A DNA stretch of 64,000 bases. It comes from a virus. How positions within the stretch are numbered: the first letter of the stretch is position 1; each line of letters opens with the position of its first letter. Location of the stretch: IMG/VR virus record IMGVR_UViG_3300034349_000008; one strand, given 5' to 3'. Made by a program: the position numbers and the translations under genes. The notes below the pieces were generated by a model, which saw only the letters and a list, made by a program, of their open reading frames with translations, was not told where the DNA came from and ran no database searches. This document shows, one piece after another, positions 1 through 64,000 of this stretch.

Positions 1-1
1 T

Positions 2-439
2 CAAGCAGGTTACAGTTCTCAATACTTTGGTGGTGCACAAGCCAAAGGTGGTGCATGGTCTGGTGGTACTCAGATGTTTGCTCAAGGTGGTGCGTTCACT
101 AACTCAATTGTATCTGGTCCAACTGCATTTGGTATGGCAAATGGTGCAAAAGGTGTAATGGGTGAAGCTGGTGAGGAAGCTATTGTCCCACTTGCTAGAA
201 CACGTAACGGTGATCTTGGTATTCGTGCTGCTGGTGGTTTAGGTGGTGCTGGTACAGGAGGTACAGTTGTGAACGTGAACGTTAGTGTTAGCAACACTGG
301 TACTTCTTCAAGTACAGATGGTGGCGAAGGTTGGGGTCAATTTGGTGCTGAGTTGGGTTCTTTTGTTGATCAACGTGTTTACAGTGTTATCAACAGTGAA
401 TCTCGTCCGGGTGGTACATTGGCTACAGCACAGCGTTAA
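2..439 (+). CDS. Tail tape measure protein, C-terminal fragment (5' end upstream of window)
   Basis: Frame of ORF 74..439 stays open to the window edge. Gly-rich C-terminus with GVMGEAGEEAIVPLARTRNGDLGI resembles the lambda gpH C-terminal motif. Lies directly upstream of gpM/L/K/I/J-like genes. Confidence 0.8.
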   Translation, partial: QAGYSSQYFGGAQAKGGAWSGGTQMFAQGGAFTNSIVSGPTAFGMANGAKGVMGEAGEEAIVPLARTRNGDLGIRAAGGLGGAGTGGTVVNVNVSVSNTGTSSSTDGGEGWGQFGAELGSFVDQRVYSVINSESRPGGTLATAQR

Positions 440-451
440 TTCGTTTTGCTA

Positions 452-481
452 TTGACAAAAACAATAAAAACATTGTAGAAT
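452..481 (+). promoter_or_regulatory. Sigma70-like promoter inside the tail operon (TTGACA-18 nt-TAGAAT)
   Basis: TTGACA 452-457 and TAGAAT 476-481 in the 97-nt gap between the tape measure and gpM-like genes. Confidence 0.4.
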
Positions 482-492
482 GTATCAAATTG

Positions 493-520
493 CAGGGAGG
501 CGAAAGCTTCCCTGTTTCTA
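493..520 (+). terminator. Stem-loop plus T-rich tract (attenuator or RNA-stability hairpin)
   Basis: CAGGGA 493-498 pairs with TCCCTG 509-514, followed by TTTCTATTTC. Lies between the promoter-like element and the gpM-like start. Confidence 0.3.
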
Positions 521-536
521 TTTCAGGAGTATTAAA

Positions 537-878
537 ATGGTAAAAACATTTACTTGGAAGGTTGAGCGTGACATTGATCCTACAATCAAGTATCGCGTTA
601 TTGAAACACAGTTTGGTGATGGATACAAACAAACATCCGCTGATGGTATTAACATCAAAGACGAAACATATTCGATCACTGTTCATGCTTATAAGAACGA
701 AGCTCAAAAGATTATGGACTTCTTTGATGAACATCAAGGTTGGAAGAGTTTCTTCTGGACACCACCACTTGGTAAGCTTTCTTTATACACATGCATGGAC
801 CCTAAACCTACAGATAAAGGTGGTGGTCTTTACACTATCACTGCAACTTTTGTAAAGAGTTTTGCAGCACCACAGTAA
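537..878 (+). CDS. Minor tail protein, lambda gpM-like
   Basis: MVKTFTWKV..FGDGY..GWKSFFWTPP matches remembered lambda gpM (MKTFRWKV, FGDGY, GWKSFLWTPP). ATG 537 follows CAGGAG. The upstream part of ORF 480..878 is not needed. Confidence 0.85.
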   Translation: MVKTFTWKVERDIDPTIKYRVIETQFGDGYKQTSADGINIKDETYSITVHAYKNEAQKIMDFFDEHQGWKSFFWTPPLGKLSLYTCMDPKPTDKGGGLYTITATFVKSFAAPQ

Positions 879-887
879 GGAGTATAT

Positions 888-1631
888 ATGGCACTTACAA
901 ATATTAGTCAAACGATTCAGAAACTTGAACCGGGTGCTAGGGTTAAATTGATTGAAGTAGATTGCACTAGTTTTGGTGGCGACATCTTACGATTCCACAA
1001 TTACAATGTTGAATACACTGAAGCAGAGCTTAAAGCATTCCAAGAGGCTGGTACTGAGATTCCACCAAAGAAGATTCGATGGAAAGGTGAGGATTATAGT
1101 ACTTGGCCTTATTCAATGACAGGTATTGAATGGGATGGTACAGGTAAGAGTCCTCAACCAAGTCTTGACGTTGCAAACATTGATGGTAGCATCAGTTCAA
1201 TGTGTCTGTTACTTCAGAACTTGTTTGGTGCAAAGGTTACAGAACATACCACATTTCGTCAATACCTTGCTGACGGTGATGATCCAGATGAATCAATGGA
1301 GTTCACACAGAACTGGTATATCACACGTAAAAGTGGTGAGAACCAATCTACTGTAACATTTGAACTTTCATCACCAGCAGACTTTACAGGTCAACGCGTA
1401 CCACGTCGCCAGATTTATGCTCTATGTCATTGGGCGATGAACGGTAACTATCGTGGTCCAGATTGCGGATACACCGGTACTAAGTATTTCACAGAGAAAG
1501 GTATTGAAACCGATAACCCTGCACTGGATAAATGTGGTGGATTATGTCTCGATTGTGAACTTCGTTTCGGTAAACAGAAACCACTTCCTTTCGGTGGATT
1601 TATCGCAAGTAGCTTAATTGCAAGAGGTTAA
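888..1631 (+). CDS. Minor tail protein, lambda gpL-like
   Basis: 247 aa, syntenic after the gpM-like gene. C-terminal Cys cluster (CHW, CGYTG, CGGLCLDC) as in the Fe-S region of gpL. AAGGAG upstream. Confidence 0.85.
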   Translation: MALTNISQTIQKLEPGARVKLIEVDCTSFGGDILRFHNYNVEYTEAELKAFQEAGTEIPPKKIRWKGEDYSTWPYSMTGIEWDGTGKSPQPSLDVANIDGSISSMCLLLQNLFGAKVTEHTTFRQYLADGDDPDESMEFTQNWYITRKSGENQSTVTFELSSPADFTGQRVPRRQIYALCHWAMNGNYRGPDCGYTGTKYFTEKGIETDNPALDKCGGLCLDCELRFGKQKPLPFGGFIASSLIARG

Positions 1632-1632
1632 T

Positions 1633-2436
1633 ATGATACCTGATAAACTCAAAGCTAAAACAATTAAAGATATACTGAAACATGCTGAGGAAGGTTACCC
1701 TCGTGAGATTTGTGGTGTTGTTGTAAATACTGCAAAAGGTGAGAAATATGTACGCTGTGTGAATATTGCTGAATCTGCTGAAGAAGAATTTCACATGTGT
1801 CCTGATTCATTCATCCAAGCAGAAGAGCTTGGTGATGTAGTTGGTATTGTTCATAGTCACCCAGATGAAACAACAAGACCTTCTGGTCAGGACATCGCTG
1901 TTATGAGTCGTAACCGTGAAGTGGAACTGATTGTAGACCCTGATAGTAAACCAATCCCATGGCATATTGTTTCTTGGCCTGAAGGTGACTATCGTCAAAT
2001 TATTCCAGAAGTAAGTCCTACACTTCTTGATAGACCATTTGTACACGGTGTCTGGGATTGCTGGTCAACCTGTGAGGCGTATTACAAGAAGTATCACGGT
2101 ATCACATTTAAGAGCTACCCTAGAACAGATCGTTGGTGGGAAAACAAAGAATCTAAATCATTTTATGAAGAGCTATACGAAGAGTTCGGATTCTACGAAG
2201 TTAATGATTTGAAGCCGGGTGACATGGTTGTTATGCAAATTGGTAGAACATACCATCCTAACCATGCAGGTATTTATCTTGGTGAGATTTCAGAGTTTGA
2301 AGAACAAGAATTTTATGGTAAGTCATTAATGCTACACCACATGTACTCTAAGAAAAGTGAGATAATTGTATATGGTGGTCAATGGCATCAAAGAACTAGA
2401 ATGATTCTACGACATAGAGAGGTGAAACATGTCTGA
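1633..2436 (+). CDS. Tail tip assembly protein, lambda gpK-like (JAB/MPN + NlpC/P60)
   Basis: EICG..HSHPD..SGQD MPN motif, then a Cys/His hydrolase-like half (DCWSTC, NHAGIYLG). ATG 1633 lies 1 nt after the gpL-like stop. Confidence 0.85.
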   Translation: MIPDKLKAKTIKDILKHAEEGYPREICGVVVNTAKGEKYVRCVNIAESAEEEFHMCPDSFIQAEELGDVVGIVHSHPDETTRPSGQDIAVMSRNREVELIVDPDSKPIPWHIVSWPEGDYRQIIPEVSPTLLDRPFVHGVWDCWSTCEAYYKKYHGITFKSYPRTDRWWENKESKSFYEELYEEFGFYEVNDLKPGDMVVMQIGRTYHPNHAGIYLGEISEFEEQEFYGKSLMLHHMYSKKSEIIVYGGQWHQRTRMILRHREVKHV

Positions 2437-3040
2437 GTCTTGGATTGAAGTTAGACCGGGTGGTTATCTTAAAAAGTATGGTAACCACAAGTTTTATGTT
2501 AGAAACCCTGCTGAAGCAATCAAGGCAATGTTGATTCAAGTTGAAGGATTTGATGAGGCATTTCGTGCTGCTGGTAAGAGAGGTGTAAAGTTCGCAGTAC
2601 GAACTGATAAACGTGATATTACAGACCCTGAACAACTACTGATGGGTAAACCTGAAGTTGTAAGGTTGATCCCTAAATATGCTGGTGGTAAGAACGCAGG
2701 ATTAACTTTCCTTGCTGTTGCTGCAATCATTGCGCTTACAGTAGTAACTGCTGGTACTGGTGGTTATGGTGCGGGTGCATGGTTTGCTGCTGGTAGTACA
2801 TCCGCCGCTGTAGCAACATCGATTGCTGTATCTCTGGCTATCGGTGGTATCACACAATTACTTTCACCACAACCTGAAGGATTATCATCTAGAACCGATA
2901 CTGAAAACAGAGCGTCTTATGCGTTTGGTGGTCCTGTTAACACTGCCGCACAAGGTGTACCAGTTCCAGTGTTCTATGGTTATCGTGAAGTGGGTGGTGC
3001 TGTTGTATCTGCAAGTATTGTATCGGAAGATCAACAATGA
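2429..3040 (+). CDS. Tail assembly protein, lambda gpI-like
   Basis: Overlaps the gpK-like stop. Gly/Ala-rich hydrophobic segment LTFLAVAAIIALTVVTAGTGGYGAGAW and C-terminal FGGPVNT..GVPVPVFYG. Position matches gpI. Confidence 0.7.
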   Translation: MSESWIEVRPGGYLKKYGNHKFYVRNPAEAIKAMLIQVEGFDEAFRAAGKRGVKFAVRTDKRDITDPEQLLMGKPEVVRLIPKYAGGKNAGLTFLAVAAIIALTVVTAGTGGYGAGAWFAAGSTSAAVATSIAVSLAIGGITQLLSPQPEGLSSRTDTENRASYAFGGPVNTAAQGVPVPVFYGYREVGGAVVSASIVSEDQQ

Positions 3041-3060
3041 CAATTACTTAGGAGAATCTA

Positions 3061-6000
3061 ATGTTAGATTACGAAATTCAAGGTGGTAAAGGTGGTGAGA
3101 AGAAACCCTATACCCCGGTTGAAACACCAAACAACCTGCTATCTGTTGCATATGGTAAAGTACTTATCGCAGTAGCTGAAGGTGAACTCGCTGGAACTCC
3201 ATCACCACAAGATATCTTTCTTGATGGTACACCACTGGCTAACGCTGATGGTTCTCGCAACTTCGGTGGTGTAAAATACGAATGGCGTTCAGGTACTACT
3301 GACCAGACATATATTGCAGGTCTTCCAGAAGTATCTACTGAGTACAACGTTGGTGTTGAACTTAAATTTGGTACTCCTTGGGTTCGTAATATTACAAAAT
3401 CAGAACTTGATGCTATCCGTGTTACTTTCCAATGGCCTGCACTTCTTGAGCAAACCTCAAACGGTGACACTATTGGTACATCTATCGGTTACCAAGTTGA
3501 AATCTCAACGGATGGTGGTGCATTTCAGATATACAACTACTACTCTGTTAGTGGTAAGACAAACACTGCATATGAAAGAACTCATCGTATTGACTTACCT
3601 GAAGCAACAACCGGTTGGAGTGTACGTGTATCAAGAACAACACCAGATCAAACAAGTGGTAACATTCAAGACAACATGAACATTAAGAGTTATGCTGAAG
3701 TGGTTGACGTGAAACAACGTTACCCAAACACTGCATTGCTTTATGTTGAGTTTGACAGTCGTATGTTTGGTGGTGGTGCTATTCCAAGAGTATCGGTTAG
3801 AACGAAAGGACGAATCATCCGCGTCCCAAGTAACTATGAACCAGATATAAGAAGTTATAGTGGTATTTGGAACGGTTCTTTTAAATGGGCTTGGTCTGAT
3901 AACCCTGCTTGGGTCTTCTATGACATCATGACTAATGACCGATTTGGTCTTGGTCATAAAGTTGACTTGAATATGGTTGACAAGTGGGCACTTTATGAAG
4001 TGGCTCAATACTGTGACGTGCTGGTAGATGATGGTAGAGGTGGTGGTGGTAAAGAGCCACGTCACACTTGTAACATCTATATCCAAGAGAAGCAAGAAGC
4101 TTGGCAAGTTTTGCGTGACATCGCTTCGATCTTTAACGGTATGACGTACTGGAACGGTAATCAGTTTACAGCAATTGCTGACAAGCGTGAACCTTTCAAT
4201 AATGCTCCTGTGTTCTCACGATCTAACGTTGTCAATGGTCGATTCGACTATTCTGCTGCGGATGACAAGAGTATTTATACCAGTGCATTGGTAAGCTACG
4301 ATAACCCAGACAACCACTATAATACAGATGTTGAAGCTACATTTGAAACAAGTCAGATTTTAAGATGGGGTGGTGATCGTCAGACTGAGATTAGTGCGAT
4401 TGGTTGTACATCTCGTGGTGAGGCTCAGAGACGCGGTAAGTACACGTTAATCACAAACATGTACAACCGTACTGTTTCATTTAAAACGGGTCTACAAGGA
4501 CTCAGTGAGGACGTTGCACCGGGTAAATTGATCCATGTTGTTGACCCTTTGATTGGTGGTCGTCAATTCACTGGTCGAATCAAGATTTCTGCTGGTCGTG
4601 TTATTACACTTGACCGTGAAATTGATGGTAAACAGGGTGACATCCTTTACATGACACGTTCCAATGGTGTCACTGAAGGTCGTACAATTGAAGCTGTTTC
4701 TGGTAACATCGTAACTGTACAAGTTGCTTACACCGAACAACCTCTACCAAATGCGGTTTGGTATCTTGAAGCTGCTGACCTAAAGTCGCAACTGTTCCGA
4801 GTAACAAAGATAACAAGTCCTGACGATAACGTCTATGAGATTACTGGTGTAGAGTACAACGACAGTAAATATGCGGCAATCGATAACGGTGCACGTCTTG
4901 AACCACGCCCAATAAGTGTAGTTCCACCTAACATTCAACAACCACCTACTAACGTTGTTATCAGTTCTACAACCTTTGTTGAACAGACAATGGCTGTTTC
5001 CACGATGACACTATCTTGGGATCAAACAAAGAATGCTGTAGGGTATGAAGCACAATGGCGTGTTGGTGAAGGTGACTGGGTTAACCTTGGTGTTACAGGC
5101 GCTCTTGAGTTTAACGTAAAAGGTATTTATGCTGGTCAATATGTAGCGCGTGTACGTGCAATTAACGCATATGGTATCAAGTCTATTTGGGCAACAAGTA
5201 TCATCACAACACTTGATGGTAAGGCTGGTAAACCACCCACTGTTACTGCAATTGATACAACACCTATGTTCTTCGGTATTCGTCTTGACTGGTACTTCCC
5301 AGAAGGTGCTGAAGATACTCTACGTACAGAGTTCATGTATAGTGAAACAAACAGTTTCTTTGATGCTATAAAACTTGGTGATTTCTCATACCCAACAAAC
5401 TCACACGAACTTCATGGTTTGTCAGCAGGTAAGAAATTTTGGTTCTGGTGTCGTCTACATGACCGAACTGGTAACATTGGTCCTTGGTTCCCATCTGAAA
5501 CAGGTAATGGTATACAGGGTCAAAGTCAGATCAACGATAGTGGTCAGTATAATGAGTATCTTGCTGGTACTATTTCTGAGACTGCTCTTGACAAAGCACT
5601 GTATGATCGTATAGACTTGATCGATGGAAATGGACCCGGTAGTGTAAACGAAAGACTTGAAGATGCTGTTGCTGATCTTGAAGATAAAATCAATAATGTA
5701 ACAGACGCACTTGTCTACAATCCAGATAAATTGTACGAATCTGGTGATATCGTTCGTCAAGGAAGTAAGCTTTACCAAGCTCAGAAAGATGTACCTCTTA
5801 ACACAACTCCTCCTAATGAGGAATATTGGAAGGATGTAGGTACAATCATAGAACAGAGTAATGCTCTTGCTTCTCAGGTTGCTATCAACACTGCTGACAT
5901 TGAAACTATTGATGGTGTACTTACATCAACAGTTACCTCAATCGAATCTCTACAAGCTGCATACCGTGATGATGACGGTGTTGGTGAAATGGATGATGCC

Positions 6001-6894
6001 GTTACTGGTTGGAATAGTCGAGCACAGATCATTACTGAACGTGAAGTTCGTGCAAGTGCTGATGAGGCGATTGCCAGTGAGCTTGTTATTTTCCAAGCAG
6101 AGATTGACGGTAACAGTGCCAAGATCACAGACCTTACTAAAGTTGTTGCTGACAATGAATCGTCTACTTCTACAAGGCTTACAGCTTTGGAAGTTCAAGT
6201 AGGTGACGACATTCAAGCAGCTATCCGTGATGAGGCTACAGCAAGAGCTACAGCCGACGAGGCATTGGCAACACAGATCAACACTGTTCAAGCCAATCTT
6301 ACAGCTTACGACACAGAAGTCAAATCACTTATCCAAGTCGAGACAGACGCACGTGTTACTGCTGATGAGGCTACAGCAACGCAGATCACTACAGTTCAAG
6401 CATCTATTGGTGAAAACACTGCTGCGATTGAAGAAACAAAAACTGCTGTAGTAGATATCGACGGTAAAGTTTCAACTGCTTGGACCTTGAAGATGGAACA
6501 GAATGTCAATGGTCAGTATGTTGCTGCTGGTATTGGTCTTGGTATTGAGAATGGCCCCGCTGGTCTTCAGAGTCAGTTCCTTGTACGTGCTGATCGGTTC
6601 GCTGTTGTGAATGGTATTGATGGAACTACTGCTGCACCATTCGTTGTACAAGGTGGTCAAGTGTTCATCAGTCAAGCACTTATCGGTGATGCATGGATTA
6701 CCAACGCAATGATCGGTGATACGATACAATCAAACAACTTTATTCAAGGTCAAACGGGTTGGAGATTAAATAAAGCTGGTACACTTGAGTTTAACGGCAC
6801 TGTCCCTAATGTTGGTAGACTAACAATAAATAACAACGTTATCCAAGTTTACGATTCAACAAATCGCCTTCGTGTTAGAATGGGAATGTGGTAA
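3061..6894 (+). CDS. Tail tip / host specificity protein, lambda gpJ-like
   Basis: 1277 aa, syntenic. Fibronectin-III-like segments (WDQTKNAVGYEAQWRVGEG). Three TADEA.A.QI..VQA-type repeats near 6.0-6.4 kb. AGGAG upstream. Confidence 0.9.
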   Translation: MLDYEIQGGKGGEKKPYTPVETPNNLLSVAYGKVLIAVAEGELAGTPSPQDIFLDGTPLANADGSRNFGGVKYEWRSGTTDQTYIAGLPEVSTEYNVGVELKFGTPWVRNITKSELDAIRVTFQWPALLEQTSNGDTIGTSIGYQVEISTDGGAFQIYNYYSVSGKTNTAYERTHRIDLPEATTGWSVRVSRTTPDQTSGNIQDNMNIKSYAEVVDVKQRYPNTALLYVEFDSRMFGGGAIPRVSVRTKGRIIRVPSNYEPDIRSYSGIWNGSFKWAWSDNPAWVFYDIMTNDRFGLGHKVDLNMVDKWALYEVAQYCDVLVDDGRGGGGKEPRHTCNIYIQEKQEAWQVLRDIASIFNGMTYWNGNQFTAIADKREPFNNAPVFSRSNVVNGRFDYSAADDKSIYTSALVSYDNPDNHYNTDVEATFETSQILRWGGDRQTEISAIGCTSRGEAQRRGKYTLITNMYNRTVSFKTGLQGLSEDVAPGKLIHVVDPLIGGRQFTGRIKISAGRVITLDREIDGKQGDILYMTRSNGVTEGRTIEAVSGNIVTVQVAYTEQPLPNAVWYLEAADLKSQLFRVTKITSPDDNVYEITGVEYNDSKYAAIDNGARLEPRPISVVPPNIQQPPTNVVISSTTFVEQTMAVSTMTLSWDQTKNAVGYEAQWRVGEGDWVNLGVTGALEFNVKGIYAGQYVARVRAINAYGIKSIWATSIITTLDGKAGKPPTVTAIDTTPMFFGIRLDWYFPEGAEDTLRTEFMYSETNSFFDAIKLGDFSYPTNSHELHGLSAGKKFWFWCRLHDRTGNIGPWFPSETGNGIQGQSQINDSGQYNEYLAGTISETALDKALYDRIDLIDGNGPGSVNERLEDAVADLEDKINNVTDALVYNPDKLYESGDIVRQGSKLYQAQKDVPLNTTPPNEEYWKDVGTIIEQSNALASQVAINTADIETIDGVLTSTVTSIESLQAAYRDDDGVGEMDDAVTGWNSRAQIITEREVRASADEAIASELVIFQAEIDGNSAKITDLTKVVADNESSTSTRLTALEVQVGDDIQAAIRDEATARATADEALATQINTVQANLTAYDTEVKSLIQVETDARVTADEATATQITTVQASIGENTAAIEETKTAVVDIDGKVSTAWTLKMEQNVNGQYVAAGIGLGIENGPAGLQSQFLVRADRFAVVNGIDGTTAAPFVVQGGQVFISQALIGDAWITNAMIGDTIQSNNFIQGQTGWRLNKAGTLEFNGTVPNVGRLTINNNVIQVYDSTNRLRVRMGMW

Positions 6895-6901
6895 TTATTT
6901 A

Positions 6902-6929
6902 GAGGGACTTCTAAGTCCCTCATTTCTTT
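6902..6929 (+). terminator. Hairpin terminator after the gpJ-like gene
   Basis: GAGGGACTT/AAGTCCCTC stem followed by ATTTCTTT. Confidence 0.5.
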
Positions 6930-6945
6930 AGATAGGAGATATATT

Positions 6946-7227
6946 ATGCCTGCTGGTTTTGAGTCATATAATAAAGACGGCTCAGTTGCAATGAGTATAA
7001 CATCTAAATACACAAAAGTATTAGGTACTTTTGTTGCATACGGACCGGGATCACTTTTTAATAGTTGGTTATCAACAGGAGTACCATTCGCAGCGACCGG
7101 AATTTTGGGTGACCCCGGATATTTTGGAGTTGGTGTTGAAGTTGTATTTTCAGGATCAACTATGTATTGGAATTGGCCCCAATATGGAAGTAAAATGGCT
7201 ACTGTAATAACATATGGAGTAAACTAA
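6946..7227 (+). CDS. Hypothetical tail-associated protein (93 aa)
   Basis: Track ORF with AGGAG 8 nt upstream. Sits between the gpJ-like gene and the fibre gene. Confidence 0.5.
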   Translation: MPAGFESYNKDGSVAMSITSKYTKVLGTFVAYGPGSLFNSWLSTGVPFAATGILGDPGYFGVGVEVVFSGSTMYWNWPQYGSKMATVITYGVN

Positions 7228-7946
7228 TGCCTTTTGGACTACAATTATTTGGTGAGGATGGTCAATTGTGGGCTGACACGAACCTCATGCCTGTAGGATT
7301 AATTAAATCAGGTGTTCTGCCACAATACATAGAATATGCTGGCCCCATTCAAGTTTATGCTAATTCACCTGTTATATTTTTCAGAACTGTTGGTGGTAAT
7401 TATTGGGCGCCACCAGATGTTAGACCTGAACAAATGGTTAGGGTTTCGAGTATTAACCAGCAAGGGATGTTGTGGACATTTAACTGTGAAGTTAGCTCAG
7501 AAAGTAATGGTAATGTTTACTATTATATATTTGACACAAACATTGGTTCTGCTGGTAATTTCGGATTGCAAGTTTTCAATGAGAATGGAGTTGCTATATT
7601 CAACAGTAATAATCCACCACTACGTACAACAAGCTGGGTTCAGTCAGTAGATGAGTATAGTTTTGGTTTTTTACTTTATGGGAAAACTAATGTATACCTA
7701 CCACCAGTTGCTGCTTTTTCGATGTCAGTTTATCGAAGAGGATTTACAACATCGGATACAACACAGTCTTACTCTGACTTTTATAAAACATTTTGCGGAA
7801 TAACGAGCGATAACACAGGTATATTTTCATATGCCTCAATGGTCGGCACCGCACTTGTTGGTGGTCCAGAAGGAGCATGGACAAATCAGAATGTTCCGTA
7901 TTTGACAATTGCAGATGTATCCAATTGTCCTGTACCTTTTAACTAA
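7227..7946 (+). CDS. Hypothetical tail-associated protein (239 aa)
   Basis: Track ORF. TAATG start/stop overlap with the upstream ORF. Beta-rich, no recognisable motif. Confidence 0.55.
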   Translation: MPFGLQLFGEDGQLWADTNLMPVGLIKSGVLPQYIEYAGPIQVYANSPVIFFRTVGGNYWAPPDVRPEQMVRVSSINQQGMLWTFNCEVSSESNGNVYYYIFDTNIGSAGNFGLQVFNENGVAIFNSNNPPLRTTSWVQSVDEYSFGFLLYGKTNVYLPPVAAFSMSVYRRGFTTSDTTQSYSDFYKTFCGITSDNTGIFSYASMVGTALVGGPEGAWTNQNVPYLTIADVSNCPVPFN

Positions 7947-7959
7947 TTGAGGATTTAAT

Positions 7960-10755
7960 ATGGGTTGGTATAAAACAGGTAATGTAAGTATTATCGCGGG
8001 AGAAACATCGATTACGGGTGTAGGTGTTAAATTCGCATCTAACTCACGAGTTGGTGACGGTTTCCGAGCACCAGACGGTCGTTGGTATGAAGTTGTAAAC
8101 ATCGCTAGTGAAACAGTACTTGGTATCTATCCTCCTTATCGTGGTGACACTGTAAGTGGTAGTGCTGATTACATGATCGCACCACTGCAAGGTTACAACA
8201 AAGACTCAGCAGATAGACTTCGTTGGGTTACCGATAATATTCGAAGCTTTGATGCAGAAGTTGCCGCTGTTCAAGCCGCAAAAGCTGCTGCTCTAATCTC
8301 AGAAAACAATGCCAAAGCTTCAGAGAATGCTGCAAAGACAAGTGAGACTAATGCAAAGACATCTGAGACTGCTGCTTCTAATAGTGCGAGCGCGGCACAA
8401 TCTGCTGAAATCAGTTCTACTGATAATGCTGCAAGTGCACAAGCTTCAAAAGATGCTGCTCTAATTTCAGAAAACAATGCTAAAGCTTCTGAACTGGCGT
8501 CCAAAGCAAGTGAAGTTGCAAGCAAGGCATCAGAAGATATCGTTAAGGCTTCAGCGTTGGCAGCCAAGACATCTGAGACAAATGCCAAAGCTTCTGAGAC
8601 AGCATCTAAGACAAGTGAGACTAATGCCAAGACATCTGAGACTAACTCAGCTTCAAACGCCTCTACAGCTACCACAGCGGCTACCACAGCCACTAATGCG
8701 AAAGACGCAGCCGAAGCTGCTAAAGTATTGGCTGAAAAAGCTCGTGATGATGCTCAAGCTGCTTCCGGTACTGTAACTGGTGTTGTTAAAGATGGTGGAC
8801 CAATTAATCTATCAAGTGGTGTATACCCTACAAGACCGGTAACATCCACATTCTGGAAAGTTGTTGTTGGTGGTACTGTAACTGATGGTGGTGTAACAAT
8901 TGAATACGGTGTTGGTGACACTCTCATGTTCTCAAAGATCAGTGAAGAGTTCTATAAGATTGACAACACTGAAAGTGTAAGCTCTGTTGCTGGTAAGACT
9001 GGTGTTGTTGTTATTAACAAAACCGATGTTGGTTTGAGCAATGTTGATAACACTTCTGACTTGAATAAACCGGTTAGTACTGCTGTTCAAACCCAACTTG
9101 ATAATCGTACACCAACTGTAGGTAAACTTGACACAACAGCAGGTCGCTTACTTAAAGTTGGTGACTATGGTTGGAATGGTGGTACAGCTATTAGTTTGAC
9201 TAACACTGATGCAGCTAGATCACTAACGGTATCAGGTATGTATGCTTTTGGAAATGGTGGTGTAGACTTACCAGTAAATGGTCAAGCTTGGTATGTTAGA
9301 GTATCAATACACGGTACTCTTCGAATCCTAGAAGCTTTCGGTATGACAAGTTTGAATGCTGGTAAAACATTTGTTCAATCTTACAACGGTACTGTTTGGT
9401 CAGGTTGGATTCCACCGGCTGCCGAAGTTGTAGACAACCTTACAAGTACCGATACTACTAAAGCATTGTCTGCAAACCAAGGTAAAGTCTTGAAAGACCT
9501 TATTGATGCAGGTGGTGGTGGTAGTGCTGTAAACATCTCTCGCTTCACATATAACCTTTCTGCTGGACAAACAGTAATCAGTGGTGTTGACCTTTCTGGT
9601 GCAACTCTTTCGTACACACCGGGTGTCCCATTGTTTGTAGACCTTAACGGTTTCCCTATCTGGATTGGTAACGATTACACAGCTACAAATGGTACATCGA
9701 TTACTCTTACAACGGGTGTTGAAGCTGCAAGTGAAATCGCAATCACAGTGTTTAAAGCAAAAGGTGTTAATGACACTTACACAAAAGCTGAGATTGACGG
9801 TAAGATTGGTGCTAGTGCACTTCCTGTAGGTGTTACTGTACCTTGGAGTTTGAGTGAAGCAACTATTCCGGGTGGTATGTTACCTTACAATGGTCAACTT
9901 GTTAGTCGTGCTGTGTGGCCTACCTTGTGGGCTCTGGTTTCTTCTCAGGCGATCAGTGACGCTACTTGGTTGGCGAGTCCATATCTAGACCGTGGTAAGT
10001 TCTCAAGTGGTGATGGTAGTACAACATTCCGTCTTCCAGACTTTAACGGTAAGTATGTTGATGGTAATACACCCGCTGCTGCTGTTCTTCGTGGTTATGG
10101 TAAGAACTCTGCTGGTACACCGGGTCTGTTCCAACTTGACCAAATGCAGGGCCACCGCCACTCAGGCTCTATAGTTTTCGGCGGGTCTAATAACTTAGGT
10201 ACATCCGCTCAGTATATCCAAGCATCCAACACTGGCGACCCTGTTACTGATGGGACAAATGGTACGCCCCGCGTCGGCACCGAAACCCGAAGCACCAACG
10301 TTACTGTTATCTGGTGCGTGGTCGCAGCCACTGCATTGCAGAATATTGGTACTGTTGATGTATTGGCTTTGGCTACAACTGTAGCTAGTATTCAAGCAAG
10401 ACCACAAGTACTTACTAAGGAATTTGTAAGCGCTCCACAAACCATTGTCTGGGGTGGTGGTCTTACGCTTCCACATGGACTTGGTGTGAAGCCTAAGTTG
10501 GTTACTGCATATCTTGTATGTACCGTAGCAACCGGCAACTTCGCTGTCGGGGATGAGACTTTCTGGCAGTTGGATTATGAACAGGCCAACTCCGCCTTGG
10601 TTATCTTCGGGTTCACGTGTAAACGTGATGTAACAAACCTTATTGTCAGGATCAGTGGTTCTGGTATTTTCTTGCAAGACCCAGTTACATCTGCCATCAT
10701 TACGTCTCAAACTGTAAACACTAACTTTAAAATTGTATTTGAGGCATGGGCATAA
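7960..10755 (+). CDS. Side tail fibre protein (931 aa)
   Basis: Ala/Ser-rich repeats (ISENNAKASE, AKTSETNAKTSET) typical of Stf-like fibres. C-terminal tail-collar-like motif FRLPDFNGKYVDG..QGHRH. Followed by a chaperone gene. Confidence 0.8.
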   Translation: MGWYKTGNVSIIAGETSITGVGVKFASNSRVGDGFRAPDGRWYEVVNIASETVLGIYPPYRGDTVSGSADYMIAPLQGYNKDSADRLRWVTDNIRSFDAEVAAVQAAKAAALISENNAKASENAAKTSETNAKTSETAASNSASAAQSAEISSTDNAASAQASKDAALISENNAKASELASKASEVASKASEDIVKASALAAKTSETNAKASETASKTSETNAKTSETNSASNASTATTAATTATNAKDAAEAAKVLAEKARDDAQAASGTVTGVVKDGGPINLSSGVYPTRPVTSTFWKVVVGGTVTDGGVTIEYGVGDTLMFSKISEEFYKIDNTESVSSVAGKTGVVVINKTDVGLSNVDNTSDLNKPVSTAVQTQLDNRTPTVGKLDTTAGRLLKVGDYGWNGGTAISLTNTDAARSLTVSGMYAFGNGGVDLPVNGQAWYVRVSIHGTLRILEAFGMTSLNAGKTFVQSYNGTVWSGWIPPAAEVVDNLTSTDTTKALSANQGKVLKDLIDAGGGGSAVNISRFTYNLSAGQTVISGVDLSGATLSYTPGVPLFVDLNGFPIWIGNDYTATNGTSITLTTGVEAASEIAITVFKAKGVNDTYTKAEIDGKIGASALPVGVTVPWSLSEATIPGGMLPYNGQLVSRAVWPTLWALVSSQAISDATWLASPYLDRGKFSSGDGSTTFRLPDFNGKYVDGNTPAAAVLRGYGKNSAGTPGLFQLDQMQGHRHSGSIVFGGSNNLGTSAQYIQASNTGDPVTDGTNGTPRVGTETRSTNVTVIWCVVAATALQNIGTVDVLALATTVASIQARPQVLTKEFVSAPQTIVWGGGLTLPHGLGVKPKLVTAYLVCTVATGNFAVGDETFWQLDYEQANSALVIFGFTCKRDVTNLIVRISGSGIFLQDPVTSAIITSQTVNTNFKIVFEAWA
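8271..8700 (+). repeat. Internal imperfect tandem duplications in the fibre gene
   Basis: GCTGCTCTAAT(C/T)TCAGAAAACAATGC(C/T)AAAGCTTC at about 8287 and 8455. AAGACAAGTGAGACTAATGC(A/C)AAGACATCTGAGACT at about 8335 and 8609. Confidence 0.7.
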
Positions 10756-11213
10756 TTATGGAGCAACTAGATATGAAAGATGAAATTACAGCAAAACGAT
10801 CTATTGGTGGTACTCCTAAGTTCTATGTATCCGAATCTGGTGTTTATCTCGGGTCAGTTTCTAGCGCCCCTGACACTCCTGATTTTTATGATGTTGATGG
10901 AAACTGGATTGAGGTAACTACTCCTCCTACACAGGCTGACCAGATTTGGTTGTTCCCCGGTTGGTCTGAAAGTATGAGTAGCATTACATCTGTAGAAGAC
11001 AATTGGCGAACAAAAGAGTTGGTGGTGATTGCAAATCAACTACTGGCAATTGAAGAAGCTGTTGCTGCCGAAGAGGAAGGTGAAGAACCACCAACAGATT
11101 TGTTACCCGGTACTCGAAATAAGTGGTTGGCATACAGGAGTAAAGTTAGAGATTGGAAGACTGGTAATGCAGACTTTCCTGAGATTAACAAGCGACCTGT
11201 TCGACCTGTATAA
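10746..11213 (+). CDS. Tail fibre assembly chaperone (Tfa-like)
   Basis: Immediately downstream of the fibre gene. C-terminal WLAYRSKVRDWKTGNADFPEINKRPVRPV resembles Tfa family ends. Start ambiguous (ATG 10746, 10758 or 10773). Confidence 0.7.
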   Translation: MGIIMEQLDMKDEITAKRSIGGTPKFYVSESGVYLGSVSSAPDTPDFYDVDGNWIEVTTPPTQADQIWLFPGWSESMSSITSVEDNWRTKELVVIANQLLAIEEAVAAEEEGEEPPTDLLPGTRNKWLAYRSKVRDWKTGNADFPEINKRPVRPV

Positions 11214-11255
11214 TAACAAACATTCGCCTCGAAAGGGGCGAACAAAGGAGTATAT

Positions 11256-11486
11256 ATGAACTTCTGCACATGGTTTCCAGAAGGTTGGTGGTCTACTTGT
11301 TGTGAAATACATGACAAAGCATATGCTGACCAAATCGTTCAGCTAATTGCTGATAAAGCTTTGTTCTTATGTGTAGCAACAAGTGGTACTAATGTCTTTG
11401 AAATGATTGCTGGATTAGCAATCGCATCTGTAATGTTTATCGGAGTAAGAGTATTCGGTAAACATTATTACAATAAATCTAAATGA
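11256..11486 (+). CDS. Small membrane-anchored protein with phospholipase-A2-like CCxxHDxxY motif (76 aa)
   Basis: AAAGGAG upstream. WWSTCCEIHDKAY motif. C-terminal hydrophobic segment MIAGLAIASVMFIGVRVF. Confidence 0.6.
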   Translation: MNFCTWFPEGWWSTCCEIHDKAYADQIVQLIADKALFLCVATSGTNVFEMIAGLAIASVMFIGVRVFGKHYYNKSK

Positions 11487-11498
11487 GGAGTTTATAAT

Positions 11499-11912
11499 TT
11501 GGCTTCTACAATTGCAAGACTATTGACGCAATTACGATGGGATAACCTCACTTCTAATTTATCTACACTTCTAGCACGCACTGTTGAGTTGGAGAAAGGG
11601 TATAAATACGAAGTTGAAGTATTGTGGACTGGTAATGTGGGTAATATTACATCACTCACATTAACTCGTAATCTGCGTATTGGTGATAAGTTGTTTATTC
11701 AGAGCAACGATGCAGCTCGTTGGACATCTATGGTTAGTCCTATTAAATCGATAACACCGGGTCAGACATTGCACTTCTTGTCAGGACCATCAAGCGGCGG
11801 AGTGATAACATCAACAGCCATTGGTGCAACGCCGAATATTATTAATACGGTAGGTTTTACATCAGGCTTCGGTATAGCCTCCATTAACGCATTGCGCGTT
11901 GTCAAAAACTGA
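11499..11912 (+). CDS. Hypothetical protein, tandem paralogue A (137 aa, TTG start)
   Basis: GAGGAG upstream of TTG. First 20 nt after the start codon are identical to paralogue B. The proteins align end to end (MASTIAR..QLRW..EVEVLWTG..SINA.R.VK). Confidence 0.65.
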   Translation: MASTIARLLTQLRWDNLTSNLSTLLARTVELEKGYKYEVEVLWTGNVGNITSLTLTRNLRIGDKLFIQSNDAARWTSMVSPIKSITPGQTLHFLSGPSSGGVITSTAIGATPNIINTVGFTSGFGIASINALRVVKN

Positions 11913-11922
11913 GGAGATTTAA

Positions 11923-12330
11923 ATGGCTTCTACAATTGCAAGAGCATTGAGTCAACTACGTTGGTCTGTCTTACAGAACACTCTTACTGATTTGACCAAC
12001 CGAATTACCGCACAAGAATTAGGTTACCAAACAGAGGTTGAAGTGTTATGGACTGGTCTTAATGGTACAGGTGGTCAAGTGAGTATACTATCTCGCAACT
12101 TACGTGTTGGGGATGTTTTATTTTTACAACATAGTGATGGTGCATCTACCGTTACTTATGAGACACCGATTAAGGAGTTGACAGCGGGACATACTTCGCG
12201 TTTCTTAGGTGGTACAGGTGTGTATACCGCATGTACCATGGGCGCTACACCTGATAGATTGACTTTTACAACATTTACATCAGGCTATTCAGTTATATCT
12301 ATTAATGCTATTCGGATTGTGAAAAAATGA
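11923..12330 (+). CDS. Hypothetical protein, tandem paralogue B (135 aa)
   Basis: GAGGAG upstream of ATG. Paralogous to 11499..11912. Confidence 0.65.
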   Translation: MASTIARALSQLRWSVLQNTLTDLTNRITAQELGYQTEVEVLWTGLNGTGGQVSILSRNLRVGDVLFLQHSDGASTVTYETPIKELTAGHTSRFLGGTGVYTACTMGATPDRLTFTTFTSGYSVISINAIRIVKK

Positions 12331-12351
12331 TCTAACTAATGAGGAACAAAT

Positions 12352-12912
12352 ATGAAAGTACCAATCACTAAAGCATTGAAGAGTAAAGTATTTGCAGCAT
12401 TGGTTGTAGCTGGTGTTTCTGGTCCCGTTGCGTATGTTGCTTCTGAGCTTACTGTTCCATCTGAGGGTGTTATGACACACCTTCATTTGGACCCTGTTGG
12501 ATTGAAGACAACTTGTATCGGTCACCTTGTTAAGAAGGGTGAAGTGGCAAAGCAGAATTACACTGAAGATGAGTGTATAGATCAGTTTGTTAAAGACTGG
12601 ATCGAACATGAGAAGTTGGTTGAAAAAGCTGTGAAAGTTCCATTCAAATCTGAGTGGATGAAAGGTGCTGTAACTGACTTCACATTCAACAAAGGTGGTG
12701 GTAACTTGAACTCAAGTACTCTGCTTAAAAAGTTGAATGGTGGTAACTACAGTGGTGCTTGTTTGGAACTTACTAAATGGGTATATGGAACGATCGATGG
12801 TAAGAAGGTTAAACTGAAAGGTTTAGAAATTCGAGCAAGCGAACAGTACAAATACTGTATGGGTGAAGAACCTGCAAGTTATAAACAAACTATGACAATG
12901 TGGGGTAAATAA
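12352..12912 (+). CDS. SAR endolysin (GH24 lysozyme, P21 R-like)
   Basis: N-terminal weakly hydrophobic Ala/Gly-rich SAR segment VFAALVVAGVSGPVAYVA. SEGV..LDPVG..TTCIGH E/D/T triad region and STLLKKLNGGNYSGAC align with remembered P21 lysozyme. Confidence 0.9.
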   Translation: MKVPITKALKSKVFAALVVAGVSGPVAYVASELTVPSEGVMTHLHLDPVGLKTTCIGHLVKKGEVAKQNYTEDECIDQFVKDWIEHEKLVEKAVKVPFKSEWMKGAVTDFTFNKGGGNLNSSTLLKKLNGGNYSGACLELTKWVYGTIDGKKVKLKGLEIRASEQYKYCMGEEPASYKQTMTMWGK

Positions 12913-12913
12913 T

Positions 12914-13174
12914 ATGACAGGTAAGCTGTATAAGCATATTTGTAAACACTATAGCACTTACTCATTCATTGCAAACATGTTGAATGCTGTCTCTATGGCT
13001 GGTCTTGCACTGCTTGGTATTCTAACTGATACAATGACGGTAACATGGCTTGTTGGTTGGGGCTTAATGTTTGCAGCTATGATGGGTATTGGTAAGTTGC
13101 TTGATCAAGAGATTGACGACTTGGACAAAGTAAAGGAGCACGAATGTGAATCCACTTGCGACGTTGAAAAGTAA
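12914..13174 (+). CDS. Holin (two-TMD, pinholin-like)
   Basis: Two hydrophobic segments (FIANMLNAVSMAGLALLGIL, VTWLVGWGLMFAAMMGIG) and a charged C-terminus. Adjacent to the SAR endolysin. Confidence 0.6.
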   Translation: MTGKLYKHICKHYSTYSFIANMLNAVSMAGLALLGILTDTMTVTWLVGWGLMFAAMMGIGKLLDQEIDDLDKVKEHECESTCDVEK

Positions 13175-13529
13175 GACTCTTAACATTCTGGTGATTATTC
13201 TTACAACACTACTTATTGCATCTTACATGTCAGGTAAATCTGACAGAGAAGAACTTAGAGTAGTTAGTGATAAGTTGGTAACTCATGTTAGACTCAATGA
13301 AAGTTTGAGTGAACAGAACTTACTTCTACTTGACGAAATTAAGAATAAACCTGTTGAGTATATAAAGATCACCAAGGAAGTTGAAAAGGAAATATGTAAT
13401 GGTGTAGTTAAACAAACATTGATTAACGAATTACCATCTAAACCATCAAAGAAGGATGTTATCAATGAAGAGACTACTGCTGACATTGATGATCGTCTGC
13501 CTGACAATTTGCTCAAGCTGCTCAAGTAA
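13146..13529 (+). CDS. Inner-membrane spanin subunit (Rz-like)
   Basis: GTG start after AAGGAG. N-terminal TMD ILVIILTTLLIASYM, then a charged coiled region. Position after the holin. Confidence 0.65.
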   Translation: MNPLATLKSKTLNILVIILTTLLIASYMSGKSDREELRVVSDKLVTHVRLNESLSEQNLLLLDEIKNKPVEYIKITKEVEKEICNGVVKQTLINELPSKPSKKDVINEETTADIDDRLPDNLLKLLK

Positions 13530-13752
13530 GCCACCAGAGAAGATTGTAGAGACGATATACCAAAAGCAATACATTCCATTGGACTTGCTGAAAGTAAGCT
13601 GTATAGAGCAACCAGCGGGCGAGACAGTACGTAGTCTTGCTAGTTCATGGGTGAACAACACAACCTGTCTACGAGCACATCAAATATTGATCGAAGGCAT
13701 AATTAAAAACTATACAGAACAAGGGACGGTTAACGATGAGCACACCAAGTGA
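13465..13752 (+). CDS. Outer-membrane spanin subunit (Rz1-like), overlapping the Rz-like gene
   Basis: Starts in an alternative frame inside the 3' end of the Rz-like gene. MKRLLLTLMIVCLTICSSCSSKPP looks like a signal sequence with candidate lipoylation Cys. The lipobox is not canonical. Confidence 0.55.
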   Translation: MKRLLLTLMIVCLTICSSCSSKPPEKIVETIYQKQYIPLDLLKVSCIEQPAGETVRSLASSWVNNTTCLRAHQILIEGIIKNYTEQGTVNDEHTK

Positions 13753-14050
13753 CGGCGGTAAATTACAGGAACTGATTGGTAAGTTTGGCGGTTGGGCGGG
13801 GTTGGCATTGATTTCACTTGCTGCTTTCACATACCAAGGTGATAAGACAAATATCAATACATCGATTGCTAATGCTGAGAAGGGTATCGCTGCTAACCAA
13901 CGAGCGATTAGTCGATTGCAAGAAGGGAAAGTAAGCAGAGAAGAGTTTAAAAACGTACAAGAGCAATGGATTCGTGAGACGCAGGGTCTACGTCAAGACC
14001 TTCGTGACTTGGCAAGTGTTCTACGTGTAGATGTAAAAGGTACAAAGTAA
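13736..14050 (+). CDS. Membrane protein with coiled-coil tail, last gene of the lysis cluster (104 aa)
   Basis: TMD WAGLALISLAAFTY followed by a charged helical region. Overlaps the Rz1-like stop. Followed by a terminator. Confidence 0.55.
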   Translation: MSTPSDGGKLQELIGKFGGWAGLALISLAAFTYQGDKTNINTSIANAEKGIAANQRAISRLQEGKVSREEFKNVQEQWIRETQGLRQDLRDLASVLRVDVKGTK

Positions 14051-14064
14051 GCGAACACAAGTAA

Positions 14065-14096
14065 GCCCCGGACCTTTATTGGCTCGGGGCTTTTTT
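14065..14096. terminator. Bidirectional hairpin terminator between convergent late and leftward operons
   Basis: GCCCCG 14065-70 pairs with CGGGGC 14085-90, followed by TTTTTT. Confidence 0.7.
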
Positions 14097-14104
14097 CGTG
14101 CTTG

Positions 14105-14233
14105 TTATTTACAGGAAAGTTGTCGTTGCCTAACTGCTTCATTCGCAATTCTTGCTGCTGTATCCGTTGCTTTATCTGCACGAATTGCTGCGATGTAAAC
14201 CTTTTCCCAGAATTCTACTTCATAGTTATTCAT
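14105..14233 (-). CDS. Hypothetical small protein (42 aa)
   Basis: Hand translation MNNYEVEFWEKVYIAAIRADK... ATGA overlap with ORF 14230..14472. Length is a multiple of 3. Confidence 0.4.
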   Translation of the reverse strand: MNNYEVEFWEKVYIAAIRADKATDTAARIANEAVRQRQLSCK

Positions 14234-14472
14234 TTGAAATACTCCTCAAGAGTTGCATCCATAATTTTATCATACAAATGATGACCGGGGAACAAACCAT
14301 CTTGACGTAGACGTTCATCACAACGAGATTTGATCAAGTCAAATGCATTCTCTTCACCCATGTTCTCACGAACTTTATCAGAGCAATCCCAGTGACATTT
14401 AAGCAGACCATTAAAGACTTGCTGACCAGTGATCATTGGTTCTTTACAACCGGGACACATTACGAGTTCCAT
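14230..14472 (-). CDS. Hypothetical Cys-rich protein (80 aa)
   Basis: Track ORF. MCPGCKEP and KCHWDC suggest metal binding. Confidence 0.5.
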   Translation of the reverse strand: MELVMCPGCKEPMITGQQVFNGLLKCHWDCSDKVRENMGEENAFDLIKSRCDERLRQDGLFPGHHLYDKIMDATLEEYFK

Positions 14473-14484
14473 TAAACATTCTCC

Positions 14485-14685
14485 TTAATTATTATACCAG
14501 TGAACATGAGTTGCACCTTCTGGTGGGTAATCAGACCACACACCATAGCTATAACTATAGTGAGACTCAGTTCCATAATAACCATTACCATCATCTGGAA
14601 TGAACGCACCAATCTCAACGCATCCATCAAATTCATGAATGGGCATCAAGTCAGCATATTCATCTCGTTTTTGATTAAAAATCAT
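14485..14685 (-). CDS. Hypothetical protein (66 aa)
   Basis: Track ORF, co-oriented and overlapping the neighbour by 4 nt. Confidence 0.5.
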   Translation of the reverse strand: MIFNQKRDEYADLMPIHEFDGCVEIGAFIPDDGNGYYGTESHYSYSYGVWSDYPPEGATHVHWYNN

Positions 14686-14864
14686 TCTGTTCGTTTCACC
14701 TCATGCTCAAATGTACCAATAGGATACAATACTTGTTTCTTACAAGAAACTTCGCAGATTGTCGGTGTGCTTGATCTTAATTGAGGAACATAAATATGAG
14801 ATGCGATAGCGCCTCCTGCTATCATACCAATGATCAAACCAATTGCGACGTATACGAGTCTCAT
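14682..14864 (-). CDS. Small membrane protein (60 aa)
   Basis: Track ORF. N-terminal TMD LVYVAIGLIIGMIAGGAIA. 4-nt overlaps on both sides. Confidence 0.5.
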   Translation of the reverse strand: MRLVYVAIGLIIGMIAGGAIASHIYVPQLRSSTPTICEVSCKKQVLYPIGTFEHEVKRTE

Positions 14865-15064
14865 TGCAAAACCAAAATGATTTTGTTTGCTAGCTCCAGC
14901 GCTTGCTCACGATTCAAATATGTATGCATATGACTGAACGGTCCAGTTGAAAGGTTAACTTCCAATGCAACACCGTGTGGGCCATTATCGATTTCAAAAT
15001 TTACTTCAACATCATACTGACCTTGAACGGTAAGACTTACATCTTTTTGGATATGACCTTTCAT
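14861..15064 (-). CDS. Hypothetical protein (67 aa)
   Basis: Track ORF coupled to its neighbours. Confidence 0.5.
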   Translation of the reverse strand: MKGHIQKDVSLTVQGQYDVEVNFEIDNGPHGVALEVNLSTGPFSHMHTYLNREQALELANKIILVLQ

Positions 15065-15330
15065 TACACAATCTCCTCAACAAATTCCAGAAAAGTTTCC
15101 ATATCATCAGCAACACAGTATTGTGCTAGTCCACCCCAACCTTCCTCTTTGAATACATCAGAGCCATTCAACCAAACAGCGCCTGAAAACTGACCATAAT
15201 TCTCTTTAAGTTCAACAACATCACCAACTTCTGCGCCATAAAAGTCAACAGTATCACCGTTAGAGAGTTTTAAAATTTTGAATTTACGCATCATGTTCTC
15301 CATATTCTTTATCAATTGCATCTTGTACAA
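15064..15330 (-). CDS. Hypothetical protein (up to 88 aa, start uncertain)
   Basis: Track ORF. Several in-frame Met codons near the stop of the upstream ORF (about 15286-15301). Confidence 0.5.
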   Translation of the reverse strand: MYKMQLIKNMENMMRKFKILKLSNGDTVDFYGAEVGDVVELKENYGQFSGAVWLNGSDVFKEEGWGGLAQYCVADDMETFLEFVEEIV

Positions 15331-15571
15331 TTAGTGTGATTTGATAGTCATTCTTTTCGATGAAGTATCGTAGTTCATCTTCATTGAACATCCACCAACC
15401 GATTGAGTCTTTGCCTTCGGCATGCGAAACTCGAAATATTGTTTCTCGGTATCCGTAGAACTCGGTATCACAAGCAGCATTTGGATCAAACGTTCCCTTG
15501 ACATGGTAGTCCTCGATGTCTGTTACATTGAATCTAGTGTATTCTGAAAACTTCAGATTGTAAAGTTCCAA
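15284..15571 (-). CDS. Hypothetical protein (95 aa, TTG start)
   Basis: Track ORF. AAGGAG 8 nt upstream of TTG. Confidence 0.5.
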   Translation of the reverse strand: MELYNLKFSEYTRFNVTDIEDYHVKGTFDPNAACDTEFYGYRETIFRVSHAEGKDSIGWWMFNEDELRYFIEKNDYQITLIVQDAIDKEYGEHDA

Positions 15572-15678
15572 TCGTCAATACTCCTTAAATTATCCCGTAA
15601 GTAAATTGCCTGTTTAACTGAATTGCAAATCATACAGTGCCAACCATCTTTGGTCAACACCCAAACTTCATATTTCAT
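15553..15678 (-). CDS. Hypothetical small protein (41 aa)
   Basis: Hand translation MKYEVWVLTKDGWHCMICNSVKQ... ATGA overlap with ORF 15675..15932. Confidence 0.35.
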   Translation of the reverse strand: MKYEVWVLTKDGWHCMICNSVKQAIYLRDNLRSIDDWNFTI

Positions 15679-15932
15679 CCCCATCTACCTTTTTGCCAGT
15701 ATTCACGACCACGAAGCTTGAATGACTTTTCAACAACGATAGATTCAGGAACAACCTGAACTATTTCATCAATGATCATAAAGTCAATGTCTTTATCTTG
15801 AATCTCTTCAAATTCACATTGGTTAATGATTTCAAGCCTGTCACCATACTTCTCACGAAGTAAATCAAATAACCGAAGTTGACGCTGTTGTAAGTCACCA
15901 ACAACTAATAAAATAAACTTTTCATCAGTCAT
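15675..15932 (-). CDS. Hypothetical acidic protein (85 aa)
   Basis: Track ORF. Overlaps the helicase stop by 8 nt. Confidence 0.55.
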   Translation of the reverse strand: MTDEKFILLVVGDLQQRQLRLFDLLREKYGDRLEIINQCEFEEIQDKDIDFMIIDEIVQVVPESIVVEKSFKLRGREYWQKGRWG

Positions 15933-17535
15933 TCAAAATATCCTTAAGTTCGCGATCCATTTGACGTACTTGCTTTCCCATATATTCATCGAAAGCATCT
16001 TCAATTTTTGCATTGTTTTTGAATCGGTTAATCATATGTTGAACTGTGCCATTATAACCCAACAACTTCTTGGTACGAGTCAGAGCAACATACAACAGGT
16101 TGCGTTCCATATCAGGCAAACCAACCCACTCACCCTGCTGATTATACGGACTTGGGAAGTCATCTGCAAGGATTACAACATCGAACTCACGTCCTTTTGA
16201 CTTGTGTGCAGTTGTCAGTGTTACGTCTGGGTCAGCATAGTTTTTATGCTTAGACAAGACACCGAGTACTTTGTAAACAGTACCATTTTCAACCATGTTG
16301 TAAACACGTAGTAACTCACCCTGTACAGCTTGTGCCTCAACTTCGCATTCTTTCCATGTAGTAAACTGAACAAGACTTTCGTGTTTAACCTTAGTCATGT
16401 TACCGCGTTGAAGCTCAATTGCCGAATCAAGAAGCTTTGTGAAGTCAGAAACATCAATCTCAAGATTGACCTTCTTACCTTGTTCCATCAGATCAACTGC
16501 TTCAAGAATCAAAGCACCGTTTGTACGGAACAACATTGTGTACTGTTCATCCCAGACATTTGCTGGCAGTTCGTACTTAGGCATTACCTGAGTAGACAGT
16601 TTCTCCCAACCTTTTACGGAAGTGATCTTTGTACCATCAAAGGCGAGTACAGCATCTGCCAAGTCACCAATCTCTTGACCGAAACGAAAGCTTTTAGACA
16701 GATTGACTTCAGGCCAATCCAACTCAAGCATTGCGTTCATTGCACCACGCCACGAGTAAATGTTCTGGTAACCATCACCAACAGCATACAGTCTGCATTT
16801 GTCTTGTTGACGCAAGAAGATATCCAATACAACTGCGTTAACATCTTGACATTCATCAAGATACAGGACTTCATAACGAGACAGATCAGGTTTCGACAAC
16901 TGATACAGTTTCAGATATGTATCATGTGTTGCCAGAACATCAGATCGAAGGTCAGTACGCAGACGCCACAGCTTTTGTGCACAGCTAAGAACAAGGTAAC
17001 GGAATGCACGCATACTGTTCTGATCTTTCAGAAGAATCTGATCACAAGGACTTGTGGAAACGTGCTTATAACCAAGTTCATCGTCAGCAGATTGCTCATA
17101 CTTGGCAACTGTTTCTTTAATGGCTACACCAACACCGCCAGCTTTCATCTTACGAGATTCACGCTCACCTTGAATCATATAAGCGAAGTCACCAGTTTTA
17201 AAATACTTAGCAATCTCTGTACCAGTACCAGCTACGTTTTTGTAAGGACCAACTGGACGCTTCAGTTTCTTCTGAAGTTGTGCACCGAAGCTTGCATAAG
17301 CAAGACTGTGAACAGTACGACATTCAACCCAGCTAGGAAAGCGTCCCTTAGCTTCGTCAGCCAACGATTTGTTAAAGGTAAGCATGATGCTAGGGACAAC
17401 GTGTTCTTCAGCCACCATGCACAGTGTAGACGTTTTGGCAGCGCCTGCATATGCAGAGATTTTGAGTGCACGGTGAATCTTGGACATTGATACTACGTTG
17501 TTCTGTTCATCAGTTGGTACGATTACATTGCTCAT
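15925..17535 (-). CDS. UvrD/Rep/PcrA-family (SF1A) DNA helicase
   Basis: Motifs DECQD (II), GDGYQNIYSWRGA (III), TAHKSKGREFDVV and YVALTRTKKLL (V/VI). Walker A reads AYAGAAKTS, which is non-canonical. Confidence 0.85.
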   Translation of the reverse strand: MSNVIVPTDEQNNVVSMSKIHRALKISAYAGAAKTSTLCMVAEEHVVPSIMLTFNKSLADEAKGRFPSWVECRTVHSLAYASFGAQLQKKLKRPVGPYKNVAGTGTEIAKYFKTGDFAYMIQGERESRKMKAGGVGVAIKETVAKYEQSADDELGYKHVSTSPCDQILLKDQNSMRAFRYLVLSCAQKLWRLRTDLRSDVLATHDTYLKLYQLSKPDLSRYEVLYLDECQDVNAVVLDIFLRQQDKCRLYAVGDGYQNIYSWRGAMNAMLELDWPEVNLSKSFRFGQEIGDLADAVLAFDGTKITSVKGWEKLSTQVMPKYELPANVWDEQYTMLFRTNGALILEAVDLMEQGKKVNLEIDVSDFTKLLDSAIELQRGNMTKVKHESLVQFTTWKECEVEAQAVQGELLRVYNMVENGTVYKVLGVLSKHKNYADPDVTLTTAHKSKGREFDVVILADDFPSPYNQQGEWVGLPDMERNLLYVALTRTKKLLGYNGTVQHMINRFKNNAKIEDAFDEYMGKQVRQMDRELKDILND

Positions 17536-17582
17536 TTTGTATCCTGTATGTATTTTGATGTCGCCTATTCTACAGGCTTGAA

Positions 17583-17747
17583 TTAGTCTGTCAAGCCTTT
17601 AAGATTAACTTCTCTAACTGTATAATAACCACGGGTCAAAGAACCTGTTGCTTCCTCCCAATACAAATGGGAGCGAGCATCTTGTTCATCAGTAAAAGCC
17701 TCTACAAGACTACCACCTTCAACTTCACAAACAACGTAAATAATCAT
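17583..17747 (-). CDS. Hypothetical protein (54 aa)
   Basis: Hand translation MIIYVVCEVEGGSLVEAFTDEQDARSH... ATGA overlap with ORF 17744..17941. Confidence 0.45.
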   Translation of the reverse strand: MIIYVVCEVEGGSLVEAFTDEQDARSHLYWEEATGSLTRGYYTVREVNLKGLTD

Positions 17748-17941
17748 TTCCACCACTCCAAAAATCTTTTAATAAAAGGCTTGTTCATGTTCTTAGGTAG
17801 CAATTGTACATTGCTTTGAGTAGGAGTGCAACCAAATCCATGACCAATCCATGCATGTCCTGCACCATTTTTAATCTTTTTTGATCCATCAGATTTCATT
17901 TTTATTTTAACCATTGTACTTATTAAATTTCTGACATGCAA
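17744..17941 (-). CDS. Hypothetical basic protein (65 aa, TTG start)
   Basis: Track ORF. In-frame Met codons also occur at residues 10 and 15. Confidence 0.4.
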   Translation of the reverse strand: MHVRNLISTMVKIKMKSDGSKKIKNGAGHAWIGHGFGCTPTQSNVQLLPKNMNKPFIKRFLEWWK

Positions 17942-18122
17942 CCAGTGCTTCAGCTTCTGTTGTGAATGTTGCTACTACACGTGTACGTTTCTGATAATCA
18001 CCGCCACCATTACCGTAGCTTGGATCATACCACTCGGTGTAGTCTTCAACAAGGTCGTAAACAATGGTATCACTACCAAACAAACGAGTTTTCAATCTGG
18101 CTTTTATGGCGAATGTTGTCAT
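17907..18122 (-). CDS. Hypothetical protein (71 aa)
   Basis: Internal ATG of track ORF 17907..18197, placed 1 nt after the upstream stop and preceded by GAGGA. Confidence 0.5.
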   Translation of the reverse strand: MTTFAIKARLKTRLFGSDTIVYDLVEDYTEWYDPSYGNGGGDYQKRTRVVATFTTEAEALVACQKFNKYNG

Positions 18123-18123
18123 T

Positions 18124-18348
18124 TCATTTGTCCTCAGACATTGCAACAGCAAGTGTATCAGCATCAACAACCATAATTGTTTCTGAACAGTAGTCACAAC
18201 CTAAAATGAAAACACATTTCACATCACTGGTATTTAGTCTACCCTGAACAATCGATCCCGTAACTGTCTGATGTGTTCCCCAAGATAAACGACTCTCACC
18301 ACATTCAGGACATTCTATCTTACTATACATGATCTGACTAAGTTTCAT
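18124..18348 (-). CDS. Zinc-ribbon protein (74 aa)
   Basis: CPECGE ... GCDYCSE four-Cys pattern. Confidence 0.55.
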   Translation of the reverse strand: MKLSQIMYSKIECPECGESRLSWGTHQTVTGSIVQGRLNTSDVKCVFILGCDYCSETIMVVDADTLAVAMSEDK

Positions 18349-18349
18349 T

Positions 18350-18583
18350 TCAATTTCCCCGGTTAACTGTCACACAAAGGTACATCTCATAGTCTGACAT
18401 GTCATGGCAGCAAGAGCAACCATCAACCTTGATAAATTCAGGGGAGATTGTCACTTCGTCAATCGTGCAGCAACCGAAGTGATTATTTGATTGTAGAAGA
18501 AGTTCTTCCATATTGATAGTACCGAAATTACCAATCTCAATATAAAGCTGATTACTGTCGCTTACTGGCTTACTCATTTCCAA
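18350..18583 (-). CDS. Hypothetical Cys-rich protein (77 aa)
   Basis: Track ORF. GCCTID ... GCSCCHD cluster. Confidence 0.5.
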   Translation of the reverse strand: MEMSKPVSDSNQLYIEIGNFGTINMEELLLQSNNHFGCCTIDEVTISPEFIKVDGCSCCHDMSDYEMYLCVTVNRGN

Positions 18584-18717
18584 TCTCCTTCTTGTGGGAA
18601 GAGTTGTTTGATTTCACGATGTGCATATTCACGTGCTGCGTTGCGCATCCATTCTTCACCTTTTACTGGCTTTGTTAAGATGTACATCAAGATGAATACT
18701 GGTAGCTCTACGTTCAT
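18574..18717 (-). CDS. Hypothetical protein (47 aa)
   Basis: Internal ATG of track ORF 18574..18804 that forms an ATGA overlap with the stop of 18714..18902. Confidence 0.4.
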   Translation of the reverse strand: MNVELPVFILMYILTKPVKGEEWMRNAAREYAHREIKQLFPQEGDWK

Positions 18718-18902
18718 TTTGTATCTCCGCTGATCAATGTAATAGGTCCAAGCAGTGTGAACAGAAGTCCCCAAAACGCACATGTTGAGTAAGTATTCAT
18801 CCAATCGATGTTACCCTTCAGGAAATAAGCAATGATCAACAATGTAATTCCAAATAAGAACATTATAACACTTAGTGCTTTAGCAATGTTTACCGCTTTC
18901 AT
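18714..18902 (-). CDS. Two-TMD membrane protein, first gene of the leftward operon (62 aa)
   Basis: MKAVNIAKALSVIMFLFGITLLIIAYF..FWGLLFTLLGPITLI. GGAGA 7 nt upstream of ATG 18902. The longer track ORF to 19046 has no support. Confidence 0.55.
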   Translation of the reverse strand: MKAVNIAKALSVIMFLFGITLLIIAYFLKGNIDWMNTYSTCAFWGLLFTLLGPITLISGDTK

Positions 18903-18930
18903 TTTGGTGTCTCCATTTAAGATGTGGCCA

Positions 18931-18959
18931 ATCCTACCAGATGATTCGCTGGTGTCAAG
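18931..18959 (-). promoter_or_regulatory. Leftward promoter (TTGACA-17-TAGGAT)
   Basis: Reverse complement of 18954-59 is TTGACA and of 18931-36 is TAGGAT. Confidence 0.45.
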
Positions 18960-18963
18960 GGTC

Positions 18964-18992
18964 TTGACAGAAAAAGATTTCCTCTGTAGAAT
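18964..18992 (+). promoter_or_regulatory. Rightward promoter (TTGACA-17-TAGAAT, start region GGGCAACC)
   Basis: TTGACA 18964-69, TAGAAT 18987-92. Same TGTAGAATGGGC family as the promoters at 58262 and 61375. Confidence 0.5.
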
Positions 18993-19329
18993 GGGCAACC
19001 TTGACGTGATGAACGTCTCGCACTGAGAGAGAAATGTCATAACCACTCACCGACTCAGTGTTAAAGGCAAGAAGAAAGCAGGCCAACATAACGTGGAAGT
19101 GATCCCTAACGGGAGCTGGTGCAGCGTTGCGGGTGTCGTCAATGACATTTGTGCACCACGGGAGAAAGGGGTTGACACCTTATCCTATCTCGTGTACCTT
19201 GTGTACATGCCTGATGAATCGGGGTGCTAGAATCGGTGAGCATGAAGATAACTCCTTGGTTTCCGTTTGTGAAACCCTTTAGGGGAAGTCTATCTGTACT
19301 ATCTCAATGAGCATATTAGGAGAAGCTTT

Positions 19330-19545
19330 ATGAAAGCAAGTGATGTATTAAAAGTACAAGTGAAGTGGTTGAAAGAAAGATGTAAATCAATCAAGAAAGA
19401 GATTGACGAAAACAACAAGAATAAGTCAATATGGTACGAAGACTACTATGGTGATAAGCTGAAAGCAGCACTTGATGAATGTGTAGCTATCAAGATTAGC
19501 ACTGAGAAATATATGAAGAAACTGAGGCATCAAGAAAATGAGTAA
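19330..19545 (+). CDS. Hypothetical coiled-coil protein (71 aa)
   Basis: Track ORF. AGGAG 8 nt upstream. First rightward gene. Confidence 0.6.
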
Positions 19546-19822
19546 TGTGTTAAGACAAATGTTCCAAACGATTCAAGCATTGAGTGCTGTAGCTTTGGAG
19601 AGTCATGGTGGCGTCAGTGAAGCAACGCAAAATCTTGAGTATCAAATTGCTTTGCTAGAAGATTTGTTTAAACCAGTTGAAATTACTGCTGATATGGTTA
19701 AAGAGTTGCGTTCATTGACAGGTGAGGGTATGATGTCTTGCCACAAGGCATTAAAGCATTGTTCTGGTGATATGCAAAAAGCAGTTGACTATCTAAGAAG
19801 TTCTGGTACACTCTGTATCTAA
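19538..19822 (+). CDS. Protein with EF-Ts N-terminal (UBA-like) domain look-alike (94 aa)
   Basis: [42 protein letters not shown] aligns with remembered E. coli EF-Ts [42 protein letters not shown]. Confidence 0.6.
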
Positions 19823-19835
19823 TTTAAACATAAAG

Positions 19836-20033
19836 GTGATGTTCATGTTCAGCTTGATATTTTGTCATGTGCTTCTTGTACTATTCAGTGTTTCGATGAT
19901 TGTAGGTTGTGGTTTGATCGCTCGTGGTGTAATCTACTCAAAAATCCTGTCATTGGTTCTAGGTATCTTGACAGTGTGGCAATCACAATATATGATTAGT
20001 GAAATGGTAATTGTGATCAACGAACTTTCGTAA
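19836..20033 (+). CDS. Small two-TMD membrane protein (about 64 aa)
   Basis: Track ORF. Hydrophobic FSLIFCHVLLVLFSVSMIVGCGLI and ILSLVLGILTVW. Confidence 0.5.
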   Translation: MMFMFSLIFCHVLLVLFSVSMIVGCGLIARGVIYSKILSLVLGILTVWQSQYMISEMVIVINELS

Positions 20034-20048
20034 TGAGGAGAAACAAAA

Positions 20049-20390
20049 GTGGCATATCGTAAGCTTGAAATTGGTGATGATGTAAAGATTGTAAAGTGTC
20101 AAGAATGGTCTGGTCAATTCGGTGAAGTTGTAGGTATCGAAGGTCAATACATTAAGGTTCGTTTCAGTTCGTGGCGTGGCGAACCTTCTATGACTCATTA
20201 CTTCACAGAAGATAAGCTTCTTGTTTCTACTGGTAACCCATATCGTAATTACTCATATGAACCAGATGATGACTTTGAAGATTTCGAAGTGCAGACACAA
20301 TATAATGACCAAACGATTCTACAAGCTTTGATTGAACGAGTTTCGAAATTGGAAAAAGAATTGCTTAACATGAAGAGTCAGGCTGCGTAG
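20049..20390 (+). CDS. Hypothetical protein with N-terminal SH3/KOW-like signature (113 aa, GTG start)
   Basis: GAGGAG upstream. LEIGDDVKIVK..GEVVGIEGQYIKVRF pattern. Confidence 0.55.
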   Translation: MAYRKLEIGDDVKIVKCQEWSGQFGEVVGIEGQYIKVRFSSWRGEPSMTHYFTEDKLLVSTGNPYRNYSYEPDDDFEDFEVQTQYNDQTILQALIERVSKLEKELLNMKSQAA

Positions 20391-20418
20391 AATGACAATC
20401 ACACCAAGGGGATATGTA

Positions 20419-20550
20419 ATGCCGTTCGATTACACTGGTTACTACTCTGTTACAGAGCTTGAGCTTCGTCGTCAACAGGAACGTAATGCGCAACGTGAGC
20501 ATGATCTTGAAAAACTTGCTCGTATGAAACGTTTGGAGATTGCAAGTTGA
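20419..20550 (+). CDS. Hypothetical small protein (43 aa)
   Basis: Hand translation MPFDYTGYYSVTELELRRQQERNAQ... Its stop overlaps the TTG start of the next gene. Confidence 0.4.
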   Translation: MPFDYTGYYSVTELELRRQQERNAQREHDLEKLARMKRLEIAS

Positions 20551-20864
20551 AAAAGTTTCTGGTAGTATTGCTGACATCACTTGCTTTATCTGGTTGTGAG
20601 CAGCGTGAAGTGTTTAGTGAAAAGCAGTTGACAATGACAGTTGAGAGTGTCAAACTCACCAGCAAGTCGAACAGCAAGGTTACTCTGCGAGATGATGCAA
20701 GTGGTCAGGTTTACTCTGACAATCGTCTCAGTTGCAACAGAACTCGTGCTAGTCGTGTTGTGATCGGTAGTAAATGGGTTGTAACTGAGGTTACATATGT
20801 GTATCCTGAAAGCAGGCGCTACACAAGTGAACTGGTTGGAACTCGTGGAATTTGCCCACAGTAA
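20547..20864 (+). CDS. Lipoprotein (105 aa, TTG start)
   Basis: MKKFLVVLLTSLALSGCEQ is a signal peptide with canonical lipobox LSGC. GGAG upstream. Confidence 0.7.
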   Translation: MKKFLVVLLTSLALSGCEQREVFSEKQLTMTVESVKLTSKSNSKVTLRDDASGQVYSDNRLSCNRTRASRVVIGSKWVVTEVTYVYPESRRYTSELVGTRGICPQ

Positions 20865-20883
20865 AAATAGTTGAAAATAATGC

Positions 20884-20912
20884 TTGACCACGGTGACCAA
20901 CCTCTGTATAAT
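20884..20912 (+). promoter_or_regulatory. Near-consensus sigma70 promoter (TTGACC-17-TATAAT)
   Basis: TTGACC 20884-89, TATAAT 20907-12. Predicted start lies a few nt before the tRNA-like gene. Confidence 0.65.
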
Positions 20913-20923
20913 GGGCACCACAA

Positions 20924-21025
20924 GACGCGGTGATGGAATTGGTAAACATTGGGGAGCAAGCACTTAACGTTAGTGCCCATACCGCTGGCTTAATTGCCTT
21001 GAGGGTTCGACTCCCTCCTGCGTCA
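20924..21025 (+). tRNA. Atypical 102-nt tRNA-like RNA gene (anticodon not assignable, no encoded CCA)
   Basis: 7-bp acceptor stem GACGCGG/CTGCGTC, U8, D-loop with GG. Canonical T-arm GAGGG-TTCGACT-CCCTC, discriminator A. The central part is about 11 nt too long, with hairpins GCACT-TAACGTT-AGTGC and GGC-TTAATT-GCC. Confidence 0.5.
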
Positions 21026-21052
21026 CTCTTATTTTAAACCAAGGAGAAACAA

Positions 21053-21955
21053 ATGAAACTGACTAACATTTTGAAAGCATCTGCACTGGCTCTTGCTGCA
21101 ACCCTGATGGTTGGCTGTGGTGAACGAGTTGAAGTTCCACCGGGTTTTGTTGGTAAGATCATGACCAAAGATGGTTATCAGGAAGGCATGATTCCAACTT
21201 CGAAACTGCGTCTTCCTGCTTGCTTGAATTACTGTGATCGTCTGGTTGTACTGGATACAACTGACAAGAGCTATGTTGAACCGATGAAGATTTTCATCCC
21301 ATCCGACAAGCTGGTTGTTGATGTTGATCTGCGTGCTACTCTGTCGGTTGATCCACAAAAGGCTGAGGCTCTGTTCAACAAACTACCACAAGCACCGGTT
21401 AACGATTACTATTCGGTAATCAATGGTCAGGCAGTATTTAGTACTTATGGTCAACAGGTTCTGCAAGCTGAAGTTCGTGCATATCTGACTCAGTACACCA
21501 TTTCGGAAATCTCTTCGAGTGGTGAGAAGATCAACGCTGACATTCAGGTTCTTCTTTCCAAGGTTATGAATGAGCGCACTCCATTTACTGTTCGTTATGC
21601 TGGTTTGACGAATATTAAGTACCCTGAAATCATCACTCAGGCTCAAGAGAATAGTGCTAAGCGTCGTGAGATGATTGCACAAGAAGAAGCACAACTTGAG
21701 GTAAGCAAAGTTCAACTGTCTCGTGAACTGCAAGAAGCTAAGATGCAGCGTGCAATCGACAAAGAGAAAGCTGAGACTGAAGCACAAGCACAGATGGTAT
21801 TGGCTAATGCTGTAGATACACGCTCTCTGCGAATCAAAGAGCTTGAGATTCAAAAGATTCTGGCTGAGAAGTGGGATGGTGGTATGCCACAAACTATCAT
21901 GGGTAATGCTAGCGGTATTCCTCAAATGATTATGGACATGCGTGGTAGCAAGTAA
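21053..21955 (+). CDS. SPFH/Band-7 (prohibitin-like) domain lipoprotein (300 aa)
   Basis: Signal peptide with lipobox LMVGCG. SPFH-like core followed by a long Glu/Ala/Gln-rich coiled coil (EEAQLEVSKVQLSRELQEAKMQRAIDKEKAETEAQAQ). AAGGAG upstream. Confidence 0.65.
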   Translation: MKLTNILKASALALAATLMVGCGERVEVPPGFVGKIMTKDGYQEGMIPTSKLRLPACLNYCDRLVVLDTTDKSYVEPMKIFIPSDKLVVDVDLRATLSVDPQKAEALFNKLPQAPVNDYYSVINGQAVFSTYGQQVLQAEVRAYLTQYTISEISSSGEKINADIQVLLSKVMNERTPFTVRYAGLTNIKYPEIITQAQENSAKRREMIAQEEAQLEVSKVQLSRELQEAKMQRAIDKEKAETEAQAQMVLANAVDTRSLRIKELEIQKILAEKWDGGMPQTIMGNASGIPQMIMDMRGSK

Positions 21956-22006
21956 TTGACTTTGGGCTACTGACTATATGCGGTAGCCCTTAATTAAGGA
22001 GATAAA

Positions 22007-22195
22007 ATGAAAGTTGGAACTGTTCTAATTGCAAAGAATAACACTGACGATATGGATGCTGGTGAGGCGTTTGTTGTAAAAAGTGTTAGTGACTTTCACT
22101 TGTATACAAATAAAGAAGATGTTGGTTGCTTCACACTTGAACCAGACCGTAATGGTTTGAGTTGGGAAACATTTTTCACAGTCAAGGAGTTGTAA
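22007..22195 (+). CDS. Hypothetical small protein, SH3-like family candidate (62 aa)
   Basis: Track ORF. AAGGAG upstream. Confidence 0.55.
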   Translation: MKVGTVLIAKNNTDDMDAGEAFVVKSVSDFHLYTNKEDVGCFTLEPDRNGLSWETFFTVKEL

Positions 22196-22539
22196 TGGTT
22201 TTCCTGATTAACTCACTACCTTTCTTCATTGTTATTCTGATGGGATTGGTTATCCGATATGCTGTACCATCGAAAGTTGGTAAAGTGATTTTTGCTGGAC
22301 TTACTGTTCTTATGTTGGTTGTGTATTTTCAAATCCAACCTAGTTACATGCCGAAGGGAACTGTGAAAACACTCCCGAACGCTGAGTTCAGAACAGTCGA
22401 TAAACCAGTTTCTGATCTAGTTCCAAAACCAAAGTCACCTGAGCAGTATGATACTGAGCGTAATGCTGCGATGGATGATATTGATCGTAAGCTTGAAGAA
22501 CAAATTATTAAACATCAAATGAAATATTATAAGGAGTAA
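22195..22539 (+). CDS. Two-TMD membrane protein (114 aa)
   Basis: ATG 22195 overlaps the upstream stop (TAATG) and follows AAGGAG. MVFLINSLPFFIVILMGLVI and VIFAGLTVLMLVVYF. Confidence 0.6.
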   Translation: MVFLINSLPFFIVILMGLVIRYAVPSKVGKVIFAGLTVLMLVVYFQIQPSYMPKGTVKTLPNAEFRTVDKPVSDLVPKPKSPEQYDTERNAAMDDIDRKLEEQIIKHQMKYYKE

Positions 22540-22543
22540 AAAG

Positions 22544-22672
22544 ATGTCCAAAGTATTTTACGAGCAAGCAAACCCACAAGGCACCACCCAGACTGCCGGT
22601 CACAAAGCTTTCAAAGTAGCTGCACCGAAGAGTCGTAAACGCGGTCGCGGTTACATCCAAGTAAGTCAGTAA
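22544..22672 (+). CDS. Small basic protein with RGR (AT-hook-like) motif (42 aa)
   Basis: Hand translation MSKVFYEQANPQGTTQTAGHKAFKVAAPKSRKRGRGYIQVSQ. AAGGAG 7 nt upstream. A strong terminator follows. Confidence 0.5.
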   Translation: MSKVFYEQANPQGTTQTAGHKAFKVAAPKSRKRGRGYIQVSQ

Positions 22673-22678
22673 TAGAGA

Positions 22679-22703
22679 GCCCCGCCATAGAGCGGGGCTT
22701 TTT
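22679..22703 (+). terminator. Rho-independent terminator
   Basis: GCCCCGC/GCGGGGC 7-bp stem followed by TTTTT. Confidence 0.8.
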
Positions 22704-22721
22704 AATGCCTGTGAAAAGGTG

Positions 22722-22750
22722 TTGACAGACATGAACACTCGGTGTAGAAT
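22722..22750 (+). promoter_or_regulatory. Sigma70 promoter (TTGACA-17-TAGAAT)
   Basis: TTGACA 22722-27, TAGAAT 22745-50. Confidence 0.6.
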
Positions 22751-22781
22751 GGACGCTCAATCAATGAGAGGAGAATCAAAG

Positions 22782-23105
22782 GTGAAAAAGTTTGTAATAG
22801 GTGCTGCATTTGCTATTTTCGGATTGTCTATGGTCAATGCTCAAGCTGTTGAGAATAGCTTCTGCAATATGGAATATGAAAAGGCTTACAACATTATGAA
22901 ATTGCGTCAATATGGTACTGAAAAGGCTGTTGTTGAATCTGTGATCTACACTGAATCCGGTCAGATCATGGTTGAACTTGCTTATGACAAGGAAATTGTT
23001 CCAGACCGAGTGAAACCTATTGTCATGAAGACATTCGCAAACCGTTTCAAAATCATCTGTGAGCAGTCGTTCGCTGAATCCAAGCAGAAAAGTATTGCAT
23101 TTTAA
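22782..23105 (+). CDS. Secreted/periplasmic protein (107 aa, GTG start)
   Basis: GAGGAG upstream of GTG. MKKFVIGAAFAIFGLSMVNAQA signal peptide with AQA cleavage motif. Confidence 0.6.
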   Translation: MKKFVIGAAFAIFGLSMVNAQAVENSFCNMEYEKAYNIMKLRQYGTEKAVVESVIYTESGQIMVELAYDKEIVPDRVKPIVMKTFANRFKIICEQSFAESKQKSIAF

Positions 23106-23150
23106 TCTGGTAGGTGTATAGTACCTGAAACCAAACACTGGAATCACAGC

Positions 23151-23333
23151 ATGAACACTGAAGAAATCATCGAAGCGTTTGAGGAATGGTACGTAGGAGA
23201 GTACGTGATCCGTTCTGGGGCGTATGGTCGTGCTAGTCGCAACCTGACAAAGCATGACGGTCAGTACATCTCAGATCACGCAGCAGAGTGCTTCAAGGTG
23301 TGGTGTGCAGCTATCAAGAGGATGCGTAAATGA
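23151..23333 (+). CDS. Hypothetical protein (60 aa)
   Basis: Track ORF. No clear SD. Confidence 0.45.
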   Translation: MNTEEIIEAFEEWYVGEYVIRSGAYGRASRNLTKHDGQYISDHAAECFKVWCAAIKRMRK

Positions 23334-23482
23334 AGTGGGAATTGGAGTGGATCGATGACAACATACACCTTTACACATCACCTGAACATGCTGAAGCGGT
23401 GAAACGTAATATCGAGAAGCGGTACAAGATTCTATCCCTTGAAGCACGCATAAAAGAATTGGAAAAGGAGCTTGGTAAATGA
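23330..23482 (+). CDS. Hypothetical small protein (50 aa)
   Basis: Hand translation MKWELEWIDDNIHLYTSPEHAEAVKRN... ATGA overlaps at both ends. Confidence 0.45.
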   Translation: MKWELEWIDDNIHLYTSPEHAEAVKRNIEKRYKILSLEARIKELEKELGK

Positions 23483-23736
23483 AATACGTAGTCACGAAAG
23501 ATGAAAACGGTGTAGAAGAACTATTCATGTTTCCAAAGTCTGTGGATCATGACGTTTTCGCTAACGCTGTAAGTCGATTGAAAAATCAGGCGCATGGTAA
23601 TTGGGAACGAATTGACCGTGATGTTATCGCTGCTGGATTCGTCACAACAAAACAAGATGGTGTATTTTGCTTCGGTCGCAGTGAAACCCTTAACCTAAAC
23701 TCACGTGGGCGTCTTGATGAGATGTTAATCGTATGA
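23479..23736 (+). CDS. Hypothetical protein (85 aa)
   Basis: Track ORF coupled to its neighbours. Confidence 0.55.
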   Translation: MKYVVTKDENGVEELFMFPKSVDHDVFANAVSRLKNQAHGNWERIDRDVIAAGFVTTKQDGVFCFGRSETLNLNSRGRLDEMLIV

Positions 23737-24029
23737 CTATTTCAAAATGCCCATTCTGCAAATCAAAAGATGTAGATATTCTTTATGGTTGGCAATGTTA
23801 TTATGTAAAGTGTGATGACTGTGGTTCTGAAGGTTCTGCTTGTAATTCAGAAGAGGAATCAATCGAGGCATGGAATCAAAGCAAAGCTAAAGAACCAATG
23901 AAAGATCATGAATTCCGTGAAGAAGTAAACGCGCTTAAGCAATTGGTATTAAACTATGCAACCACTGATCAACTTCGTGGTCGTCTAGCTGACTTCCTGC
24001 AAGCATTCAAGGAGAAATGTGGTGAGTGA
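23733..24029 (+). CDS. Lar-family restriction-alleviation-like zinc-ribbon protein (98 aa)
   Basis: CPFCKSKDV..VKCDDCGSEG..EEESIEAWNQ fits the remembered Lar family pattern CPFCG...C..CG....A..AWN. Confidence 0.55.
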   Translation: MTISKCPFCKSKDVDILYGWQCYYVKCDDCGSEGSACNSEEESIEAWNQSKAKEPMKDHEFREEVNALKQLVLNYATTDQLRGRLADFLQAFKEKCGE

Positions 24030-24198
24030 TCAAAATTGGGCACTACAAATGATGTTCAAATATCGTTTGCAGGTTGACTTCAGTCGCTGTACAATCGAAT
24101 GTCGTGGTTACACAAATGTATGGTCTTGGGATAAAACTGAAGACTTCTATCGTGTTCTGACAAATGCAGTTAATGAGATTATCAAGGCAGACAGTTAA
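24022..24198 (+). CDS. Hypothetical small protein (58 aa from GTG, or 49 aa from ATG 24049)
   Basis: Hand-translated ORF ending in TAATG overlap with the next gene. AAGGAG lies 7 nt upstream of GTG 24022. Confidence 0.35.
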   Translation: MSDQNWALQMMFKYRLQVDFSRCTIECRGYTNVWSWDKTEDFYRVLTNAVNEIIKADS

Positions 24199-24425
24199 TG
24201 AAATTTGATCTAAACAAGATTGACAAGCAAATGATGAAAGATATTGATAGTCTTGACGACACTGCCGGTAACAAGGGTGTCGTCTGGATGCGTGATGATT
24301 ATCTTTCAATGCGTGGTATGGCTTTTTACGGTGATCGTAAAACATATGACCTTCTTGAACTTGTTGCTGGCTTCAAGGAAGAGATGTGCAAAGATGGTTA
24401 TGAATTCAATTGTGATAAATACTAG
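24198..24425 (+). CDS. Hypothetical protein (75 aa)
   Basis: Track ORF. Confidence 0.5.
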   Translation: MKFDLNKIDKQMMKDIDSLDDTAGNKGVVWMRDDYLSMRGMAFYGDRKTYDLLELVAGFKEEMCKDGYEFNCDKY

Positions 24426-24434
24426 GAGATAAGT

Positions 24435-24620
24435 ATGAAAGTTGGAGATAAGGTACGTGTAACAGGTCATGATAAAAATGGTTACCGTCACGGTTTTCAT
24501 ATTAGTGACATTGGTCATATTATGGTGATTGATGATGAGGATGGTAGTATCCTAATTAACTCTGATGTTTCCCCTTACGATCAGTGGATGACTGCATCTG
24601 AATTGGAGATTGTACAATGA
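24435..24620 (+). CDS. Small SH3-like family protein (61 aa)
   Basis: AGGAG upstream. MKVGDKVRV..IMVIDDEDG..ASELEIV pattern is shared with other small ORFs. Confidence 0.55.
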   Translation: MKVGDKVRVTGHDKNGYRHGFHISDIGHIMVIDDEDGSILINSDVSPYDQWMTASELEIVQ

Positions 24621-25042
24621 AAATTCATGGTAAGTGGTTGACTAAAACAACTGATGCAGAAGACCTTAAATGGTTTGTTGATCTATATGAAATGACACCA
24701 GATCAAATCATTAAGGATTATAAACTGGAGCAACACATTATAAATCCTGAAATCAAAGCAATTGTATTCCTCGAATACGACGGCTCAATCAATCAAATGT
24801 TCATCATCGAACCAAATGACTTGGTAATCGTTTGGGCAGAAGGTCGTTGTGATACAATCTTTAATACTGACGGTATTGCATTCATGGAACTTCATCGTGA
24901 TCAACAGTTGATTGCTCAATGGGCAATGGGTGACTCACCATATGAAATGAATGATGAAGACCTTGAAGAATGTGAATTCGATATGTCTAAACTTCCAGAA
25001 GGTATTACTCGTGATCAAGTTATTTTCGTAGCACAACTGTAA
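24617..25042 (+). CDS. Hypothetical acidic protein (141 aa)
   Basis: Track ORF. ATGA overlap. Confidence 0.6.
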   Translation: MKIHGKWLTKTTDAEDLKWFVDLYEMTPDQIIKDYKLEQHIINPEIKAIVFLEYDGSINQMFIIEPNDLVIVWAEGRCDTIFNTDGIAFMELHRDQQLIAQWAMGDSPYEMNDEDLEECEFDMSKLPEGITRDQVIFVAQL

Positions 25043-25053
25043 GGAGAGATTGT

Positions 25054-26961
25054 TTGAGTTTGATTGAAAAAGTAATTAAGCATTACATGCCTGACTATGA
25101 TGGGAGTGAAAAGATTTGTTGTCCGTTTCACAGTGAGAATACCGCGTCATTCAACATCTATCATCATCAGCATTCGTTCTACTGCTACGGTTGTGGTGCA
25201 AAGAGTACACCGATTGATTTCGTAATGTATGCCGAAGAGATGGACGAAGAAACAGAATTTGCAAAAGGTCGTGACTTGACAATGCAAATTCTAGGTATGA
25301 CATACGAGAAGTATCAAGAGGAGAGAAAGAAAGTGACGGATGTAGCTGTAATGATGAATGATTGCCTTCCGGCAATGACGGACGAAGAAGTAAAGGCTTT
25401 CATCCAAAGTGCTCATCGTGAAATCAATGGTAAGAAAGTAAGTGGCTATGCTGGTCTTGGTTATCGTGGGATTAAAGATGAATATCTGAAGTTCTTCGGT
25501 CACCTGACTAAGAAGGATGATCAAGGTAATGTAATCAGTCGTCACTATCCTGAAACAAATACCAAGGGTAAGCTTGCTGGTTATAAATGCCGTAACCATC
25601 CTAAAGACTTCCGATATGGTAATGTCGGTAACACTGGTGGTAAGAACCAACTAAGTGGTCAGGTTAAGTATTCTGGTTACAACAAGTACATCTTGATTGT
25701 TGGTGGTGAAGAAGATAAAGTTGCAGCATACCAGATGTTCGAAGAGAATCGGATTAAGGCTGGTGGTAACATTGCTCCTGTTCACGTAGTATCCCCAACT
25801 TGTGGTGAGAATAGTGCAGTTAAGCAAATTGCAGCACAGTATTCGTTCTTCGACATGTATGACCAAATCATTATTGGTATGGATAATGATGAGGCTGGTA
25901 AGCGTGCAGCAGAAGCAATTGCGGCAGTATTACCAAAAGAGAAAGTTAAGGTCGCTGTCTGGACTGGTAAAGATGCAAACAAGATGTTGGAAGACGGTAA
26001 GGCTAGTGTATTTGTCCGTGACTTCTACAATGCTAAACCACTGATTGCATCTGGTATCAAGGAAAGTACAGGTTCGATGGACTCGGTTCGTGAAGAACTT
26101 ATGCGTCCACGTATTCCACTTCCACCAGAATGGAAAGATGTACAAGATGCAATGAAAGGTGGTATTCGACAAGGTTCTATCGTCAATATCATTGGTGATA
26201 CATCGGTTGGTAAGTCTACTCACATTAACGGACTCAACTACTTCTGGATGTTTAACGCACCACAGAAAGTTGGGGTTGTTTCTCTTGAGATGACTGAAGG
26301 TCAATACACACTTGACTTGTTGTCTATTCACCTTGAGAAGAACTTGGCGTGGATTGGTGAAGGTGCGGATATTCTTGAGTATCTGGAACGTCCTGAAGTT
26401 CAAGCTCTGTATGACAACTTACTTGTTGATGATTCCGGTCAACCACGTTATTCGATTCTTGATGAGCGTGATGGTGATCTTAAGTTGCTGGAGCGACAAG
26501 TTGAGAAGTTGATTCACCAGTATGGTTGCAAGATCATTGTAATTGACGTACTGACTGACATTCTTCGTGGTTGCAATGGTGACATGCAAGAAGATCATAT
26601 GCGTTGGCAGAAACAGATTGTTAAGACAGGTGTTACAATTGTGAACATCTTGCACACACGTAAACCAGTTAACTCTGATGGTTCGTGGCGTAAAGCAACT
26701 GAGTATGATGCGTTTGGTAGTTCGACATTTGTACAGTCGGCTGCATACAACATCGTGATCAGTCGTGACAAGATGAACCCTGACCCAATCCTGAAGAACC
26801 TGACACATGTTGACATGCCGAAGTGTCGTGGTGGTGAGACTGGTGAAATCATGCAATTGATTTATGATGTCGAAACCCGTAACGTTATGAACTACAACAA
26901 TTGGCTTGCAAAACAAGCGAGCATGCCTCATAATCAGCAAGATTCTGATCCGGGGTTTTAA
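25054..26961 (+). CDS. Bifunctional DNA primase-helicase (T7 gp4-like)
   Basis: CHC2 zinc finger CCPFHSENTASF..CYGCGA. Toprim GGEEDK and GMDNDEAG. Walker A GDTSVGKST in a DnaB-like C-terminal half. TTG start after AAGGAG. Confidence 0.85.
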   Translation: MSLIEKVIKHYMPDYDGSEKICCPFHSENTASFNIYHHQHSFYCYGCGAKSTPIDFVMYAEEMDEETEFAKGRDLTMQILGMTYEKYQEERKKVTDVAVMMNDCLPAMTDEEVKAFIQSAHREINGKKVSGYAGLGYRGIKDEYLKFFGHLTKKDDQGNVISRHYPETNTKGKLAGYKCRNHPKDFRYGNVGNTGGKNQLSGQVKYSGYNKYILIVGGEEDKVAAYQMFEENRIKAGGNIAPVHVVSPTCGENSAVKQIAAQYSFFDMYDQIIIGMDNDEAGKRAAEAIAAVLPKEKVKVAVWTGKDANKMLEDGKASVFVRDFYNAKPLIASGIKESTGSMDSVREELMRPRIPLPPEWKDVQDAMKGGIRQGSIVNIIGDTSVGKSTHINGLNYFWMFNAPQKVGVVSLEMTEGQYTLDLLSIHLEKNLAWIGEGADILEYLERPEVQALYDNLLVDDSGQPRYSILDERDGDLKLLERQVEKLIHQYGCKIIVIDVLTDILRGCNGDMQEDHMRWQKQIVKTGVTIVNILHTRKPVNSDGSWRKATEYDAFGSSTFVQSAAYNIVISRDKMNPDPILKNLTHVDMPKCRGGETGEIMQLIYDVETRNVMNYNNWLAKQASMPHNQQDSDPGF

Positions 26962-26966
26962 ATTAT

Positions 26967-26990
26967 AAGGGACTTCGGTCCCTTTTGCTT
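26967..26990 (+). terminator. Hairpin terminator with TTCG loop
   Basis: GGGAC-TTCG-GTCCC followed by TTTT. Confidence 0.6.
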
Positions 26991-27004
26991 TATAGGAGAA
27001 TTAA

Positions 27005-29248
27005 GTGGCTGAAGAAATGAAGTTTGAAAAAATATTTGATGATTGGATTTATGACCTAGAGACTTACCCTAACATCTTTACGTTTGCAACTATCTTTGCT
27101 AATGGTAAAGGTCGTCGTGTATTCGAAATTAGTGATCGTCGTAATGACATCAATGAGATGCTTGACTTTCTTCGTAAAGTAAAGACTGCTGGTCACCGAC
27201 TAGTTGGTTTCAACAACGTAGGGTTTGACTATCCTGTGTTGCATTACATTCTGGAGAAGAGCAAACAAGCGAACAAGGAGAAGAAAGAACTTGTAATCTC
27301 TGCTGCTGAAATTTATAGCAAAGTATGCAAGATGTTTGAAGCTGCCAAGTTCAACAAGTTTGGCTCTGCAATCCGTTCTGATGAAACATTGATCCCACAA
27401 GTTGATCTATTCAAGATTCATCACTTTGACAACAAAGCTCGCATGACAAGCTTGAAAGTACTTGAGTTCAACATGCGCTCTAAGAACATTGAAGACTTGC
27501 CGTTCCCGGTAGGTATGCGTCTGAACGATCAACAAAAAGACGTTTTGATTTCGTATAACCATCATGACGTAATGGAAACATTGAAGTTCTACCATCACTC
27601 GATGGATGCAATTAAGATGCGTTCTGAGTTGACAGTCCAGTTCGGTTTTGACTGCACTAACTACAATGACACCAAGATTGGTAAGGAGTTGTTTGTTAAC
27701 CGTCTTGAGGCTGCAAAGCCGGGTATCTGTTTCAAGATTGAAAAGAAAGGACCACGAATGGTCCGTAAGATGCAGCAAACCAAACGTGAGTTCATTAACC
27801 TCGGTGAATGTATTCTGCCGTATGTGAAATTTGAACGTCCAGAGTTTGAAGCAATCCGTAAATGGTTTAGTGAGCAAACTATTACTGAAACCAATGGTGT
27901 GTTCTCCGATTTGGAAGAGCATCAGTTGGGTGATGTTGCAAAGTATGCGAACATGAAAGTCAAGATGAAGAAGTTCAATTGCCCGGAACAAGGTGCAAAG
28001 AACAAACGATACGTTCCAACTGAAGCACACGTACTTGAAATGATGGCTGAACATCCACTCGGTTGGGTTGAAGCTGTTGAATTGAAGAGTCCAAAGGGTG
28101 CTGCAAGCTATTGGTTCTGCTGGCGGGTAACTGCTGGTGCAAAAGGTGTTGATGAAAAGAAAGGCACAAACAGTAGTCCACTCAACGTTGTTATTGATGG
28201 ATTCCAGTATGACTTTGGTACTGGTGGTATTCATGGATGCAAGAAAGGTGTAACAGTCAGCGGTAATGGTAAGCGTATTTACACGCTCGACGTTGCATCG
28301 TATTACCCGAACTTGAGTATCCAGAACAAGATTTATCCTGAACACCTTGATGAATTGTTCTGTCAGGTATATCAGAATCTGTATGTTGAACGCCGTAGCT
28401 ATGATAAGAAGTCGGCAACCAACAAAGCTTTGAAGCTGGCATTGAACGGTACTTATGGTGCGTCTGGTGACGAATTCAGTCCTATGTACGATCCTAAGTT
28501 TATGATGTCGATTACGATCAATGGTCAGTTGTCTTTGTGCATGTTGATTGAAAAACTGTTGAAACAGGTTGATGCAGAGATTATCATGTGCAACACAGAC
28601 GGTTTTGAATTCGTAGCGAATGATGATCCTAAGACCAAGAAATTGATTGACAAGCTGGTTAAGGAATGGGAAGCTCTTACTGGTCTTGAGATGGAAGGTT
28701 TCTTGTATGACAAGATGATGGCTGCGAACGTGAACAACTACATCGCCGTTTACAAAGGTGGTGACGTTAAGCGTAAAGGTGCATACGAGTTTAAAGACTT
28801 GGACTGGCATAAAAACCAGAGTGCATTGGTCGTTAAGATGGCTGCTGTGCACGAGCTATTGGGTCTTGGAGACGCTGAAGACTTGATCCGTAGGCATGAT
28901 GACCCTTACGACTTTATGTTGCGTACAAAGGTTCCACGAAGCTCTAAGCTGGTGTTGTTCAATGAGGAAACAGGTGAAGAGAAACCATTGCAGAATATCT
29001 GCCGGTATTATCCATCTGTTCATGGTGGTAAGCTGATTAAGCTTATGCCTGCATTAGAAGGTAAAGAGCTTGAAGGTGATCGTCGTCTATCGATTGATAA
29101 GGAATGGAATGTGACTCCTTGCAATGATATGGGTGACTTTAGCTGGGGAATCAATTATGATTACTATGTAAAGGAAGCCAAGAAGCTCGTAGCTGCAATC
29201 CTTGGTGATGTGGACCTAGATGACGAAGGTAACTCCGATGAGGATTAA
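27005..29248 (+). CDS. Family B DNA polymerase with DEDD 3'-5' exonuclease domain
   Basis: Exo motifs IYDLET, NNVGFDYPVL, YNHHD. Pol motifs DVASYYPN, KLALNGTYG, CNTDGFEF. GTG start after AGGAG. Confidence 0.85.
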   Translation: MAEEMKFEKIFDDWIYDLETYPNIFTFATIFANGKGRRVFEISDRRNDINEMLDFLRKVKTAGHRLVGFNNVGFDYPVLHYILEKSKQANKEKKELVISAAEIYSKVCKMFEAAKFNKFGSAIRSDETLIPQVDLFKIHHFDNKARMTSLKVLEFNMRSKNIEDLPFPVGMRLNDQQKDVLISYNHHDVMETLKFYHHSMDAIKMRSELTVQFGFDCTNYNDTKIGKELFVNRLEAAKPGICFKIEKKGPRMVRKMQQTKREFINLGECILPYVKFERPEFEAIRKWFSEQTITETNGVFSDLEEHQLGDVAKYANMKVKMKKFNCPEQGAKNKRYVPTEAHVLEMMAEHPLGWVEAVELKSPKGAASYWFCWRVTAGAKGVDEKKGTNSSPLNVVIDGFQYDFGTGGIHGCKKGVTVSGNGKRIYTLDVASYYPNLSIQNKIYPEHLDELFCQVYQNLYVERRSYDKKSATNKALKLALNGTYGASGDEFSPMYDPKFMMSITINGQLSLCMLIEKLLKQVDAEIIMCNTDGFEFVANDDPKTKKLIDKLVKEWEALTGLEMEGFLYDKMMAANVNNYIAVYKGGDVKRKGAYEFKDLDWHKNQSALVVKMAAVHELLGLGDAEDLIRRHDDPYDFMLRTKVPRSSKLVLFNEETGEEKPLQNICRYYPSVHGGKLIKLMPALEGKELEGDRRLSIDKEWNVTPCNDMGDFSWGINYDYYVKEAKKLVAAILGDVDLDDEGNSDED

Positions 29249-29251
29249 TAA

Positions 29252-29368
29252 ATGAAAATCATTTGCAAATTGTTTGGTCATGGTGAATTATTCAAATGTA
29301 ATTATCTGAATAATTGTAATAGAAATGATCTATTCATCTGCATGGATTGTCGAGAAATTGTAAAATAG
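29252..29368 (+). CDS. Small Cys-rich protein (38 aa)
   Basis: Hand translation MKIICKLFGHGELFKCNYLNNCNRNDLFICMDCREIVK. Starts 3 nt after the polymerase stop. Confidence 0.35.
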   Translation: MKIICKLFGHGELFKCNYLNNCNRNDLFICMDCREIVK

Positions 29369-29371
29369 TTG

Positions 29372-29399
29372 TTGACAGGCGATCAGGATCAAGTAGAAT
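29372..29399 (+). promoter_or_regulatory. Sigma70 promoter (TTGACA-16-TAGAAT)
   Basis: TTGACA 29372-77, TAGAAT 29394-99. Confidence 0.6.
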
Positions 29400-29432
29400 G
29401 GTCGCCATCAACAAGACAACTGGAGATATGAA

Positions 29433-29687
29433 ATGAGTCAACTTGCTAATCTGTTAGATAGAAAGCTTTCAATGAATGCGACAGTAGAATTCAGTTCTAT
29501 TCTTTGTAGCATTGAAGATGAGACTGATGCAATTGATTTGGTTAAAGCAATTGACCTTGCTCAAGAAGATGTTGACTTCACAATTAAACTGATTGAAACT
29601 CTTTTCAAGTCACTTCGAATTGACCTTTCCAGTAGTGAAGGTAAAGAAGTAATCAAAAAACTTAAGAAAATCAACAAGAGTATTTGA
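29433..29687 (+). CDS. Hypothetical acidic protein (84 aa)
   Basis: Track ORF. GGAG upstream. Confidence 0.55.
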   Translation: MSQLANLLDRKLSMNATVEFSSILCSIEDETDAIDLVKAIDLAQEDVDFTIKLIETLFKSLRIDLSSSEGKEVIKKLKKINKSI

Positions 29688-29688
29688 A

Positions 29689-30018
29689 ATGAAAGCAACA
29701 ATAAATGGTAACATGGTCACTTTCACAGGCTTAAGTGAAATGGATGTGCTGTTGCAAATCCAAAGACGACACCTTGCTGTTCGTCAATTCACAGCAATGG
29801 GTCAACCTGATGGTACAGTCCATCTGACATTCCCTATGTCACCACTTGAGCGCGGTGAGTTCGCCGGTCTGATTCATCGTTACAATGCTGAACAACGTGC
29901 AAAGAACAAACACCTTGAACATAAAGGTGTTGATCCAACCCCACCTAAAGGTACACCTCCTCGTGGTGGTGCTGGTAACACGAAAGAATTTGTAAATACA
30001 TCTGCAATCGCTGCATAA
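29689..30018 (+). CDS. Hypothetical protein (109 aa)
   Basis: Track ORF starting 1 nt after the upstream stop. Confidence 0.55.
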   Translation: MKATINGNMVTFTGLSEMDVLLQIQRRHLAVRQFTAMGQPDGTVHLTFPMSPLERGEFAGLIHRYNAEQRAKNKHLEHKGVDPTPPKGTPPRGGAGNTKEFVNTSAIAA

Positions 30019-30039
30019 TTTATTCAGGAGAAAATGTAA

Positions 30040-30903
30040 ATGGCTTTGCAAGCAATGGTAATGACTGTAACCCCACAAAAAGCACTAGAGTGGATCGAGA
30101 AAAACACTTCAAACCGACCACTGAGTCATGCACGTATTCGTCAATATGTTAAAGACATTACAGATGGTAACTTTGGTCTGACAGGTGAAGCAATCCGTTT
30201 CTTTGAGGATGGTACATTAGCTGATGGTCAACATCGACTGACAGCAATTGTTAAAGCTTGCAAGTCGATTGAAACACTGGTAGTATTTGGTTTGAGTAAA
30301 TCGGTTGCTTCATACATCGACACAGGTAAATCTCGTACTGCTGGTGATGTACTGTGTATGTTCTCTGGTGTAGGTGATGCTGATGCAAAAGCACTTGCTA
30401 CCACCATTCGTATGATTGTACATCATGATGCAGGTCGTCACTATGCTGCAACATCTGGTAGTGGTAACGGTAATACAAGTACTGCAATGACAAACCGTGA
30501 AATTCAAGACTTCTATCGTGACAATGAGGAAGCACTTTCTGATGCAATGGATTGGGTGCGTGCTCACGGTAAGTTCACGAATGCTGTAATTCCACGTGCT
30601 GCACAAACAGCATTGTACTACCTGTTTAAACGTGCAAACGCACCACTGGCACATGATTACCTGAGTAAGATTATTCATGGTATGAACGTTGAACCAAAAT
30701 CGACACAAGCAAGTGTTCGTGAAATCTTGTTGCGTGATCTTTCATCTACACGTAAACTAGATTTGCGTAGCAAGATTTATACAGTTGTAAAAGGTTTTAA
30801 CAGTGAGCACAAACGTCGTGGTATTTCATCTGCAAAAGGTGCACTGTGGACAATTTCTGCAAATGGTGAAACACCACTACCTGTAACAGATAGTCATAAA
30901 TAA
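30040..30903 (+). CDS. ParB N-terminal-domain-like protein (DGQHR motif), 287 aa
   Basis: LADGQHRLTAIVKA motif characteristic of the ParB/Srx-fold DGQHR proteins. AGGAG upstream. Confidence 0.5.
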   Translation: MALQAMVMTVTPQKALEWIEKNTSNRPLSHARIRQYVKDITDGNFGLTGEAIRFFEDGTLADGQHRLTAIVKACKSIETLVVFGLSKSVASYIDTGKSRTAGDVLCMFSGVGDADAKALATTIRMIVHHDAGRHYAATSGSGNGNTSTAMTNREIQDFYRDNEEALSDAMDWVRAHGKFTNAVIPRAAQTALYYLFKRANAPLAHDYLSKIIHGMNVEPKSTQASVREILLRDLSSTRKLDLRSKIYTVVKGFNSEHKRRGISSAKGALWTISANGETPLPVTDSHK

Positions 30904-30910
30904 TTGCTGC

Positions 30911-30939
30911 TTGACACACCAAACTGACTAGCGTATAAT
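30911..30939 (+). promoter_or_regulatory. Consensus sigma70 promoter (TTGACA-17-TATAAT)
   Basis: TTGACA 30911-16, TATAAT 30934-39. Confidence 0.7.
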
Positions 30940-30970
30940 GCGCACACATTAAACAAATGGAGAATAAAAC

Positions 30971-31237
30971 ATGAATACTCGTACTGAACCAGCAATGACT
31001 GCTCTGACTTCCCTGTTCTCTGCTCGTAAAATCAGCAATGAGCAACTGGTTAACGATGCACTGGATAGCTTCAATAAAGCTGAAGAGAAGATGAACAATG
31101 CAATCTCGGCTATCGATGCAAACGTTAAAGAAGAACAGGAAGCAATTGAAGCTGCTCAAAAACGCATTGAACAAGCAGATTCTGCAAAAGCTCGACTGAC
31201 TCGTGTAATTGATCGTTTGAAAGCTCTTACTGAATAA
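30971..31237 (+). CDS. Coiled-coil protein (88 aa)
   Basis: Track ORF. GGAG upstream. Heptad-like Glu/Ala/Lys-rich sequence. Confidence 0.6.
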   Translation: MNTRTEPAMTALTSLFSARKISNEQLVNDALDSFNKAEEKMNNAISAIDANVKEEQEAIEAAQKRIEQADSAKARLTRVIDRLKALTE

Positions 31238-31247
31238 GGAGAAAGAC

Positions 31248-31469
31248 ATGGGTATTTTTATCGCAGAAGGTCGTGAAGTAAACGTTGGTGATACCGTTAA
31301 ATTGATTGGAAAACTTTGGTACACTGATGATCATGAATTTAAATTCGGAGATGTGATGACTATCGTTGACGATAATGAAGATACTCAGTATTTTATGAAA
31401 ATTGATTACGATGGTATTATTACAGTTGAGCGTGCTGGTGTCCTCTACAACCCAAATGACTTTATGTAA
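31248..31469 (+). CDS. Small SH3-like family protein (73 aa)
   Basis: AAGGAG upstream. VNVGDTVKLIG..MTIVDDNED..NPNDFM. Confidence 0.55.
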   Translation: MGIFIAEGREVNVGDTVKLIGKLWYTDDHEFKFGDVMTIVDDNEDTQYFMKIDYDGIITVERAGVLYNPNDFM

Positions 31470-31480
31470 GGAGTTGACTC

Positions 31481-31696
31481 ATGAAACAATCTGAATTCAT
31501 TCAGTTGAAAACTGGCGATAAAGTCATTTATAATGACACCAATGGTTTCCAACTTGCACCACGTCTGACTGTTCTTACACGAAAAGAAGGTTGGTTGGAT
31601 GACGAAGATACAGCTAACTTCACATTCATTACCCCAAGCGGTGGAACTGATCACCACTTCTTCTCTGCTGAAGAACTCGATCTAATCAAGGAGTAA
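31481..31696 (+). CDS. Small SH3-like family protein (71 aa)
   Basis: AAGGAG upstream. LKTGDKVIYND..WLDDED..AEELDLI. Confidence 0.55.
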   Translation: MKQSEFIQLKTGDKVIYNDTNGFQLAPRLTVLTRKEGWLDDEDTANFTFITPSGGTDHHFFSAEELDLIKE

Positions 31697-31698
31697 CA

Positions 31699-31977
31699 AT
31701 GAGCAAGAAGAACAAATCCTTTATCCCAACTATCAACCTGAAAGGTGATGACTTCATCCATGCTGTACCTGAAGAGATGGATATGGAAGTAATCATCCAC
31801 TGGAAAGGTCAGGTCAAAGGTCAATCGTACCAACCTGAACATATCAACCCTGTAAAAGCTTTTAGTAAGCAGGATGGTAAGTTCAAAGTAATTAACCGTA
31901 ACCTGCCTGACACGTGTTACACCTTCGATATCAAAGAAGTAAAATGTGTTTACCTGCTACCAATGGGAGATGTATAA
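31699..31977 (+). CDS. Hypothetical protein (92 aa)
   Basis: Track ORF. AGGAG upstream. Confidence 0.55.
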   Translation: MSKKNKSFIPTINLKGDDFIHAVPEEMDMEVIIHWKGQVKGQSYQPEHINPVKAFSKQDGKFKVINRNLPDTCYTFDIKEVKCVYLLPMGDV

Positions 31978-32333
31978 TGAAACTTGTAGAAGACTCAGTG
32001 ATTAATCTTAACCTGAGTATCCGTTCTGCTGATGCACTTCGTGCTTACATGGTGCTGGGTAGATCAAATGGTCATGTTCCGGGTTTTGACACAAGTCTGT
32101 ATAACAAACTTGCTGAATCACTCGATGTAGACTCCCATCATCAACGGGGAATGCTTCATGAGCTTGGTCGTGCCGAACTTGGTACAATTAATTATATCAG
32201 TATCCAATCCGAAGTTGAGACGTTGTTCTTTGGTGATAATGCCAAACGTAACGAACTTGCTGAAAAAGTAGCTGAGCTTAAAAAGATTCAAGACGAAGTA
32301 GATGCTCTAAAACTTGAACTGGGAGAAGTGTAA
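31977..32333 (+). CDS. Hypothetical protein (118 aa)
   Basis: ATG 31977 forms a TAATG overlap with the upstream stop. In frame with track ORF 31914..32333. Confidence 0.55.
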   Translation: MKLVEDSVINLNLSIRSADALRAYMVLGRSNGHVPGFDTSLYNKLAESLDVDSHHQRGMLHELGRAELGTINYISIQSEVETLFFGDNAKRNELAEKVAELKKIQDEVDALKLELGEV

Positions 32334-32770
32334 TGCCAAGTCGTCAAAACCTGATTAACCGAATTATCTCTGGTGATTTGATGAGTCGTGAAGATCAAAT
32401 CAGCGAGTTCAATCAGTATCAGAATGATGAACGTGATGATGATTACAACCTCATCATCACACCAATGCCTGAGAACATTCATATCTTTCATTCGTATTAC
32501 TCGTATGAAGACTACAACGGTTATGGTTACCTTTGGGGTTATGACTCTGATCGTGATGTGTTCTTCTACAACTCTGGTAGTCATTGCTCTTGCTATGGTC
32601 TAGAAGGTCAGTGGGATATCGAAGATCATACTTACGAAGAGATGGTTAACTACATCGAACGTCAGATTGAGAACGACAAAGATGAAGAAGTTCGTGAGTC
32701 TTATGGTTATGATTCTGTTAAAGCAGAAGGTCGTGTTGAACTGTTGAAAATCATTTTGGGAGAAGTATAA
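32333..32770 (+). CDS. Hypothetical protein (145 aa)
   Basis: Track ORF. TAATG overlap. Confidence 0.55.
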   Translation: MPSRQNLINRIISGDLMSREDQISEFNQYQNDERDDDYNLIITPMPENIHIFHSYYSYEDYNGYGYLWGYDSDRDVFFYNSGSHCSCYGLEGQWDIEDHTYEEMVNYIERQIENDKDEEVRESYGYDSVKAEGRVELLKIILGEV

Positions 32771-33051
32771 TGTCGGTAACACTGGCTGAAAAGTTTCAGA
32801 AGTTTGATTCTGAGAATCCGGGTGTTTACTTCCTGTTCAAGCGGTTTGCAAATGATCTGATTAAGATTGGTCGCAAGAAGCTGAGTGCTGCACTGATTGT
32901 TGAGCGCATTCGTTGGGAAGTAAATATCAGTACTGTATCTGACGATGTGTTTAAGCTGAGCAACAACCACACAGCTTTCTATGCTCGTAAGTTTATGGAC
33001 GATCATCCTGAAAATGGTGAAATCTTTCGAACCCGTACACAACAAGTTTAA
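32770..33051 (+). CDS. Hypothetical protein (93 aa)
   Basis: Track ORF. TAATG overlap. Confidence 0.55.
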   Translation: MSVTLAEKFQKFDSENPGVYFLFKRFANDLIKIGRKKLSAALIVERIRWEVNISTVSDDVFKLSNNHTAFYARKFMDDHPENGEIFRTRTQQV

Positions 33052-33062
33052 AAGGAGATAAC

Positions 33063-33212
33063 ATGAAAAAGAAGTATGCATATCAAGTAGGTGGTGTAGC
33101 TGTAGCAACTCGTGAGGCTGCACGTATCGTACAACGTAGCTATCGTGACACTGGCGCTAACCCTGTTCCACGAATCACCCAGAAGATCATTGTAGAGCGC
33201 ATCGTACGATGA
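33063..33212 (+). CDS. Hypothetical small basic protein (49 aa)
   Basis: Hand translation MKKKYAYQVGGVAVATREAARIVQRSYRD... AAGGAG upstream. ATGA overlap downstream. Confidence 0.45.
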   Translation: MKKKYAYQVGGVAVATREAARIVQRSYRDTGANPVPRITQKIIVERIVR

Positions 33213-33496
33213 AACTGACACGTGAACAAACAAAATACCTTTGGCGTGAAGAAGGTAGTGAAGAACTTGACTTGGTTCTTCATGAAGAGGGTGACTGGGA
33301 TGTTGATTACAAATGGCAACACATGACAAACATCTACTTTCAAGAAGGCACAGGTAAGTACTTCGAAATGACTGTAAGTCGTAGTGGTAGTCCATTCAGT
33401 GACTGGTATTACAGTTATGAAGATGACGGTGCTAATCTTAACGAAGTCAAGTTGGTAGAGAAAGTAACAGTTGTCAAATCATGGGAGAGTGTGTAA
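33209..33496 (+). CDS. Hypothetical protein (95 aa)
   Basis: Track ORF. Confidence 0.55.
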   Translation: MKLTREQTKYLWREEGSEELDLVLHEEGDWDVDYKWQHMTNIYFQEGTGKYFEMTVSRSGSPFSDWYYSYEDDGANLNEVKLVEKVTVVKSWESV

Positions 33497-33783
33497 TGAA
33501 GGTTTTCTTTAACGTAACACTTACCCTGATCAGCATGGTATTGCAATTGATCCTGTTGACATCCTTGTGGGGTTGGTTTGTTGTTCCACTTGGTGTTGTC
33601 TCAATCGGTTACGCTCATGCATTTGGTTTGAATCTGTTGCTTACGTACTTCCAAATTCGCAATCCAAGAGTATTCAAGCCTGATCTGTTGATTGAACGTA
33701 CATATGGTAAAAAGATCAGCAACAACATCTTTATCATGTTGACTGCTCTTCTGCTTGGCTACATCGCCTCATCTTTGATGTAA
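33496..33783 (+). CDS. Multi-TMD membrane protein (95 aa)
   Basis: ATG 33496 (TAATG overlap). Three hydrophobic segments. Confidence 0.55.
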   Translation: MKVFFNVTLTLISMVLQLILLTSLWGWFVVPLGVVSIGYAHAFGLNLLLTYFQIRNPRVFKPDLLIERTYGKKISNNIFIMLTALLLGYIASSLM

Positions 33784-33800
33784 AAAGATTCAAAAAGTGG

Positions 33801-33829
33801 TTGACAACAGCCTTCCACTTCTGTATAAT
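33801..33829 (+). promoter_or_regulatory. Consensus sigma70 promoter (TTGACA-17-TATAAT) for the SSB gene
   Basis: TTGACA 33801-06, TATAAT 33824-29. About 90-nt leader with TCTACAC/GTGTAGA hairpin. Confidence 0.7.
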
Positions 33830-33925
33830 GTGCGATCTACACTGATGAAAAGGTGTAGAAATGCACAAACAAATCTGCTGCCATCATACAGCACAAATGA
33901 AAATCCGCAAAAGGAAATTTAAAAC

Positions 33926-34954
33926 ATGGCTAAGAAATTCGTATTTAATGCACCAGCACCTACTTCCAACCCAGAAACCTCTAACATCGACTTCGACGCT
34001 CTGTCCAAGCATGTTGTTGAAGCAGTTGGTTGTGCTGATAAACCAGAAGCATTGATTGGTATTGTTTCCGGTGTTATCGACTTGGGTCTGCAAGCACAAG
34101 AAGATGCCAAAATGGAATGGAAAGGTACTGATGCTGAGAAAGCTGAAGTAGAAGCCAAAGCTGCTCGTGGTGAATCTAAAGAATACTTCGAAGTTGTACC
34201 ACATGGTCAAAACAATGTACCAACTCTGTGCAAACGCTGGCCTGTAAAAGCACAACGTTGTGTTGCACTCACTGTTGATTTCCCTGACACTTTGGTAAAC
34301 CGTGGTCAGTTCTTTGATGAGAACAAAGTTGGTGAAGACCTTCCTTTCCGTGGTTTGCTGAACAACGAGTTCGGTCAGAAAGGTGTTGGTAAGGTTGTTG
34401 GTAAGCCATACAGTCTGCGTGAACAGCGTAATGACGATGGTACTTGGGGCTTTAAGAACAACACTATCTTGTTCAAACTGGCACAAGCAACCAATCAACT
34501 GGATGCACAAGGTAACTTCAAACCAGCAAGGTTGGGTAACTTGATTGGTGAAGCTGCAATGTTTAACGTTCATGTCTACCTGAATGAGCACGCTGGTAAG
34601 AACTACCTGAATGAGAAGTTGGCATTCAATGGTCCAGTTCCTAAAGCAATGCAGAAGATGATCCCAGTACTGGATGAGAAGTTCATGTACATGGTTAACT
34701 TCAAAGGTGAACAAGACCTTGACGTACTGAAGACTCTGCGTCAGTCGGTAATCAATACGATGAAACAGGCTGAAGACTTCGAAGGTAGTGATGTACAGAA
34801 AGCACTGATTGAAATCGGTAAAGTTAAAGTTGGTGATGGTCAAGCACAAGGTGCTGATAAGCCACAACAGGCTACTCCTCAACAGGCACGGCCACAAGCT
34901 GAACCTACTCCACCGTTGGACTTTGATAACTTCGATGATGACGTGCCATTTTAA
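33926..34954 (+). CDS. Single-stranded DNA-binding protein (phage type, acidic C-terminal tail)
   Basis: 342 aa. C-terminus LDFDNFDDDVPF mimics the SSB DDDIPF tail. Own consensus promoter. Lies in the replication module. Confidence 0.6.
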   Translation: MAKKFVFNAPAPTSNPETSNIDFDALSKHVVEAVGCADKPEALIGIVSGVIDLGLQAQEDAKMEWKGTDAEKAEVEAKAARGESKEYFEVVPHGQNNVPTLCKRWPVKAQRCVALTVDFPDTLVNRGQFFDENKVGEDLPFRGLLNNEFGQKGVGKVVGKPYSLREQRNDDGTWGFKNNTILFKLAQATNQLDAQGNFKPARLGNLIGEAAMFNVHVYLNEHAGKNYLNEKLAFNGPVPKAMQKMIPVLDEKFMYMVNFKGEQDLDVLKTLRQSVINTMKQAEDFEGSDVQKALIEIGKVKVGDGQAQGADKPQQATPQQARPQAEPTPPLDFDNFDDDVPF

Positions 34955-35023
34955 TTTGGTATAAGAAGTTATTTTGATATACCGGGTTGTCATAAGGCAA
35001 CCCATTCATTCTGGAGAGAATAA

Positions 35024-35212
35024 ATGACAGTTAAAACATGTATTGTAATGGGTCATTTTGAGTTAGGTTCTACTGACGGTGTTGTATTTGAAAGTGCAGT
35101 ATTTGGTTATTCATGCAACTATGATAGTGCACACTCTTTCATACAAGCTGTTCGTGATAGCCATCACAAGATCGGTAGTAAACTTACAATCACAAATGTA
35201 ATTATTGGATAA
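35024..35212 (+). CDS. Hypothetical protein (62 aa)
   Basis: Track ORF. GGAG upstream. Confidence 0.5.
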   Translation: MTVKTCIVMGHFELGSTDGVVFESAVFGYSCNYDSAHSFIQAVRDSHHKIGSKLTITNVIIG

Positions 35213-35222
35213 GGAGAAACAA

Positions 35223-35528
35223 ATGAGTCAACAAGATATGTTTGGTGAAGAAGAACAAGTTGAGCGTTTCACTCTTAATGAAGAGCAAGCGTTTGAACGA
35301 CTGATTGTTCTTAACCGTGCACTCAATGTAACTAAGGCTGATATCAAGCAACTGTTGTCTGATATTAAATACCACAAAGATGAAAACCCAAAAGGTATCC
35401 CCGGTCCTGAAGTTAAAAAGATTGCAGCATCTGCTGTTCGATATGCCGCTGCTGACTATGAAGAGAAAAAGAGTGCAGCACTTGAGCTTTTCTCCAAGTA
35501 TGAAGAACTTACCAACTACAATGACTGA
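35223..35528 (+). CDS. Hypothetical helical protein (101 aa)
   Basis: ATG 35223 after AAGGAG, in frame with track ORF 35205..35528. Faint resemblance to GapR/DUF2312-like layout (DIK..K...G....KKIA). Not a confident call. Confidence 0.5.
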   Translation: MSQQDMFGEEEQVERFTLNEEQAFERLIVLNRALNVTKADIKQLLSDIKYHKDENPKGIPGPEVKKIAASAVRYAAADYEEKKSAALELFSKYEELTNYND

Positions 35529-35568
35529 TCGGGTTATCAGTTCTGTAGAGACAATTTGAATCTAATTA

Positions 35569-35592
35569 GCCCGCCATTGTGCGGGCTTTTTG
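35569..35592 (+). terminator. Rho-independent terminator
   Basis: GCCCGC/GCGGGC stem followed by TTTTT. Confidence 0.75.
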
Positions 35593-35610
35593 TTATCTGG
35601 AGTAAAGTAA

Positions 35611-35928
35611 ATGGCTGATTACGATGCAATGTTGTATGTTGGGATTTATGCTGGTGATTCAAAAGATGACGCTGAGCAATACCTTATCGCAAAAGGTTTA
35701 CTGAAACCAACTGAACTAGAAGTTATTTATGGTGATGACATTCAATCATTGTCAGATATGGGATTCCCACTGAATGTTCAATGTGAGAACTACTATTCTG
35801 GTCGTGGTTGGTATGTTGGATATGAAACATCACCTGAATCATATCAGCAGTTTGATCGTATGAAAGCGGAATTCAAAAAGCTTACTGGTGATGATGCTGA
35901 AGTTTTGTCGTTCACACAGGTTAGTTAA
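35611..35928 (+). CDS. Hypothetical protein (105 aa)
   Basis: Track ORF. GGAG upstream. Confidence 0.55.
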   Translation: MADYDAMLYVGIYAGDSKDDAEQYLIAKGLLKPTELEVIYGDDIQSLSDMGFPLNVQCENYYSGRGWYVGYETSPESYQQFDRMKAEFKKLTGDDAEVLSFTQVS

Positions 35929-35939
35929 GGAGGAAGTAA

Positions 35940-36119
35940 ATGTATACAGTTTGGTGTGAGTGGGATATTGGGATTGAGGGTAAGGTGTTTGCAACTGAGG
36001 AAGTTGCCATTAAGCACGCAAACGAAAATCTGGAGGCATGTGGTATTGATGAACAGTATGACGAATTGCGTGCTGAAGGTTTGATTGGTTTAGATTCAGT
36101 GGAGATTTATTATGAGTGA
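35940..36119 (+). CDS. Hypothetical small acidic protein (59 aa)
   Basis: Hand translation MYTVWCEWDIGIEGKVFATEEVAIKH... AAGGAGGAAG upstream. Overlaps the next start. Confidence 0.45.
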   Translation: MYTVWCEWDIGIEGKVFATEEVAIKHANENLEACGIDEQYDELRAEGLIGLDSVEIYYE

Positions 36120-36363
36120 CATTCGTTTAGTTGACGGGGTTGTAATTATTCCCGCATCTAACATTGTCAAGTTCGCATTCAACATGGCTGAATGCATTGA
36201 TGGGTACAAGACATGGGAAGAAATGGAAAGTTGGCATCAGGCTGAAATTAATCTCAAATATGGTCGTTACACTGAGAAAGAATACGAAGAAGTTCCTCAG
36301 TTCGAAATTGATCGATATGAACAAATGATTATTGAACTAAAAGAGGAATATGGAGATGAGTAA
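36112..36363 (+). CDS. Hypothetical acidic protein (83 aa)
   Basis: Track ORF. Confidence 0.55.
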   Translation: MSDIRLVDGVVIIPASNIVKFAFNMAECIDGYKTWEEMESWHQAEINLKYGRYTEKEYEEVPQFEIDRYEQMIIELKEEYGDE

Positions 36364-37360
36364 TCCAACACATGCGGTCGTCGATCTTGATGCATTCAAA
36401 TATGCAGCAGCTTATGTAGGTGAGAAGAAAAGTATTCGTGCAACTCTTCGTGGTGACACAAGTAAGACATTCGAAGCAAAGAGCCGTACAGCCTTCTGGG
36501 GACATCACAAGAAGAAAGCTGGTGGTATCCTTGCAGAAGAGAATATAAAGCGTGAGAGTCCATGGCTCCCAGAAGACTTTGATATCGAAGACATTTCTAC
36601 TCCTGAACCAATCCAGAACGTCCTGCATACAGCCAAAGTAATGGTTGATGAAATCCTTGTTAAGTCTGGTGCGAAGACCTATGAAATGTACATGGGTAAA
36701 GGTGATAGTCAACGTGTTGAATGGAGTACGTTACTGAAGTACAAAGGTAATCGTGATAACTTGGTTAAGCCTTTCCACTTGGACGAAGTTAGTAACTACC
36801 TTGAACGTCGTTACAAAGCTGAAATCATTACTGACCGTGAAGCTGATGACATGTGTGTTATCCGTGCATACAAGCAGGCTAATCACTTTGTAATCGGTGA
36901 GGATAAAGACTATTGGGGTTCACCAGTTAACTACTACGACATCAACCGTACACATCGTGGTATTGTAAACTGTGACAAGCTTGGTACTTTGTTTAAGGAT
37001 GACAAAAAGATTGTTCGTGGTGAAGGTCGTATGCACTTGTACTATCAGATCATTAGTCAGGATGACGTAGACAACTATAAAGCAAACTGCTTCAGTGATA
37101 TTGAGTGGGGAAGTGTTAGTGCTTTCAATACTCTTGTTGACTGTAAGACTGACAAAGAATGCTTTGAAGCAATGGTTCATACATTCAAACATCTGTATCC
37201 TGAAAAGAAAGTTGTCACTGGCTGGCGTGGTGATGAGATTGAAATTGATTGGTTGTATGTTTTCCAAGAGATGTTTGATATGGCTCACATGCAGCGTACA
37301 CTAGATGATCAACGAGTGAATGTGAAAGCAGCACTTGACCGCATGGGAGTAGCTTATTAA
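36350..37360 (+). CDS. 5'-3' exonuclease / flap endonuclease (PIN-like FEN family)
   Basis: AVVDLDAFKY near the N-terminus, then DREADDMCVIRAY and VIGEDKDYWG, which resemble the acidic metal-site motifs of T5 D15 / T7 gp6-type nucleases. Confidence 0.6.
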   Translation: MEMSNPTHAVVDLDAFKYAAAYVGEKKSIRATLRGDTSKTFEAKSRTAFWGHHKKKAGGILAEENIKRESPWLPEDFDIEDISTPEPIQNVLHTAKVMVDEILVKSGAKTYEMYMGKGDSQRVEWSTLLKYKGNRDNLVKPFHLDEVSNYLERRYKAEIITDREADDMCVIRAYKQANHFVIGEDKDYWGSPVNYYDINRTHRGIVNCDKLGTLFKDDKKIVRGEGRMHLYYQIISQDDVDNYKANCFSDIEWGSVSAFNTLVDCKTDKECFEAMVHTFKHLYPEKKVVTGWRGDEIEIDWLYVFQEMFDMAHMQRTLDDQRVNVKAALDRMGVAY

Positions 37361-37578
37361 TGGCTAAGTGGTTTTGTTCTAGTGACCCTTCAGTGGGTCA
37401 AATCTCTGAAAAGGATTATGGAGTAAGGCGTGCAATTGAGCGCGTTATGGAGAAGTACACAATAGATATGGAGAACTATTCATATTACGGTTCCAACATG
37501 GGTGTGTCTGAAAACGATTATGAAGAAATTGCTGAAGAAGTAATGGACGTACTTGAACTATGGGAGAAAGATCAATGA
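37360..37578 (+). CDS. Hypothetical acidic protein (72 aa)
   Basis: Track ORF. TAATG overlap. Confidence 0.5.
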   Translation: MAKWFCSSDPSVGQISEKDYGVRRAIERVMEKYTIDMENYSYYGSNMGVSENDYEEIAEEVMDVLELWEKDQ

Positions 37579-37775
37579 GTAAGAAAGTTTATGGGTATGT
37601 GATCATCAATAGTGAGACGGGTGAACAATGGAATGCTGATGTATACGCTGGTAAAGCTGGTGCTGCCAGTTCTTATAACCATCATTACAACAGTCATTGG
37701 CAACGTGAGAATCGTCACAAGTTTGCAGACCAGACATTGTGGGTAAGAAAGCCCTTGGTATTGGGCGATGACTGA
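37575..37775 (+). CDS. Hypothetical protein (66 aa)
   Basis: ATG 37575 (ATGA overlap, GGGAGAAAG upstream), in frame with track ORF 37560..37775. Confidence 0.5.
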   Translation: MSKKVYGYVIINSETGEQWNADVYAGKAGAASSYNHHYNSHWQRENRHKFADQTLWVRKPLVLGDD

Positions 37776-38325
37776 ACCAGTAAAGATGTGGGAACTGTAT
37801 CCTGAGTTCTGGAAGACAGAAAGTGCTTTCCTTTCGTTCATTCGTGGTGGCATTCGTCGCCACCTTTGGTCAAAGAATCCTGTAAAGCTTCAGTTCATGA
37901 AAGAGAATCGTGTTAAGATGGTAAACACCAATCCACGAAGCATGAAAGCTCATCCAATGGTTTGGGGTTTCAAATGTGAGCAATGTCTAAAGACTTTTGC
38001 TGGTGGTAATTGTGAAGTTGACCACAAGACCGGTGAGCATTCATTGAAGACTGTAACTGACATCCAGAAGTTTGTTGAAGGTATTGTATTCGTTCGTAAA
38101 GAAGACCTTGCACTTCTGTGTAAACCGTGTCATAAGGTAAAGACACATGCTGAACGCTACGGTTTGTCGATCAAGGAAGCGATGGCAGCTAAGCAAGCCA
38201 TTGAAAAGAATAAAGAAAGTGTGAAAAATGTGGTTGCGTTCCTTACCGAACATGGGTATAATGCGCACAAGACGAAAGAAGGGCGACGTGCCCAACTGGT
38301 TGATCACTTCATGAAGGAGAGTTAG
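37768..38325 (+). CDS. HNH endonuclease (free-standing)
   Basis: CEQC...CEVDHKTGEH...LCKPCHKVKTH gives the Cys4/HNH arrangement. Confidence 0.7.
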   Translation: MTEPVKMWELYPEFWKTESAFLSFIRGGIRRHLWSKNPVKLQFMKENRVKMVNTNPRSMKAHPMVWGFKCEQCLKTFAGGNCEVDHKTGEHSLKTVTDIQKFVEGIVFVRKEDLALLCKPCHKVKTHAERYGLSIKEAMAAKQAIEKNKESVKNVVAFLTEHGYNAHKTKEGRRAQLVDHFMKES

Positions 38326-38326
38326 T

Positions 38327-38503
38327 ATGTTGGTTAAACTTGTAAAACTCAGCAAGCATTACCCAAATGATGCAACTGTAACTGTCGGAAAACTTTATGC
38401 TTGTGCTGGTGTGGATCGTGATGGTGATGTGAAGATCATTGATGATCTTGGTGAAACATCATTCTTGTTCAAAGGTGAATATGAGGTAGTTACAAATGAC
38501 TGA
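38327..38503 (+). CDS. Small SH3-like family protein (58 aa), tandem paralogue of 38496..38687
   Basis: Hand translation MLVKLVKLSKHYPNDATVTVGKLYACAGVDRDGDVKIIDDLGETSFLFKGEYEVVTND. Aligns with the next ORF. Confidence 0.45.
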   Translation: MLVKLVKLSKHYPNDATVTVGKLYACAGVDRDGDVKIIDDLGETSFLFKGEYEVVTND

Positions 38504-38687
38504 GAAATTCAAAGTACGTGTTATCAAAATTGATGAGCACCAACCCGGTGATCAGGGTTTCACAATCGGTAAAGTCTATGAAGCCTCTGGTCTGGTTGAC
38601 CATATAATGGCGATTGATGTTGTGGATGATACAGGTGATATTTCAGCGTTGTTCGAAGGTGAGTGGGAGCGTGTAGATGCTGAATGA
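38496..38687 (+). CDS. Small SH3-like family protein (63 aa)
   Basis: FTIGKVYEASGLVDHIMAIDVVDDTGDISALFEGEWERV parallels the preceding ORF. Confidence 0.55.
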   Translation: MTEKFKVRVIKIDEHQPGDQGFTIGKVYEASGLVDHIMAIDVVDDTGDISALFEGEWERVDAE

Positions 38688-38895
38688 CATCCGTATTGTT
38701 TCTCTTCACAAAGACGGTGTTGAGAAGTTTCAGATTTGTCGAGTGATCTACAAAGAGAACGGGGATGTCAACTATTCTGAGAACCCTTATTCTGAGTATG
38801 ATAATCTGGAAGAGGCGTATATTTTCTTAGATCAAATGTACAAGGCGAGCTTGAAACCTCTCCTTGTTGTATTCGAAGACGGGAGTTATGAATAA
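38677..38895 (+). CDS. Hypothetical protein (72 aa)
   Basis: Track ORF. Confidence 0.5.
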   Translation: MLNDIRIVSLHKDGVEKFQICRVIYKENGDVNYSENPYSEYDNLEEAYIFLDQMYKASLKPLLVVFEDGSYE

Positions 38896-39014
38896 TGGCT
38901 AAGACAATTAACAACGTTGTTATCCAGATTGATGATGAAACATTGAAACTGCTGCTTGCAAAGATTAGCGAATTGGAACTACGTATTTCCGCTCTTGAAG
39001 GTTCAAATGAATGA
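38895..39014 (+). CDS. Hypothetical small protein (39 aa)
   Basis: Hand translation MAKTINNVVIQIDDETLKLLLAKISELELRISALEGSNE. TAATG overlap. Confidence 0.35.
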   Translation: MAKTINNVVIQIDDETLKLLLAKISELELRISALEGSNE

Positions 39015-39100
39015 GCATTCATACTTTCATGTACGTTAATACTGTGGTACAATTCGTACAGACCATGTTGGTATTCCAATACATTATCTAAGGAGAAAAG

Positions 39101-39319
39101 ATGAGTTACGCAATTTACGGTGAAAGTGAGACGTACATCCATTTGGTTACTGCCGACACTGAATCTGAAGTAGTTGATCTTTTCCTTGAAGACATCAAAA
39201 GTGTCAATCAGGAACTGAAGAACATCACGAATGTTTATGCTGTAAATCGTAATCAAGAAGCTTCTGATCTTGAACGGTATATTGAATCGATGATTAAGGA
39301 GGCAAACAATGTCGCCTGA
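39101..39319 (+). CDS. Hypothetical acidic protein (72 aa)
   Basis: AAGGAG upstream. TGGTACAAT extended -10-like element at about 39043-51. Confidence 0.55.
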   Translation: MSYAIYGESETYIHLVTADTESEVVDLFLEDIKSVNQELKNITNVYAVNRNQEASDLERYIESMIKEANNVA

Positions 39320-39470
39320 TAAACGAAGTGCTTTGATTGATTGCATTTCTAATCTGAAAGACGCACTAGATTCACTGGATATTGTAGATGATGATGACTT
39401 TAACATCGCAACCCATTGGGCTATCAAGGATGTAATTGACGATATTGAAATTGAATTGGAGGCTGAATGA
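39309..39470 (+). CDS. Hypothetical small acidic protein (53 aa)
   Basis: Hand translation MSPDKRSALIDCISNLKDALDSLDIVDDDD... ATGA overlap with the next gene. Confidence 0.4.
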   Translation: MSPDKRSALIDCISNLKDALDSLDIVDDDDFNIATHWAIKDVIDDIEIELEAE

Positions 39471-40399
39471 TTAAGTTTGATAAAGAGTGGCATAAAGCAG
39501 CATTGGAACTTCGTGGTTATGGTTTCAGTAGTCGTCGCATTGCTGAGAGTCTTGAGGTAGGTAAGAGCACTGTAAACGATTTCTTCAAGAAAGTAGATTC
39601 TGGACTAACTGTTCTAGAGGGTGAATACATTCCCAAAGGACCACGTATCCTGATTTACGATATCGAAACAGCACCTATCCTTGCACATGTTTGGAAGCTG
39701 TGGGATAATAACGTTGGTCTGAATCAGATTGAATCAGATTGGTACATTATGTCTGTTGCTGCCAAGTGGCTTGGTGAAGACGAAGTATTCTATTGGGATC
39801 AGAAAGATATATTCCCAATGGAAGATGATACATACCTGCTTTCCAAACTATGGTCTTTGCTGAACGAAGCTGACATCGTTATTGGTCAGAACGTTAAGCG
39901 ATTTGACACAAAGAAAGTGAATGCTCGCTTTGTTCTCAATGGTTTCCCTAAACCAAGTAGCTATCGTCAAATTGACACAATGATCATTGCTAAAGAGCAA
40001 TTTGGTTTTACTTCTAATAAGCTGGAATACATGACTGATAAGTTGTGTCCAGAACATAAGAAGAGCAAACACAAAGAGTTCCCCGGTCATGAACTGTGGG
40101 CAGAATGCTTGAAAGGCAATCCAAAAGCATGGGATGAAATGAAGTCGTATAACATTGACGACATCCATGGTACTGAAGCTTTGTACAACGTATTGTCTTC
40201 GTGGGATAGTAAGTTGCCTAACTTCGACGTATATGTTGATGAGTTGCTGGATATGTCTGAGTGGGTTGAAGATGGTTTTGTACATACCAACTTGGCTAAG
40301 TACAAGCGGTATCGCAACATCAAGACTGGTGTTCAACGTCGTAGTCGTGTAAACGAATTGACGAAAGAGAAACGTCAACAACTGCTGGCTAACATTTAA
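39467..40399 (+). CDS. DEDD 3'-5' exonuclease (PolB-exo-like) with N-terminal HTH
   Basis: RRIAESLEVGKSTVNDFF HTH. Exo motifs ILIYDIET, GQNVKRFD, YNIDD. Confidence 0.65.
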   Translation: MIKFDKEWHKAALELRGYGFSSRRIAESLEVGKSTVNDFFKKVDSGLTVLEGEYIPKGPRILIYDIETAPILAHVWKLWDNNVGLNQIESDWYIMSVAAKWLGEDEVFYWDQKDIFPMEDDTYLLSKLWSLLNEADIVIGQNVKRFDTKKVNARFVLNGFPKPSSYRQIDTMIIAKEQFGFTSNKLEYMTDKLCPEHKKSKHKEFPGHELWAECLKGNPKAWDEMKSYNIDDIHGTEALYNVLSSWDSKLPNFDVYVDELLDMSEWVEDGFVHTNLAKYKRYRNIKTGVQRRSRVNELTKEKRQQLLANI

Positions 40400-40411
40400 T
40401 TAGGAGTGAAT

Positions 40412-40636
40412 ATGAAAAGTGTATTTCTTGGTACAAACGGTCGTCAAATCGTAATCGGTAGCACTGTTACTCTGTTTGATAACAGTAGTTGGACTGATAT
40501 CAATGGTGATGAATACCCACTGGGTCTTAGTCTGACTGTTATTGATGATCTTGAAACAACTCATCGATATATTAATGTTGAAAACTCTACTATTGAGTTT
40601 GCTGGTGTTGCAACAAACAACCTTGATTTCATCTAA
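40412..40636 (+). CDS. Small SH3-like family protein (74 aa)
   Basis: AGGAG upstream of ATG 40412. VIGSTVTLF..LTVIDDLE..NNLDFI. Confidence 0.5.
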   Translation: MKSVFLGTNGRQIVIGSTVTLFDNSSWTDINGDEYPLGLSLTVIDDLETTHRYINVENSTIEFAGVATNNLDFI

Positions 40637-40645
40637 GAGGTATAA

Positions 40646-40858
40646 ATGCAATCTAAACGTCAGAGTTTGAAAGAGACACTGACTAACACATTCGTTGGCA
40701 TGGCTGGTAGTTTTATGATTACCATGCTGTGTCTGGAAGTGTTAACAGATAAATTCGCAATTGGTGTAGTAACTACATTACTTTGCACGCTATGGAGTAT
40801 CGGTCGTGGTTATACAATCCGTCGTTATTTCAACAAACAGAAAGGAGAGAAAGTTTGA
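40646..40858 (+). CDS. Two-TMD membrane protein (70 aa)
   Basis: Track ORF. AGAGG upstream. Confidence 0.55.
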   Translation: MQSKRQSLKETLTNTFVGMAGSFMITMLCLEVLTDKFAIGVVTTLLCTLWSIGRGYTIRRYFNKQKGEKV

Positions 40859-41043
40859 TTTATTATGAAGTTGTGGAAGATGTTGGTGATGGGTATGCTG
40901 CCAATCGACGCTTCCGTACAATGGTTGAAGCTGAAGCGTATGTTGAAAAGGTAAATGATAGCAACACTGACTGTGCTTGTATGAACGGTGTAGACACAAT
41001 CGATACAGATTCACCAAACTTTTATCATAAGGATGACGAATAA
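40855..41043 (+). CDS. Hypothetical acidic protein (62 aa, TTG start)
   Basis: TTG 40855 preceded by AAAGGAGAG. In frame with track ORF 40783..41043, whose upstream part overlaps the previous gene. Confidence 0.45.
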   Translation: MIYYEVVEDVGDGYAANRRFRTMVEAEAYVEKVNDSNTDCACMNGVDTIDTDSPNFYHKDDE

Positions 41044-41276
41044 TGACCCCTGAGAATTTCGCGTATTGGTTGAAAGGTGCAATTGAGTTGGGTAACTTCA
41101 GTACTTTTGATGAACATCAAGTTCAAGTTATTCAAGATCATTTGAATCTTGTCTTCAATAAAGTTACACCAAACTACCAAATCACACAGAGTCCGGGTAT
41201 AAAGTTACCAGTAATTACTGACACCACGTTTCAAAATAAACAGTTTGATCTTAATAGCATCAAGATCACCTGCTAA
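41043..41276 (+). CDS. Hypothetical protein (77 aa)
   Basis: Track ORF. TAATG overlap. Confidence 0.5.
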   Translation: MTPENFAYWLKGAIELGNFSTFDEHQVQVIQDHLNLVFNKVTPNYQITQSPGIKLPVITDTTFQNKQFDLNSIKITC

Positions 41277-41294
41277 TAATTTTAAGGAGAGAAT

Positions 41295-41798
41295 ATGTAT
41301 CAGAAGTACACAGAAGAAGTTCGTCGTTGGAACGAAGTCATGTTGAATGCACCGGGTGCAACTGATCAAGCAACTATTGCAAAGATTGGTCGTCAAGCTA
41401 ACTTTGTTATCGAAGAAGCAAAAGAAATCAAAGATGGTTTCGATAACACGGACGTTCAAGAAATGCTGGACGGTCACCTTGATACTCGTTTCGTTAACGA
41501 TCAAATCGGTGTATATCTGGAAGCACTTGGTATTGACCTTGAGGCTGCTTGGGATGAGGTATGCGCTTCAAACAACTCCAAGTTTAGCACTGACCTAGAT
41601 ATGATGATTAAGAGTGCTCAACGGTTGACTGATGAGCTTGGTGATGAGGTTGTTGTTCAACTTGCTCCATATGCTGAAGGTCAACCAACTACTTACATCC
41701 TGAAGCGTCTGAGTAATGGTAAGATCATGAAGCCGGATTGCTTCCGTGAACCCAATCTTGGTCAGTTTATTCCTAAACATTTGCGAGGAGAAATGTAA
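41295..41798 (+). CDS. MazG/HisE-like all-alpha NTP pyrophosphohydrolase (167 aa)
   Basis: VIEEAKEIKDG..EMLDGHLD acidic helix pairs typical of MazG-type enzymes. AAGGAG upstream. Confidence 0.5.
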   Translation: MYQKYTEEVRRWNEVMLNAPGATDQATIAKIGRQANFVIEEAKEIKDGFDNTDVQEMLDGHLDTRFVNDQIGVYLEALGIDLEAAWDEVCASNNSKFSTDLDMMIKSAQRLTDELGDEVVVQLAPYAEGQPTTYILKRLSNGKIMKPDCFREPNLGQFIPKHLRGEM

Positions 41799-41799
41799 T

Positions 41800-42501
41800 A
41801 TGTTTAATATTGGTGATAAAGTTAAAGTTGTAGAAGCTCATGACGTTTGGTTGACACAACATGGTCTAAATAATGACACAATCCTGACCATTGTTGATAA
41901 TGACGAATACCAACGCGATTATATAAACAAGGATGAATTTACAGTTGAGATAGATGGTGTCAAATATAACGAATCTGATTTTCAGAAGGTGTCAGACAGT
42001 TACTTCCAAGGTGGTTTGATTGAAGGAAAGAACGCTGGTCTAATTGGTGAACAATGTCCTGAAACCATTATCCCAGTTGAACGTGCTGAGAATCTTCGAT
42101 TGATGTGTAATGCAGTTGGTGTGACTCTACCATTCCAAAGCTTCCATCTGGGTGCTGTATGTAACGAACCACCTGAGTTGGGTGTGTATCGTCCTAACTT
42201 GGAAGATCGCAAGGTTGGTAAGGTTCGCGTAGAGCTTGTAGATAAAGGCTTCCCAAATGCACTATGGGAGCTTGCAAAGTTGATGACTTGGGCTCAGGAA
42301 GCTAAAGGTTATAAAGATCACGATTGGAAGAATCTACCAGATGCAAGAAACTCTCTTCCTGCTGCTGCTAGTCGTCATCGTCAACAACATAATAAAGGTG
42401 AGTTCTATGACGATGAAAGTAAGCTGTATCACAAAGTAAGTGAAGCCTTTGGTGTACTTGCTGAACTTGAATTGATTTTGACCGGAAAGATTGAACTATG
42501 A
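41800..42501 (+). CDS. SH3-like domain fused to dATP/dGTP-diphosphohydrolase-like domain (233 aa)
   Basis: N-terminal MFNIGDKVKVV..IVDNDE. C-terminal GKVRVELV..ALWELAKLMTWAQEAKGYKDHDWKN..AAASRH..KGEFYDDESKLYH fits the remembered PF18909-type pattern (K.R.DL.....L..A.V...G..KY...NW...A..RH...GE..D.ES...H). Confidence 0.55.
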   Translation: MFNIGDKVKVVEAHDVWLTQHGLNNDTILTIVDNDEYQRDYINKDEFTVEIDGVKYNESDFQKVSDSYFQGGLIEGKNAGLIGEQCPETIIPVERAENLRLMCNAVGVTLPFQSFHLGAVCNEPPELGVYRPNLEDRKVGKVRVELVDKGFPNALWELAKLMTWAQEAKGYKDHDWKNLPDARNSLPAAASRHRQQHNKGEFYDDESKLYHKVSEAFGVLAELELILTGKIEL

Positions 42502-42752
42502 TTGTGCAAGGTAGTAAGACGCAAGTTGTTGATGTTGACATCGATCCAGTATCGTTCCTGAACGACTTGGAAGAGAACTGGAAAGCAATCATCCGTGTAC
42601 CTAACTCAGATATCAAAGCTGGTTACTGGGTTAGTTATGTGCCGACTCAGATGGGTGTTATTGAGGTTCGTGGTCGTCTCGCAACACAACATGAAATCAA
42701 TGTATATAAGGCATTTGAAACAGTAGCTGATGTAGCAAGAGATTTCGAATAA
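42498..42752 (+). CDS. Hypothetical protein (84 aa)
   Basis: Track ORF. ATGA overlap. Confidence 0.5.
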   Translation: MIVQGSKTQVVDVDIDPVSFLNDLEENWKAIIRVPNSDIKAGYWVSYVPTQMGVIEVRGRLATQHEINVYKAFETVADVARDFE

Positions 42753-42766
42753 ATAGTATTTAGGTA

Positions 42767-42795
42767 TTGCAATATTGGGTTGATGCTTGTATAAT
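42767..42795 (+). promoter_or_regulatory. Sigma70 promoter (TTGCAA-17-TATAAT) flanked by an inverted repeat
   Basis: TTGCAA 42767-72, TATAAT 42790-95. GGGTTGA 42777-83 and TCAACCC 42798-804 bracket the -10. Confidence 0.55.
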
Positions 42796-42826
42796 GGTCA
42801 ACCCAGTCATATAAAAGGAGAGATTT

Positions 42827-43816
42827 GTGGTAGATCAAACTAAAGCAACAGTAATCGCACATAGTAAGTCGTCAGTAACAGGTAAGGAAATCATCACCTT
42901 TGAACTAGAGTTTCCTCGCATCATCCTCGCAGAATTCAACACCCACAACGCTCTTTCCAAGAATGCAAGTAGCTCCCGTGCTATCCCTGTTCCAACCATG
43001 TTGAAGCAAGTACGTGAGAATCCAGCAATGCCTGTTCGCTTCGGTGCAGCCAACACTGGTATGCAAGATAAAGGCGAACACTACGGTGTTGTTAAAATTG
43101 GCAAACATGAATACGATCCTGAAACAGCTTGGGGTATTGGTGCTATTCAAGCAGCGTTGTTGGCTGAGAAGTTTCATGATGCAGGTTATGCTAAACAAAT
43201 TTGCAACCGGTTGATTGAACCGTTCCAGATGATGAAAGTTGTTATGACTGCAACTGAGTTGAATAACTTCATTTGGCTGCGTGATCATTTCATGGCTGAT
43301 CCAACCATTGCGGCATTGGCTCGTAAGATTAAAGCGGCATTTGAAGCAAGTGTTCCAGTTGTATTGCAACCGGGCGATTGGCATGTCCCTTATTACAATG
43401 ATGGTCAATGGATCGCTAGTCGTACACTTGAAGTACATCCTGTTGTAACTGTTGATAAGTTTGGTCATAGTCTTGAACATGCTCTGATTATTTCGTCTTC
43501 GTGTTCTGCTCAAGTTAGTTATCGTAAGCTGGATGATACGATTGAGAAAGCTCGTGGTGTTGTAGCTCGTTTGAACTTGCAAGGTGAAGAACCTGATCAA
43601 CCTGTTCATGCAAGTCCTCTAGAACACCAAGCTACACCAATTGAGAAATCTGGTACTCGATACGCTGAAGGTGATGATTATAGTAATAGTCGTGATCCTG
43701 AAACATGGCAAGAAGGTATTACACATATGGATCGTGATGGTATGTTGTGTTCTGGTAACCTGAAAAGTTGGATTCAACACCGTCAACTTGTACCAAATCA
43801 CGTAAAGAAGGGTTAA
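42827..43816 (+). CDS. thyX: ThyX-like flavin-dependent thymidylate synthase homologue with deviant signature
   Basis: FNTHNALSKNASSSRAIP occupies the place of the ThyX signature RHRxxSxxxxSxR (both flanking Arg replaced, Ser/Ser/Arg kept). LRDHFMADPTIAALARKI is also ThyX-like. GTG start after AAGGAG. Confidence 0.6.
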   Translation: MVDQTKATVIAHSKSSVTGKEIITFELEFPRIILAEFNTHNALSKNASSSRAIPVPTMLKQVRENPAMPVRFGAANTGMQDKGEHYGVVKIGKHEYDPETAWGIGAIQAALLAEKFHDAGYAKQICNRLIEPFQMMKVVMTATELNNFIWLRDHFMADPTIAALARKIKAAFEASVPVVLQPGDWHVPYYNDGQWIASRTLEVHPVVTVDKFGHSLEHALIISSSCSAQVSYRKLDDTIEKARGVVARLNLQGEEPDQPVHASPLEHQATPIEKSGTRYAEGDDYSNSRDPETWQEGITHMDRDGMLCSGNLKSWIQHRQLVPNHVKKG

Positions 43817-43818
43817 TC

Positions 43819-44259
43819 ATGTCTGAATTGAGAAAAGAAAAGTTTGACCAACCAATGGAGTTCGATCAATATCTTGGTCAGCTTGATATGGAACAACATC
43901 CACTTTGGAAAAAGGCGTGGATTGGTCAAGACAAAGAAGCATTTGATAAGATTCTACATGATCTAGGTGCTGATCTAGATTACGGTTATGACTTCCGGGT
44001 ATGTCTGTATCGTAGTCGGATGACTAACAAGGTTGAGTATGGTGTTCGTGTTGGATTCAAAGAACGTACAGATAAGTGGTGGACATCCAATATGATGGAC
44101 GCATCTGACATTGTTCGTAATACACATGATAGTATTCGGGCAACAGGTATGCGTCAATGTCTGAATGAAGATAGTCCGCTGAATGAAGTAATGATGGAAC
44201 AGGCAGCCAAGTATGCAGTGGTTGTAGACATTAAGTGTAATATGAGTGAGGTTGTGTGA
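43819..44259 (+). CDS. Hypothetical protein (146 aa)
   Basis: ATG 43819, 2 nt after the thyX-like stop. In frame with track ORF 43768..44259. Confidence 0.55.
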   Translation: MSELRKEKFDQPMEFDQYLGQLDMEQHPLWKKAWIGQDKEAFDKILHDLGADLDYGYDFRVCLYRSRMTNKVEYGVRVGFKERTDKWWTSNMMDASDIVRNTHDSIRATGMRQCLNEDSPLNEVMMEQAAKYAVVVDIKCNMSEVV

Positions 44260-44513
44260 TGAAAGTTAAAGTATTTGGTGCAGAAAACTGTGCGGGTTGT
44301 AAGACAGTTAAAGATATCTTGCGGGTTAGTGGTGTAGAGTTTCATTACTATGATGTAAATCACCATCTTGATATGGAAGTAGCATCTGAATACGGCGTCC
44401 GTAGTATTCCTACTGTGGTAATTGAACGTGGTGGTGTTCAACGGTTCTTCGTCGGTGCATCTAAGGTTCAGATTGATGCAATGTTGCTGAAAATTCAAGG
44501 GGGTAAGGTTTGA
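44259..44513 (+). CDS. nrdH: Glutaredoxin/NrdH-like redoxin (84 aa, CAGC active site)
   Basis: MKVKVFGAENCAGCKTVK..SIPTVVI thioredoxin-fold pattern. Directly upstream of the nrdB/nrdA-like genes. Confidence 0.6.
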   Translation: MKVKVFGAENCAGCKTVKDILRVSGVEFHYYDVNHHLDMEVASEYGVRSIPTVVIERGGVQRFFVGASKVQIDAMLLKIQGGKV

Positions 44514-45517
44514 AATATCTTTCCCAAATTGAAACTCCAACTGATTCGTATGTAGCTCATTACCCATGGGCAACTGAAATGGCGATTCAGCAACAATCTT
44601 TGTTCTGGCCTGCTGAAGAGTTGGGTGTAGAAGATGATGAACAAGACTTCCGTACAAACCTTACAGAAGGTGAACTGCACGGTATTCTGACTGCTCAATC
44701 TATCCTAACTCAATATGAGTTGATGATTGGTGGTGATGAATTGTGGGGTGGTAAGATTGCTAAGTTGTTTCCTCGACCTGAGATTCAACGGATGGCAGCT
44801 TGTTTTGCTAACGTAGAACTGGGTTCACATGCACCTTTCTACGATCTTGGTAACAAGGTTTTGGGTAAGGCTACTGATGAATTTTACACTCAGTGGAAGC
44901 TTGATCCAATCCTTGCTGATCGTATGGCTTTCATCAGTGAATGTGCATCTAGTAATGATGCATTGGAAGTAACTGCTGCATTGGCATTTTTGGAAGGTGC
45001 AATTCTGTTTTCTATCTTTGGTTACTTCAAAGGGTTTAACAGTCGTGGTTACAATCTGATTCCACACTTTGTTAGTGGTATTGATGGTAGCACTAAGGAT
45101 GAGAACTTCCATTCTATCGCTTCTGCTAACTTGTTTAAGCAATGTAAAGCTGAACGTAAGGAAATGGGTAATCACAGTACACGTCGTGATAACATCCTGA
45201 ATACAAAGATTGATAAGATTACAATGGATGTTTACAACCATGAATTGTTGATTATTCGTAAGATGTTTGAGGTTGGTAACAACCGTGTTGTTAAAGAACA
45301 AGAGTGTGTTGAGTTCCTTGAGGATCGGTTGGACGTTGTACGTAATCGTCTTGGTCGTCCACCAATGTTCTCACGCCCAAAGCAAGGTGTCATTAGTGGT
45401 TGGTTCTATCAGCAGTTGTCTACAGTTAAGATTCCAGACTTCTTTGCAGCAACACAACTCCAGTACACACGTAATTGGTCGAAACCTAAGCTTGGATTTA
45501 AAAGGGAGTTGGTTTAA
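44510..45517 (+). CDS. nrdB: Ribonucleotide reductase small subunit (R2)
   Basis: SLFWPAEELGVEDD, VELGSHAPFY, FLEGAILFSIFGYF and DENFHS correspond to R2 iron-ligand helices. TTG start overlaps the upstream stop. Confidence 0.8.
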   Translation: MKYLSQIETPTDSYVAHYPWATEMAIQQQSLFWPAEELGVEDDEQDFRTNLTEGELHGILTAQSILTQYELMIGGDELWGGKIAKLFPRPEIQRMAACFANVELGSHAPFYDLGNKVLGKATDEFYTQWKLDPILADRMAFISECASSNDALEVTAALAFLEGAILFSIFGYFKGFNSRGYNLIPHFVSGIDGSTKDENFHSIASANLFKQCKAERKEMGNHSTRRDNILNTKIDKITMDVYNHELLIIRKMFEVGNNRVVKEQECVEFLEDRLDVVRNRLGRPPMFSRPKQGVISGWFYQQLSTVKIPDFFAATQLQYTRNWSKPKLGFKRELV

Positions 45518-47250
45518 TGTTGATTGAAGATAATGTTGGTGAGATGCAAGAAGAAGAGTTGCAGAAGTTTGAGCAATTCAGTAAGGAACGTAAAGAGTTG
45601 CAAGCTAAAGGTTATCTACCTGATTGGTATACAACTCAAGGTTGGCAGATGTTCAAAGAGAAGTATGCTTACAAGGGTGAACAGGCTGTTCTAGGTCGTC
45701 ACCGTAAGATTGCAAACACTCTTGCTAAGCATATGAAAGGTCGTGAAGCTGAATGGGAAGAGAAGTTCTTCCGTGAGCTTTGGGATGGTGTTCTGTCACC
45801 TTCATCGCCAGCACTGGCTAACACTGGCACAGACCGTGGTATGATGGTTGCCTGTTCCGGTCAAGTGGTTGGTGACAGCGTAGAAGAGTTCTACGACGGC
45901 ATGAAAGAAACAGCATTACTATCTAAGCAAGGGTTTGGTACAAGTGCAAACTTTAGCCACATCCGTCCTCGTGGTAGTGCTATCTCTACTGGTGGTAAGG
46001 CTAATGGTGCAGTAACGGTAATTGATGACTACTTCACTGCTGTATCTAAGGTGAGTCAAGGTGGTGCACGTCGTGGTTCGATTGGTGCATATCTGGACAT
46101 TGAGCACGGTGATTGGGATGAGGCGTGTGATTCTCTGGCCCATGACCACAACGGTAAGAACTATGGTTGGATCATTAAAGATACCTTCATTGAGCGTCTG
46201 AAGAACAATGACCCTGAAGCTAACCGTCGCTGGATCAAAGCGGTTTACACAAAGCTGATTACTGGTAAAGGTTACATCTTTAAGGTTGACTGTGCTAACC
46301 GTCACCGTCCTCAGATGTATGTAGACTGGAAGCTGTTCATTGAGGCGTCCAACCTGTGTACAGAGATTATGCTTCACAGTTCTGAGATGTTGACTTACTC
46401 ATGTATTCTTGCTTCAGAGAACTTGATTCACTGGGATACCATGCCTGAGCGTGAATCTGTATTCATCGGTACAGTTTTCCTCGACTGTCTGTGTTCTGAG
46501 TTCATTGAGAAGTCTGCTGGTATTGTTGGTCTGGAAAAGGTACGTGAGTTCACCATTCGTGGTCGTGCTATTGGGTTGGGCATTATGGGTTTCCATACAT
46601 ACTTGCAATCGAAGAACATTCCATATGTGGGTTTGGAAGCTCAGTTCCTGAGTACCCGAATTGCTAAACATTTGCATGACGAATCACTTCGTGCTAGTCA
46701 GTGGTTAGCTGAAGAATACGGTAGTCCATTGTGGTGTGAAGGTTATGGTGTTCGTAATACACACCGAACTGCATATGCTCCTACAAAGACATCCAGTTTG
46801 CTGATGGGTGGTGTGAGTGAATCGTGGTTCCCTGATCCGGGTATGATTTTTGATGCTGGTTCAAGTGTTGGTGAGCTTCGTCGTATTCCACCAATGTTCT
46901 ATCAGCTTATGAAAGACAAAGGTGTGTACACAGAAGAAACTGTGATGGACATCATCAACAACCTTGGTTCTGTTCAACATGTTGATTGGTTGAATGATGA
47001 AGAGAAATTGGTTTACCTGAATGCTTACGAGATGGATCAACTGATTCTACTCCGACATGCTAGTGCTCGACAACCGTGGACATGTCAAGGTCAAAGCCTG
47101 AACTTCTACGTACCCGAGGATGGTAGTGAGGATTTGATTGCAACGCTGTTGACCAAGCTTTTGCTTGATGACAACGTTATCAGTCAGTACTATATCTATT
47201 CACGTTCTGGTGTTGTTGTCAAGGATGAATGCGTTGCCTGTGCAGCGTAA
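45517..47250 (+). CDS. nrdA: Ribonucleotide reductase large subunit (short form, no ATP-cone)
   Basis: Catalytic SNLCTEI motif. C-terminal redox pair CVAC. 577 aa. Confidence 0.8.
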   Translation: MLIEDNVGEMQEEELQKFEQFSKERKELQAKGYLPDWYTTQGWQMFKEKYAYKGEQAVLGRHRKIANTLAKHMKGREAEWEEKFFRELWDGVLSPSSPALANTGTDRGMMVACSGQVVGDSVEEFYDGMKETALLSKQGFGTSANFSHIRPRGSAISTGGKANGAVTVIDDYFTAVSKVSQGGARRGSIGAYLDIEHGDWDEACDSLAHDHNGKNYGWIIKDTFIERLKNNDPEANRRWIKAVYTKLITGKGYIFKVDCANRHRPQMYVDWKLFIEASNLCTEIMLHSSEMLTYSCILASENLIHWDTMPERESVFIGTVFLDCLCSEFIEKSAGIVGLEKVREFTIRGRAIGLGIMGFHTYLQSKNIPYVGLEAQFLSTRIAKHLHDESLRASQWLAEEYGSPLWCEGYGVRNTHRTAYAPTKTSSLLMGGVSESWFPDPGMIFDAGSSVGELRRIPPMFYQLMKDKGVYTEETVMDIINNLGSVQHVDWLNDEEKLVYLNAYEMDQLILLRHASARQPWTCQGQSLNFYVPEDGSEDLIATLLTKLLLDDNVISQYYIYSRSGVVVKDECVACAA

Positions 47251-47258
47251 TTGAATGG

Positions 47259-47281
47259 CCCCGCTTCGGCGGGGCTTTTTC
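47259..47281 (+). terminator. Rho-independent terminator (GCCCCGC-TTCG-GCGGGGC)
   Basis: 7-bp GC stem, TTCG loop, TTTTT. Confidence 0.85.
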
Positions 47282-47291
47282 GTATCTGACG

Positions 47292-47303
47292 AATGGTAGT
47301 GGA
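47292..47303 (+). promoter_or_regulatory. Extended -10-like element GAATGGTAGTGG
   Basis: TGGTAGTGG. The same GAATGGTAGT word recurs at 47953-62. No clear -35. Confidence 0.3.
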
Positions 47304-47405
47304 CAACGTTGAATGTCAAGTCTATTCTTTCAATCACACGGACGGGGGAAGGCAAGAAGCCAAGCGCAAGCGTAATTTCTTACATCCATATACGTGGTGA
47401 AAAAC

Positions 47406-47609
47406 ATGAGTAAACACAAGGTGGTGAGTCGAGTCAGTGCTGTTGTGGGGAGTGACATCCGCCACGTCTATACAGCAGACGGGGAAATACTGCTAGGAAT
47501 GATCCTGAAGCTCGGTAGAGGGAAGTACAGAGTACTACGCATGGATGGTAAAGAACGCACCAAAGAAACGCTCACAGAGGCGTTTAAAACCATTCGAAGA
47601 GCAAACTAG
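47406..47609 (+). CDS. Hypothetical basic protein (67 aa)
   Basis: ATG 47406, in frame with track ORF 47394..47609. Codon usage looks G/C-richer than the flanks. Confidence 0.45.
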   Translation: MSKHKVVSRVSAVVGSDIRHVYTADGEILLGMILKLGRGKYRVLRMDGKERTKETLTEAFKTIRRAN

Positions 47610-47618
47610 GAGTAGTAC

Positions 47619-47897
47619 ATGAACGAAGCGTATGAAGTCGAGCTGAATGATATTACGGCAAGCTTCATTGCTGAACCTTTCACAGTCGTCTTGGGAGTGG
47701 AACGACAAACCACTCTCAAGGTTGAAAGCGATGACAAGGTTCAGGGGTTCACCGACGTTGAATGGCAAGTGATTTATGCTCGTGCGTTGGTTGATGACAG
47801 ATGGACCATCCTACCGCAGACGTTGTACGATGAGATTGATGATGAACATGGTGAGATGATCGGTGACTTACTTTGGAAGTTAACATGTAGTTTGTAA
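47619..47897 (+). CDS. Hypothetical acidic protein (92 aa)
   Basis: AGGAG upstream. Followed by a terminator. Confidence 0.55.
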   Translation: MNEAYEVELNDITASFIAEPFTVVLGVERQTTLKVESDDKVQGFTDVEWQVIYARALVDDRWTILPQTLYDEIDDEHGEMIGDLLWKLTCSL

Positions 47898-47903
47898 TAA
47901 AGA

Positions 47904-47930
47904 GCCTCACTTCGGTGGGGCTTTTCTTTG
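47904..47930 (+). terminator. Rho-independent terminator (TTCG loop)
   Basis: GCCTCAC-TTCG-GTGGGGC followed by TTTTCTTT. Confidence 0.75.
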
Positions 47931-47952
47931 TCTGGGTATTTACTTTTCGGAT

Positions 47953-47964
47953 GAATGGTAGTAT
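47953..47964 (+). promoter_or_regulatory. Extended -10-like element GAATGGTAGTAT
   Basis: TGGTAGTAT. Shares GAATGGTAGT with 47292-301. Confidence 0.3.
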
Positions 47965-48007
47965 ACTTGAACTTCATATACATGTATACTAATAAAGGGA
48001 TAAGCAA

Positions 48008-48592
48008 ATGGACGTGACAAAAGACAGCTTGATTACGGCTCTTCGCCGTGTGGGTGTTTTGGGTACTGTACAAGCTGGTTACTTCGACAACTTGTTTGAT
48101 AGTACACCTAATACAGCAAATGGGTTTGGCTTCGTCAGCTATGCGAATACGATTCCATCACAAAGCCCTGAGCCGGGTGAGTGGACAACGTTGTTGAACA
48201 ACGGTGCAGGTATTTATAGCACTTCGGAGTTCCTTCCACCGGGCATTGATCGTATGTTGGATATTGAAACAGGTAGAATACTTGTTGACCAACTAGATGT
48301 CGGTGATGAAATGTATATTCGACACACCTTGAATGTCATCCCTCTTATGAATAACTTGTCGTATCAGTTAAGTCATTTGAATGGGTCGGAAGCACAAGCA
48401 TACAGACTACCACTTGGTTCTAAAACTACTTTGGTTGGTGGTGCTGTTCCAACGGACATCTTTGTTGTAGAAACACGAATCTATATTCGAAATGATGACG
48501 TTCGTTTAAATGGTATTCTTCCTCAAATCCTGTTGTCAGGTGAAGGTCGTGTTGAATATCTTGGTTCTTACATTTCAGTGAATCGGAGATAA
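48008..48592 (+). CDS. Hypothetical beta-rich protein, probably virion/fibre-associated (194 aa)
   Basis: AGGGA upstream. Directly precedes, and is almost contiguous with, the fibre-like gene. Confidence 0.5.
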   Translation: MDVTKDSLITALRRVGVLGTVQAGYFDNLFDSTPNTANGFGFVSYANTIPSQSPEPGEWTTLLNNGAGIYSTSEFLPPGIDRMLDIETGRILVDQLDVGDEMYIRHTLNVIPLMNNLSYQLSHLNGSEAQAYRLPLGSKTTLVGGAVPTDIFVVETRIYIRNDDVRLNGILPQILLSGEGRVEYLGSYISVNRR

Positions 48593-48594
48593 TT

Positions 48595-50460
48595 ATGACA
48601 ATGTTTAAATGTATCCAAGTAGAACATGGTGTTGACATCAGCTACGGTGGTTCTTTCTTTTTCACCTTCAAAAGCAAAACACACAACCTGATTAATCTTC
48701 CTGACGGTCGTGTTCGTATCTCACGTAAGATTGATAATGCTATTGAGTTTGTAAGTGAACCATATGAACGGTTTGTGTCTTTAGATGGTCAACCAGTTGG
48801 CACTACATACGCTGAGCTTAGTGCGTATATGAATCACGACGTGGCTGACCTGAAGGCTGGTGAGGGTGTTTCTGTAACAGGTGACACCGTGAGTATCGTT
48901 GCTGGTGGTCCAAGCACACTGGGTGGCTTCAAGGTCGGTACAGGGCTTGTGGTTGACGGTCAAGGTCGTCTGTCTGCCAACGCTGTCAGTGAGGTTACTA
49001 AGGTTCTGAATACTCAGGCTGAGCGACTGGCATTGACTGCTGAACCATTGCGCCCATACCGAATCATCCAGTTGGACACAAAGCGTCTGTATTACCTTAA
49101 CGCTGGTGACTCACCTTCTGTAAGCTCCAACTGGTTTACTGGACCGTCGATTGAGACGACTGTATTGAGCTTCAAGGGTCGTACAGGCGCACTAGATTCA
49201 GAGTTTGGTGACTACAACTTTGACTTGATTCCAATGACAGATAAGACCACGAGCGCAACACACAAGTTGGTAATCGATGACGGTATGTTATTCATTGAGG
49301 ATATTGAGTCAACCATTCGTACTCAGATTGCTTACAGTACAGATGTAGATATGGGTGATGTTTACTCTAAACTCACATCACTTGACGATACTATCAATAG
49401 TCAATCGGATGGTTTAGTTAAGAAAGTTTCTGACATCAATACTAAAGTAAATAGTATCGAGGATGTTGTTAGTAACGCAACAACTGGTTTGAACAGACGT
49501 GTTGTATCGCTTGAGCAACTAGTTACTACTGTGAACCAAAAAGCAGATAGTGTTGCAGATAACAACGTTGTACTGGACACACGATTGATTAGTGTAGAGA
49601 GTGAACTACTTAACAAAGCACCACTTGTTAATGGTAAAATTCCATATGCTAATCTTCCTGATCTAGCTGCTGGACGTAAGGTGAACGTGGCTAATCGTGC
49701 AGCACGTCTTCAGTTGTCCCGTCATCCTGACTTGACGATTGCATATGAAAGTGATACTGCTGAAGCATGGGCTTTGAATGCCAATGACAACCCCGCTATT
49801 GACTCTAACTGGTCTAAGCTTGGTGATGCACAGTCTCAAGGTGTAGCTTCTTTCAATGGTCGTACTGGGGCGATTGGTCCACAACAGGGTGATTATAACA
49901 CAGGTCAGATTAGTGAGATTCTTGGGAAAGAGTTTGTAACCGCCGCACAGAAAACAGAATGGTCAGCTAAAGAAACACCCACTGGTGCACAAACTAAAGC
50001 TACTGCTGCACAAACTGCTGCTAAGACGTATGCTGATAGTACATTCATTCCTGTTACCCAAAAGAATGCTGTAAGTGGTCTAGCTCCTCTTGATGCGAAC
50101 AAGCGTGTACCAGTTGCAAACCTTCCAACATTCCTACCACAAAAGGCACGTAAGTGGGTAGATGTTAAAGCCTCACGATTCTACAACACATGGTGGGTGA
50201 ACGGTTCAGGGAATGACATGGAAGTGTTTCTGAGAACTAACGCACTTTCAGACAACGCCAAGTACATTATCGTGAACATGCGTGAAAATTCTACGTCTCC
50301 GACTTTTGGTTTTCAATGCACATATGATAATGCCACAGGTAACCGCTACTTAAGCCATCAAGTGACAGTTCCTGCTGGATGGCAATATGCAGTGTTAATT
50401 TCTGGTGGTGCTGTAGCCTCAGATATTAGTGCCATTGGTGTTTGGCGTGAGCTTTCCTAA
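48595..50460 (+). CDS. Second tail-fibre-like / receptor-binding-like protein (621 aa)
   Basis: Two copies of the motif F.GRTGA....(F/Q)GDYN (VLSFKGRTGALDSEFGDYNF, VASFNGRTGAIGPQQGDYNT). Central coiled segment. GGAG upstream. Confidence 0.5.
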   Translation: MTMFKCIQVEHGVDISYGGSFFFTFKSKTHNLINLPDGRVRISRKIDNAIEFVSEPYERFVSLDGQPVGTTYAELSAYMNHDVADLKAGEGVSVTGDTVSIVAGGPSTLGGFKVGTGLVVDGQGRLSANAVSEVTKVLNTQAERLALTAEPLRPYRIIQLDTKRLYYLNAGDSPSVSSNWFTGPSIETTVLSFKGRTGALDSEFGDYNFDLIPMTDKTTSATHKLVIDDGMLFIEDIESTIRTQIAYSTDVDMGDVYSKLTSLDDTINSQSDGLVKKVSDINTKVNSIEDVVSNATTGLNRRVVSLEQLVTTVNQKADSVADNNVVLDTRLISVESELLNKAPLVNGKIPYANLPDLAAGRKVNVANRAARLQLSRHPDLTIAYESDTAEAWALNANDNPAIDSNWSKLGDAQSQGVASFNGRTGAIGPQQGDYNTGQISEILGKEFVTAAQKTEWSAKETPTGAQTKATAAQTAAKTYADSTFIPVTQKNAVSGLAPLDANKRVPVANLPTFLPQKARKWVDVKASRFYNTWWVNGSGNDMEVFLRTNALSDNAKYIIVNMRENSTSPTFGFQCTYDNATGNRYLSHQVTVPAGWQYAVLISGGAVASDISAIGVWRELS

Positions 50461-50467
50461 CCTATGA

Positions 50468-50490
50468 CCCCGCTTCGGCGGGGTTTTCTT
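50468..50490 (+). terminator. Rho-independent terminator (CCCCGC-TTCG-GCGGGG)
   Basis: 16-nt core identical to the terminator at 47260-75, followed by TTTT. Confidence 0.85.
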
Positions 50491-50508
50491 TTGCATGAAG
50501 AAAAGTGC

Positions 50509-50536
50509 TTGACAGGGTGAACCAAGCTGGTAGACT
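50509..50536 (+). promoter_or_regulatory. Sigma70 promoter (TTGACA-16-TAGACT, TGn extended)
   Basis: TTGACA 50509-14, TGGTAGACT 50528-36. Confidence 0.6.
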
Positions 50537-50562
50537 GACCACAAATCAACAGGAGCTACATC

Positions 50563-50757
50563 ATGAAGAGTCGCTATCAGATGACCAATCGTGGTCGCAA
50601 AGGGAAGCCTTGCTGGTACGTAGAAGACATGAAAGACGTTGACGGTAGCGTAGGTAAGTATCTATACTCAAGTCGCCTCAAATACGAAGCTGAAGGCTTT
50701 CTGAGTAACCTTCGTGACTTTGAGAAACGTGGTATCCAACCGGGAGAAGAGAAATGA
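50563..50757 (+). CDS. Hypothetical basic protein (64 aa)
   Basis: AGGAG upstream. Confidence 0.55.
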   Translation: MKSRYQMTNRGRKGKPCWYVEDMKDVDGSVGKYLYSSRLKYEAEGFLSNLRDFEKRGIQPGEEK

Positions 50758-50781
50758 TTCGTAAAAACCTCTAAGGTTTGC

Positions 50782-50931
50782 TTGGAAGGGTTTGATTTCT
50801 CGGCTACAGCGCCAGATGTACAATCCATCCTTTACACAGCGTTGGTTCATGTGTACAATCTGGGTCTTGAACGGGGCTCACGTGAAGTCCAACGGCAAAT
50901 GCGAGAAGTATTGGGGATTGAACATGATTAA
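50782..50931 (+). CDS. Hypothetical small protein (49 aa, TTG start)
   Basis: Hand translation (M)EGFDFSATAPDVQSILYTALVHVYNLGLERGSREVQRQMREVLGIEHD looks more protein-like than the overlapping upstream part of track ORF 50792..51118. Confidence 0.3.
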   Translation: MEGFDFSATAPDVQSILYTALVHVYNLGLERGSREVQRQMREVLGIEHD

Positions 50932-51118
50932 TGTAGAGCAATTAATGAACGATCTGATTGCACTGAAAGAGGAAATGGGTAAACGTGCTGAAGAGTCACA
51001 CCAATACACGAAACTACACCCTATCGAATCTGGTTGGTGGAACTTTTATGTTGGTCAACTTGACGGTCACAATACTGCTTGTTACAGACTACAACAATTA
51101 ATTGAGAAGTATATATGA
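50924..51118 (+). CDS. Hypothetical protein (64 aa)
   Basis: Internal ATG of track ORF 50792..51118 (MINVEQLMNDLIALKEEM...). Confidence 0.45.
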   Translation: MINVEQLMNDLIALKEEMGKRAEESHQYTKLHPIESGWWNFYVGQLDGHNTACYRLQQLIEKYI

Positions 51119-51291
51119 TTGTACGAACGAAGACAGTGAATGACGGTTATGTCAAAGGTGTCATTGTAACTGCTGACACTCTACGTGACCTACATCGCTG
51201 GTTGGAAGATGTTCAAGGTAGTGCCGACCACAAAGAGGGTGCACGACACGTTGTTAATTTCCTTGATAACATGTATGATAGGATTCGATGA
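51115..51291 (+). CDS. Hypothetical small protein (58 aa)
   Basis: Hand translation MIVRTKTVNDGYVKGVIVTADTLRDLHRW... ATGA overlaps on both sides. Confidence 0.4.
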   Translation: MIVRTKTVNDGYVKGVIVTADTLRDLHRWLEDVQGSADHKEGARHVVNFLDNMYDRIR

Positions 51292-51536
51292 TGAAAAAGG
51301 CACAGATAACACGCCGTTGGGTTGTATACCCACCAAACTACAATTGGCGAAACAACGATAAGTTTTACCATGTTCCTTTCCTTAAAGATGCATGTAATAA
51401 GGCTTGCTCTCTTGGTGAAGGTGCTGAAGTTTGTGAGCGAGTAGAACAAGTTTATAGAGATGGTGCTTGGTCATCATCTGGTGGTCGATCCTTCACTGTG
51501 GTAAAACGAAAAAGGAGCCGATATGAAACAGCATAA
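51288..51536 (+). CDS. Hypothetical protein (82 aa)
   Basis: Track ORF. Confidence 0.5.
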   Translation: MMKKAQITRRWVVYPPNYNWRNNDKFYHVPFLKDACNKACSLGEGAEVCERVEQVYRDGAWSSSGGRSFTVVKRKRSRYETA

Positions 51537-51675
51537 CTTTGTAGCAAAGCACATGAACAGCTTTAACCGTGCAAGTGTCGTACCAGACAAGCGTGACAAA
51601 TATCTGGAAGACGCTTACGAAAAAGAAATGGAAGGTGAATTCGAGGATGATGAAAATGATTACATTCCTGACTGA
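51523..51675 (+). CDS. Hypothetical small acidic protein (50 aa)
   Basis: Hand translation MKQHNFVAKHMNSFNRASVVPDKRDKYLEDAYEKEMEGEFEDDENDYIPD. AAGGAG upstream. Confidence 0.45.
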   Translation: MKQHNFVAKHMNSFNRASVVPDKRDKYLEDAYEKEMEGEFEDDENDYIPD

Positions 51676-51850
51676 GAATGGTTATACAATCTGGGTTCTT
51701 CTGGTCTTAATGATCCTATGGGTTATCACTGTAAAGTATGCTGAAGGACCACCAAGTCATAAAGATGATCTGGTAACACATCGCATTATCGAAGCACGTG
51801 AGAATAGCTTTCTCATGAATCATACTGAAAGTAAATGGGGAACTGAATAA
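51647..51850 (+). CDS. Small membrane protein (about 64-67 aa)
   Basis: Met cluster at 51647/51650/51656 in the frame of track ORF 51569..51850. TMD YTIWVLLVLMILWVITV. Confidence 0.45.
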   Translation: MMKMITFLTENGYTIWVLLVLMILWVITVKYAEGPPSHKDDLVTHRIIEARENSFLMNHTESKWGTE

Positions 51851-52029
51851 TGGCTGTTTTCGGATATCTGGTTTATTGTTTAGCCACACTGTGGGTAAGT
51901 GTGCTAGGTCTTGCTGTATTCTCTTGGCCTTCTAACAACACTGGTGAAAAGTGGTTCATGTTGGTTATTATGGGTCTGTTCTGGTATGGTGCGTACACTT
52001 GGTTCCCTTTCACTGTGAGTCTGCAATGA
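51850..52029 (+). CDS. Small two-TMD membrane protein (59 aa)
   Basis: Hand translation MAVFGYLVYCLATLWVSVLGLAVFSW..WFMLVIMGLFWYGAYTWF. TAATG and ATGA overlaps. Confidence 0.45.
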   Translation: MAVFGYLVYCLATLWVSVLGLAVFSWPSNNTGEKWFMLVIMGLFWYGAYTWFPFTVSLQ

Positions 52030-52385
52030 GAACAGCTACACTCTATTCAACTGAACAGAAGAGTGTCACCTTATACAGCGATAACATTCCGTATCATGTG
52101 CGTGGACCTATACGCGTAATCAACTCAGATGACATCTTGTGTAAGGATGAAATAAGTCACGTTCACCACCTACCTGTTGAGCGATGGGTACGCAACGGTG
52201 AAGAGTTTCTTATTGCCTTTGACCCAAAGCTTCGTGACATTGTAAAATGTATGATTCAATCACGACTTGATGACAACTCAAAATACTATCGGGCTTTACT
52301 TAGTAAGTGTGACGATAAAATAAAACGATTGCAGTCACGTGCAATTTGGGATATGATTAAGCTCAAATTCAGGAGAAAGAAATGA
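52026..52385 (+). CDS. Hypothetical protein (119 aa)
   Basis: ATG 52026, in frame with track ORF 51951..52385. Confidence 0.5.
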   Translation: MRTATLYSTEQKSVTLYSDNIPYHVRGPIRVINSDDILCKDEISHVHHLPVERWVRNGEEFLIAFDPKLRDIVKCMIQSRLDDNSKYYRALLSKCDDKIKRLQSRAIWDMIKLKFRRKK

Positions 52386-52573
52386 ACCCAAGAGAAGAAG
52401 CAATCTCTGATTGTAAGTATGCAATCTCACTAGGTGAAGTGGCTCTGAATCAACACATTCAAATCTGGCAAGATTCACCACCTACTGTAAACGTTGGTGA
52501 AGAGTATGAGTATTGGTGTACGCTGGCTGAAATCAAAAGTAAATTGGGGAGTGAAGAATGTCTTCTAAAGTAA
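52382..52573 (+). CDS. Hypothetical protein (63 aa)
   Basis: Track ORF. AGGAG upstream. Confidence 0.5.
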   Translation: MNPREEAISDCKYAISLGEVALNQHIQIWQDSPPTVNVGEEYEYWCTLAEIKSKLGSEECLLK

Positions 52574-52956
52574 TCATGACTGAACTGGGGATCACTCGTA
52601 GTAGTGATGGTAATTATTACATCCGTATTGGGTGTGAAACCAGTCGTATAAGTTTCTGTGAACTGAAGTTGACAGGTGAGCAATTTGCTGAAGCTGTTAC
52701 AGGTTTGCATTCTTGCGATATTCCAGCTACGGTCAAAGGTTTGAATCGTGTAGGTAAAGAACGTGTACGAGCTACACGTCAAGTTATGTGCCCATTGAAG
52801 ACATATGACCGTGATGAGTTGGGTAAATGGTTGGATGAACATTGTCAAGAAGAAGGGTGGTTGATTGACACATATCTGGGTTCTCAAAACTCAACTAAAT
52901 CAGTTGACGACGGTACACTTCTAAACTATTCTGTGTTCAAATACATCGATATCTGA
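52558..52956 (+). CDS. Hypothetical protein (132 aa)
   Basis: Track ORF. GGGGAG upstream. Confidence 0.55.
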   Translation: MSSKVIMTELGITRSSDGNYYIRIGCETSRISFCELKLTGEQFAEAVTGLHSCDIPATVKGLNRVGKERVRATRQVMCPLKTYDRDELGKWLDEHCQEEGWLIDTYLGSQNSTKSVDDGTLLNYSVFKYIDI

Positions 52957-52965
52957 GGAAACAAA

Positions 52966-53139
52966 ATGGCTTTCAGAGAAGTAGCAGTAGCAAAGGCAAT
53001 CCTTGAGGATGCAGGTTTCACATTCTTCAAGGTGGATGACCATCAGTGGGATATGATGGATGGTGAACGTCGTGTAGACTTTAGTCGATCACTTGGTGAT
53101 CTTATTCGTAAACAAGCAACAGCACTTGGAGTTTGGTAA
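52966..53139 (+). CDS. Hypothetical small protein (57 aa)
   Basis: Hand translation MAFREVAVAKAILEDAGFTFFKVDDHQWDMMDGERR... GAGGA upstream. Confidence 0.45.
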   Translation: MAFREVAVAKAILEDAGFTFFKVDDHQWDMMDGERRVDFSRSLGDLIRKQATALGVW

Positions 53140-53540
53140 TGACTGCTAACGCAACGTTAGTTAAAGAACGTGGTATCAGTGAGGGGAATGTCGCTCTAAT
53201 TAATTCTATACACGATCAACTTGACTACCTAATTGAGAATGCTGACTGTTCTGAGGACCGTAGCTGGACGCATACGCTCGTACAGAAAGCAGAATTTACA
53301 CTACAGGAGTTGTGGGGTTTCCTTCAAGAAAGTCGTTATCACACATGGTGTGCAAGGCTCCAGAAGCGCTTCAGAGAGGTTGATTACCTCGGGGCAGTAT
53401 ATCGGTGTAAAGAGACTGGTTTGTCACGTACAGTGATGCGTGATGACCTTCAGCGTCCATATCTGTTCGGTGTTGGTAAAGGCTTCATCGACTTCGGTGA
53501 TGTTGTTCGTACTGTTGGACCAATCGAGCGTGTGCAATGA
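53139..53540 (+). CDS. Hypothetical protein (133 aa)
   Basis: ATG 53139 (TAATG overlap), in frame with track ORF 53133..53540. Confidence 0.55.
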   Translation: MTANATLVKERGISEGNVALINSIHDQLDYLIENADCSEDRSWTHTLVQKAEFTLQELWGFLQESRYHTWCARLQKRFREVDYLGAVYRCKETGLSRTVMRDDLQRPYLFGVGKGFIDFGDVVRTVGPIERVQ

Positions 53541-53683
53541 ATAGAGAGAAACGTTGGGCTTTCCTATGGTTAGAATATGAACGTATTGGTTGGGTTGAAG
53601 AACTTACACTCTTTGGCTTTACATTGTATCGTCGTTCGGGTAGTCTGATCGAACTTCTTGGTATTAGCTGGATACACAAATGA
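53537..53683 (+). CDS. Hypothetical small protein (48 aa)
   Basis: Hand translation MNREKRWAFLWLEYERIGWVEELTLFGF... ATGA overlaps. Confidence 0.4.
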   Translation: MNREKRWAFLWLEYERIGWVEELTLFGFTLYRRSGSLIELLGISWIHK

Positions 53684-53973
53684 CACTTGACGAACAGCTA
53701 GAAGATAAAGGTATGATCCCCATTGCTGAACGCATGTTGTGTAATGGTCCAATGGATGGTATGATGCGTCATGCTCAGGTCCAAACACTCTCAGATTTAC
53801 TCTCATGGGTTGAGATGGCACGTCATGAGAATATGGAGATGGTTGCACGTCATGATCTTGGTATTCATCCAATGAGTGAGGACATTGCAGACTTTATCTA
53901 TGGTAAGGGTAGTATTCTATGGGAGGTTCATGTTAACCTCCTACATATAATGAAAGGAGAGTTATCCAAATGA
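53680..53973 (+). CDS. Hypothetical protein (97 aa)
   Basis: Track ORF. Confidence 0.5.
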   Translation: MTLDEQLEDKGMIPIAERMLCNGPMDGMMRHAQVQTLSDLLSWVEMARHENMEMVARHDLGIHPMSEDIADFIYGKGSILWEVHVNLLHIMKGELSK

Positions 53974-54149
53974 TAGATACAGATCAACGGTTTGAATTAA
54001 TCCAATTCCTTCGTGATAACATGACAATCGAAATCAGTCGTGACCAAGAATACTACAGCTATCCTTACATCGAGGTTAAGTTGAAAGTATGTGGTCAGCT
54101 TATTGACTCAAGTCAATGCACAATCTATGATGGTGAACATAATGGTTAA
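53970..54149 (+). CDS. Hypothetical small protein (59 aa)
   Basis: Hand translation MIDTDQRFELIQFLRDNMTIEISRDQEYYSYPYIEVKL... ATGA overlap. Confidence 0.4.
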   Translation: MIDTDQRFELIQFLRDNMTIEISRDQEYYSYPYIEVKLKVCGQLIDSSQCTIYDGEHNG

Positions 54150-54426
54150 CGATAAAACTTTGAGTATCATTGAAAGTCTGTATCCTGATTTCAGTGAGTA
54201 TGAGGACAACGCACAATTCTTTCATTGGTTGGATTACGCTTGTGAGCTAGACTTTATTCTAGCATCAGCGTATGATCGTACCAATGAATCACTCATTGCA
54301 TATCTGAATAAGCGGATGCTGGAATTACGTTCTAGTTCTGCTCAACATGACGCCTGTGTGGATGTTGCATCTACGCTAGAAGAGTCAGTATCAACTCACT
54401 TCAAAGGGAAGTTTAAGTATGAATGA
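54142..54426 (+). CDS. Hypothetical protein (94 aa)
   Basis: ATG 54142, in frame with track ORF 54091..54426. Confidence 0.5.
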   Translation: MVNDKTLSIIESLYPDFSEYEDNAQFFHWLDYACELDFILASAYDRTNESLIAYLNKRMLELRSSSAQHDACVDVASTLEESVSTHFKGKFKYE

Positions 54427-54643
54427 TCCAATTGTTAGTGTAGAATTCCTAGAGACAAATGGGTTTACACTAACTCAATATCCAGATGGATTATTCTGGG
54501 TGCGAAGGGCACATGAGGAGTTGTTATTGCAACTCAATGAAAGTCGTACACGAGCAACATTGTACGATAATGGATGGGTTGAAGACTACTTGACAGTAGA
54601 AGAAGTTCAAAGTACAATTAATCAATTCAACGACAAATACTAA
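54419..54643 (+). CDS. Hypothetical protein (74 aa)
   Basis: Track ORF. Confidence 0.5.
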   Translation: MNDPIVSVEFLETNGFTLTQYPDGLFWVRRAHEELLLQLNESRTRATLYDNGWVEDYLTVEEVQSTINQFNDKY

Positions 54644-54659
54644 GTAATAAGGAATCAAA

Positions 54660-54809
54660 ATGAATCAAGTAGTACGTTTCGAAAACACCAAACGCAAAAT
54701 GAACTGGAAACAACAAGAGGAACTGCGTTTAGGTAAGAAGCGTGATCAAGATCGCCGTAGTGCTCGTATCGTTGGTCGTGAAGTTAAAGCAATTGGAGAA
54801 GAAGAATGA
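54660..54809 (+). CDS. Hypothetical small basic protein (49 aa)
   Basis: Hand translation MNQVVRFENTKRKMNWKQQEELRLGKKRDQDRRSARIVGRE... AAGGA upstream. Confidence 0.4.
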   Translation: MNQVVRFENTKRKMNWKQQEELRLGKKRDQDRRSARIVGREVKAIGEEE

Positions 54810-55042
54810 GTGCTTTTGACGTAAGAGATGGTGCTGAAAATAATATAACTAGTATCATTATTGCAGATGACCATCCAACTGTTGTAATTGCTACAAATTT
54901 AACACCTAGTGAGAGTCGTGAAGGTGTTGTTCTTATCAACGACGTAAGTGATGACTACGTGATGATTAACTCTGAAGAACATGCTAATAATTTGATCAAG
55001 GCACTTAACAAAGCAATTGAACTGAAGTGGTTTGATAAGTAA
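54806..55042 (+). CDS. Hypothetical protein (78 aa)
   Basis: Track ORF. Last gene before the terminator. Confidence 0.55.
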   Translation: MSAFDVRDGAENNITSIIIADDHPTVVIATNLTPSESREGVVLINDVSDDYVMINSEEHANNLIKALNKAIELKWFDK

Positions 55043-55057
55043 TAGTAAGAACTGAAT

Positions 55058-55086
55058 AACCCCACCAATGAGTGGGGTTTCTTTTG
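55058..55086. terminator. Rho-independent terminator ending the 50.5-55 kb operon
   Basis: AACCCCAC/GTGGGGTT stem followed by TCTTTTG. Confidence 0.8.
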
Positions 55087-55682
55087 TCTTTAGTTTGATA
55101 ATACAGCGAGATATGTCTGCTATATCTAAATAGGAATTGAAGTTTGGAATTTCATGGGATATTGGTGGTTCTGTTTTAATCCAAAAAATCCCCTACACCC
55201 CCTTTTTCAATATTGGGAAAGTAGTTTTCGATTTAGGGAAATCCAGAAATTCACTCACCAGAATTTTGAATTGTACTGCGAGGTGGAATGAAAATCATTC
55301 ACATTTGATAATTAGAATGCGACGAGTTCTCATTTCATATAGAGAAAGGTTCTTATTCTCAAATACCCTTTTCTAAAGAAATGAGAAAATAGCGGGTACT
55401 CTTACGCCCTCGGTTCCCCGACGACATTTTTGAATAGTACAGATAAGTTTAGCACAAGTCAACAATTATTTTCTGATTTGATAATCATTCGTATTTGCAG
55501 AATGACGCCCACCCTCCCCACCTTGTAGTCCAGTATCCACGCTATGCGTTTCGTTCCTGCTATGTATGATTTTACCAGAACTGAAAAAGAATACAAGCAG
55601 TTGACGAAAATATTTATTTATGTTATTCGCACGCGCCCCCCGGTTCATTAATAAACAGGCTGAAAAGAATTCGAAATAGGTG
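55087..55682. other. About 600-bp non-coding, repeat-rich region (candidate genome end, origin or control region)
   Basis: No ORF with SD. TTTGATAAT three times (about 55093, 55306, 55477). 10-bp inverted repeat TTCTCATTTC 55327-36 / GAAATGAGAA 55378-87. C-tracts (CCCCTACACCCCC, CCCACCCTCCCCACC, GCGCCCCCCGG). GTATCCACG is DnaA-box-like. Confidence 0.6.
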
Positions 55683-55710
55683 TTGACTGGTTCTCTAAAT
55701 ACTGTAGACT
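55683..55710 (+). promoter_or_regulatory. Early-array promoter P1 (TTGACT-16-TAGACT)
   Basis: AAATAGGTG upstream. Spacer contains TTCTCTAAAT. Confidence 0.55.
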
Positions 55711-55743
55711 TCACCTTATCGAAACGAAACAAAGGTTCTCTAA

Positions 55744-55950
55744 ATGAAACGTCCAGAAGGCAAGCCAACGGAAATTCGCTTTTGCACTTACGCAAACGCG
55801 ACCGGTCCTAAAATGGAAGTGTTGCACGCGTACAAGATTCCAGTTAGTAATATGTCGAAAGAGGACTGCATTAAGTTCCGGGATGAGTTGTACAAAAATC
55901 CCCATTGTGGTACTTGCACAATCTATCTTGACAACGGCTGCCATATCTGA
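55744..55950 (+). CDS. Hypothetical Cys-containing protein (68 aa)
   Basis: Track ORF. GGTTCTCTAA directly precedes the ATG. Confidence 0.55.
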   Translation: MKRPEGKPTEIRFCTYANATGPKMEVLHAYKIPVSNMSKEDCIKFRDELYKNPHCGTCTIYLDNGCHI

Positions 55951-55958
55951 GGTGTAAC

Positions 55959-56192
55959 ATGCGCTCTATTAAAACCCTTGCTCGCGAAGCTTATAAGAAC
56001 CGTTACGCTTTCGGGCATGTTACAATTGACAAAGACGGGACAATGTTGGGTCACTGGCATGATACTCGCCAGAAACTAAACCCTGTTGAATTGGGTAACA
56101 TTGCAGACTGTTGCACACGGGTTAACGAACGTAAAACCGGTATCCTGTTTTATAACCGTGACTTTATTGTGTATACGTTCGCAATGGAATAG
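55959..56192 (+). CDS. Hypothetical protein (77 aa)
   Basis: Track ORF. GAGG upstream. Confidence 0.55.
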   Translation: MRSIKTLAREAYKNRYAFGHVTIDKDGTMLGHWHDTRQKLNPVELGNIADCCTRVNERKTGILFYNRDFIVYTFAME

Positions 56193-56203
56193 AAAATAAA
56201 AGC

Positions 56204-56231
56204 TTGACGCCTTTTCTAAAGACTGTAGAAT
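56204..56231 (+). promoter_or_regulatory. Early-array promoter P2 (TTGACG-16-TAGAAT)
   Basis: Spacer TTTTCTAAAG. Start region AGGCGTCACAAACAAC. Confidence 0.6.
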
Positions 56232-56264
56232 AGGCGTCACAAACAACGAAAGAGAGTTATCACC

Positions 56265-56414
56265 ATGTCCCTAGACCGTTTTGTAGAACTGTACCTCGAC
56301 TATCGCAACAACTTCTTGACCGTGCAAGCCTTTGCCGCTCATTACGGGTTGTCGATTCTTGACGTAAACAAGATTGTTGAATGTGGTCGCACTATTAGCA
56401 GTATTGAGGAATAA
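56265..56414 (+). CDS. Hypothetical small protein (49 aa)
   Basis: Hand translation MSLDRFVELYLDYRNNFLTVQAFAAHYGLSILDVNKIVECGR... (HTH-like). Confidence 0.4.
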   Translation: MSLDRFVELYLDYRNNFLTVQAFAAHYGLSILDVNKIVECGRTISSIEE

Positions 56415-56418
56415 GAAC

Positions 56419-56733
56419 ATGAAAGCTTCCGAACTGTTGACATTGGCACTCGCTCAATATGAAAATCAAAAGTTTGCGTATATGTGTCATGAAATTGAAC
56501 AAATCGCCCACGTCCACGGCTGCGCAATGGACGCTGATCAATTCTTAAGCGATAAGATACACGCTATTATGGCACCACACGGAACAATTGTTATACATAA
56601 TGTACTGCGCAACACTAGCAAGAAATATGCAGGTTATGTGAACCGTTACGGTCACAACTGTAAGGCTTGTTTGAAAATGCGTGTTGCTTTCTGGCAAGAT
56701 ATGATTGCAGAATTAAAAACAGAAGGTTTGTAA
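56419..56733 (+). CDS. Hypothetical protein (104 aa)
   Basis: ATG 56419, in frame with track ORF 56374..56733. Confidence 0.5.
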   Translation: MKASELLTLALAQYENQKFAYMCHEIEQIAHVHGCAMDADQFLSDKIHAIMAPHGTIVIHNVLRNTSKKYAGYVNRYGHNCKACLKMRVAFWQDMIAELKTEGL

Positions 56734-56749
56734 ACGAGATTTTTGATTG

Positions 56750-56777
56750 TAGACACTTGACTAACCTTAAGTGTCTA
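56750..56777 (+). repeat. 9-bp inverted repeat hairpin (TAGACACTT / AAGTGTCTA)
   Basis: Perfect 9-bp arms with a 10-nt loop. No T-tract. Confidence 0.5.
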
Positions 56778-56822
56778 TGACAAAATGCCTCAAATAAACC
56801 ACTTGATATAAAGAGTATTGAA

Positions 56823-57215
56823 ATGCAACTGATTCATGGTATGACACCGATTGAATATGACACCGTTGTCGCTGGTAAGTACACCACAAAAGTACAGAAC
56901 GCGGCTAAACGTGGAATTCATTTTAATATTTCATTGTCTATGTACCGTACTCTTTTCATGCGTAAGAAATGCGCATATACTGGTATCCCTTTGACTTTGC
57001 GTCGGGATGATAACAACAACCTTCCTAAAAACTATGCGACACTTGAACGCATCGATAGTAAGAAAGGTTATGTTGCGGGTAATGTGGTTGTTATCAGTCA
57101 CGAAGCTAACAGCGTTAAAGCTGTATTTGAAAATCCTGCAAGTGGTAGCATGGATGTATCGGCGGCAATCCGCATGTTTGCTAACATTGAAAGATTGCAA
57201 AAGGGTATGAAATAA
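56823..57215 (+). CDS. HNH-family endonuclease-like protein (130 aa)
   Basis: CAYTGIPLTL..ATLERIDSKKGYVAGNVVVISHEANSVK fits the remembered D/ERID..GY..GN......N..K HNH variant. Confidence 0.5.
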   Translation: MQLIHGMTPIEYDTVVAGKYTTKVQNAAKRGIHFNISLSMYRTLFMRKKCAYTGIPLTLRRDDNNNLPKNYATLERIDSKKGYVAGNVVVISHEANSVKAVFENPASGSMDVSAAIRMFANIERLQKGMK

Positions 57216-57219
57216 ACAG

Positions 57220-57247
57220 TTGACACCCTGATTCAAAGCTGTAGAAT
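57220..57247 (+). promoter_or_regulatory. Early-array promoter P3 (TTGACA-16-TAGAAT)
   Basis: Leader AGACCATGTAAAGACAAACAAC. Confidence 0.6.
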
Positions 57248-57288
57248 AGACCATGTAAAGACAAACAACTGACTAAGGATTCACGGTA

Positions 57289-57417
57289 ATGACTTTGTTC
57301 TTCAAATCCCGCACACTGGCACGCGCTTTCACTTCCAAAAATGGTAAGGTTGTAGACATGGGCGCAGACGCTCCAGCCGGTCGCCGTTGGGCTTTCCGTT
57401 TGAACGGGAAGGTGTAA
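57289..57417 (+). CDS. Hypothetical small basic protein (42 aa)
   Basis: Hand translation MTLFFKSRTLARAFTSKNGKVVDMGADAPAGRRWAFRLNGKV. Confidence 0.35.
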   Translation: MTLFFKSRTLARAFTSKNGKVVDMGADAPAGRRWAFRLNGKV

Positions 57418-57419
57418 CA

Positions 57420-57776
57420 ATGGCTATCAAAAGTGTTTCGGTAAAGACAAAACCTTTTACTTTTCAGCCGGGTGACATTGTTTATACTTGCGAGTTTTTC
57501 AGTTCTCAGACTTTAAAAGTTCTCGCACCATTGGAAGTAAATAATGGTATTGAGAAAGTAAAGGTTTTGATTCTTGATAGTAGTTATGCCTATTCTATCG
57601 GGCGTGAAGACTACATTTTCCCCGGTGATTTGGGTGTTCCGGGCTTTGTATACGATGACCGTAAATGCAGTTTGTTCCGTAGTAAGAAAGCAGCGGACGC
57701 CCACGCGGGTGTATACTCTAAATGGTTGGATGAAAATCCACCAGTTGACTATGGTCATTATTGGGATTGGGACTAA
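57420..57776 (+). CDS. Hypothetical protein (118 aa)
   Basis: ATG 57420, in frame with track ORF 57387..57776. Confidence 0.55.
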   Translation: MAIKSVSVKTKPFTFQPGDIVYTCEFFSSQTLKVLAPLEVNNGIEKVKVLILDSSYAYSIGREDYIFPGDLGVPGFVYDDRKCSLFRSKKAADAHAGVYSKWLDENPPVDYGHYWDWD

Positions 57777-57778
57777 TT

Positions 57779-58162
57779 ATGTGGGACTTCAAACAAGCTG
57801 AAAGTGTTTATAAAACTTCTGAGGAAATGTTCTCACAAGCATTAATTTTAGAAGTTGAACGACTTGCACGGGGTGCAATAAACTCGCACCCATGGGCGAA
57901 AAGCTTTTGCATGGCTATGGGGTCCGCATCTTTCGGTTGTGAGTGGGTAGACGACACTGACCCCGAAGATATTTGGGAACATGACGAAAACCTTGACATT
58001 TACGAATTGATGTATGAACAAGGTAGTCCGACAAACTCTTTCGTTATTGACCTTAATGACTTGTTGCAAAAGTACAATGATACGTTTAAAATTACAGGTT
58101 ATCCAATGCGAATCATTCGTGATAACGTAACTAGTGAACTTGTAACCTTGACAGATTGGTGA
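57779..58162 (+). CDS. Hypothetical acidic protein (127 aa)
   Basis: ATG 57779, in frame with track ORF 57761..58162. Confidence 0.55.
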   Translation: MWDFKQAESVYKTSEEMFSQALILEVERLARGAINSHPWAKSFCMAMGSASFGCEWVDDTDPEDIWEHDENLDIYELMYEQGSPTNSFVIDLNDLLQKYNDTFKITGYPMRIIRDNVTSELVTLTDW

Positions 58163-58168
58163 TAGAGA

Positions 58169-58190
58169 GCCCCGCATTGTCGGGGCTTTT
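58169..58190 (+). terminator. Rho-independent terminator
   Basis: GCCCCG/CGGGGC stem followed by TTTT. Confidence 0.8.
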
Positions 58191-58239
58191 CATGCTTGAA
58201 AGAAAGATAAAAGAATTTGAAAATAGGTGTTTAAATGTG

Positions 58240-58267
58240 TTGACTAGTTTTCTAAAGGTTGTAGAAT
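58240..58267 (+). promoter_or_regulatory. Early-array promoter P4 (TTGACT-16-TAGAAT)
   Basis: GAAAATAGGTG upstream. Spacer TTTTCTAAAG. Start region GGGCGTCAAGAAAGG. Confidence 0.65.
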
Positions 58268-58316
58268 GGGCGTCAAGAAAGGGGAAAACCTCTTTCACCA
58301 CTAAAGAGAAAAGATC

Positions 58317-58610
58317 ATGGCTCGTAAAATCACTACTCAAGCTTGCAATGCATTCATGTCGGCTAAAGGTTTTACCCTTGACAATACAACCGTTAGTGTT
58401 TTTGATGGGAAAATTGTATTGAGCTTACATGGTCACACAATCGCACGCCGTGAAGTTGGTTCAAATGAAATTCAGATTACAAATGCTGGATGGTTCTCAA
58501 ACACCACTAAAGAACGTTTGAATGGTCTTCCGGGCGTTTCGGTTGTGCAACGTAAAGGTGTATGGTTCCTGAATGGTAAAGAATGGAACGGTGAGTGGGT
58601 AACAGTTTAA
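58317..58610 (+). CDS. Hypothetical protein (97 aa)
   Basis: Track ORF. Confidence 0.55.
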   Translation: MARKITTQACNAFMSAKGFTLDNTTVSVFDGKIVLSLHGHTIARREVGSNEIQITNAGWFSNTTKERLNGLPGVSVVQRKGVWFLNGKEWNGEWVTV

Positions 58611-58732
58611 TGAAAACACTATTTGAAGTTTGGAAAGGTAAAGCCATTTATCATGATAGTATAAGTGGACTGTTTGAGTCTCAATCCGGCTATCAATCAT
58701 ATGTATTAAGCCATTGTAGAAATAGAGGTTGA
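58610..58732 (+). CDS. Hypothetical small protein (40 aa)
   Basis: Hand translation MKTLFEVWKGKAIYHDSISGLFESQSGYQSYVLSHCRNRG. TAATG overlap. The 3' end overlaps the next -35. Confidence 0.3.
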   Translation: MKTLFEVWKGKAIYHDSISGLFESQSGYQSYVLSHCRNRG

Positions 58733-58756
58733 CAGGTTCTCTAAACCTGATAGAAT
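58729..58756 (+). promoter_or_regulatory. Early-array promoter P5 (TTGACA-16-TAGAAT, TGn)
   Basis: AAATAGAGG upstream. Spacer GGTTCTCTAAAC. Leader CAAGACAACAAACGG. Confidence 0.6.
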
Positions 58757-58790
58757 AACCCATATCAAGACAACAAACGGAATCAAGATT

Positions 58791-58991
58791 ATGAAAACCA
58801 TTCTTCACAACCGAATCAGCGAAACAAGCTACAACGTGGAACTGGCAATCGAAACTGACGCATATGTGGTTACCTATGGTAAGCAGCGCGAAGTTTACGA
58901 AAATACACCCCAAGGTTTGATGCGTGCACTTCAAGAATATATTGAGTGCGTGTACCATGCTGAAACGTGCGAAGGTTTGCACGACGATTAA
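58791..58991 (+). CDS. Hypothetical protein (66 aa)
   Basis: Track ORF. Confidence 0.55.
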   Translation: MKTILHNRISETSYNVELAIETDAYVVTYGKQREVYENTPQGLMRALQEYIECVYHAETCEGLHDD

Positions 58992-59011
58992 AGATTATTG
59001 ATTACATACTG

Positions 59012-59040
59012 TTGACAAGATTAGCAGTATGTGACAAGAT
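59012..59040 (+). promoter_or_regulatory. Early-array promoter P6 (TTGACA-17-CAAGAT)
   Basis: Weaker -10, related to the TAAGAT promoters at 59960 and 61569. Confidence 0.4.
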
Positions 59041-59087
59041 ACCTTAAATCAAGCGACATAACTTACTTCTCTAAAGGATACAAAATC

Positions 59088-59414
59088 ATGAAAGCAGCTC
59101 AATACTGGAACATCGACAACGTTAAATCCTTTCGTGGTATCGATGTTGTAGACGGTGAAATTTCAATGACTAACAGTGAGTATATTGAATTACTTGATGA
59201 GATTTATGGTGACGTGCAAGTGTGCGGGATGACTTTCAGTTCCGGTAGTTTGTTAGAAGATGCAGATCCTACTGCTTTCCGTTGCGGTAAAGGCGACCAT
59301 GAAAGTCAAATTCAGTCGGAACTGGAAGATCAGTTGGAAAATGAGGACGATAGCGATATTGAATTTATTGACGATGAGCTAACAGACGATGAGGAAGAAG
59401 AGGAAGACGAATAA
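59088..59414 (+). CDS. Highly acidic protein (108 aa), candidate DNA mimic
   Basis: ATG 59088 after TTCTCTAAAGGA, in frame with track ORF 59031..59414. C-terminal ELEDQLENEDDSDIEFIDDELTDDEEEEEDE. Confidence 0.55.
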   Translation: MKAAQYWNIDNVKSFRGIDVVDGEISMTNSEYIELLDEIYGDVQVCGMTFSSGSLLEDADPTAFRCGKGDHESQIQSELEDQLENEDDSDIEFIDDELTDDEEEEEDE

Positions 59415-59428
59415 CATTTGATTTATAG

Positions 59429-59452
59429 AAGCGCTCTAGAATGGGCGCTTTT
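59429..59452 (+). terminator. Hairpin terminator (AAGCGC/GCGCTT)
   Basis: 6-bp stem with a 10-nt loop containing TAGAAT, followed by TTTT. Confidence 0.5.
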
Positions 59453-59462
59453 AGTAAACCAG

Positions 59463-59780
59463 ATGAGGTGTAAAGAATTGAAGATTAACGATGTAACCCC
59501 ATTTGTAAGGCAGTGTATTGCCTTGTGGCTGGCAAGTAACAGACAAGCGACCTTCTCTGTTAGTGAGGTTTGCAAATCGCTACAGGATCAACACAAGAGC
59601 TTACAAGACCTAGATTTAACAAAGTCTGTCAGCAATGAACTGATTCGGTTAGAAACTATCGGTTTACTTTCAAGTCGTAAAGGCTTCAAAGGTGAAAGTC
59701 CAAATGAAACAGGAAGACCGCCACGCGTATACAAACGTGTGTATTGTGAACAGTCTTTAAAAGTATTGAGAAGCGTATGA
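59463..59780 (+). CDS. Winged-helix-like DNA-binding protein candidate (about 100-105 aa)
   Basis: ATG 59463, or TTG 59478 after GAGGTG. FSVSEVCKSL..SVSNELIRLETIGLLSSRK looks like an HTH plus wing. The track start 59418 would read through the terminator. Confidence 0.45.
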   Translation: MRCKELKINDVTPFVRQCIALWLASNRQATFSVSEVCKSLQDQHKSLQDLDLTKSVSNELIRLETIGLLSSRKGFKGESPNETGRPPRVYKRVYCEQSLKVLRSV

Positions 59781-59941
59781 CAATCGATTATAAAATGTGT
59801 CGCCTTAATCGGGCAGACGGAAAGGTTAAAGTTTACGTTTATTCAAATGGTGAATGGTTCCGAATCTTTAAAGATTACGAAATCTGCAAGGTTGACAATG
59901 CAAAGCTTTTGATCGATCACCATTTGAATAAAAACGCTTGA
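59777..59941 (+). CDS. Hypothetical small protein (54 aa)
   Basis: Hand translation MTIDYKMCRLNRADGKVKVYVYSNGEWFRIFKDYEICKVDNAK... ATGA overlap. Confidence 0.4.
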   Translation: MTIDYKMCRLNRADGKVKVYVYSNGEWFRIFKDYEICKVDNAKLLIDHHLNKNA

Positions 59942-59965
59942 CAGACACAAACACTGTGCTAAGAT
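59938..59965 (+). promoter_or_regulatory. Early-array promoter P7 (TTGACA-16-TAAGAT)
   Basis: CTTGACA..TGCTAAGATTC, near-identical layout to 61546-74. Confidence 0.5.
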
Positions 59966-60031
59966 TCACCATGTAGACAGCAGGATGTTCGCAGTAGCTG
60001 CCACTGATTCCTAATCGATGAGGCTTGCAAA

Positions 60032-60256
60032 ATGAACGGACGTGAATACAAGAAACACTGCTTAGCTTTGCGTAACCATGCTTTACTGATGTCGGTCGAA
60101 GGTTTGCAGGAAAGTATCCGGGAAGACTGGAACAACCCTAAATGGCCTTCTATCTTGTTTGACGCAATGAATGACGCACTTGAGAAGAAAATGGGCAAGC
60201 ATGCCTATTCTCAGTGGTTTAATTCCCTTGCTGAAAAAGTCGAAGGTGAAGTATGA
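60032..60256 (+). CDS. Hypothetical protein (74 aa)
   Basis: Track ORF. GAGG upstream. Confidence 0.55.
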   Translation: MNGREYKKHCLALRNHALLMSVEGLQESIREDWNNPKWPSILFDAMNDALEKKMGKHAYSQWFNSLAEKVEGEV

Positions 60257-60501
60257 AAAAGCTATGCACATACACCAGCACACACCACACCTACAGCGTC
60301 CCATATGACCGTGTGGCACGCATCTATGAAAGTGAGGAGCCAGTGTTCAAGGGTTGCCACTTCGAAGTATCTACGCACTCAGGTGGCGTCGGGGTGGATT
60401 GGGAATTTAAACCATTCAAGACCTTGCAAGATGCACAGATTTATGCATTACAGTTTGTTGCACCCTCCCATATCCTTTGTAAATTTAAGCCTGAATTGTG
60501 A
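60253..60501 (+). CDS. Hypothetical protein (82 aa)
   Basis: Track ORF. ATGA overlap. Confidence 0.55.
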   Translation: MKKLCTYTSTHHTYSVPYDRVARIYESEEPVFKGCHFEVSTHSGGVGVDWEFKPFKTLQDAQIYALQFVAPSHILCKFKPEL

Positions 60502-60510
60502 AAATAGGTG

Positions 60511-60539
60511 TTGACGCGGGGTAAAGGTCGTGAGACTAT
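60511..60539 (+). promoter_or_regulatory. Early-array promoter P8 (TTGACG-17-GACTAT)
   Basis: GAAAATAGGTG upstream. Leader GAAACAAACAAAGTTATCTAAAGAGG. Confidence 0.45.
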
Positions 60540-60580
60540 AGCCCCGTCGAAACAAACAAAGTTATCTAAAGAGGTGTAAA

Positions 60581-60916
60581 ATGTCAAATCACGTAAAACA
60601 CTGGGAACATGAATCAGCAGAAGCCGGTTTAGAGTGGTTGTTTGATAATTCTACATCTTGGTTACATGCTGATCATATTCATATTTGGACTGGAAGCTTT
60701 GCAACTTTGGATGGCGGTAACCTTACGGGCGGTTATGGTTGGGTTAGTCGTAAGATGTTAGAAGGTCGTGTTTATAGTGTTAGCTGGTCAAATGATTCCG
60801 TAGCTATTTGCTTTCATGACCAAGTATTTATTGACAGGATACAAAATCGGTCGTATCCTGATGAAACTCGCTGTATTAAAGCACGACTACCATTTATTGC
60901 AACTGAGGTTATTTAA
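60581..60916 (+). CDS. Hypothetical protein (111 aa)
   Basis: Track ORF. AGAGG upstream. Confidence 0.6.
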   Translation: MSNHVKHWEHESAEAGLEWLFDNSTSWLHADHIHIWTGSFATLDGGNLTGGYGWVSRKMLEGRVYSVSWSNDSVAICFHDQVFIDRIQNRSYPDETRCIKARLPFIATEVI

Positions 60917-61168
60917 ATGTCTATCTTCGCAACTATCGCTGTAGTTTGCACAATGGCAACCTGTAATGACTATGTGATCGATACGGCACCGACCATGCAA
61001 GATGCAAACCGTAATACTGATATGCATGATGATCGTTTTCTAGCCTTGTGGGGCGATGAAAAGATGTTGACAGATTGGTTGACAGAATTTAAAATCGGTG
61101 AAACTGTTTTCGAAATCGTTTCCCTTGAAATGGAAACAAAAGAGATTGAAGAGGAATTGATTCCATGA
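60917..61168 (+). CDS. Hypothetical acidic protein (83 aa)
   Basis: Track ORF. GAGG upstream. Confidence 0.55.
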   Translation: MSIFATIAVVCTMATCNDYVIDTAPTMQDANRNTDMHDDRFLALWGDEKMLTDWLTEFKIGETVFEIVSLEMETKEIEEELIP

Positions 61169-61356
61169 TGCCATGGGAAACGTTTATACAAGTGATAATC
61201 TTTATCATTATATTCTTTACCTTTGCTGTTTCCTTCCTAATGTACCTTGATGGGTATTGGTCACCGGTAAGGGTTGACAAACGGCGTTTAAATGCTAATA
61301 CCTTTTCAGCTATCGATAGACGAATGGAACTGAAAAGAAATCAAAATAAGTATTGA
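61165..61356 (+). CDS. Small membrane protein (63 aa)
   Basis: TMD FIQVIIFIIIFFTFAVSFLMYL. ATGA overlap. Confidence 0.55.
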   Translation: MMPWETFIQVIIFIIIFFTFAVSFLMYLDGYWSPVRVDKRRLNANTFSAIDRRMELKRNQNKY

Positions 61357-61380
61357 CCTGTTATCTAAAGAGTGTAGAAT
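61353..61380 (+). promoter_or_regulatory. Early-array promoter P9 (TTGACC-16-TAGAAT)
   Basis: Spacer TTATCTAAAG. Start region GGGCGTCAAGAAGGAG, identical over 12 nt to P4. Confidence 0.65.
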
Positions 61381-61430
61381 GGGCGTCAAGAAGGAGAGAA
61401 AAGGTTCTCTCCTAAAGATAAGGTGACAAA

Positions 61431-61526
61431 ATGAACTACTTGCTCGCTTTGCCCGGTGGTGTAGCTATCACCTACATGGTTCTTTCTATGATTCATTACG
61501 GTTCAATCTTGACTGTAGGTATGTAA
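61431..61526 (+). CDS. Hydrophobic micro-protein (31 aa)
   Basis: Hand translation MNYLLALPGGVAITYMVLSMIHYGSILTVGM. AAGGTGA upstream. Confidence 0.35.
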   Translation: MNYLLALPGGVAITYMVLSMIHYGSILTVGM

Positions 61527-61527
61527 A

Positions 61528-61779
61528 ATGATTACCATAACAAGCTTGACACACCCAACAATGATTGCTAAGATTCGACTGGCAATGAAATTAAGTTTTC
61601 TAGGTCAGGGTGAAAAGATGAATGGTCACGGCAACCGCTGTTACATTCAAGACCGTAAAGGTCGCAACATTATGCGCTTGCAATACACCGATAACAAGTT
61701 TACAATATACGGCGATGAGTCGAAAGATATAACCAAACTTGTTTCAGATGCACTAATTAAAGCTCAGAAGAGTAACTAA
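61528..61779 (+). CDS. Hypothetical protein (83 aa, or 53 aa from ATG 61618)
   Basis: Track ORF. A promoter-like element lies inside its 5' part, so the shorter form MNGHGNRCYIQDRKG... may be the real product. Confidence 0.45.
   Translation: MITITSLTHPTMIAKIRLAMKLSFLGQGEKMNGHGNRCYIQDRKGRNIMRLQYTDNKFTIYGDESKDITKLVSDALIKAQKSN
61546..61574 (+). promoter_or_regulatory. Early-array promoter P10 (TTGACA-17-TAAGAT), inside ORF 61528
   Basis: CTTGACA..TTGCTAAGATTC parallels P7. Confidence 0.4.
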
Positions 61780-61781
61780 CA

Positions 61782-61976
61782 ATGAAAAAACATAACTTTC
61801 TTAATGTGTTCAATATCTCGAAAGCCTTGCATCTTCTGGAAAATGGTTTAGATTATGCTGACATGATCGATGATCTTGTAATGGTTGTTGCCCCTGATAA
61901 TACAGTATGGGTATGTAAGGACGACGGCGTTAGTTGTGGGTTTAACTCTTTAAAGTTGGTTCAACGTATTGTTTAA
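61782..61976 (+). CDS. Hypothetical protein (64 aa)
   Basis: Track ORF. Confidence 0.5.
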   Translation: MKKHNFLNVFNISKALHLLENGLDYADMIDDLVMVVAPDNTVWVCKDDGVSCGFNSLKLVQRIV

Positions 61977-62027
61977 TTATTAACAGAAAGTTCTAACAAG
62001 TAAAAAGAACTTTCGATTAATAATTAA
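61973..62027. repeat. 22-bp inverted repeat (20/22 matches) with 11-nt loop
   Basis: TTAATTATTAACAGAAAGTTCT 61973-94 and AGAACTTTCGATTAATAATTAA 62006-27. Confidence 0.7.
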
Positions 62028-62050
62028 CGTAATAACTAATAGGAGTTCTA

Positions 62051-62209
62051 ATGAATAACAAGTATCGCGTAGTAATGACTGATTCGGTTAACGGTGAACG
62101 TTTCACATTTGCGGTTGTATACCATGCAGCTAACGCAAATGTCGCCGGACATATGGCTATGTCTGAGTGGGACAACTTGACAATTGTTGAAACTCGCCGG
62201 GTGTTCTAA
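62051..62209 (+). CDS. Hypothetical small protein (52 aa)
   Basis: Hand translation MNNKYRVVMTDSVNGERFTFAVVYHAANANVAGHMAMSEWDNLTIVETRRVF. AGGAG upstream. Confidence 0.5.
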   Translation: MNNKYRVVMTDSVNGERFTFAVVYHAANANVAGHMAMSEWDNLTIVETRRVF

Positions 62210-62211
62210 AT

Positions 62212-62514
62212 ATGTTTGTAAGGAAATCAAAGTTTGATGCAGTACAGCGACAACGCGAAGTTAATGCTAATGCTTACTGGCAGTTGCAACGCGAGTATCA
62301 CGCGCTAGATAATAAGCATGATGAACTAGTCGAACGTCTGAACAACCTTGTCAGAAAGGTTAACGACAACGGTGGTGTTGAAATGATCGGTAAACGTTCT
62401 CAGTTTACAGACTCAGAACTTCGAAGCCTGTTGCAACTGGTACACCCTGACAAACATGATGGTAAAGAAAGCGCGAAAATTCTTACCCAAAAAATTAACC
62501 AATTGAGAGCTTGA
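62212..62514 (+). CDS. Protein with J-domain-like HPD segment (100 aa)
   Basis: C-terminal ELRSLLQLVHPDKHDGKESAKILTQKINQL resembles J-domain helix II, HPD loop and helix III. Confidence 0.5.
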   Translation: MFVRKSKFDAVQRQREVNANAYWQLQREYHALDNKHDELVERLNNLVRKVNDNGGVEMIGKRSQFTDSELRSLLQLVHPDKHDGKESAKILTQKINQLRA

Positions 62515-62855
62515 CCATGAAAACTTCCGAAGTACTGACTAAAGCAAAAGAACTCATTGCAACACCTGACAAATGGTATCAAGGCGACTATACAAACAAT
62601 AACGGCTGTTTTTGTGCATTGGGTGCAATCGGTGAAGTTTCTTTAAAATCTGATTCTGTTGATGTATGGTATTACGGTTTTGCAAGTGAAAGTAAAGCGG
62701 GAACGCTTTTACGTAAAGTTGTTGACAGTTACATGATTGAAAACGGATACCGCGATAGCACTACGTTTGCCGTATTCAATGACAACAATTCACATGACGA
62801 CGTTATGTCAGCTTTTGATAAAGCGATTGAACTGGCAAAAGCAGAAGAGGACTAA
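62511..62855 (+). CDS. Hypothetical protein (114 aa)
   Basis: Track ORF. ATGA overlap. Confidence 0.55.
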   Translation: MTMKTSEVLTKAKELIATPDKWYQGDYTNNNGCFCALGAIGEVSLKSDSVDVWYYGFASESKAGTLLRKVVDSYMIENGYRDSTTFAVFNDNNSHDDVMSAFDKAIELAKAEED

Positions 62856-62869
62856 CTAAGGTTCTAAAG

Positions 62870-62883
62870 GTTCCACGTGGAAC
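62870..62883. repeat. Perfect 14-bp palindrome GTTCCACGTGGAAC
   Basis: Lies between the stop of 62511..62855 and the terminator/promoter. Preceded by GTTCTAAAGG. Confidence 0.7.
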
Positions 62884-62920
62884 AAAGCCCGCAATCTTAA
62901 TGGTTGACGGGCTTTTCTTT
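62884..62920 (+). terminator. Terminator hairpin whose loop and 3' arm carry the next -35 box
   Basis: AAAGCCCG 62884-91 pairs with CGGGCTTT 62908-15, then TCTTT. Confidence 0.55.
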
Positions 62921-62932
62921 CGTCTGTAGAAT
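62904..62932 (+). promoter_or_regulatory. Early-array promoter P11 (TTGACG-17-TAGAAT)
   Basis: TTGACG 62904-09, TAGAAT 62927-32. Not followed by an SD-led ORF. Confidence 0.5.
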
Positions 62933-62938
62933 GTGTTT

Positions 62939-63028
62939 CATGGTGTGGGGTTTGGCACGAGACAAACGGGGAGGGTGGACGATACATTATCAATCTCTAT
63001 CGATTAGTCTAAAGCTATAGATTTTATT
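62939..63028 (+). ncRNA. Candidate about 90-nt non-coding transcript (G-rich 5' half)
   Basis: Interval between P11 and P12 has no SD-led ORF. GGTGTGGGGTTTGGCACGAGACAAACGGGGAGGGTGGACG, then a weak hairpin TCTAT/ATAGA plus TTTT. Confidence 0.25.
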
Positions 63029-63030
63029 CA

Positions 63031-63059
63031 TTGTACTACTTATCTAAAGGCTGTAGAAT
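63031..63059 (+). promoter_or_regulatory. Early-array promoter P12 (TTGTAC-17-TAGAAT)
   Basis: Spacer CTTATCTAAAGG. Leader GAACAAACAACGAG. Confidence 0.5.
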
Positions 63060-63091
63060 TACTACATCAGAACAAACAACGAGTAACCAAT

Positions 63092-63454
63092 ATGAACAAA
63101 TTGTGGAAATTCACCAGCGACGAAAAGAAACAAATTCGTCAAGCTGCTTTAAAAGCTACAGGTTTGAAGAGGGTGAGTTTGCAACCCGGTCAGCGTGTGT
63201 CGTTGGTGAATCAGGAACATGCCACATCAAATAACCTTCTAATGGTTGACGATGATCCAACCTTCATATTTAACAAGTCCGACCTGTGGTCAGCAGAGGA
63301 TTGGAAGTGGACCTGTAAGGGTGTAGAACTGACAGCAGATGGTCGGGCATTCCTTGACATTTATGTTTACAGTGTGGGTGAATATGGTGAGCTTCAATTG
63401 AACATCGGTGTTTACTATGCTGATGGTAAGATTCAAAAAATATTCAATAATTGA
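63092..63454 (+). CDS. Hypothetical protein (120 aa)
   Basis: Track ORF. CA-rich leader, no classical SD. Confidence 0.55.
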
Positions 63455-63464
63455 AAAATAAGTG

Positions 63465-63492
63465 TTGACGGTGTGGTTTGTTCCTGTAGAAT
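63465..63492 (+). promoter_or_regulatory. Early-array promoter P13 (TTGACG-16-TAGAAT)
   Basis: GAAAAATAAGTG upstream. Leader AGACCACATAAAGAAGC with hairpin AAGAAGC/GCTTCTT. Confidence 0.6.
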
Positions 63493-63551
63493 AGACCACA
63501 TAAAGAAGCAAAACAGCTTCTTAAGTTAACAACTTCTCTAAAGGTGATAGA

Positions 63552-64000
63552 ATGAACGTAATGACCGAAGCACACAAAGCAGTCAAAGCAGTATTGACTA
63601 ATGCTCCTGTCGGTGTTACGTTGAACTATCGCTCTCTGTTGAAAGCAGCACTTACCGACATGCATAGGAAGAATAAAGAAATGAAACCAACTAAAACCTT
63701 GACAGTAGATCAAATGTTTGCAATCAAACACTTCGAAGATTGCATCGCTCGTACCCTTGAGCAGTTCGAAAAGTTGGGTGTTAATGATTACTATGTCGCA
63801 CTGGCAAACAATGTAGAATTGAACGATTACACACTGTTGCAACACAAAGATGTAAATGATAAACAATCTCCATTGGGTTGGGCAACATACAGCACTGCAA
63901 TCGTAACCAGTCCAGCACAAGCAGACGAATATGTAAAGGCTTTCCCCGGCACTTGCAAGCTCCATGCCCAAACGCACCTTTCGAATGTCATTCAATCTTT
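63552..64000 (+). CDS. Hypothetical protein, 5' part (continues beyond window)
   Basis: Hand translation MNVMTEAHKAVKAVLTNAPVGVTLNYRSLLKAALTDMHRKNKEM... is open for all 449 nt to the window end. AAGGTGA upstream. Absent from the track because no stop lies in the window. Confidence 0.6.
   Translation, partial: MNVMTEAHKAVKAVLTNAPVGVTLNYRSLLKAALTDMHRKNKEMKPTKTLTVDQMFAIKHFEDCIARTLEQFEKLGVNDYYVALANNVELNDYTLLQHKDVNDKQSPLGWATYSTAIVTSPAQADEYVKAFPGTCKLHAQTHLSNVIQS

Follow-up and report, generated by a model that had tools for sequence, protein, structure and literature searches.

The question raised by this locus is what a phage would do with an isolated piece of the elongation factor EF-Ts. The window, i.e., the whole 64,000-nucleotide stretch of the IMG/VR virus record IMGVR_UViG_3300034349_000008 that was analysed here, contains on its + strand an open reading frame at 19538..19822 (stop codon included; ORF list and translation), which starts with ATG and encodes a 94-residue protein of two modules. 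No translation factor is more abundant than EF-Tu, and a phage-encoded fragment of its own exchange factor would manipulate it very directly. The first-pass annotation of this DNA had described the protein as a stand-alone, EF-Tu-contacting, UBA-like domain without an exchange core. The reading frame is real and its sequence is exactly as quoted there, and sequence, profile and fold all agree with this structural half of the earlier interpretation, as set out below.

The second module, residues 48–92 (19679..19813, + strand), is a copy of the EF-Ts N-terminal (TS-N or UBA-like) domain. In a phmmer search against 177,635 PDB sequences, it aligned with residues 2–46 of E. coli EF-Ts (1efu_B) at 24 identical positions out of 45 (53%, E = 3e-10), bearing out the near motif-for-motif match that had been claimed; the E. 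coli sequence given for that claim proved correct in the same alignment. The shared signature reads L-R-x-x-T-G-x-G-M-M-x-C-x-K-A-L, followed by G-D and A. A profile of 45 family members matched PDB EF-Ts at E = 2.2e-15, whereas the best non-EF-Ts PDB sequence reached only E = 3.5e-3. The first-pass annotation had suggested profile searches against EF-Ts and UBA families as a check, and these point the same way. The NCBIfam equivalog model TIGR00116 (tsf) scored 49.9 bits (E = 2.4e-13), below its curated cutoff of 104.05 bits, so that by score the protein is not a full EF-Ts. The Pfam model EF-Ts_N (PF25025), which is built on mitochondrial EF-Ts, gave E = 3.1e-4 and 21.1 bits, under its gathering score of 33.2. 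Across the family, EF-Ts_N was matched at E ≤ 0.01 by 37 of the 45 members (best 2.8e-6), compared with 13 of 45 for the UBA profile. To judge from these comparisons, the domain is specifically of the EF-Ts type rather than a generic UBA, and its homology to the EF-Ts N-domain is secure despite the sub-threshold Pfam score, based on phmmer, the family profile and TIGR00116.

The predicted fold is consistent with this assignment. An AlphaFold2 model of the protein (pLDDT 85.4, pTM only 0.59) places a three-helix bundle at residues 51–88, with helices at 51–61, 65–74 and 79–88 and a pLDDT of 85–94 in this block. Among the best 16 Foldseek matches in the PDB, 15 are EF-Ts N-domains, the other being an archaeal NAC at rank 15. 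The bacterial EF-Ts N-domains superimpose with an rmsd of 0.6–2.0 Å over 41–45 residues at 50–60% identity, and the Foldseek probability is 1.00 both to EF-Ts N-domains and to UBA domains. NAC, UBA and CUE domains make up the lower matches.

What the protein leaves out is equally informative. The domain copy ends two residues before the C-terminus, leaving no room for a core, and the TIGR00116 match is confined to model positions 3–46 of 293, in line with the earlier statement that both the EF-Ts core and the coiled-coil are missing. Neither the core, with its TDFV motif (D80/F81), nor subdomain C is present in the TIGR00116 alignment or in the translation. In EF-Ts, the TDFV motif opens the EF-Tu nucleotide site and subdomain C contacts EF-Tu domain III. 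Catalysis of GDP/GTP exchange is not possible for this protein because the core (TDFV, subdomains N and C) is lacking.

Binding to EF-Tu is a separate matter, for which the contact residues were compared between 45 family members and 72 bacterial EF-Ts (E. coli EF-Ts numbering). The equivalent of R12 (R58 in the phage protein, R13 in M. tuberculosis) is kept in 43 of the 45 members, those of M19 and M20 (M65 and M66) in 38 each, and that of K24 (K70) in 37, while L11, G16, G18, C22 and L26 are found in 45/45. [quoted passage not shown] Weaker phage variants in IMG/VR, the C-termini of which differ, conserve only the helix1-loop-helix2 segment ITAExVRxLRxxTGEGMMACKK, the part that carries the EF-Tu contact residues. 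By alignment, the EF-Tu contact hot spot (R12, M19, M20) is preserved in the family. Other positions have changed. A17 is replaced by E in 41/45 members; D21, which is D in 63/72 bacteria, is A, S or C in 43/45; E28 has become H or Q; and K23, present in 72/72 bacteria, is K in 25/45 members and H in the 94-residue protein. The M. tuberculosis equivalent of K23, K24, is the salt-bridge partner of EF-Tu D144/D145, and K24A is not among the mutants reported to disrupt the complex (PMC9529903). Because K23 is relaxed, D21 is replaced and A17 is E, the interface would not be identical to that of EF-Ts, and it could by now be adapted to some other partner.

These surface departures are the main argument for an alternative in which the module, although derived from tsf, has since switched to another protein, of the host or of the phage, and keeps its EF-Ts-like residues mainly for folding. 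UBA-like three-helix bundles, such as those in the Foldseek tail, bind many partners, and the module's constant union with a unique hairpin, described below, suggests a composite new surface. However, the conserved R12, M19, M20 and K24 are solvent-facing EF-Tu contacts that a three-helix fold does not need, and no other UBA is matched nearly as well as EF-Ts. Moreover, E17, near-invariant in the family, is otherwise found in Pseudomonas EF-Ts, and because these bind EF-Tu the substitution is compatible with EF-Tu binding. Such a change of partner is therefore considered possible but rather unlikely.

The reading that we favour, with a probability of roughly one half, is that the protein mimics EF-Ts without its catalysis, occupying helix D of EF-Tu in competition with EF-Ts and L7/L12. 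The EF-Ts N-domain clamps helix D of the EF-Tu GTPase domain, and helix D is reportedly a docking site shared by EF-Ts and L7/L12, as work by Wieden in 2001 and Kothe in 2004 is said to have shown. The N-domain copy would dock on the same helix, and, once docked, the protein would compete for it with both EF-Ts and the C-terminal domain of ribosomal protein L7/L12. The EF-Ts core also binds EF-Tu, the N-domain being part of the interface (PMC9529903), and since the isolated N-domain is only that part, its affinity may be low unless the other module of the phage protein helps.

That other module, residues 1–47 (19538..19678, + strand), is a family-specific helical hairpin delineated by the AlphaFold2 model (helices 3–23 and 28–43, block pLDDT 79–88) and by profile searches. 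Of 1.84 billion representatives, a hairpin-only profile found just 15, and 14 of these are family members of 88–112 residues. Six of the hairpin matches were new to the family set; five of these carry the EF-Ts-N module, and the sixth is an unrelated repeat protein of 419 residues. The hairpin is thus restricted to the family, and against the PDB it gave generic helical-bundle matches only. An origin within the tsf locus, i.e., from the EF-Ts coiled-coil, the C-terminal module, the S2 C-terminus or the rpsB-tsf spacer, was considered and rejected, with no similarity found: the hairpin HMM matched nothing at E ≤ 10 when 81 bacterial tsf loci were translated in all six frames, hhalign against full-length EF-Ts gave a probability of 0.3%, and phmmer sub-alignments to EF-Ts 157–228 scored 1.6–2.4 bits, which is noise. 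In the favoured docking model, the hairpin would strengthen binding, mediate oligomerisation or engage a second partner, and in terms of the structure model it might pack on the EF-Tu-binding face.

The strict conservation of the two-module architecture also accommodates an adaptor, in which the EF-Ts-N module recruits EF-Tu, the hairpin has a phage protein or nucleic acid as its ligand, and EF-Tu is used rather than blocked. EF-Tu has precedents as a structural subunit, namely Qbeta replicase (PDB entries of which are among the matches) and Avs7; Qbeta replicase co-opts both EF-Tu and EF-Ts, and a T4 capsid protein binds EF-Tu. In addition, one IMG/VR contig (L019) embeds an E17/A21-type domain in a reading frame of 253 residues. 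The gene neighbourhood and distribution, however, make such an adaptor decidedly doubtful: no conserved neighbouring gene offers itself as the partner, and the gene is dispensable in the relatives SYP, phiPMW and pf16, which argues against a core role in replication or assembly.

The neighbourhood is as follows. The gene is second in a rightward operon, the order given in the first-pass annotation, and follows a gene at 19330..19545 (+ strand) for a 71-residue protein of no known family, the stop of which overlaps the start of the 94-residue gene by 8 nt. Upstream lies a divergent non-coding gap at 19047..19329, read directly from the sequence, between this operon and a leftward one, which comprises small ORFs and then an SF1 helicase (15925–17535). 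The gap contains TTGACA at 19172–19177 and TGCTAGAAT at 19225–19233. A consensus scan found strong sigma-70-like sites near the gap on both strands, e.g., on the + strand at 18964–18992 with 11/12 matches; the overall count of such sites showed no excess over shuffles. The relatives L008 and SYP have the same divergent layout as the 64-kb window. Expression of the gene would be early, as read from its position, with a divergent promoter-like region upstream and the primase-helicase and polymerase downstream. The neighbouring genes are all ORFans, none with a Pfam or PADLOC match and none a conserved partner, and they yield no clue to function. This includes the 71-residue first gene, which lacks Pfam and PADLOC matches and is probably not a dedicated partner because it is not kept as a neighbour in relatives.

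The 94-residue protein belongs to a two-module family of about 50 clusters (88–119 residues), nearly all metagenomic, which share a conserved MS... start and the same architecture. Because these clusters keep start and architecture, the gene is real and under selection. An identical protein is encoded on four contigs, the window and three from other samples (L001–L003); a selection test on the latter was uninformative because their DNA is 100% identical to the window. The family occurs on two unrelated groups of contigs: phiPMW/SYP-like siphovirus contigs, and contigs with an RtcB resembling that of the myovirus pf16. The nearest phages to the window are vB_PpS_SYP (DNA polymerase 75% identical) and phiPMW (60%), and in the second group RtcB shares 82% identity with its counterpart in Pseudomonas phage pf16. 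The hosts of both groups are probably of the Pseudomonas putida group. SYP, phiPMW and pf16, the closest cultured relatives, all lack the gene, which is thus an accessory gene of these phages. PHROGs v4 and the PADLOC defence families returned no match for the 94-residue protein; family-wide, the best PHROG was phrog_35727, matched by 6 of the 45 members at E ≥ 8.5e-4. Literature searches brought up no work on a phage protein resembling EF-Ts. The family is rare, as far as the literature shows unstudied, and probably one of Pseudomonas-phage proteins. The first-pass annotation had overlooked the hairpin, the sharing of the family by two phage-contig groups and the accessory status of the gene.

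The same distribution bears on the prosaic explanation that the gene is a decaying, functionless fragment of host tsf, a contamination or a mis-assembly. Several 'phage' records do hold whole bacterial tsf genes: the UNVERIFIED record of Pseudomonas phage Y1 contains an entire rpsB-tsf-pyrH locus, and in the Salmonella and Acinetobacter (MD-2021a) records the annotated feature under the match is tsf. These records, together with the Staphylococcus, Enterococcus and Listeria ones, were rejected as homologues, as they are presumably contaminated or mislabelled; unannotated 'phage' records match the EF-Ts-N half only. The gene in the window, however, lies in a coherent phage genome, recurs with 100% identity in three further samples and is flanked by phage genes rather than by rpsB or pyrH. 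Its length, start, two-module layout and invariant fold residues are kept in homologues down to 35% identity, and a profile search with a 10-sequence alignment of the family found the two-module form in no bacterial genome among 185,579 species. A fragment or contamination is thus extremely improbable, and because of the conservation pattern it is taken as refuted.

In the second contig group, the family gene lies beside rtcB, the RtcBs there being 91–100% identical. RtcB is a tRNA-repair ligase, and some CdiA-CT tRNase toxins need both EF-Tu and EF-Ts, which together invite a reading in which the protein is a decoy of EF-Ts, titrating a host toxin, sensor or protease that recognises EF-Ts, with EF-Tu not the target. 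It fits that pf16, which lacks the family gene, has an annotated anti-restriction gene at the corresponding position. However, the EF-Ts dependence of the CdiA-CT toxins maps to the coiled-coil rather than the N-domain, the hairpin has no similarity to that coiled coil, and the RtcB linkage is confined to one lineage. No EF-Ts-sensing defence system was found in the literature, and we know of none. The decoy is accordingly regarded as very unlikely. A functional tie to RNA repair was also set aside, the RtcB adjacency occurring in one lineage only and pf16 itself lacking the gene, so that it is a weak hint only; beside its helicase the window has no RNA ligase, unlike its relative L008.

Other phages carry EF-Ts-N copies as well. 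Sinorhizobium phage phiN3 encodes a stand-alone 59-residue 'Elongation factor Ts-like protein', Ralstonia phage RSP15 an unannotated EF-Ts-N-like ORF of 70 residues (tsf E = 7.4e-10), and the metagenomic P0048 consists of 62 residues of EF-Ts-N only. All three are, like the 94-residue protein, short phage proteins with an EF-Ts N-domain, but they lack the N-terminal hairpin, and no study of any of them was found in the literature. The RSP15 ORF looks like a separate capture because D21 and K23 are both retained there and the loop has degenerated to TNET, whereas P0048 has the TGEGMMAC loop of the family and may be a hairpin-less offshoot of it. The stand-alone EF-Ts-N-like ORFs of RSP15 and phiN3 suggest that the module has been captured repeatedly by phages. 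Capture specifically from a Pseudomonas tsf was not adopted: E17 fits, but in overall identity Pseudomonas EF-Ts-N (59%) comes no closer than clostridial-type sequences do (61–67%).

Returning to the favoured helix D mimic, the benefit to the phage would probably be to control or shield EF-Tu shortly after infecting the cell, whether to adjust translation in the host or to blunt those host systems that work through EF-Tu or EF-Tu/EF-Ts (Lit, type IV Thoeris, Avs7 and tRNases of the CDI kind). The first-pass annotation had likewise proposed a free EF-Tu-docking module that could sequester, re-target or protect EF-Tu. EF-Tu is a hub of phage–host conflict, with Lit and type IV Thoeris cleaving it and Avs7 incorporating it. 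The identity of the domain, the missing core, the conservation across the family and the accessory distribution are established; the binding, the competition, the early timing and the biological role, be it takeover or counter-defence, are what we infer from these results. A bolder version would make the family a new class of counter-defence or takeover protein, a dead EF-Ts mimic that caps helix D and either shields EF-Tu (from Lit-like and Thoeris-IV proteases, Avs7 and EF-Tu/EF-Ts-dependent CDI-type tRNases) or throttles host translation because EF-Ts recycling and L7/L12 recruitment would both be blocked; this version is speculative, and in our estimate unlikely. Were it true, the recurrent, independent capture of one 45-residue module by unrelated phages would single out helix D of EF-Tu as a target shared by viruses generally. 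Should the protein bind helix D, its 94 residues would offer a natural probe, or inhibitor, of how EF-Tu interacts with EF-Ts and with L12; there would also be a candidate mechanism of anti-defence or host takeover in Pseudomonas, and a case in which unrelated phages have captured a domain of a host factor several times. If EF-Tu is not bound, the family would still show the re-tooling of a housekeeping domain after its capture.

While the phage domain is homologous in sequence and fold to the bacterial EF-Ts N-domain (TS-N; PF25025 EF-Ts_N, PF00627 UBA/TS-N; E. coli 1–54), we note three differences from EF-Ts. First, the phage-encoded protein is without the core, the coiled-coil and the C-terminal module. 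Second, its N-domain is preceded by the family hairpin, whereas EF-Ts has none. Third, R12, M19, M20 and K24 are kept, whereas A17 has become E, D21 has become A, S or C, and K23 is relaxed. The C-terminal domain of L7/L12 would be a functional analogue through the helix D site that it is said to share, so that competition with a free EF-Ts-N module is expected, but it belongs to the ribosome, unlike the phage protein. In Qbeta replicase, Lit, type IV Thoeris, Avs7 and the CdiA-CT tRNases, EF-Tu and EF-Ts are likewise contested hubs; there, however, the foreign proteins that use or attack these host factors have unrelated folds, whereas in the present case a piece of the host factor is encoded by the phage.

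The open reading frame at 19538..19822 (+) of the window runs from an ATG start through 94 codons to a TAA stop, encoding a mini-protein that consists of an N-terminal hairpin (residues 1-47) and a segment (residues 48-92) which the first-pass annotation, placing it at residues ~48-90, had taken for a copy of the EF-Ts N-terminal domain (EF-Ts-N). A search of all PDB sequences bore this out: residues 48-92 align without gaps to residues 2-46 of E. coli EF-Ts (24/45 identical; E = 3e-10), and the next matches are likewise EF-Ts, i.e., Qbeta replicase fusions and the M. tuberculosis (Mtb), T. thermophilus, and mitochondrial proteins. Profile support, which that annotation had proposed to look for, came from the NCBI tsf model (E = 2.4e-13), whereas the match to Pfam EF-Ts_N, a model built on the mitochondrial protein, fell under the gathering score (E = 3.1e-4). 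The tsf score of 49.9 bits is below the cutoff of 104 because only model positions 3-46 of 293 are present, in agreement with the earlier remark that the EF-Ts core and coiled coil are missing. A profile of 45 family members matched EF-Ts in the PDB with E = 2.2e-15, compared with 3.5e-3 for the best non-EF-Ts UBA protein. AlphaFold2 modelled five helices (3-23, 28-43, 51-61, 65-74, and 79-88; mean pLDDT 85.4, pTM 0.59), the last three of which superpose on EF-Ts N-domains in a Foldseek search of the PDB. These domains make up 15 of the 16 best matches (bacterial entries: rmsd 0.6-2.0 Å over 41-45 residues, 50-60% identity), and generic UBA, NAC, and CUE domains rank after them. Thus, part of the mini-protein is truly homologous to the EF-Ts N-terminal domain, and the catalytic core, the coiled coil, and the C-terminal module are all absent.

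For the hairpin, a search of 1.84 billion representatives with a profile restricted to residues 1-47, and with no word filter, found 15 proteins, 14 of which are 88-112 aa long; of six newly read matches, five carry the EF-Ts-N module. The fifteenth protein was rejected as an unrelated eukaryote-like tandem-repeat protein. No HMM match to the hairpin at E<=10 was found in six-frame translations of 81 tsf loci, and hhalign gave a probability of 0.3% against full-length EF-Ts, so a relationship to the tsf locus is not detectable. The hairpin is a family-specific module, always fused to an EF-Ts-N domain. Relatives without it comprise a 62-aa protein (P0048) and two N-truncated ones (P0010, P0028).

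In the Mtb EF-Tu/EF-Ts crystal structure, two N-domain contacts are described: R13, which hydrogen-bonds P114 and E155 of EF-Tu, and K24, which forms salt bridges with D144 and D145 (PMC9529903). R13A is one of three alanine mutants disrupting the complex, which is not reported of K24A or L21A (PMC9529903). According to the PDB alignments, Mtb numbering equals E. coli numbering plus one and E. coli residue n is phage residue n+46, so that phage R58 corresponds to E. coli R12 and Mtb R13, M66 to M20 and L21, and H69 to K23 and K24, respectively.

We set 45 family members against the N-termini of 72 bacterial EF-Ts sequences (E. coli numbering). L11, G18, C22, L26, and A36 are invariant in both sets (45/45 and 72/72), and G16 is kept in 45/45 phage and 68/72 bacterial sequences; next to such columns, the idea of a dead fragment is very improbable. 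R12, T15, and A25 occur in 43/45 phage proteins each (72/72 in bacteria), M19 and M20 in 38/45 each (72/72 and 71/72), and K24 in 37/45 (72/72). The hot-spot arginine and the Met-Met pair are thus retained in these alignments; R12, M19, and M20 are reportedly the N-domain residues that Zhang, Yu and Spremulli mutated in 1998. The EF-Tu interface, as read from the same columns, is not simply copied. K23, found in all 72 bacterial sequences, is kept in only 25/45 phage ones; position 21, which is D in 63/72 bacteria, is A, S, or C in 43/45; and position 17, mostly A in bacteria (58/72; E in 6/72), is E in 41/45 and D in 3/45. Two readings fit the loss of D21 and the relaxation of K23: these positions may have been freed from constraints that the rest of EF-Ts imposes, or the surface may have been re-tuned. 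Set beside these departures on the one hand and the retained arginine and Met-Met pair on the other, a UBA-like module re-purposed for another partner is unlikely, if still appreciable.

Within the 72-sequence sample, E17 is found only in Pseudomonas-type EF-Ts (P0103 from P. savastanoi; P0062 and P0080). Scanning all species' genomes for LRxxTG[ED]GMM returned full-length tsf at 79 of the 80 best loci, almost all from Pseudomonas, a result biased by the pattern and the ranking, so that exclusivity of E17 to Pseudomonas is not claimed. EF-Ts of the P. fluorescens, P. syringae, and P. putida groups carries Glu at this position (TGEGMMDC; loci L023-L102 and the same three proteins), the residue there being Ala in most bacteria and Leu in P. 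aeruginosa. E17 thus fits with EF-Tu binding in the very genus that probably serves as host, and it points to a Pseudomonas donor lineage or else to adaptation to Pseudomonas EF-Tu. Overall identity to EF-Ts-N (Pseudomonas 59%, E. coli 52%, clostridial-type 61-67%) does not discriminate between donors.

The window belongs to a siphovirus and encodes a lambda-J-like central tail fibre, tail fibres, a primase-helicase, a family-B-like polymerase, thymidylate synthase, and ribonucleotide reductase; no tRNA genes were found within it. No close DNA relative was present among 50,697 phage records, and the nearest cultured phages by protein similarity are Pseudomonas phages: vB_PpS_SYP (107 kb; host P. 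plecoglossicida) and phiPMW (103 kb; host P. putida PpG1), with DNA polymerases 75% and 60% identical to that of the window, respectively. The G+C content of 41% is no argument against a Pseudomonas host, since phiPMW has 45% against ~62% for its own. Contigs from three other metagenomic samples, i.e., SRR10968272 (window 19044-23303), SRR10854863 (19141-21154), and JGI 3300035210 (18106-19951), are 100% identical in DNA over 1.8-4.3 kb (L001, L002, and L003, respectively), so one phage genotype recurs across independent datasets.

A 283-bp divergent gap (19047-19329) separates the rightward genes from leftward ones leading to an SF1 helicase (15925-17535). Only a 71-aa ORF (19330..19545, +), whose stop overlaps the mini-protein start by 8 nt, stands between gap and gene, and the first-pass description of a second gene in the rightward operon is therefore right as gene order. 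We infer early expression only from the position upstream of the primase-helicase (25054-26961) and DNA polymerase (27005-29248) genes; sigma-70-like sites in a consensus scan are no commoner than in shuffled sequence. Two kb downstream (21053-21955, +) lies the gene for a Band-7/SPFH (stomatin-like) lipoprotein that has both a signal peptide and a lipobox (LMVGC) and shares 72-77% identity with its counterparts in Pseudomonas phages Boevelstad, 254, and SYP; conservation extends to 654 records of Salmonella, Escherichia, Vibrio, Pseudomonas, and Aeromonas phages, with synteny kept in all relatives of the window's clade. On the leftward arm, a relative (L008; L007/L008:1-307) has a PF09414 RNA ligase just past the helicase where the window (13500-15925) has only small ORFs of 60-95 aa, so accessory content there varies among close relatives.

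Among 5.8 billion protein clusters, only 10 relatives came up at first, and a profile search raised this to ~45 clusters matching full length (88-119 aa), below which hundreds of matches cover the C-terminal half only and are bacterial EF-Ts fragments. Almost all members are unnamed metagenomic proteins; one is called 'Elongation factor Ts [compost metagenome]' and one 'phage-related protein'. Two broad groups can be distinguished. Group A, including the window protein, lies on 100-107-kb contigs syntenic with phiPMW/SYP-like siphoviruses and ordered as in the window (helicase left, divergent gap, small rightward genes, Band 7, primase-helicase). Group B, with a hairpin reading ...NKMYETISAMGVVLNEV..NCHGR... 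and often a C-terminal tail ..FCTDQNRPAIG, is found on contigs that reach 163 kb, the mini-gene sitting directly downstream of an RtcB RNA ligase (L012/L013:4212-6303, L014:4777-6345, and L018:8194-10285; 4 nt past the RtcB stop in L014). This RtcB shares 82-84% identity with its homologue in pf16, a T4-like phage for which the isolation host was the P. putida strain also used for phiPMW, and is the only tie of group B to that myovirus. The region after RtcB is rearranged between group B phages and pf16, which has an annotated anti-restriction gene there. The gene is thus common to two unrelated groups of phage contigs, both of which probably infect Pseudomonas of putida/fluorescens type, and it is an accessory gene, absent from SYP, phiPMW, and pf16. 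The two-module form occurred in no bacterial genome in a scan that covered 185,579 species by one representative apiece and gave only chromosomal full-length tsf genes; PHROGs and PADLOC hold no family for it. Just past the domain boundary (window 19814-19822; family alignment A2), a few short tails recur, i.e., ..SGTLCI or ..SGNICV, ..SGNISLTDSHW(G/R)(R/N), and ..SGNI(N/S)FCTDQNRPAIG. Such tails, each shared inside its subgroup, might serve as an additional site of interaction or modification.

Other phages carry related copies. Among predicted viral structures searched with Foldseek, one unnamed viral protein of 85 aa matched over the full length (A0A345BRQ1; E = 6e-5), and a second match was the 59-aa 'Elongation factor Ts-like protein' from Sinorhizobium phage phiN3. 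In the replication module of Ralstonia phage RSP15 (Ackermannviridae), ORF136 and the SSB gene flank a 70-aa ORF that carries no annotation (tsf model E = 7.4e-10; L103:4959-5171, ~110782-110994 of NC_030948.1, +). This stand-alone EF-Ts-N-like protein, which includes GDIEQAF, lacks the hairpin, ends in a Cys-rich stretch (CPHCGK), and retains D21 and K23, which makes it probable that this host domain was captured separately here. A 53-kb IMG/VR contig has an E17/A21-type domain internal to a 253-aa reading frame (L019:9815-10576), and three further contigs of 88-98 kb have open frames of 68-92 codons, stop to stop (L020-L022, around 10001), which share only helix1-loop-helix2 of this phage type (ITAEDVRKLREETGEGLMACKKIL) and have unrelated C-termini after it. 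The segment common to all phage copies carries R12, M19/M20, and K23/K24, as one would expect if the element contacting EF-Tu is what selection acts on. Some records need care: 'UNVERIFIED: Pseudomonas phage Y1' (OQ572403.1, L009) contains a whole bacterial rpsB-tsf-pyrH locus, and phage-collection hits H2 and H4-H9 match only the EF-Ts-N half, two of them being annotated tsf. At least Y1 and these two are thus contaminated or mislabelled and would yield false 'phage EF-Ts' matches in automated surveys.

Helix D of the EF-Tu G-domain is the docking site of the EF-Ts N-domain, and nucleotide release requires the EF-Ts core domain, D80/F81 of the TDFV motif. L7/L12 is said to recruit the ternary complex through the same helix D (Kothe in 2004 and Wieden in 2001). 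A lone N-domain would therefore be expected to bind without catalysis, and we give a probability of about 0.5 to the mini-protein docking on EF-Tu as a non-catalytic EF-Ts mimic. It would compete with EF-Ts and L7/L12 for EF-Tu, and the hairpin may raise affinity or avidity or bind something else. An adaptor that recruits EF-Tu, for which the hairpin would be the second arm, seems rather improbable, and a decoy of EF-Ts itself is a still slimmer prospect. As to what the phage would gain from such a docking mimic, counter-defence is attractive on three grounds: Lit and type IV Thoeris cleave EF-Tu and Avs7 incorporates it; some tRNase toxins need EF-Tu plus EF-Ts; and the gene turns up sporadically, as an accessory, in regions that vary (beside RtcB in group B, where pf16 has its anti-restriction gene), although this neighbourhood support, from one lineage, is weak. 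Translation takeover, in which the docked mimic would throttle host translation, is equally possible.

We therefore regard the mini-protein as a phage-encoded host-factor fragment or mimic, real and rare, whose activity we infer; its target would be EF-Tu, which is central to current phage-defence work, and the idea is cheap to test. The EF-Ts N-domain itself is familiar, and automated annotation has in a few cases flagged 'EF-Ts-like' phage proteins, but our literature search found no paper describing or testing one. Compared with this background, four points appear to be new: first, the two-module family with its unique hairpin; second, its restriction to probable Pseudomonas phages in two unrelated contig groups; third, its systematic sequence departures from EF-Ts; and fourth, the evidence for recurrent capture of EF-Ts-N.

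What the first reader, a model, noticed from the sequence alone, without database searches (positions are those of the whole stretch)
20884..21025. Oversized 102-nt tRNA-like RNA with its own consensus promoter and no assignable anticodon
A near-consensus promoter (TTGACC-17-TATAAT) would start transcription 4-5 nt before an RNA with textbook tRNA ends. These are a 7-bp acceptor stem (GACGCGG/CTGCGTC, one G-U), U8, a GG-containing D-loop, a canonical T-arm GAGGG-UUCGACU-CCCUC and discriminator A. No CCA is encoded.

The segment between the D-arm and T-arm is about 50 nt, against at most about 39 even for class II tRNAs. The best anticodon-like hairpin (GCACU-UAACGUU-AGUGC) has A instead of the near-universal U33 and U instead of a purine at position 37. 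So it is either a tRNA with an insertion, a decoding-incompetent tRNA mimic, or a stable tRNA-like RNA such as those in the T4 tRNA cluster.

It is wedged between a lipoprotein gene and an SPFH lipoprotein gene. tRNA mimics could act as decoys for anticodon nucleases or as substrates for CCA-adding enzyme or RNase P.
Basis: partly seen in the sequence, partly recalled or inferred. Interest (0 to 1): 0.6.

Follow-up and report, generated by a model that had tools for sequence, protein, structure and literature searches.

The report
Non-decoding leucine-tRNA look-alike in phage
This phage makes, from a strong early promoter, a 102-base RNA with the complete outer frame of a leucine tRNA but a long rigid arm where the anticodon should be. 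It belongs to a conserved, little-studied group of phage tRNA look-alikes (like phage T5 "RNA1") that almost certainly do not read codons and whose job is unknown.

Summary
Window 20924-21025 (+) encodes a 102-nt RNA with a 7-bp acceptor stem, U8, a tRNA-Leu-type D arm, a canonical T arm and discriminator A. It sits behind an 11/12 sigma-70 promoter (20884-20912). ARAGORN, with or without introns, and Rfam find no tRNA.

It is not a one-off. Eight homologues were found: Pseudomonas phage Pyxpy01, one metagenome contig and six IMG/VR relatives. In the tRNA frame, 13 of 15 pairs show compensatory changes.

Conservation is crossed:
- Close relatives keep the same body at the same locus but carry unrelated centres of 32-111 nt.
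- Three unrelated bodies carry the same core, GGGGAGCAAGC-hairpin-GCCCAUACCGC (23/24 invariant), under a freely varying cap (GAAA, GCAA or 7 nt).

So the "anticodon hairpin" is the tip of a long irregular arm, not an anticodon arm. The determinants reported for E. coli LeuRS are kept (A73, A14, A15:U48, G18G19).

In the window and two relatives the RNA lies between an early promoter and the SPFH gene's ribosome-binding site.

The closest described relative is phage T5 RNA1, a "tRNA-like stable RNA with unknown functions". Earlier notes of this scan report similar tRNA-Leu-bodied RNAs on other DNA.

Verdict: a real, selected, non-decoding tRNA-Leu mimic. It is a new variant of a known but unexplained kind.

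The parts
20884..20912 (+). Sigma-70-type early promoter: TTGACC, 17-nt spacer, TATAAT.
   Evidence: Scores 11/12 in the consensus scan. Orthologous promoters stand in front of the homologous RNAs in L032, L048, L040 and L047. In relatives that lack the RNA, a promoter stands directly in front of the SPFH gene.
20924..21025 (+). The tRNA-Leu-shaped, non-decoding RNA: 102 nt from the first acceptor base to discriminator A.
   Evidence: Sequence read. The covariance model scores it 99 bits.
20924..20930 (+). Acceptor stem, 5' strand (GACGCGG). It pairs with 21018-21024.
   Evidence: All 7 pairs show compensatory changes across the 9 members, with 96.8% of cells paired.
20933..20949 (+). D arm: 3-bp stem (AUG/CAU) and loop GAAUUGGUAAA, carrying A14, A15 and G18G19. 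This is the class-II tRNA-Leu type.
   Evidence: The 18-nt motif TGATGGAATTGGTARACA marks mostly tRNA-Leu genes in IMG/VR: 77 of 98 delimited hits. T5 RNA1 has the same D loop.
20951..20985 (+). Replacement arm at the anticodon-arm position.

- Base helix: G28-G31 with C59-C62.
- 5x5 internal loop: AGCAA opposite CCAUA.
- Distal helix GCACU/AGUGC (20960-20964 with 20972-20976).
- 7-nt cap UAACGUU (20965-20971).
   Evidence: The core is 23/24 invariant in three lineages whose acceptor stems share only 2/14 positions. The distal stem covaries: GCAC/GUGC against GCCUGC/GUAGGC. The strands align without gaps to the L047, L029 and L048 arms, with a G-C to C-G swap at pair 28-62. RNAfold gives the same architecture.
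20987..20998 (+). Variable-arm hairpin GGC-UUAAUU-GCC, at the class-II position. U48 follows at 21000.
   Evidence: Homologues have GNRA-capped hairpins here: GAAA in Pyxpy01 and L029, GUAA in L032. L017 has only 9 nt. A U immediately precedes the T stem in all 9 members, read from the sequences.
21001..21017 (+). T arm: GAGGG-UUCGACU-CCCUC.
   Evidence: 100% paired across the family, with 3 of 5 pairs changed on both sides. It matches the tmRNA T arm in Rfam at E 0.0011.
21018..21025 (+). Acceptor stem 3' strand (CUGCGUC) plus discriminator A. No CCA is encoded; CUC follows.
   Evidence: Sequence. The discriminator is A in 8 of 9 members. No phage CCA-adding enzyme was detected.
21026..21052 (+). 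AU-rich trailer and Shine-Dalgarno sequence (AAGGAG) of the SPFH gene. There is no terminator.
   Evidence: No plus-strand terminator-like site was found in 19000-23500. Sequence.
21053..21955 (+). SPFH/Band-7 lipoprotein gene, probably co-transcribed with the RNA.
   Evidence: Pfam Band_7, E 9.5e-9. Homologues in 20 IMG/VR loci.

Best explanation
The locus encodes a non-decoding, tRNA-Leu-shaped stable RNA of the same kind as phage T5 RNA1.

Shown:
- It has a strong host-type early promoter.
- The tRNA frame (acceptor, D and T arms) is under selection.
- In place of the anticodon arm there is a long irregular helix. Its internal-loop core is conserved, while its cap is free to vary.
- The design is modular: the same body carries different centres, and the same centre sits on different bodies.
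- The RNA lies in the 5' leader of the SPFH early transcript.

Inferred:
- The host treats it as a pre-tRNA. RNase P would remove the leader of a few nucleotides. Host 3' enzymes would trim the AU-rich trailer, releasing the SPFH mRNA. The host CCA enzyme would add CCA.
- Because it keeps the determinants reported for E. coli LeuRS, none of which lie in the anticodon, it can probably be charged with leucine.
- Its arm is roughly twice the normal length and has no U33/purine-37 loop, so it cannot pair with a codon in the ribosome.
- It would therefore act in trans as a nuclease-resistant tRNA mimic. The frame supplies processing, stability and entry into tRNA-binding machinery. The replaced arm is a specific binding module for a partner not yet identified.
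- Given the fast module turnover among close relatives, that partner is most plausibly a component of the host-phage conflict.
For: Frame under selection:
- 13 of 15 frame pairs change on both sides and 95.6% of cells are paired, against at most 53% in the slid controls.
- The body is 80-96% identical among the SPFH-locus relatives, while the neighbouring gene is 67-80% identical and the centres only 35-55%.

Arm core under selection:
- The core is 23/24 invariant in window, Pyxpy01 and L017. Their acceptor stems share 2/14 positions and their D arms 6/17.
- The distal stem covaries and the caps differ: 7 nt, GAAA, GCAA.
- The arm strands align without gaps to those of L047, L029 and L048. Pair 28-62 swaps G-C to C-G, and 30-60 changes G-C to G-U.

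Not a decoder:
- ARAGORN and Rfam are negative. Intron mode gives nothing for the window, and lowered thresholds give inconsistent anticodons across the family.

Expression signals:
- An 11/12 promoter and no terminator before the SPFH gene.
- Every homologue has its own TTGACA-type promoter.
- Relatives without the RNA keep the promoter about 60 nt before the ATG.

Leucine identity:
- The D-arm motif is typical of tRNA-Leu.
- A73 is present in 8 of 9 members, and A15 and U48 in all 9. U8, A14, G18G19 and U54/U55/C56/A58 are present in the window RNA and its SPFH-locus relatives.
- According to the review PMC9976931, E. coli LeuRS needs A73 and the D/T hinge but neither the anticodon nor the variable arm, and truncated tRNA-Leu remains active.

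Precedents:
- T5 RNA1 is an annotated stable tRNA-like RNA with the same D loop. The family model hits it at 25 bits, E 3e-5.
- Engineered tRNA scaffolds with the anticodon arm replaced are processed and accumulate in E. coli (PMC3753655).

Other:
- The phage encodes no CCA-adding enzyme and no tRNA-Leu of its own.
Against: - There is no direct evidence that the RNA accumulates, is processed, receives CCA or is charged. The only RNA-library data are assembled contigs, which cannot show ends or strand.
- The partner of the arm is unknown. No gene co-varies with the RNA in the loci examined; the nearby EF-Ts-N gene does not.
- The conserved core has no sequence variation, so its 5x5-loop fold is not proven. 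An alternative fold, with GGG pairing CCC and a 6-nt bulge, is not excluded.
- The folding energy is not better than that of shuffles.
- A73 and the hinge bases could be retained from a tRNA-Leu ancestor, or for RNase P and elbow recognition, rather than for charging.
- Its position in an mRNA leader also fits a cis role.
Confidence: 0.5

Rival explanations
1. A cis-acting leader element. On this view the tRNA-shaped fold exists mainly to be cut by RNase P and 3' tRNA-processing enzymes, or to cap the 5' end. That would set the 5' end, stability or translation of the downstream early mRNA (here SPFH). It would be a tRNA 'punctuation' signal, and the excised RNA would be a by-product.
For: - In the window, L032 and L040 the RNA lies exactly between the promoter and the SD of the SPFH gene, with no terminator.
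- In Pyxpy01 it lies between a promoter shared with the KIL phages and the next ORF.
- The centres are hypervariable, as expected if only the frame mattered.
Against: - The arm core is 23/24 invariant across three lineages that have different downstream genes.
- In L029 a second promoter lies between the RNA and the SPFH gene. In L047 about 730 nt separate them, and in L048 about 150 nt.
- In L017 more tRNA-like elements follow, not an ORF.
- The leucine determinants A73 and A15:U48, which are not established RNase P requirements (my recollection), are kept.
- T5 RNA1 accumulates as a stable RNA according to its annotation.
Confidence: 0.2
2. A specific decoy for host toxins or defence enzymes that attack tRNA independently of the anticodon. 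Examples are enzymes that modify or cut the CCA end, the acceptor stem or the aminoacyl group. This is a narrower version of the main explanation. The sealed arm would only ensure that the decoy cannot disturb decoding.
For: - The frame and the acceptor-end features are conserved.
- LeuRS determinants are kept, so an aminoacylated mimic is possible.
- The RNA is present in some close relatives and absent in others, like an accessory counter-defence gene.
Against: - A pure acceptor-end decoy needs no conserved arm core. It also needs no elaborate conserved modules such as the 12-nt loop UA(C/A)GGUGACAGU shared by L029, L032 and L048.
- No such host system is identified here.
Confidence: 0.15
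3. A true decoding tRNA with an unconventional anticodon arm, or one carrying a small intervening sequence that is removed to give a normal tRNA-Leu.
For: - The body is of tRNA-Leu type, and the phage has 8 tRNAs but no tRNA-Leu.
- At the same locus, L040 carries an 83-nt form with a 4-bp stem and a 7-nt loop CUAAUAC.
- The 5' strand GGGGA equals the anticodon-stem strand of a normal phage tRNA-Leu(UAA) seen in L121.
Against: - There is no complementary 3' strand (UCCCC) and no 5-bp stem flanking any removable segment.
- ARAGORN in intron mode finds nothing in the window, and relaxed calls give a different 'anticodon' in every member.
- The caps are GNRA tetraloops in two members.
- By recollection, bacteria splice tRNAs only through group I introns of about 200 nt or more.
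Confidence: 0.05
4. A decaying tRNA-Leu pseudogene carried along behind a promoter, with no function of its own.
For: - The centres differ greatly among relatives, and some relatives lack the element.
- The folding energy is unremarkable.
Against: - Compensatory changes keep all frame helices intact.
- The body is more conserved than the adjacent protein gene.
- The core is invariant across distant lineages.
- A related strain in run X4 shows few differences across the part of the RNA its contig covers, and many just downstream. This is weak, contig-level evidence.
Confidence: 0.04

Closest known systems
Phage T5 RNA1 (AY543070 30501-30644; also RNA2), annotated 'tRNA-like stable RNA with unknown functions'
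   Same: - A phage-encoded, oversized RNA (144 nt as annotated) with an acceptor stem, a T arm and the same tRNA-Leu-type D loop GGAAUUGGUAGAC.
- An expanded structured centre in place of a normal anticodon arm.
- The family model R1 hits it at 25.3 bits, E 3e-5.
   Different: - T5 RNA1 lies inside the tRNA gene cluster. It is not behind its own promoter in an mRNA leader.
- Its centre shares no motif with the GGGGAG...UACC core.
- Its discriminator looks like U.
- It comes from a different phage group, on E. coli.
Phage T4 stable RNAs species 1 and 2 (rnaC, rnaD)
   Same: Small stable phage RNAs of unknown function, encoded next to the tRNA genes. rnaC ends in a tRNA-type T arm.
   Different: - There is no tRNA-Leu-type D arm, and the family model does not hit them.
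- They lie in the tRNA cluster.
Engineered 'tRNA scaffold' chimeras (Ponchon and Dardel; PMC3753655)
   Same: The acceptor, D and T arms are kept, and the anticodon stem-loop is replaced by a structured insert. In E. coli such RNAs are recognised by cellular factors, processed precisely and protected from degradation.
   Different: - They are man-made, and their body is human tRNA-Lys3.
- Here the design is natural, on a tRNA-Leu body, with conserved native modules.
Canonical class-II tRNA-Leu (Rfam RF00005)
   Same: A 7-bp acceptor stem, U8, a 3-bp D stem with the GGAAUUGGUA loop, a variable-arm hairpin, a T arm and A73.
   Different: - There is no 5-bp anticodon stem with a 7-nt U33/R37 loop, and no anticodon.
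- The window RNA is below the Rfam tRNA threshold. L017 alone reaches 35 bits.
Anticodon-less or oversized tRNA(-Leu) look-alikes noted earlier by this scan in other phages (e1-5410566, e1-5327330, e1-5344934, e1-4588216)
   Same: A fixed tRNA-Leu frame with a hypervariable or sealed centre. Different middles are swapped into the same spot in related viruses.
   Different: - Those are AI notes on other genomes, and only partly checked here.
- This case adds an mRNA-leader position, an arm core shared across unrelated bodies, and a cultured phage (Pyxpy01) that carries it.

Membership tests
Canonical tRNA (RF00005) | Acceptor stem of 7 bp, a D arm with G18G19, and a T arm with the UUCRA loop. 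| tested here: met
   Sequence; covariation.
Canonical tRNA (RF00005) | A 5-bp anticodon stem closing a 7-nt loop with U33, a 3-nt anticodon and a purine at position 37. | tested here: not met
   - ARAGORN finds nothing, with or without introns.
- No Rfam tRNA hit even at E<=10.
- The cap is a GNRA tetraloop in two homologues.
Canonical tRNA (RF00005) | Score at or above the Rfam gathering threshold (29 bits). | tested here: not met
   The window RNA has no hit. Among homologues, L017 scores 35.3 bits and L029 26.4 bits, and the other homologues scanned there (L004, L032, L037, L040, L047, L048) have no hit.
tmRNA | A tRNA-like domain plus a tag-peptide reading frame and pseudoknots, about 300-400 nt. 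| tested here: not met
   ARAGORN finds no tmRNA. Only the 17-nt T arm matches RF00023. The RNA is 102 nt.
T5 RNA1-type tRNA-like stable RNA | Phage-encoded, with a tRNA-Leu-type acceptor/D/T frame and an oversized non-anticodon centre. | tested here: met
   T5 RNA1 was read. It has the same D loop and is hit by model R1.
T5 RNA1-type tRNA-like stable RNA | Accumulates as a discrete stable RNA in infected cells. | not testable with these tools
   Only contigs of a metatranscriptome run cover the locus. They cannot show ends or abundance.
Substrate of bacterial LeuRS (leucine identity, E. coli rules) | A73, U8:A14, the A15:U48 trans-Levitt pair, G18G19, and the D/T-loop contacts G18:U55, G19:C56 and U54:A58. 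The anticodon and variable arm are dispensable. | tested here: met
   All of these bases are present in the window RNA. Across the family, A73 is present in 8/9 and A15 and U48 in 9/9. The rules are taken from PMC9976931. Actual charging was not tested.
Y RNA / YrlA (Ro60-associated tRNA-like RNA) | A Ro-binding stem formed by the RNA termini, with a linked rsr/rtcB context. | tested here: not met
   No Rfam match. The termini form an acceptor stem. A scan for an Rnl2-type RNA ligase in the genome gave only a weak sub-threshold match.
PTH2-linked anticodon-less tRNA mimics (earlier scan notes) | tRNA mimics located directly behind a peptidyl-tRNA-hydrolase-2-like gene. | tested here: not met
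   No PF01981 match anywhere in the 103.8-kb phage genome.

The most novel reading that the evidence does not exclude
Phages may use a ribosome-inert, LeuRS-chargeable tRNA-Leu chassis as a natural 'tRNA scaffold'. It would display exchangeable effector RNA modules, such as protein sponges, decoys or aptamers. The modules would be swapped as cassettes between phage lineages and inserted behind early promoters, forming a modular RNA-based layer of host takeover or counter-defence. The GGGGAGCAA/CCAUACC core would be one such portable module with a specific host or phage partner.
Probability: 0.25. Interest if true: 0.8.

Novelty: new variant of a known kind. Interest (0 to 1): 0.55.

Why it matters
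Tail-phage 'tRNA-like stable RNAs' are annotated in the T4 and T5 genome records as stable RNAs, in T5 explicitly with unknown functions. They are absent from Rfam and from standard annotation.

This case adds three things:
- The kind extends to roughly 100-kb Pseudomonas-type phages.
- Conservation is crossed: the frame is kept while modules change, and one module is kept while frames change. That is what one expects if frame and arm have separate jobs.
- The frame retains exactly the features LeuRS needs. The choice of a leucine body may be no accident, because LeuRS ignores the anticodon.

One member sits in a cultured phage, Pyxpy01 on Pseudomonas syringae, so accumulation, CCA addition, charging, binding partners and deletion phenotypes can all be tested directly.

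If the modules prove to be exchangeable effectors, this would be a natural counterpart of the engineered tRNA scaffold and a new class of phage regulatory or counter-defence RNA.

Tried and rejected
- **Exact-pattern scans for the arm core.** Three scans of IMG/VR that required the 5' core found no member: the two two-sided patterns and the D-arm plus 5' core pattern. The 3'-half pattern gave only ordinary tRNAs and chance hits. The metagenome scan gave 13 sites, of which only L017 is real. The bacterial-genome scan gave 13 sites, all chance. One of these, L180, looked promising but lies antisense inside a dehydrogenase-like ORF.
- **Further relatives.** The hp2/T-arm pattern found only L047 again. 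A search with the ORF downstream of the Pyxpy01 RNA found no relatives. BLAST of the L048 and L037 RNAs against GenBank phages found nothing. BLAST against E. coli genomes found nothing.
- **Rfam on the homologues.** No family explains the central modules.
- **Link to the EF-Ts-N mini-protein gene, 1.1 kb upstream.** That gene occurs in loci with and without the RNA, and is missing locally from two loci that have it. No association.
- **RNA-processing genes in the phage.** No PTH2, no CCA-adding enzyme, and only a weak ligase-like hit.
- **Antisense targets of the core in the phage genome.** None at one mismatch or fewer.
- **Motif ideas examined by reading the sequence and dropped.** Hammerhead: CUGAUGA is present in L032 but there is no GAAA after stem II. 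Canonical K-turn: there is no 3-nt bulge, since the loops are symmetric. An anticodon CAU in CCCAUAC: the flanking pairs are not conserved in L017. CsrA/RsmA sites: GGU instead of GGA in the conserved loop.
- **Sequencing runs.** A peat metatranscriptome run (X2) holds the region, but only as contigs, so it shows neither transcription, ends nor level. One of its contigs skips 20889-21095, probably a variant strain.
- **T4 rnaC and rnaD** are not hit by the family model.

Full report
**1. The observation.**

It has a 7-bp acceptor stem GACGCGG/CUGCGUC with one G-U, then U8. The D arm has a 3-bp stem and the loop GAAUUGGUAAA. The T arm is GAGGG-UUCGACU-CCCUC, and the discriminator is A. No CCA is encoded, and 51 nt separate the D and T arms.

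The promoter TTGACC-17-TATAAT (20884-20912) scores 11/12. The flanking genes are a lipoprotein with lipobox LALSGC and a Band_7/SPFH lipoprotein.

Standard detectors are negative:
- ARAGORN finds no tRNA or tmRNA in the window, and none for this RNA when introns are allowed.
- Rfam gives nothing at gathering scores. At E<=10, the only hit on the RNA in its own orientation with E below 1 is the 17-nt T arm matching the tmRNA model.
- The predicted folding energy is no better than that of shuffles (z = -0.47). This is not informative.

**2. It is a conserved gene family, not a chance cloverleaf.**

The window is part of a 103.8-kb IMG/VR phage record. The phage is related to Pseudomonas phages vB_PpS_SYP, Ep020 and vB_PseuGesM_254.

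Homologues came from three sources:
- BLAST found one in Pseudomonas phage Pyxpy01/02. It is unannotated and sits behind its own TTGACA-17-TACAAT promoter.
- A pattern scan of metagenomes found a third member, L017.
- A covariance model of these three (R1) found six more next to the SPFH homologue of related IMG/VR phages: L047, L032, L029, L037, L040 and L048. Each has a consensus promoter of its own. ARAGORN calls none of them.

Over the nine sequences, the acceptor, D and T helices are 95.6% paired. 13 of 15 pairs change on both sides. Sliding the partners by 1-3 columns drops pairing to 40-53%.

**3. The body is a leucine-tRNA body.**

- The 5' and 3' halves hit annotated tRNA-Leu genes of many phages.
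- The 18-nt D-arm motif TGATGGAATTGGTARACA marks tRNA-Leu in 77 of 98 delimited IMG/VR hits.
- The hairpin before the T arm sits at the class-II variable-arm position.

**4. What replaces the anticodon arm.**

In the window RNA, Pyxpy01 and L017 the segment reads N-GGGGAGCAAGC-[stem-cap-stem]-GCCCAUACCGC.
- The distal stem covaries: GCACU/AGUGC, GCAC/GUGC and GCCUGC/GUAGGC.
- The cap is UAACGUU, GAAA or GCAA.
- The flanking core is invariant at 23 of 24 positions. In the same three RNAs only 2 of 14 acceptor positions and 6 of 17 D-arm positions are invariant.

Read strand against strand, the arm has the following layers:
- a base helix: 28-62, 29·61 (a G·G mismatch), 30-60 and 31-59;
- a symmetric 5x5 internal loop: A·A, G·U, C·A, A·C, A·C;
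- the distal helix.

L047, L029 and L048 align to this without gaps. They share the first six layers; 28-62 swaps G-C to C-G, and 30-60 changes G-C to G·U. They then carry G·A, A·G, U·U instead, which is a tandem-GA loop. RNAfold returns the same architecture.

Because the core never varies, the 5x5 fold is inferred. A fold with GGG pairing CCC and a 6-nt bulge is not excluded.

The arm has about 13-15 stacked layers, against 5 bp plus a loop in a tRNA. It also lacks U33 and a purine at 37. It cannot place an anticodon in the decoding centre; this step is inference from tRNA geometry.

**5. Crossed conservation shows a modular design.**

- Against the window RNA, the six SPFH-locus relatives keep the frame: 85-88% identity in the 5' part and 69-96% in the 3' part.
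- Their centres are unrelated (35-55% identity, 32-111 nt). The adjacent SPFH gene is 67-80% identical.
- Conversely, Pyxpy01 and L017 have diverged frames but the same core.
- Other modules also recur. L029, L032 and L048 share the 12-nt loop UA(C/A)GGUGACAGU on different stems. L048 carries a second module at the variable-arm position.

**6. Genomic setting.**

Relatives without the RNA (L030, L031, L035, SYP) have a promoter 59-67 nt before the SPFH start codon. In the window, L032 and L040 the RNA is inserted between such a promoter and the Shine-Dalgarno sequence, with the promoter at -169, -186 and -151. No terminator-like site follows the RNA.

In Pyxpy01 the RNA follows a promoter that the KIL phages also have, without the RNA. 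Whole-genome model searches confirm that L030 and L031 lack the element.

The RNA is therefore an accessory cassette in early-mRNA leaders. In the window, L032 and L040 it is probably co-transcribed with SPFH, and then needs 5' and 3' processing to be released.

The phage has eight normal tRNAs, none of them Leu. It has no CCA-adding enzyme and no PTH2.

**7. Can it be charged?**

According to the review PMC9976931:
- E. coli LeuRS depends on A73 and on the hinge: A15:U48, G18G19, A20a, G18:U55, G19:C56 and U54:A58.
- U8:A14 is cited there for LeuRS of Aquifex aeolicus.

The window RNA has all of these bases. Across the nine members, A73 is present in eight, and A15 and U48 in all nine. Leucylation is thus plausible, but it has not been tested.

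**8. Known relatives.**

I checked the record. T5 RNA1 (AY543070 30501-30644) is annotated 'tRNA-like stable RNA with unknown functions'. It has the D loop GGAAUUGGUAGAC, an acceptor stem, a T arm and an expanded centre, and model R1 hits it at 25 bits.

T4 rnaC and rnaD are stable RNAs of unknown function, but the model does not hit them.

The engineered tRNA scaffold shows that replacing the anticodon stem-loop of a tRNA by a structured insert gives precisely processed, stable RNA in E. coli (PMC3753655).

Earlier scan notes describe comparable tRNA-Leu-framed RNAs with hypervariable centres in other phages. So this class has been seen before by the scan on other DNA.

**9. Expression data.**

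A peat metatranscriptome run holds the region, but only as assembled contigs. That cannot show transcription, ends or level.

A related strain in a DNA run (X4) shows 4 differences over 20778-21002, which covers most of the RNA, and 16 over 21001-21170. This is weakly consistent with constraint on the RNA.

**10. Verdict.**

The locus encodes a real, selected, non-decoding tRNA-Leu mimic of the T5 RNA1 kind. Its frame most likely provides host processing, stability and possibly leucylation. Its arm is a specific, exchangeable module.

The biological role is still unknown. It could be a trans-acting decoy or sponge, which I favour, or a cis leader element. Pyxpy01 offers a cultured system in which to find out.

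Noticed in passing
Own genome G000:C1:100772-100894 (outside the window; L051 about 1496-1618): A second oversized tRNA-like RNA of 123 nt lies inside the phage's tRNA cluster, between tRNA-Asn and tRNA-Thr. It has a 6-bp acceptor stem, the T arm AGUUGG-UUCGAUU-CCAACU and discriminator A followed by an encoded CCA. It has no recognisable D arm, and its centre is long and branched. ARAGORN does not call it.
   Followed up: partly
L017:1050-1228 (- strand): Downstream of the L017 family member lie at least two more tRNA-shaped elements. They have good T arms and acceptor stems but disrupted anticodon regions. One contains GAGCAAAC, reminiscent of the core. ARAGORN calls none of them.
   Followed up: no
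L040:3891-3973: The orthologous locus of a more distant relative (SPFH 55% identical) carries an 83-nt version. It has a 4-bp stem, a 7-nt loop CUAAUAC, one acceptor mismatch and discriminator U. It may be a near-canonical or recently degenerated tRNA. That hints that the locus began as a class-II tRNA gene.
   Followed up: partly
L076:3601-3816, L110:2855-3070, L085:1967-2151, L144:4854-4987, L135:2803-2909: Unrelated IMG/VR phages carry RNAs of 107-216 nt with the same tRNA-Leu D-arm motif, acceptor stem and T arm, and large inserts. In L076 and L110 the insert is flanked by a plausible anticodon stem (GAAGU...ACUUC), so it may be an intron.
   Followed up: no
L121:5788-5878: A tRNA-Leu-like gene with a 5-bp anticodon stem (ACCCC/GGGGU) but a 6-nt loop UUAGUC. 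ARAGORN reports a two-base 'anticodon'. It lies next to a normal tRNA-Leu(UAA).
   Followed up: no
window 19538-19822: A 94-aa early protein has a weak EF-Ts N-terminal domain match (PF25025, E 3e-4, below the cut-off). Homologues occur in relatives with and without the tRNA-like RNA, so no link to it was found.
   Followed up: partly
window 20889-21095 (run X2): One contig of the peat metatranscriptome run joins 20889 directly to 21095. This is probably a co-occurring variant phage in which the tRNA-like cassette is absent or replaced.
   Followed up: no
L008 about 4308-4336 (- strand): A phage tRNA(CAU) whose anticodon loop reads CCCAUAC, with C instead of the near-universal U33.
   Followed up: no
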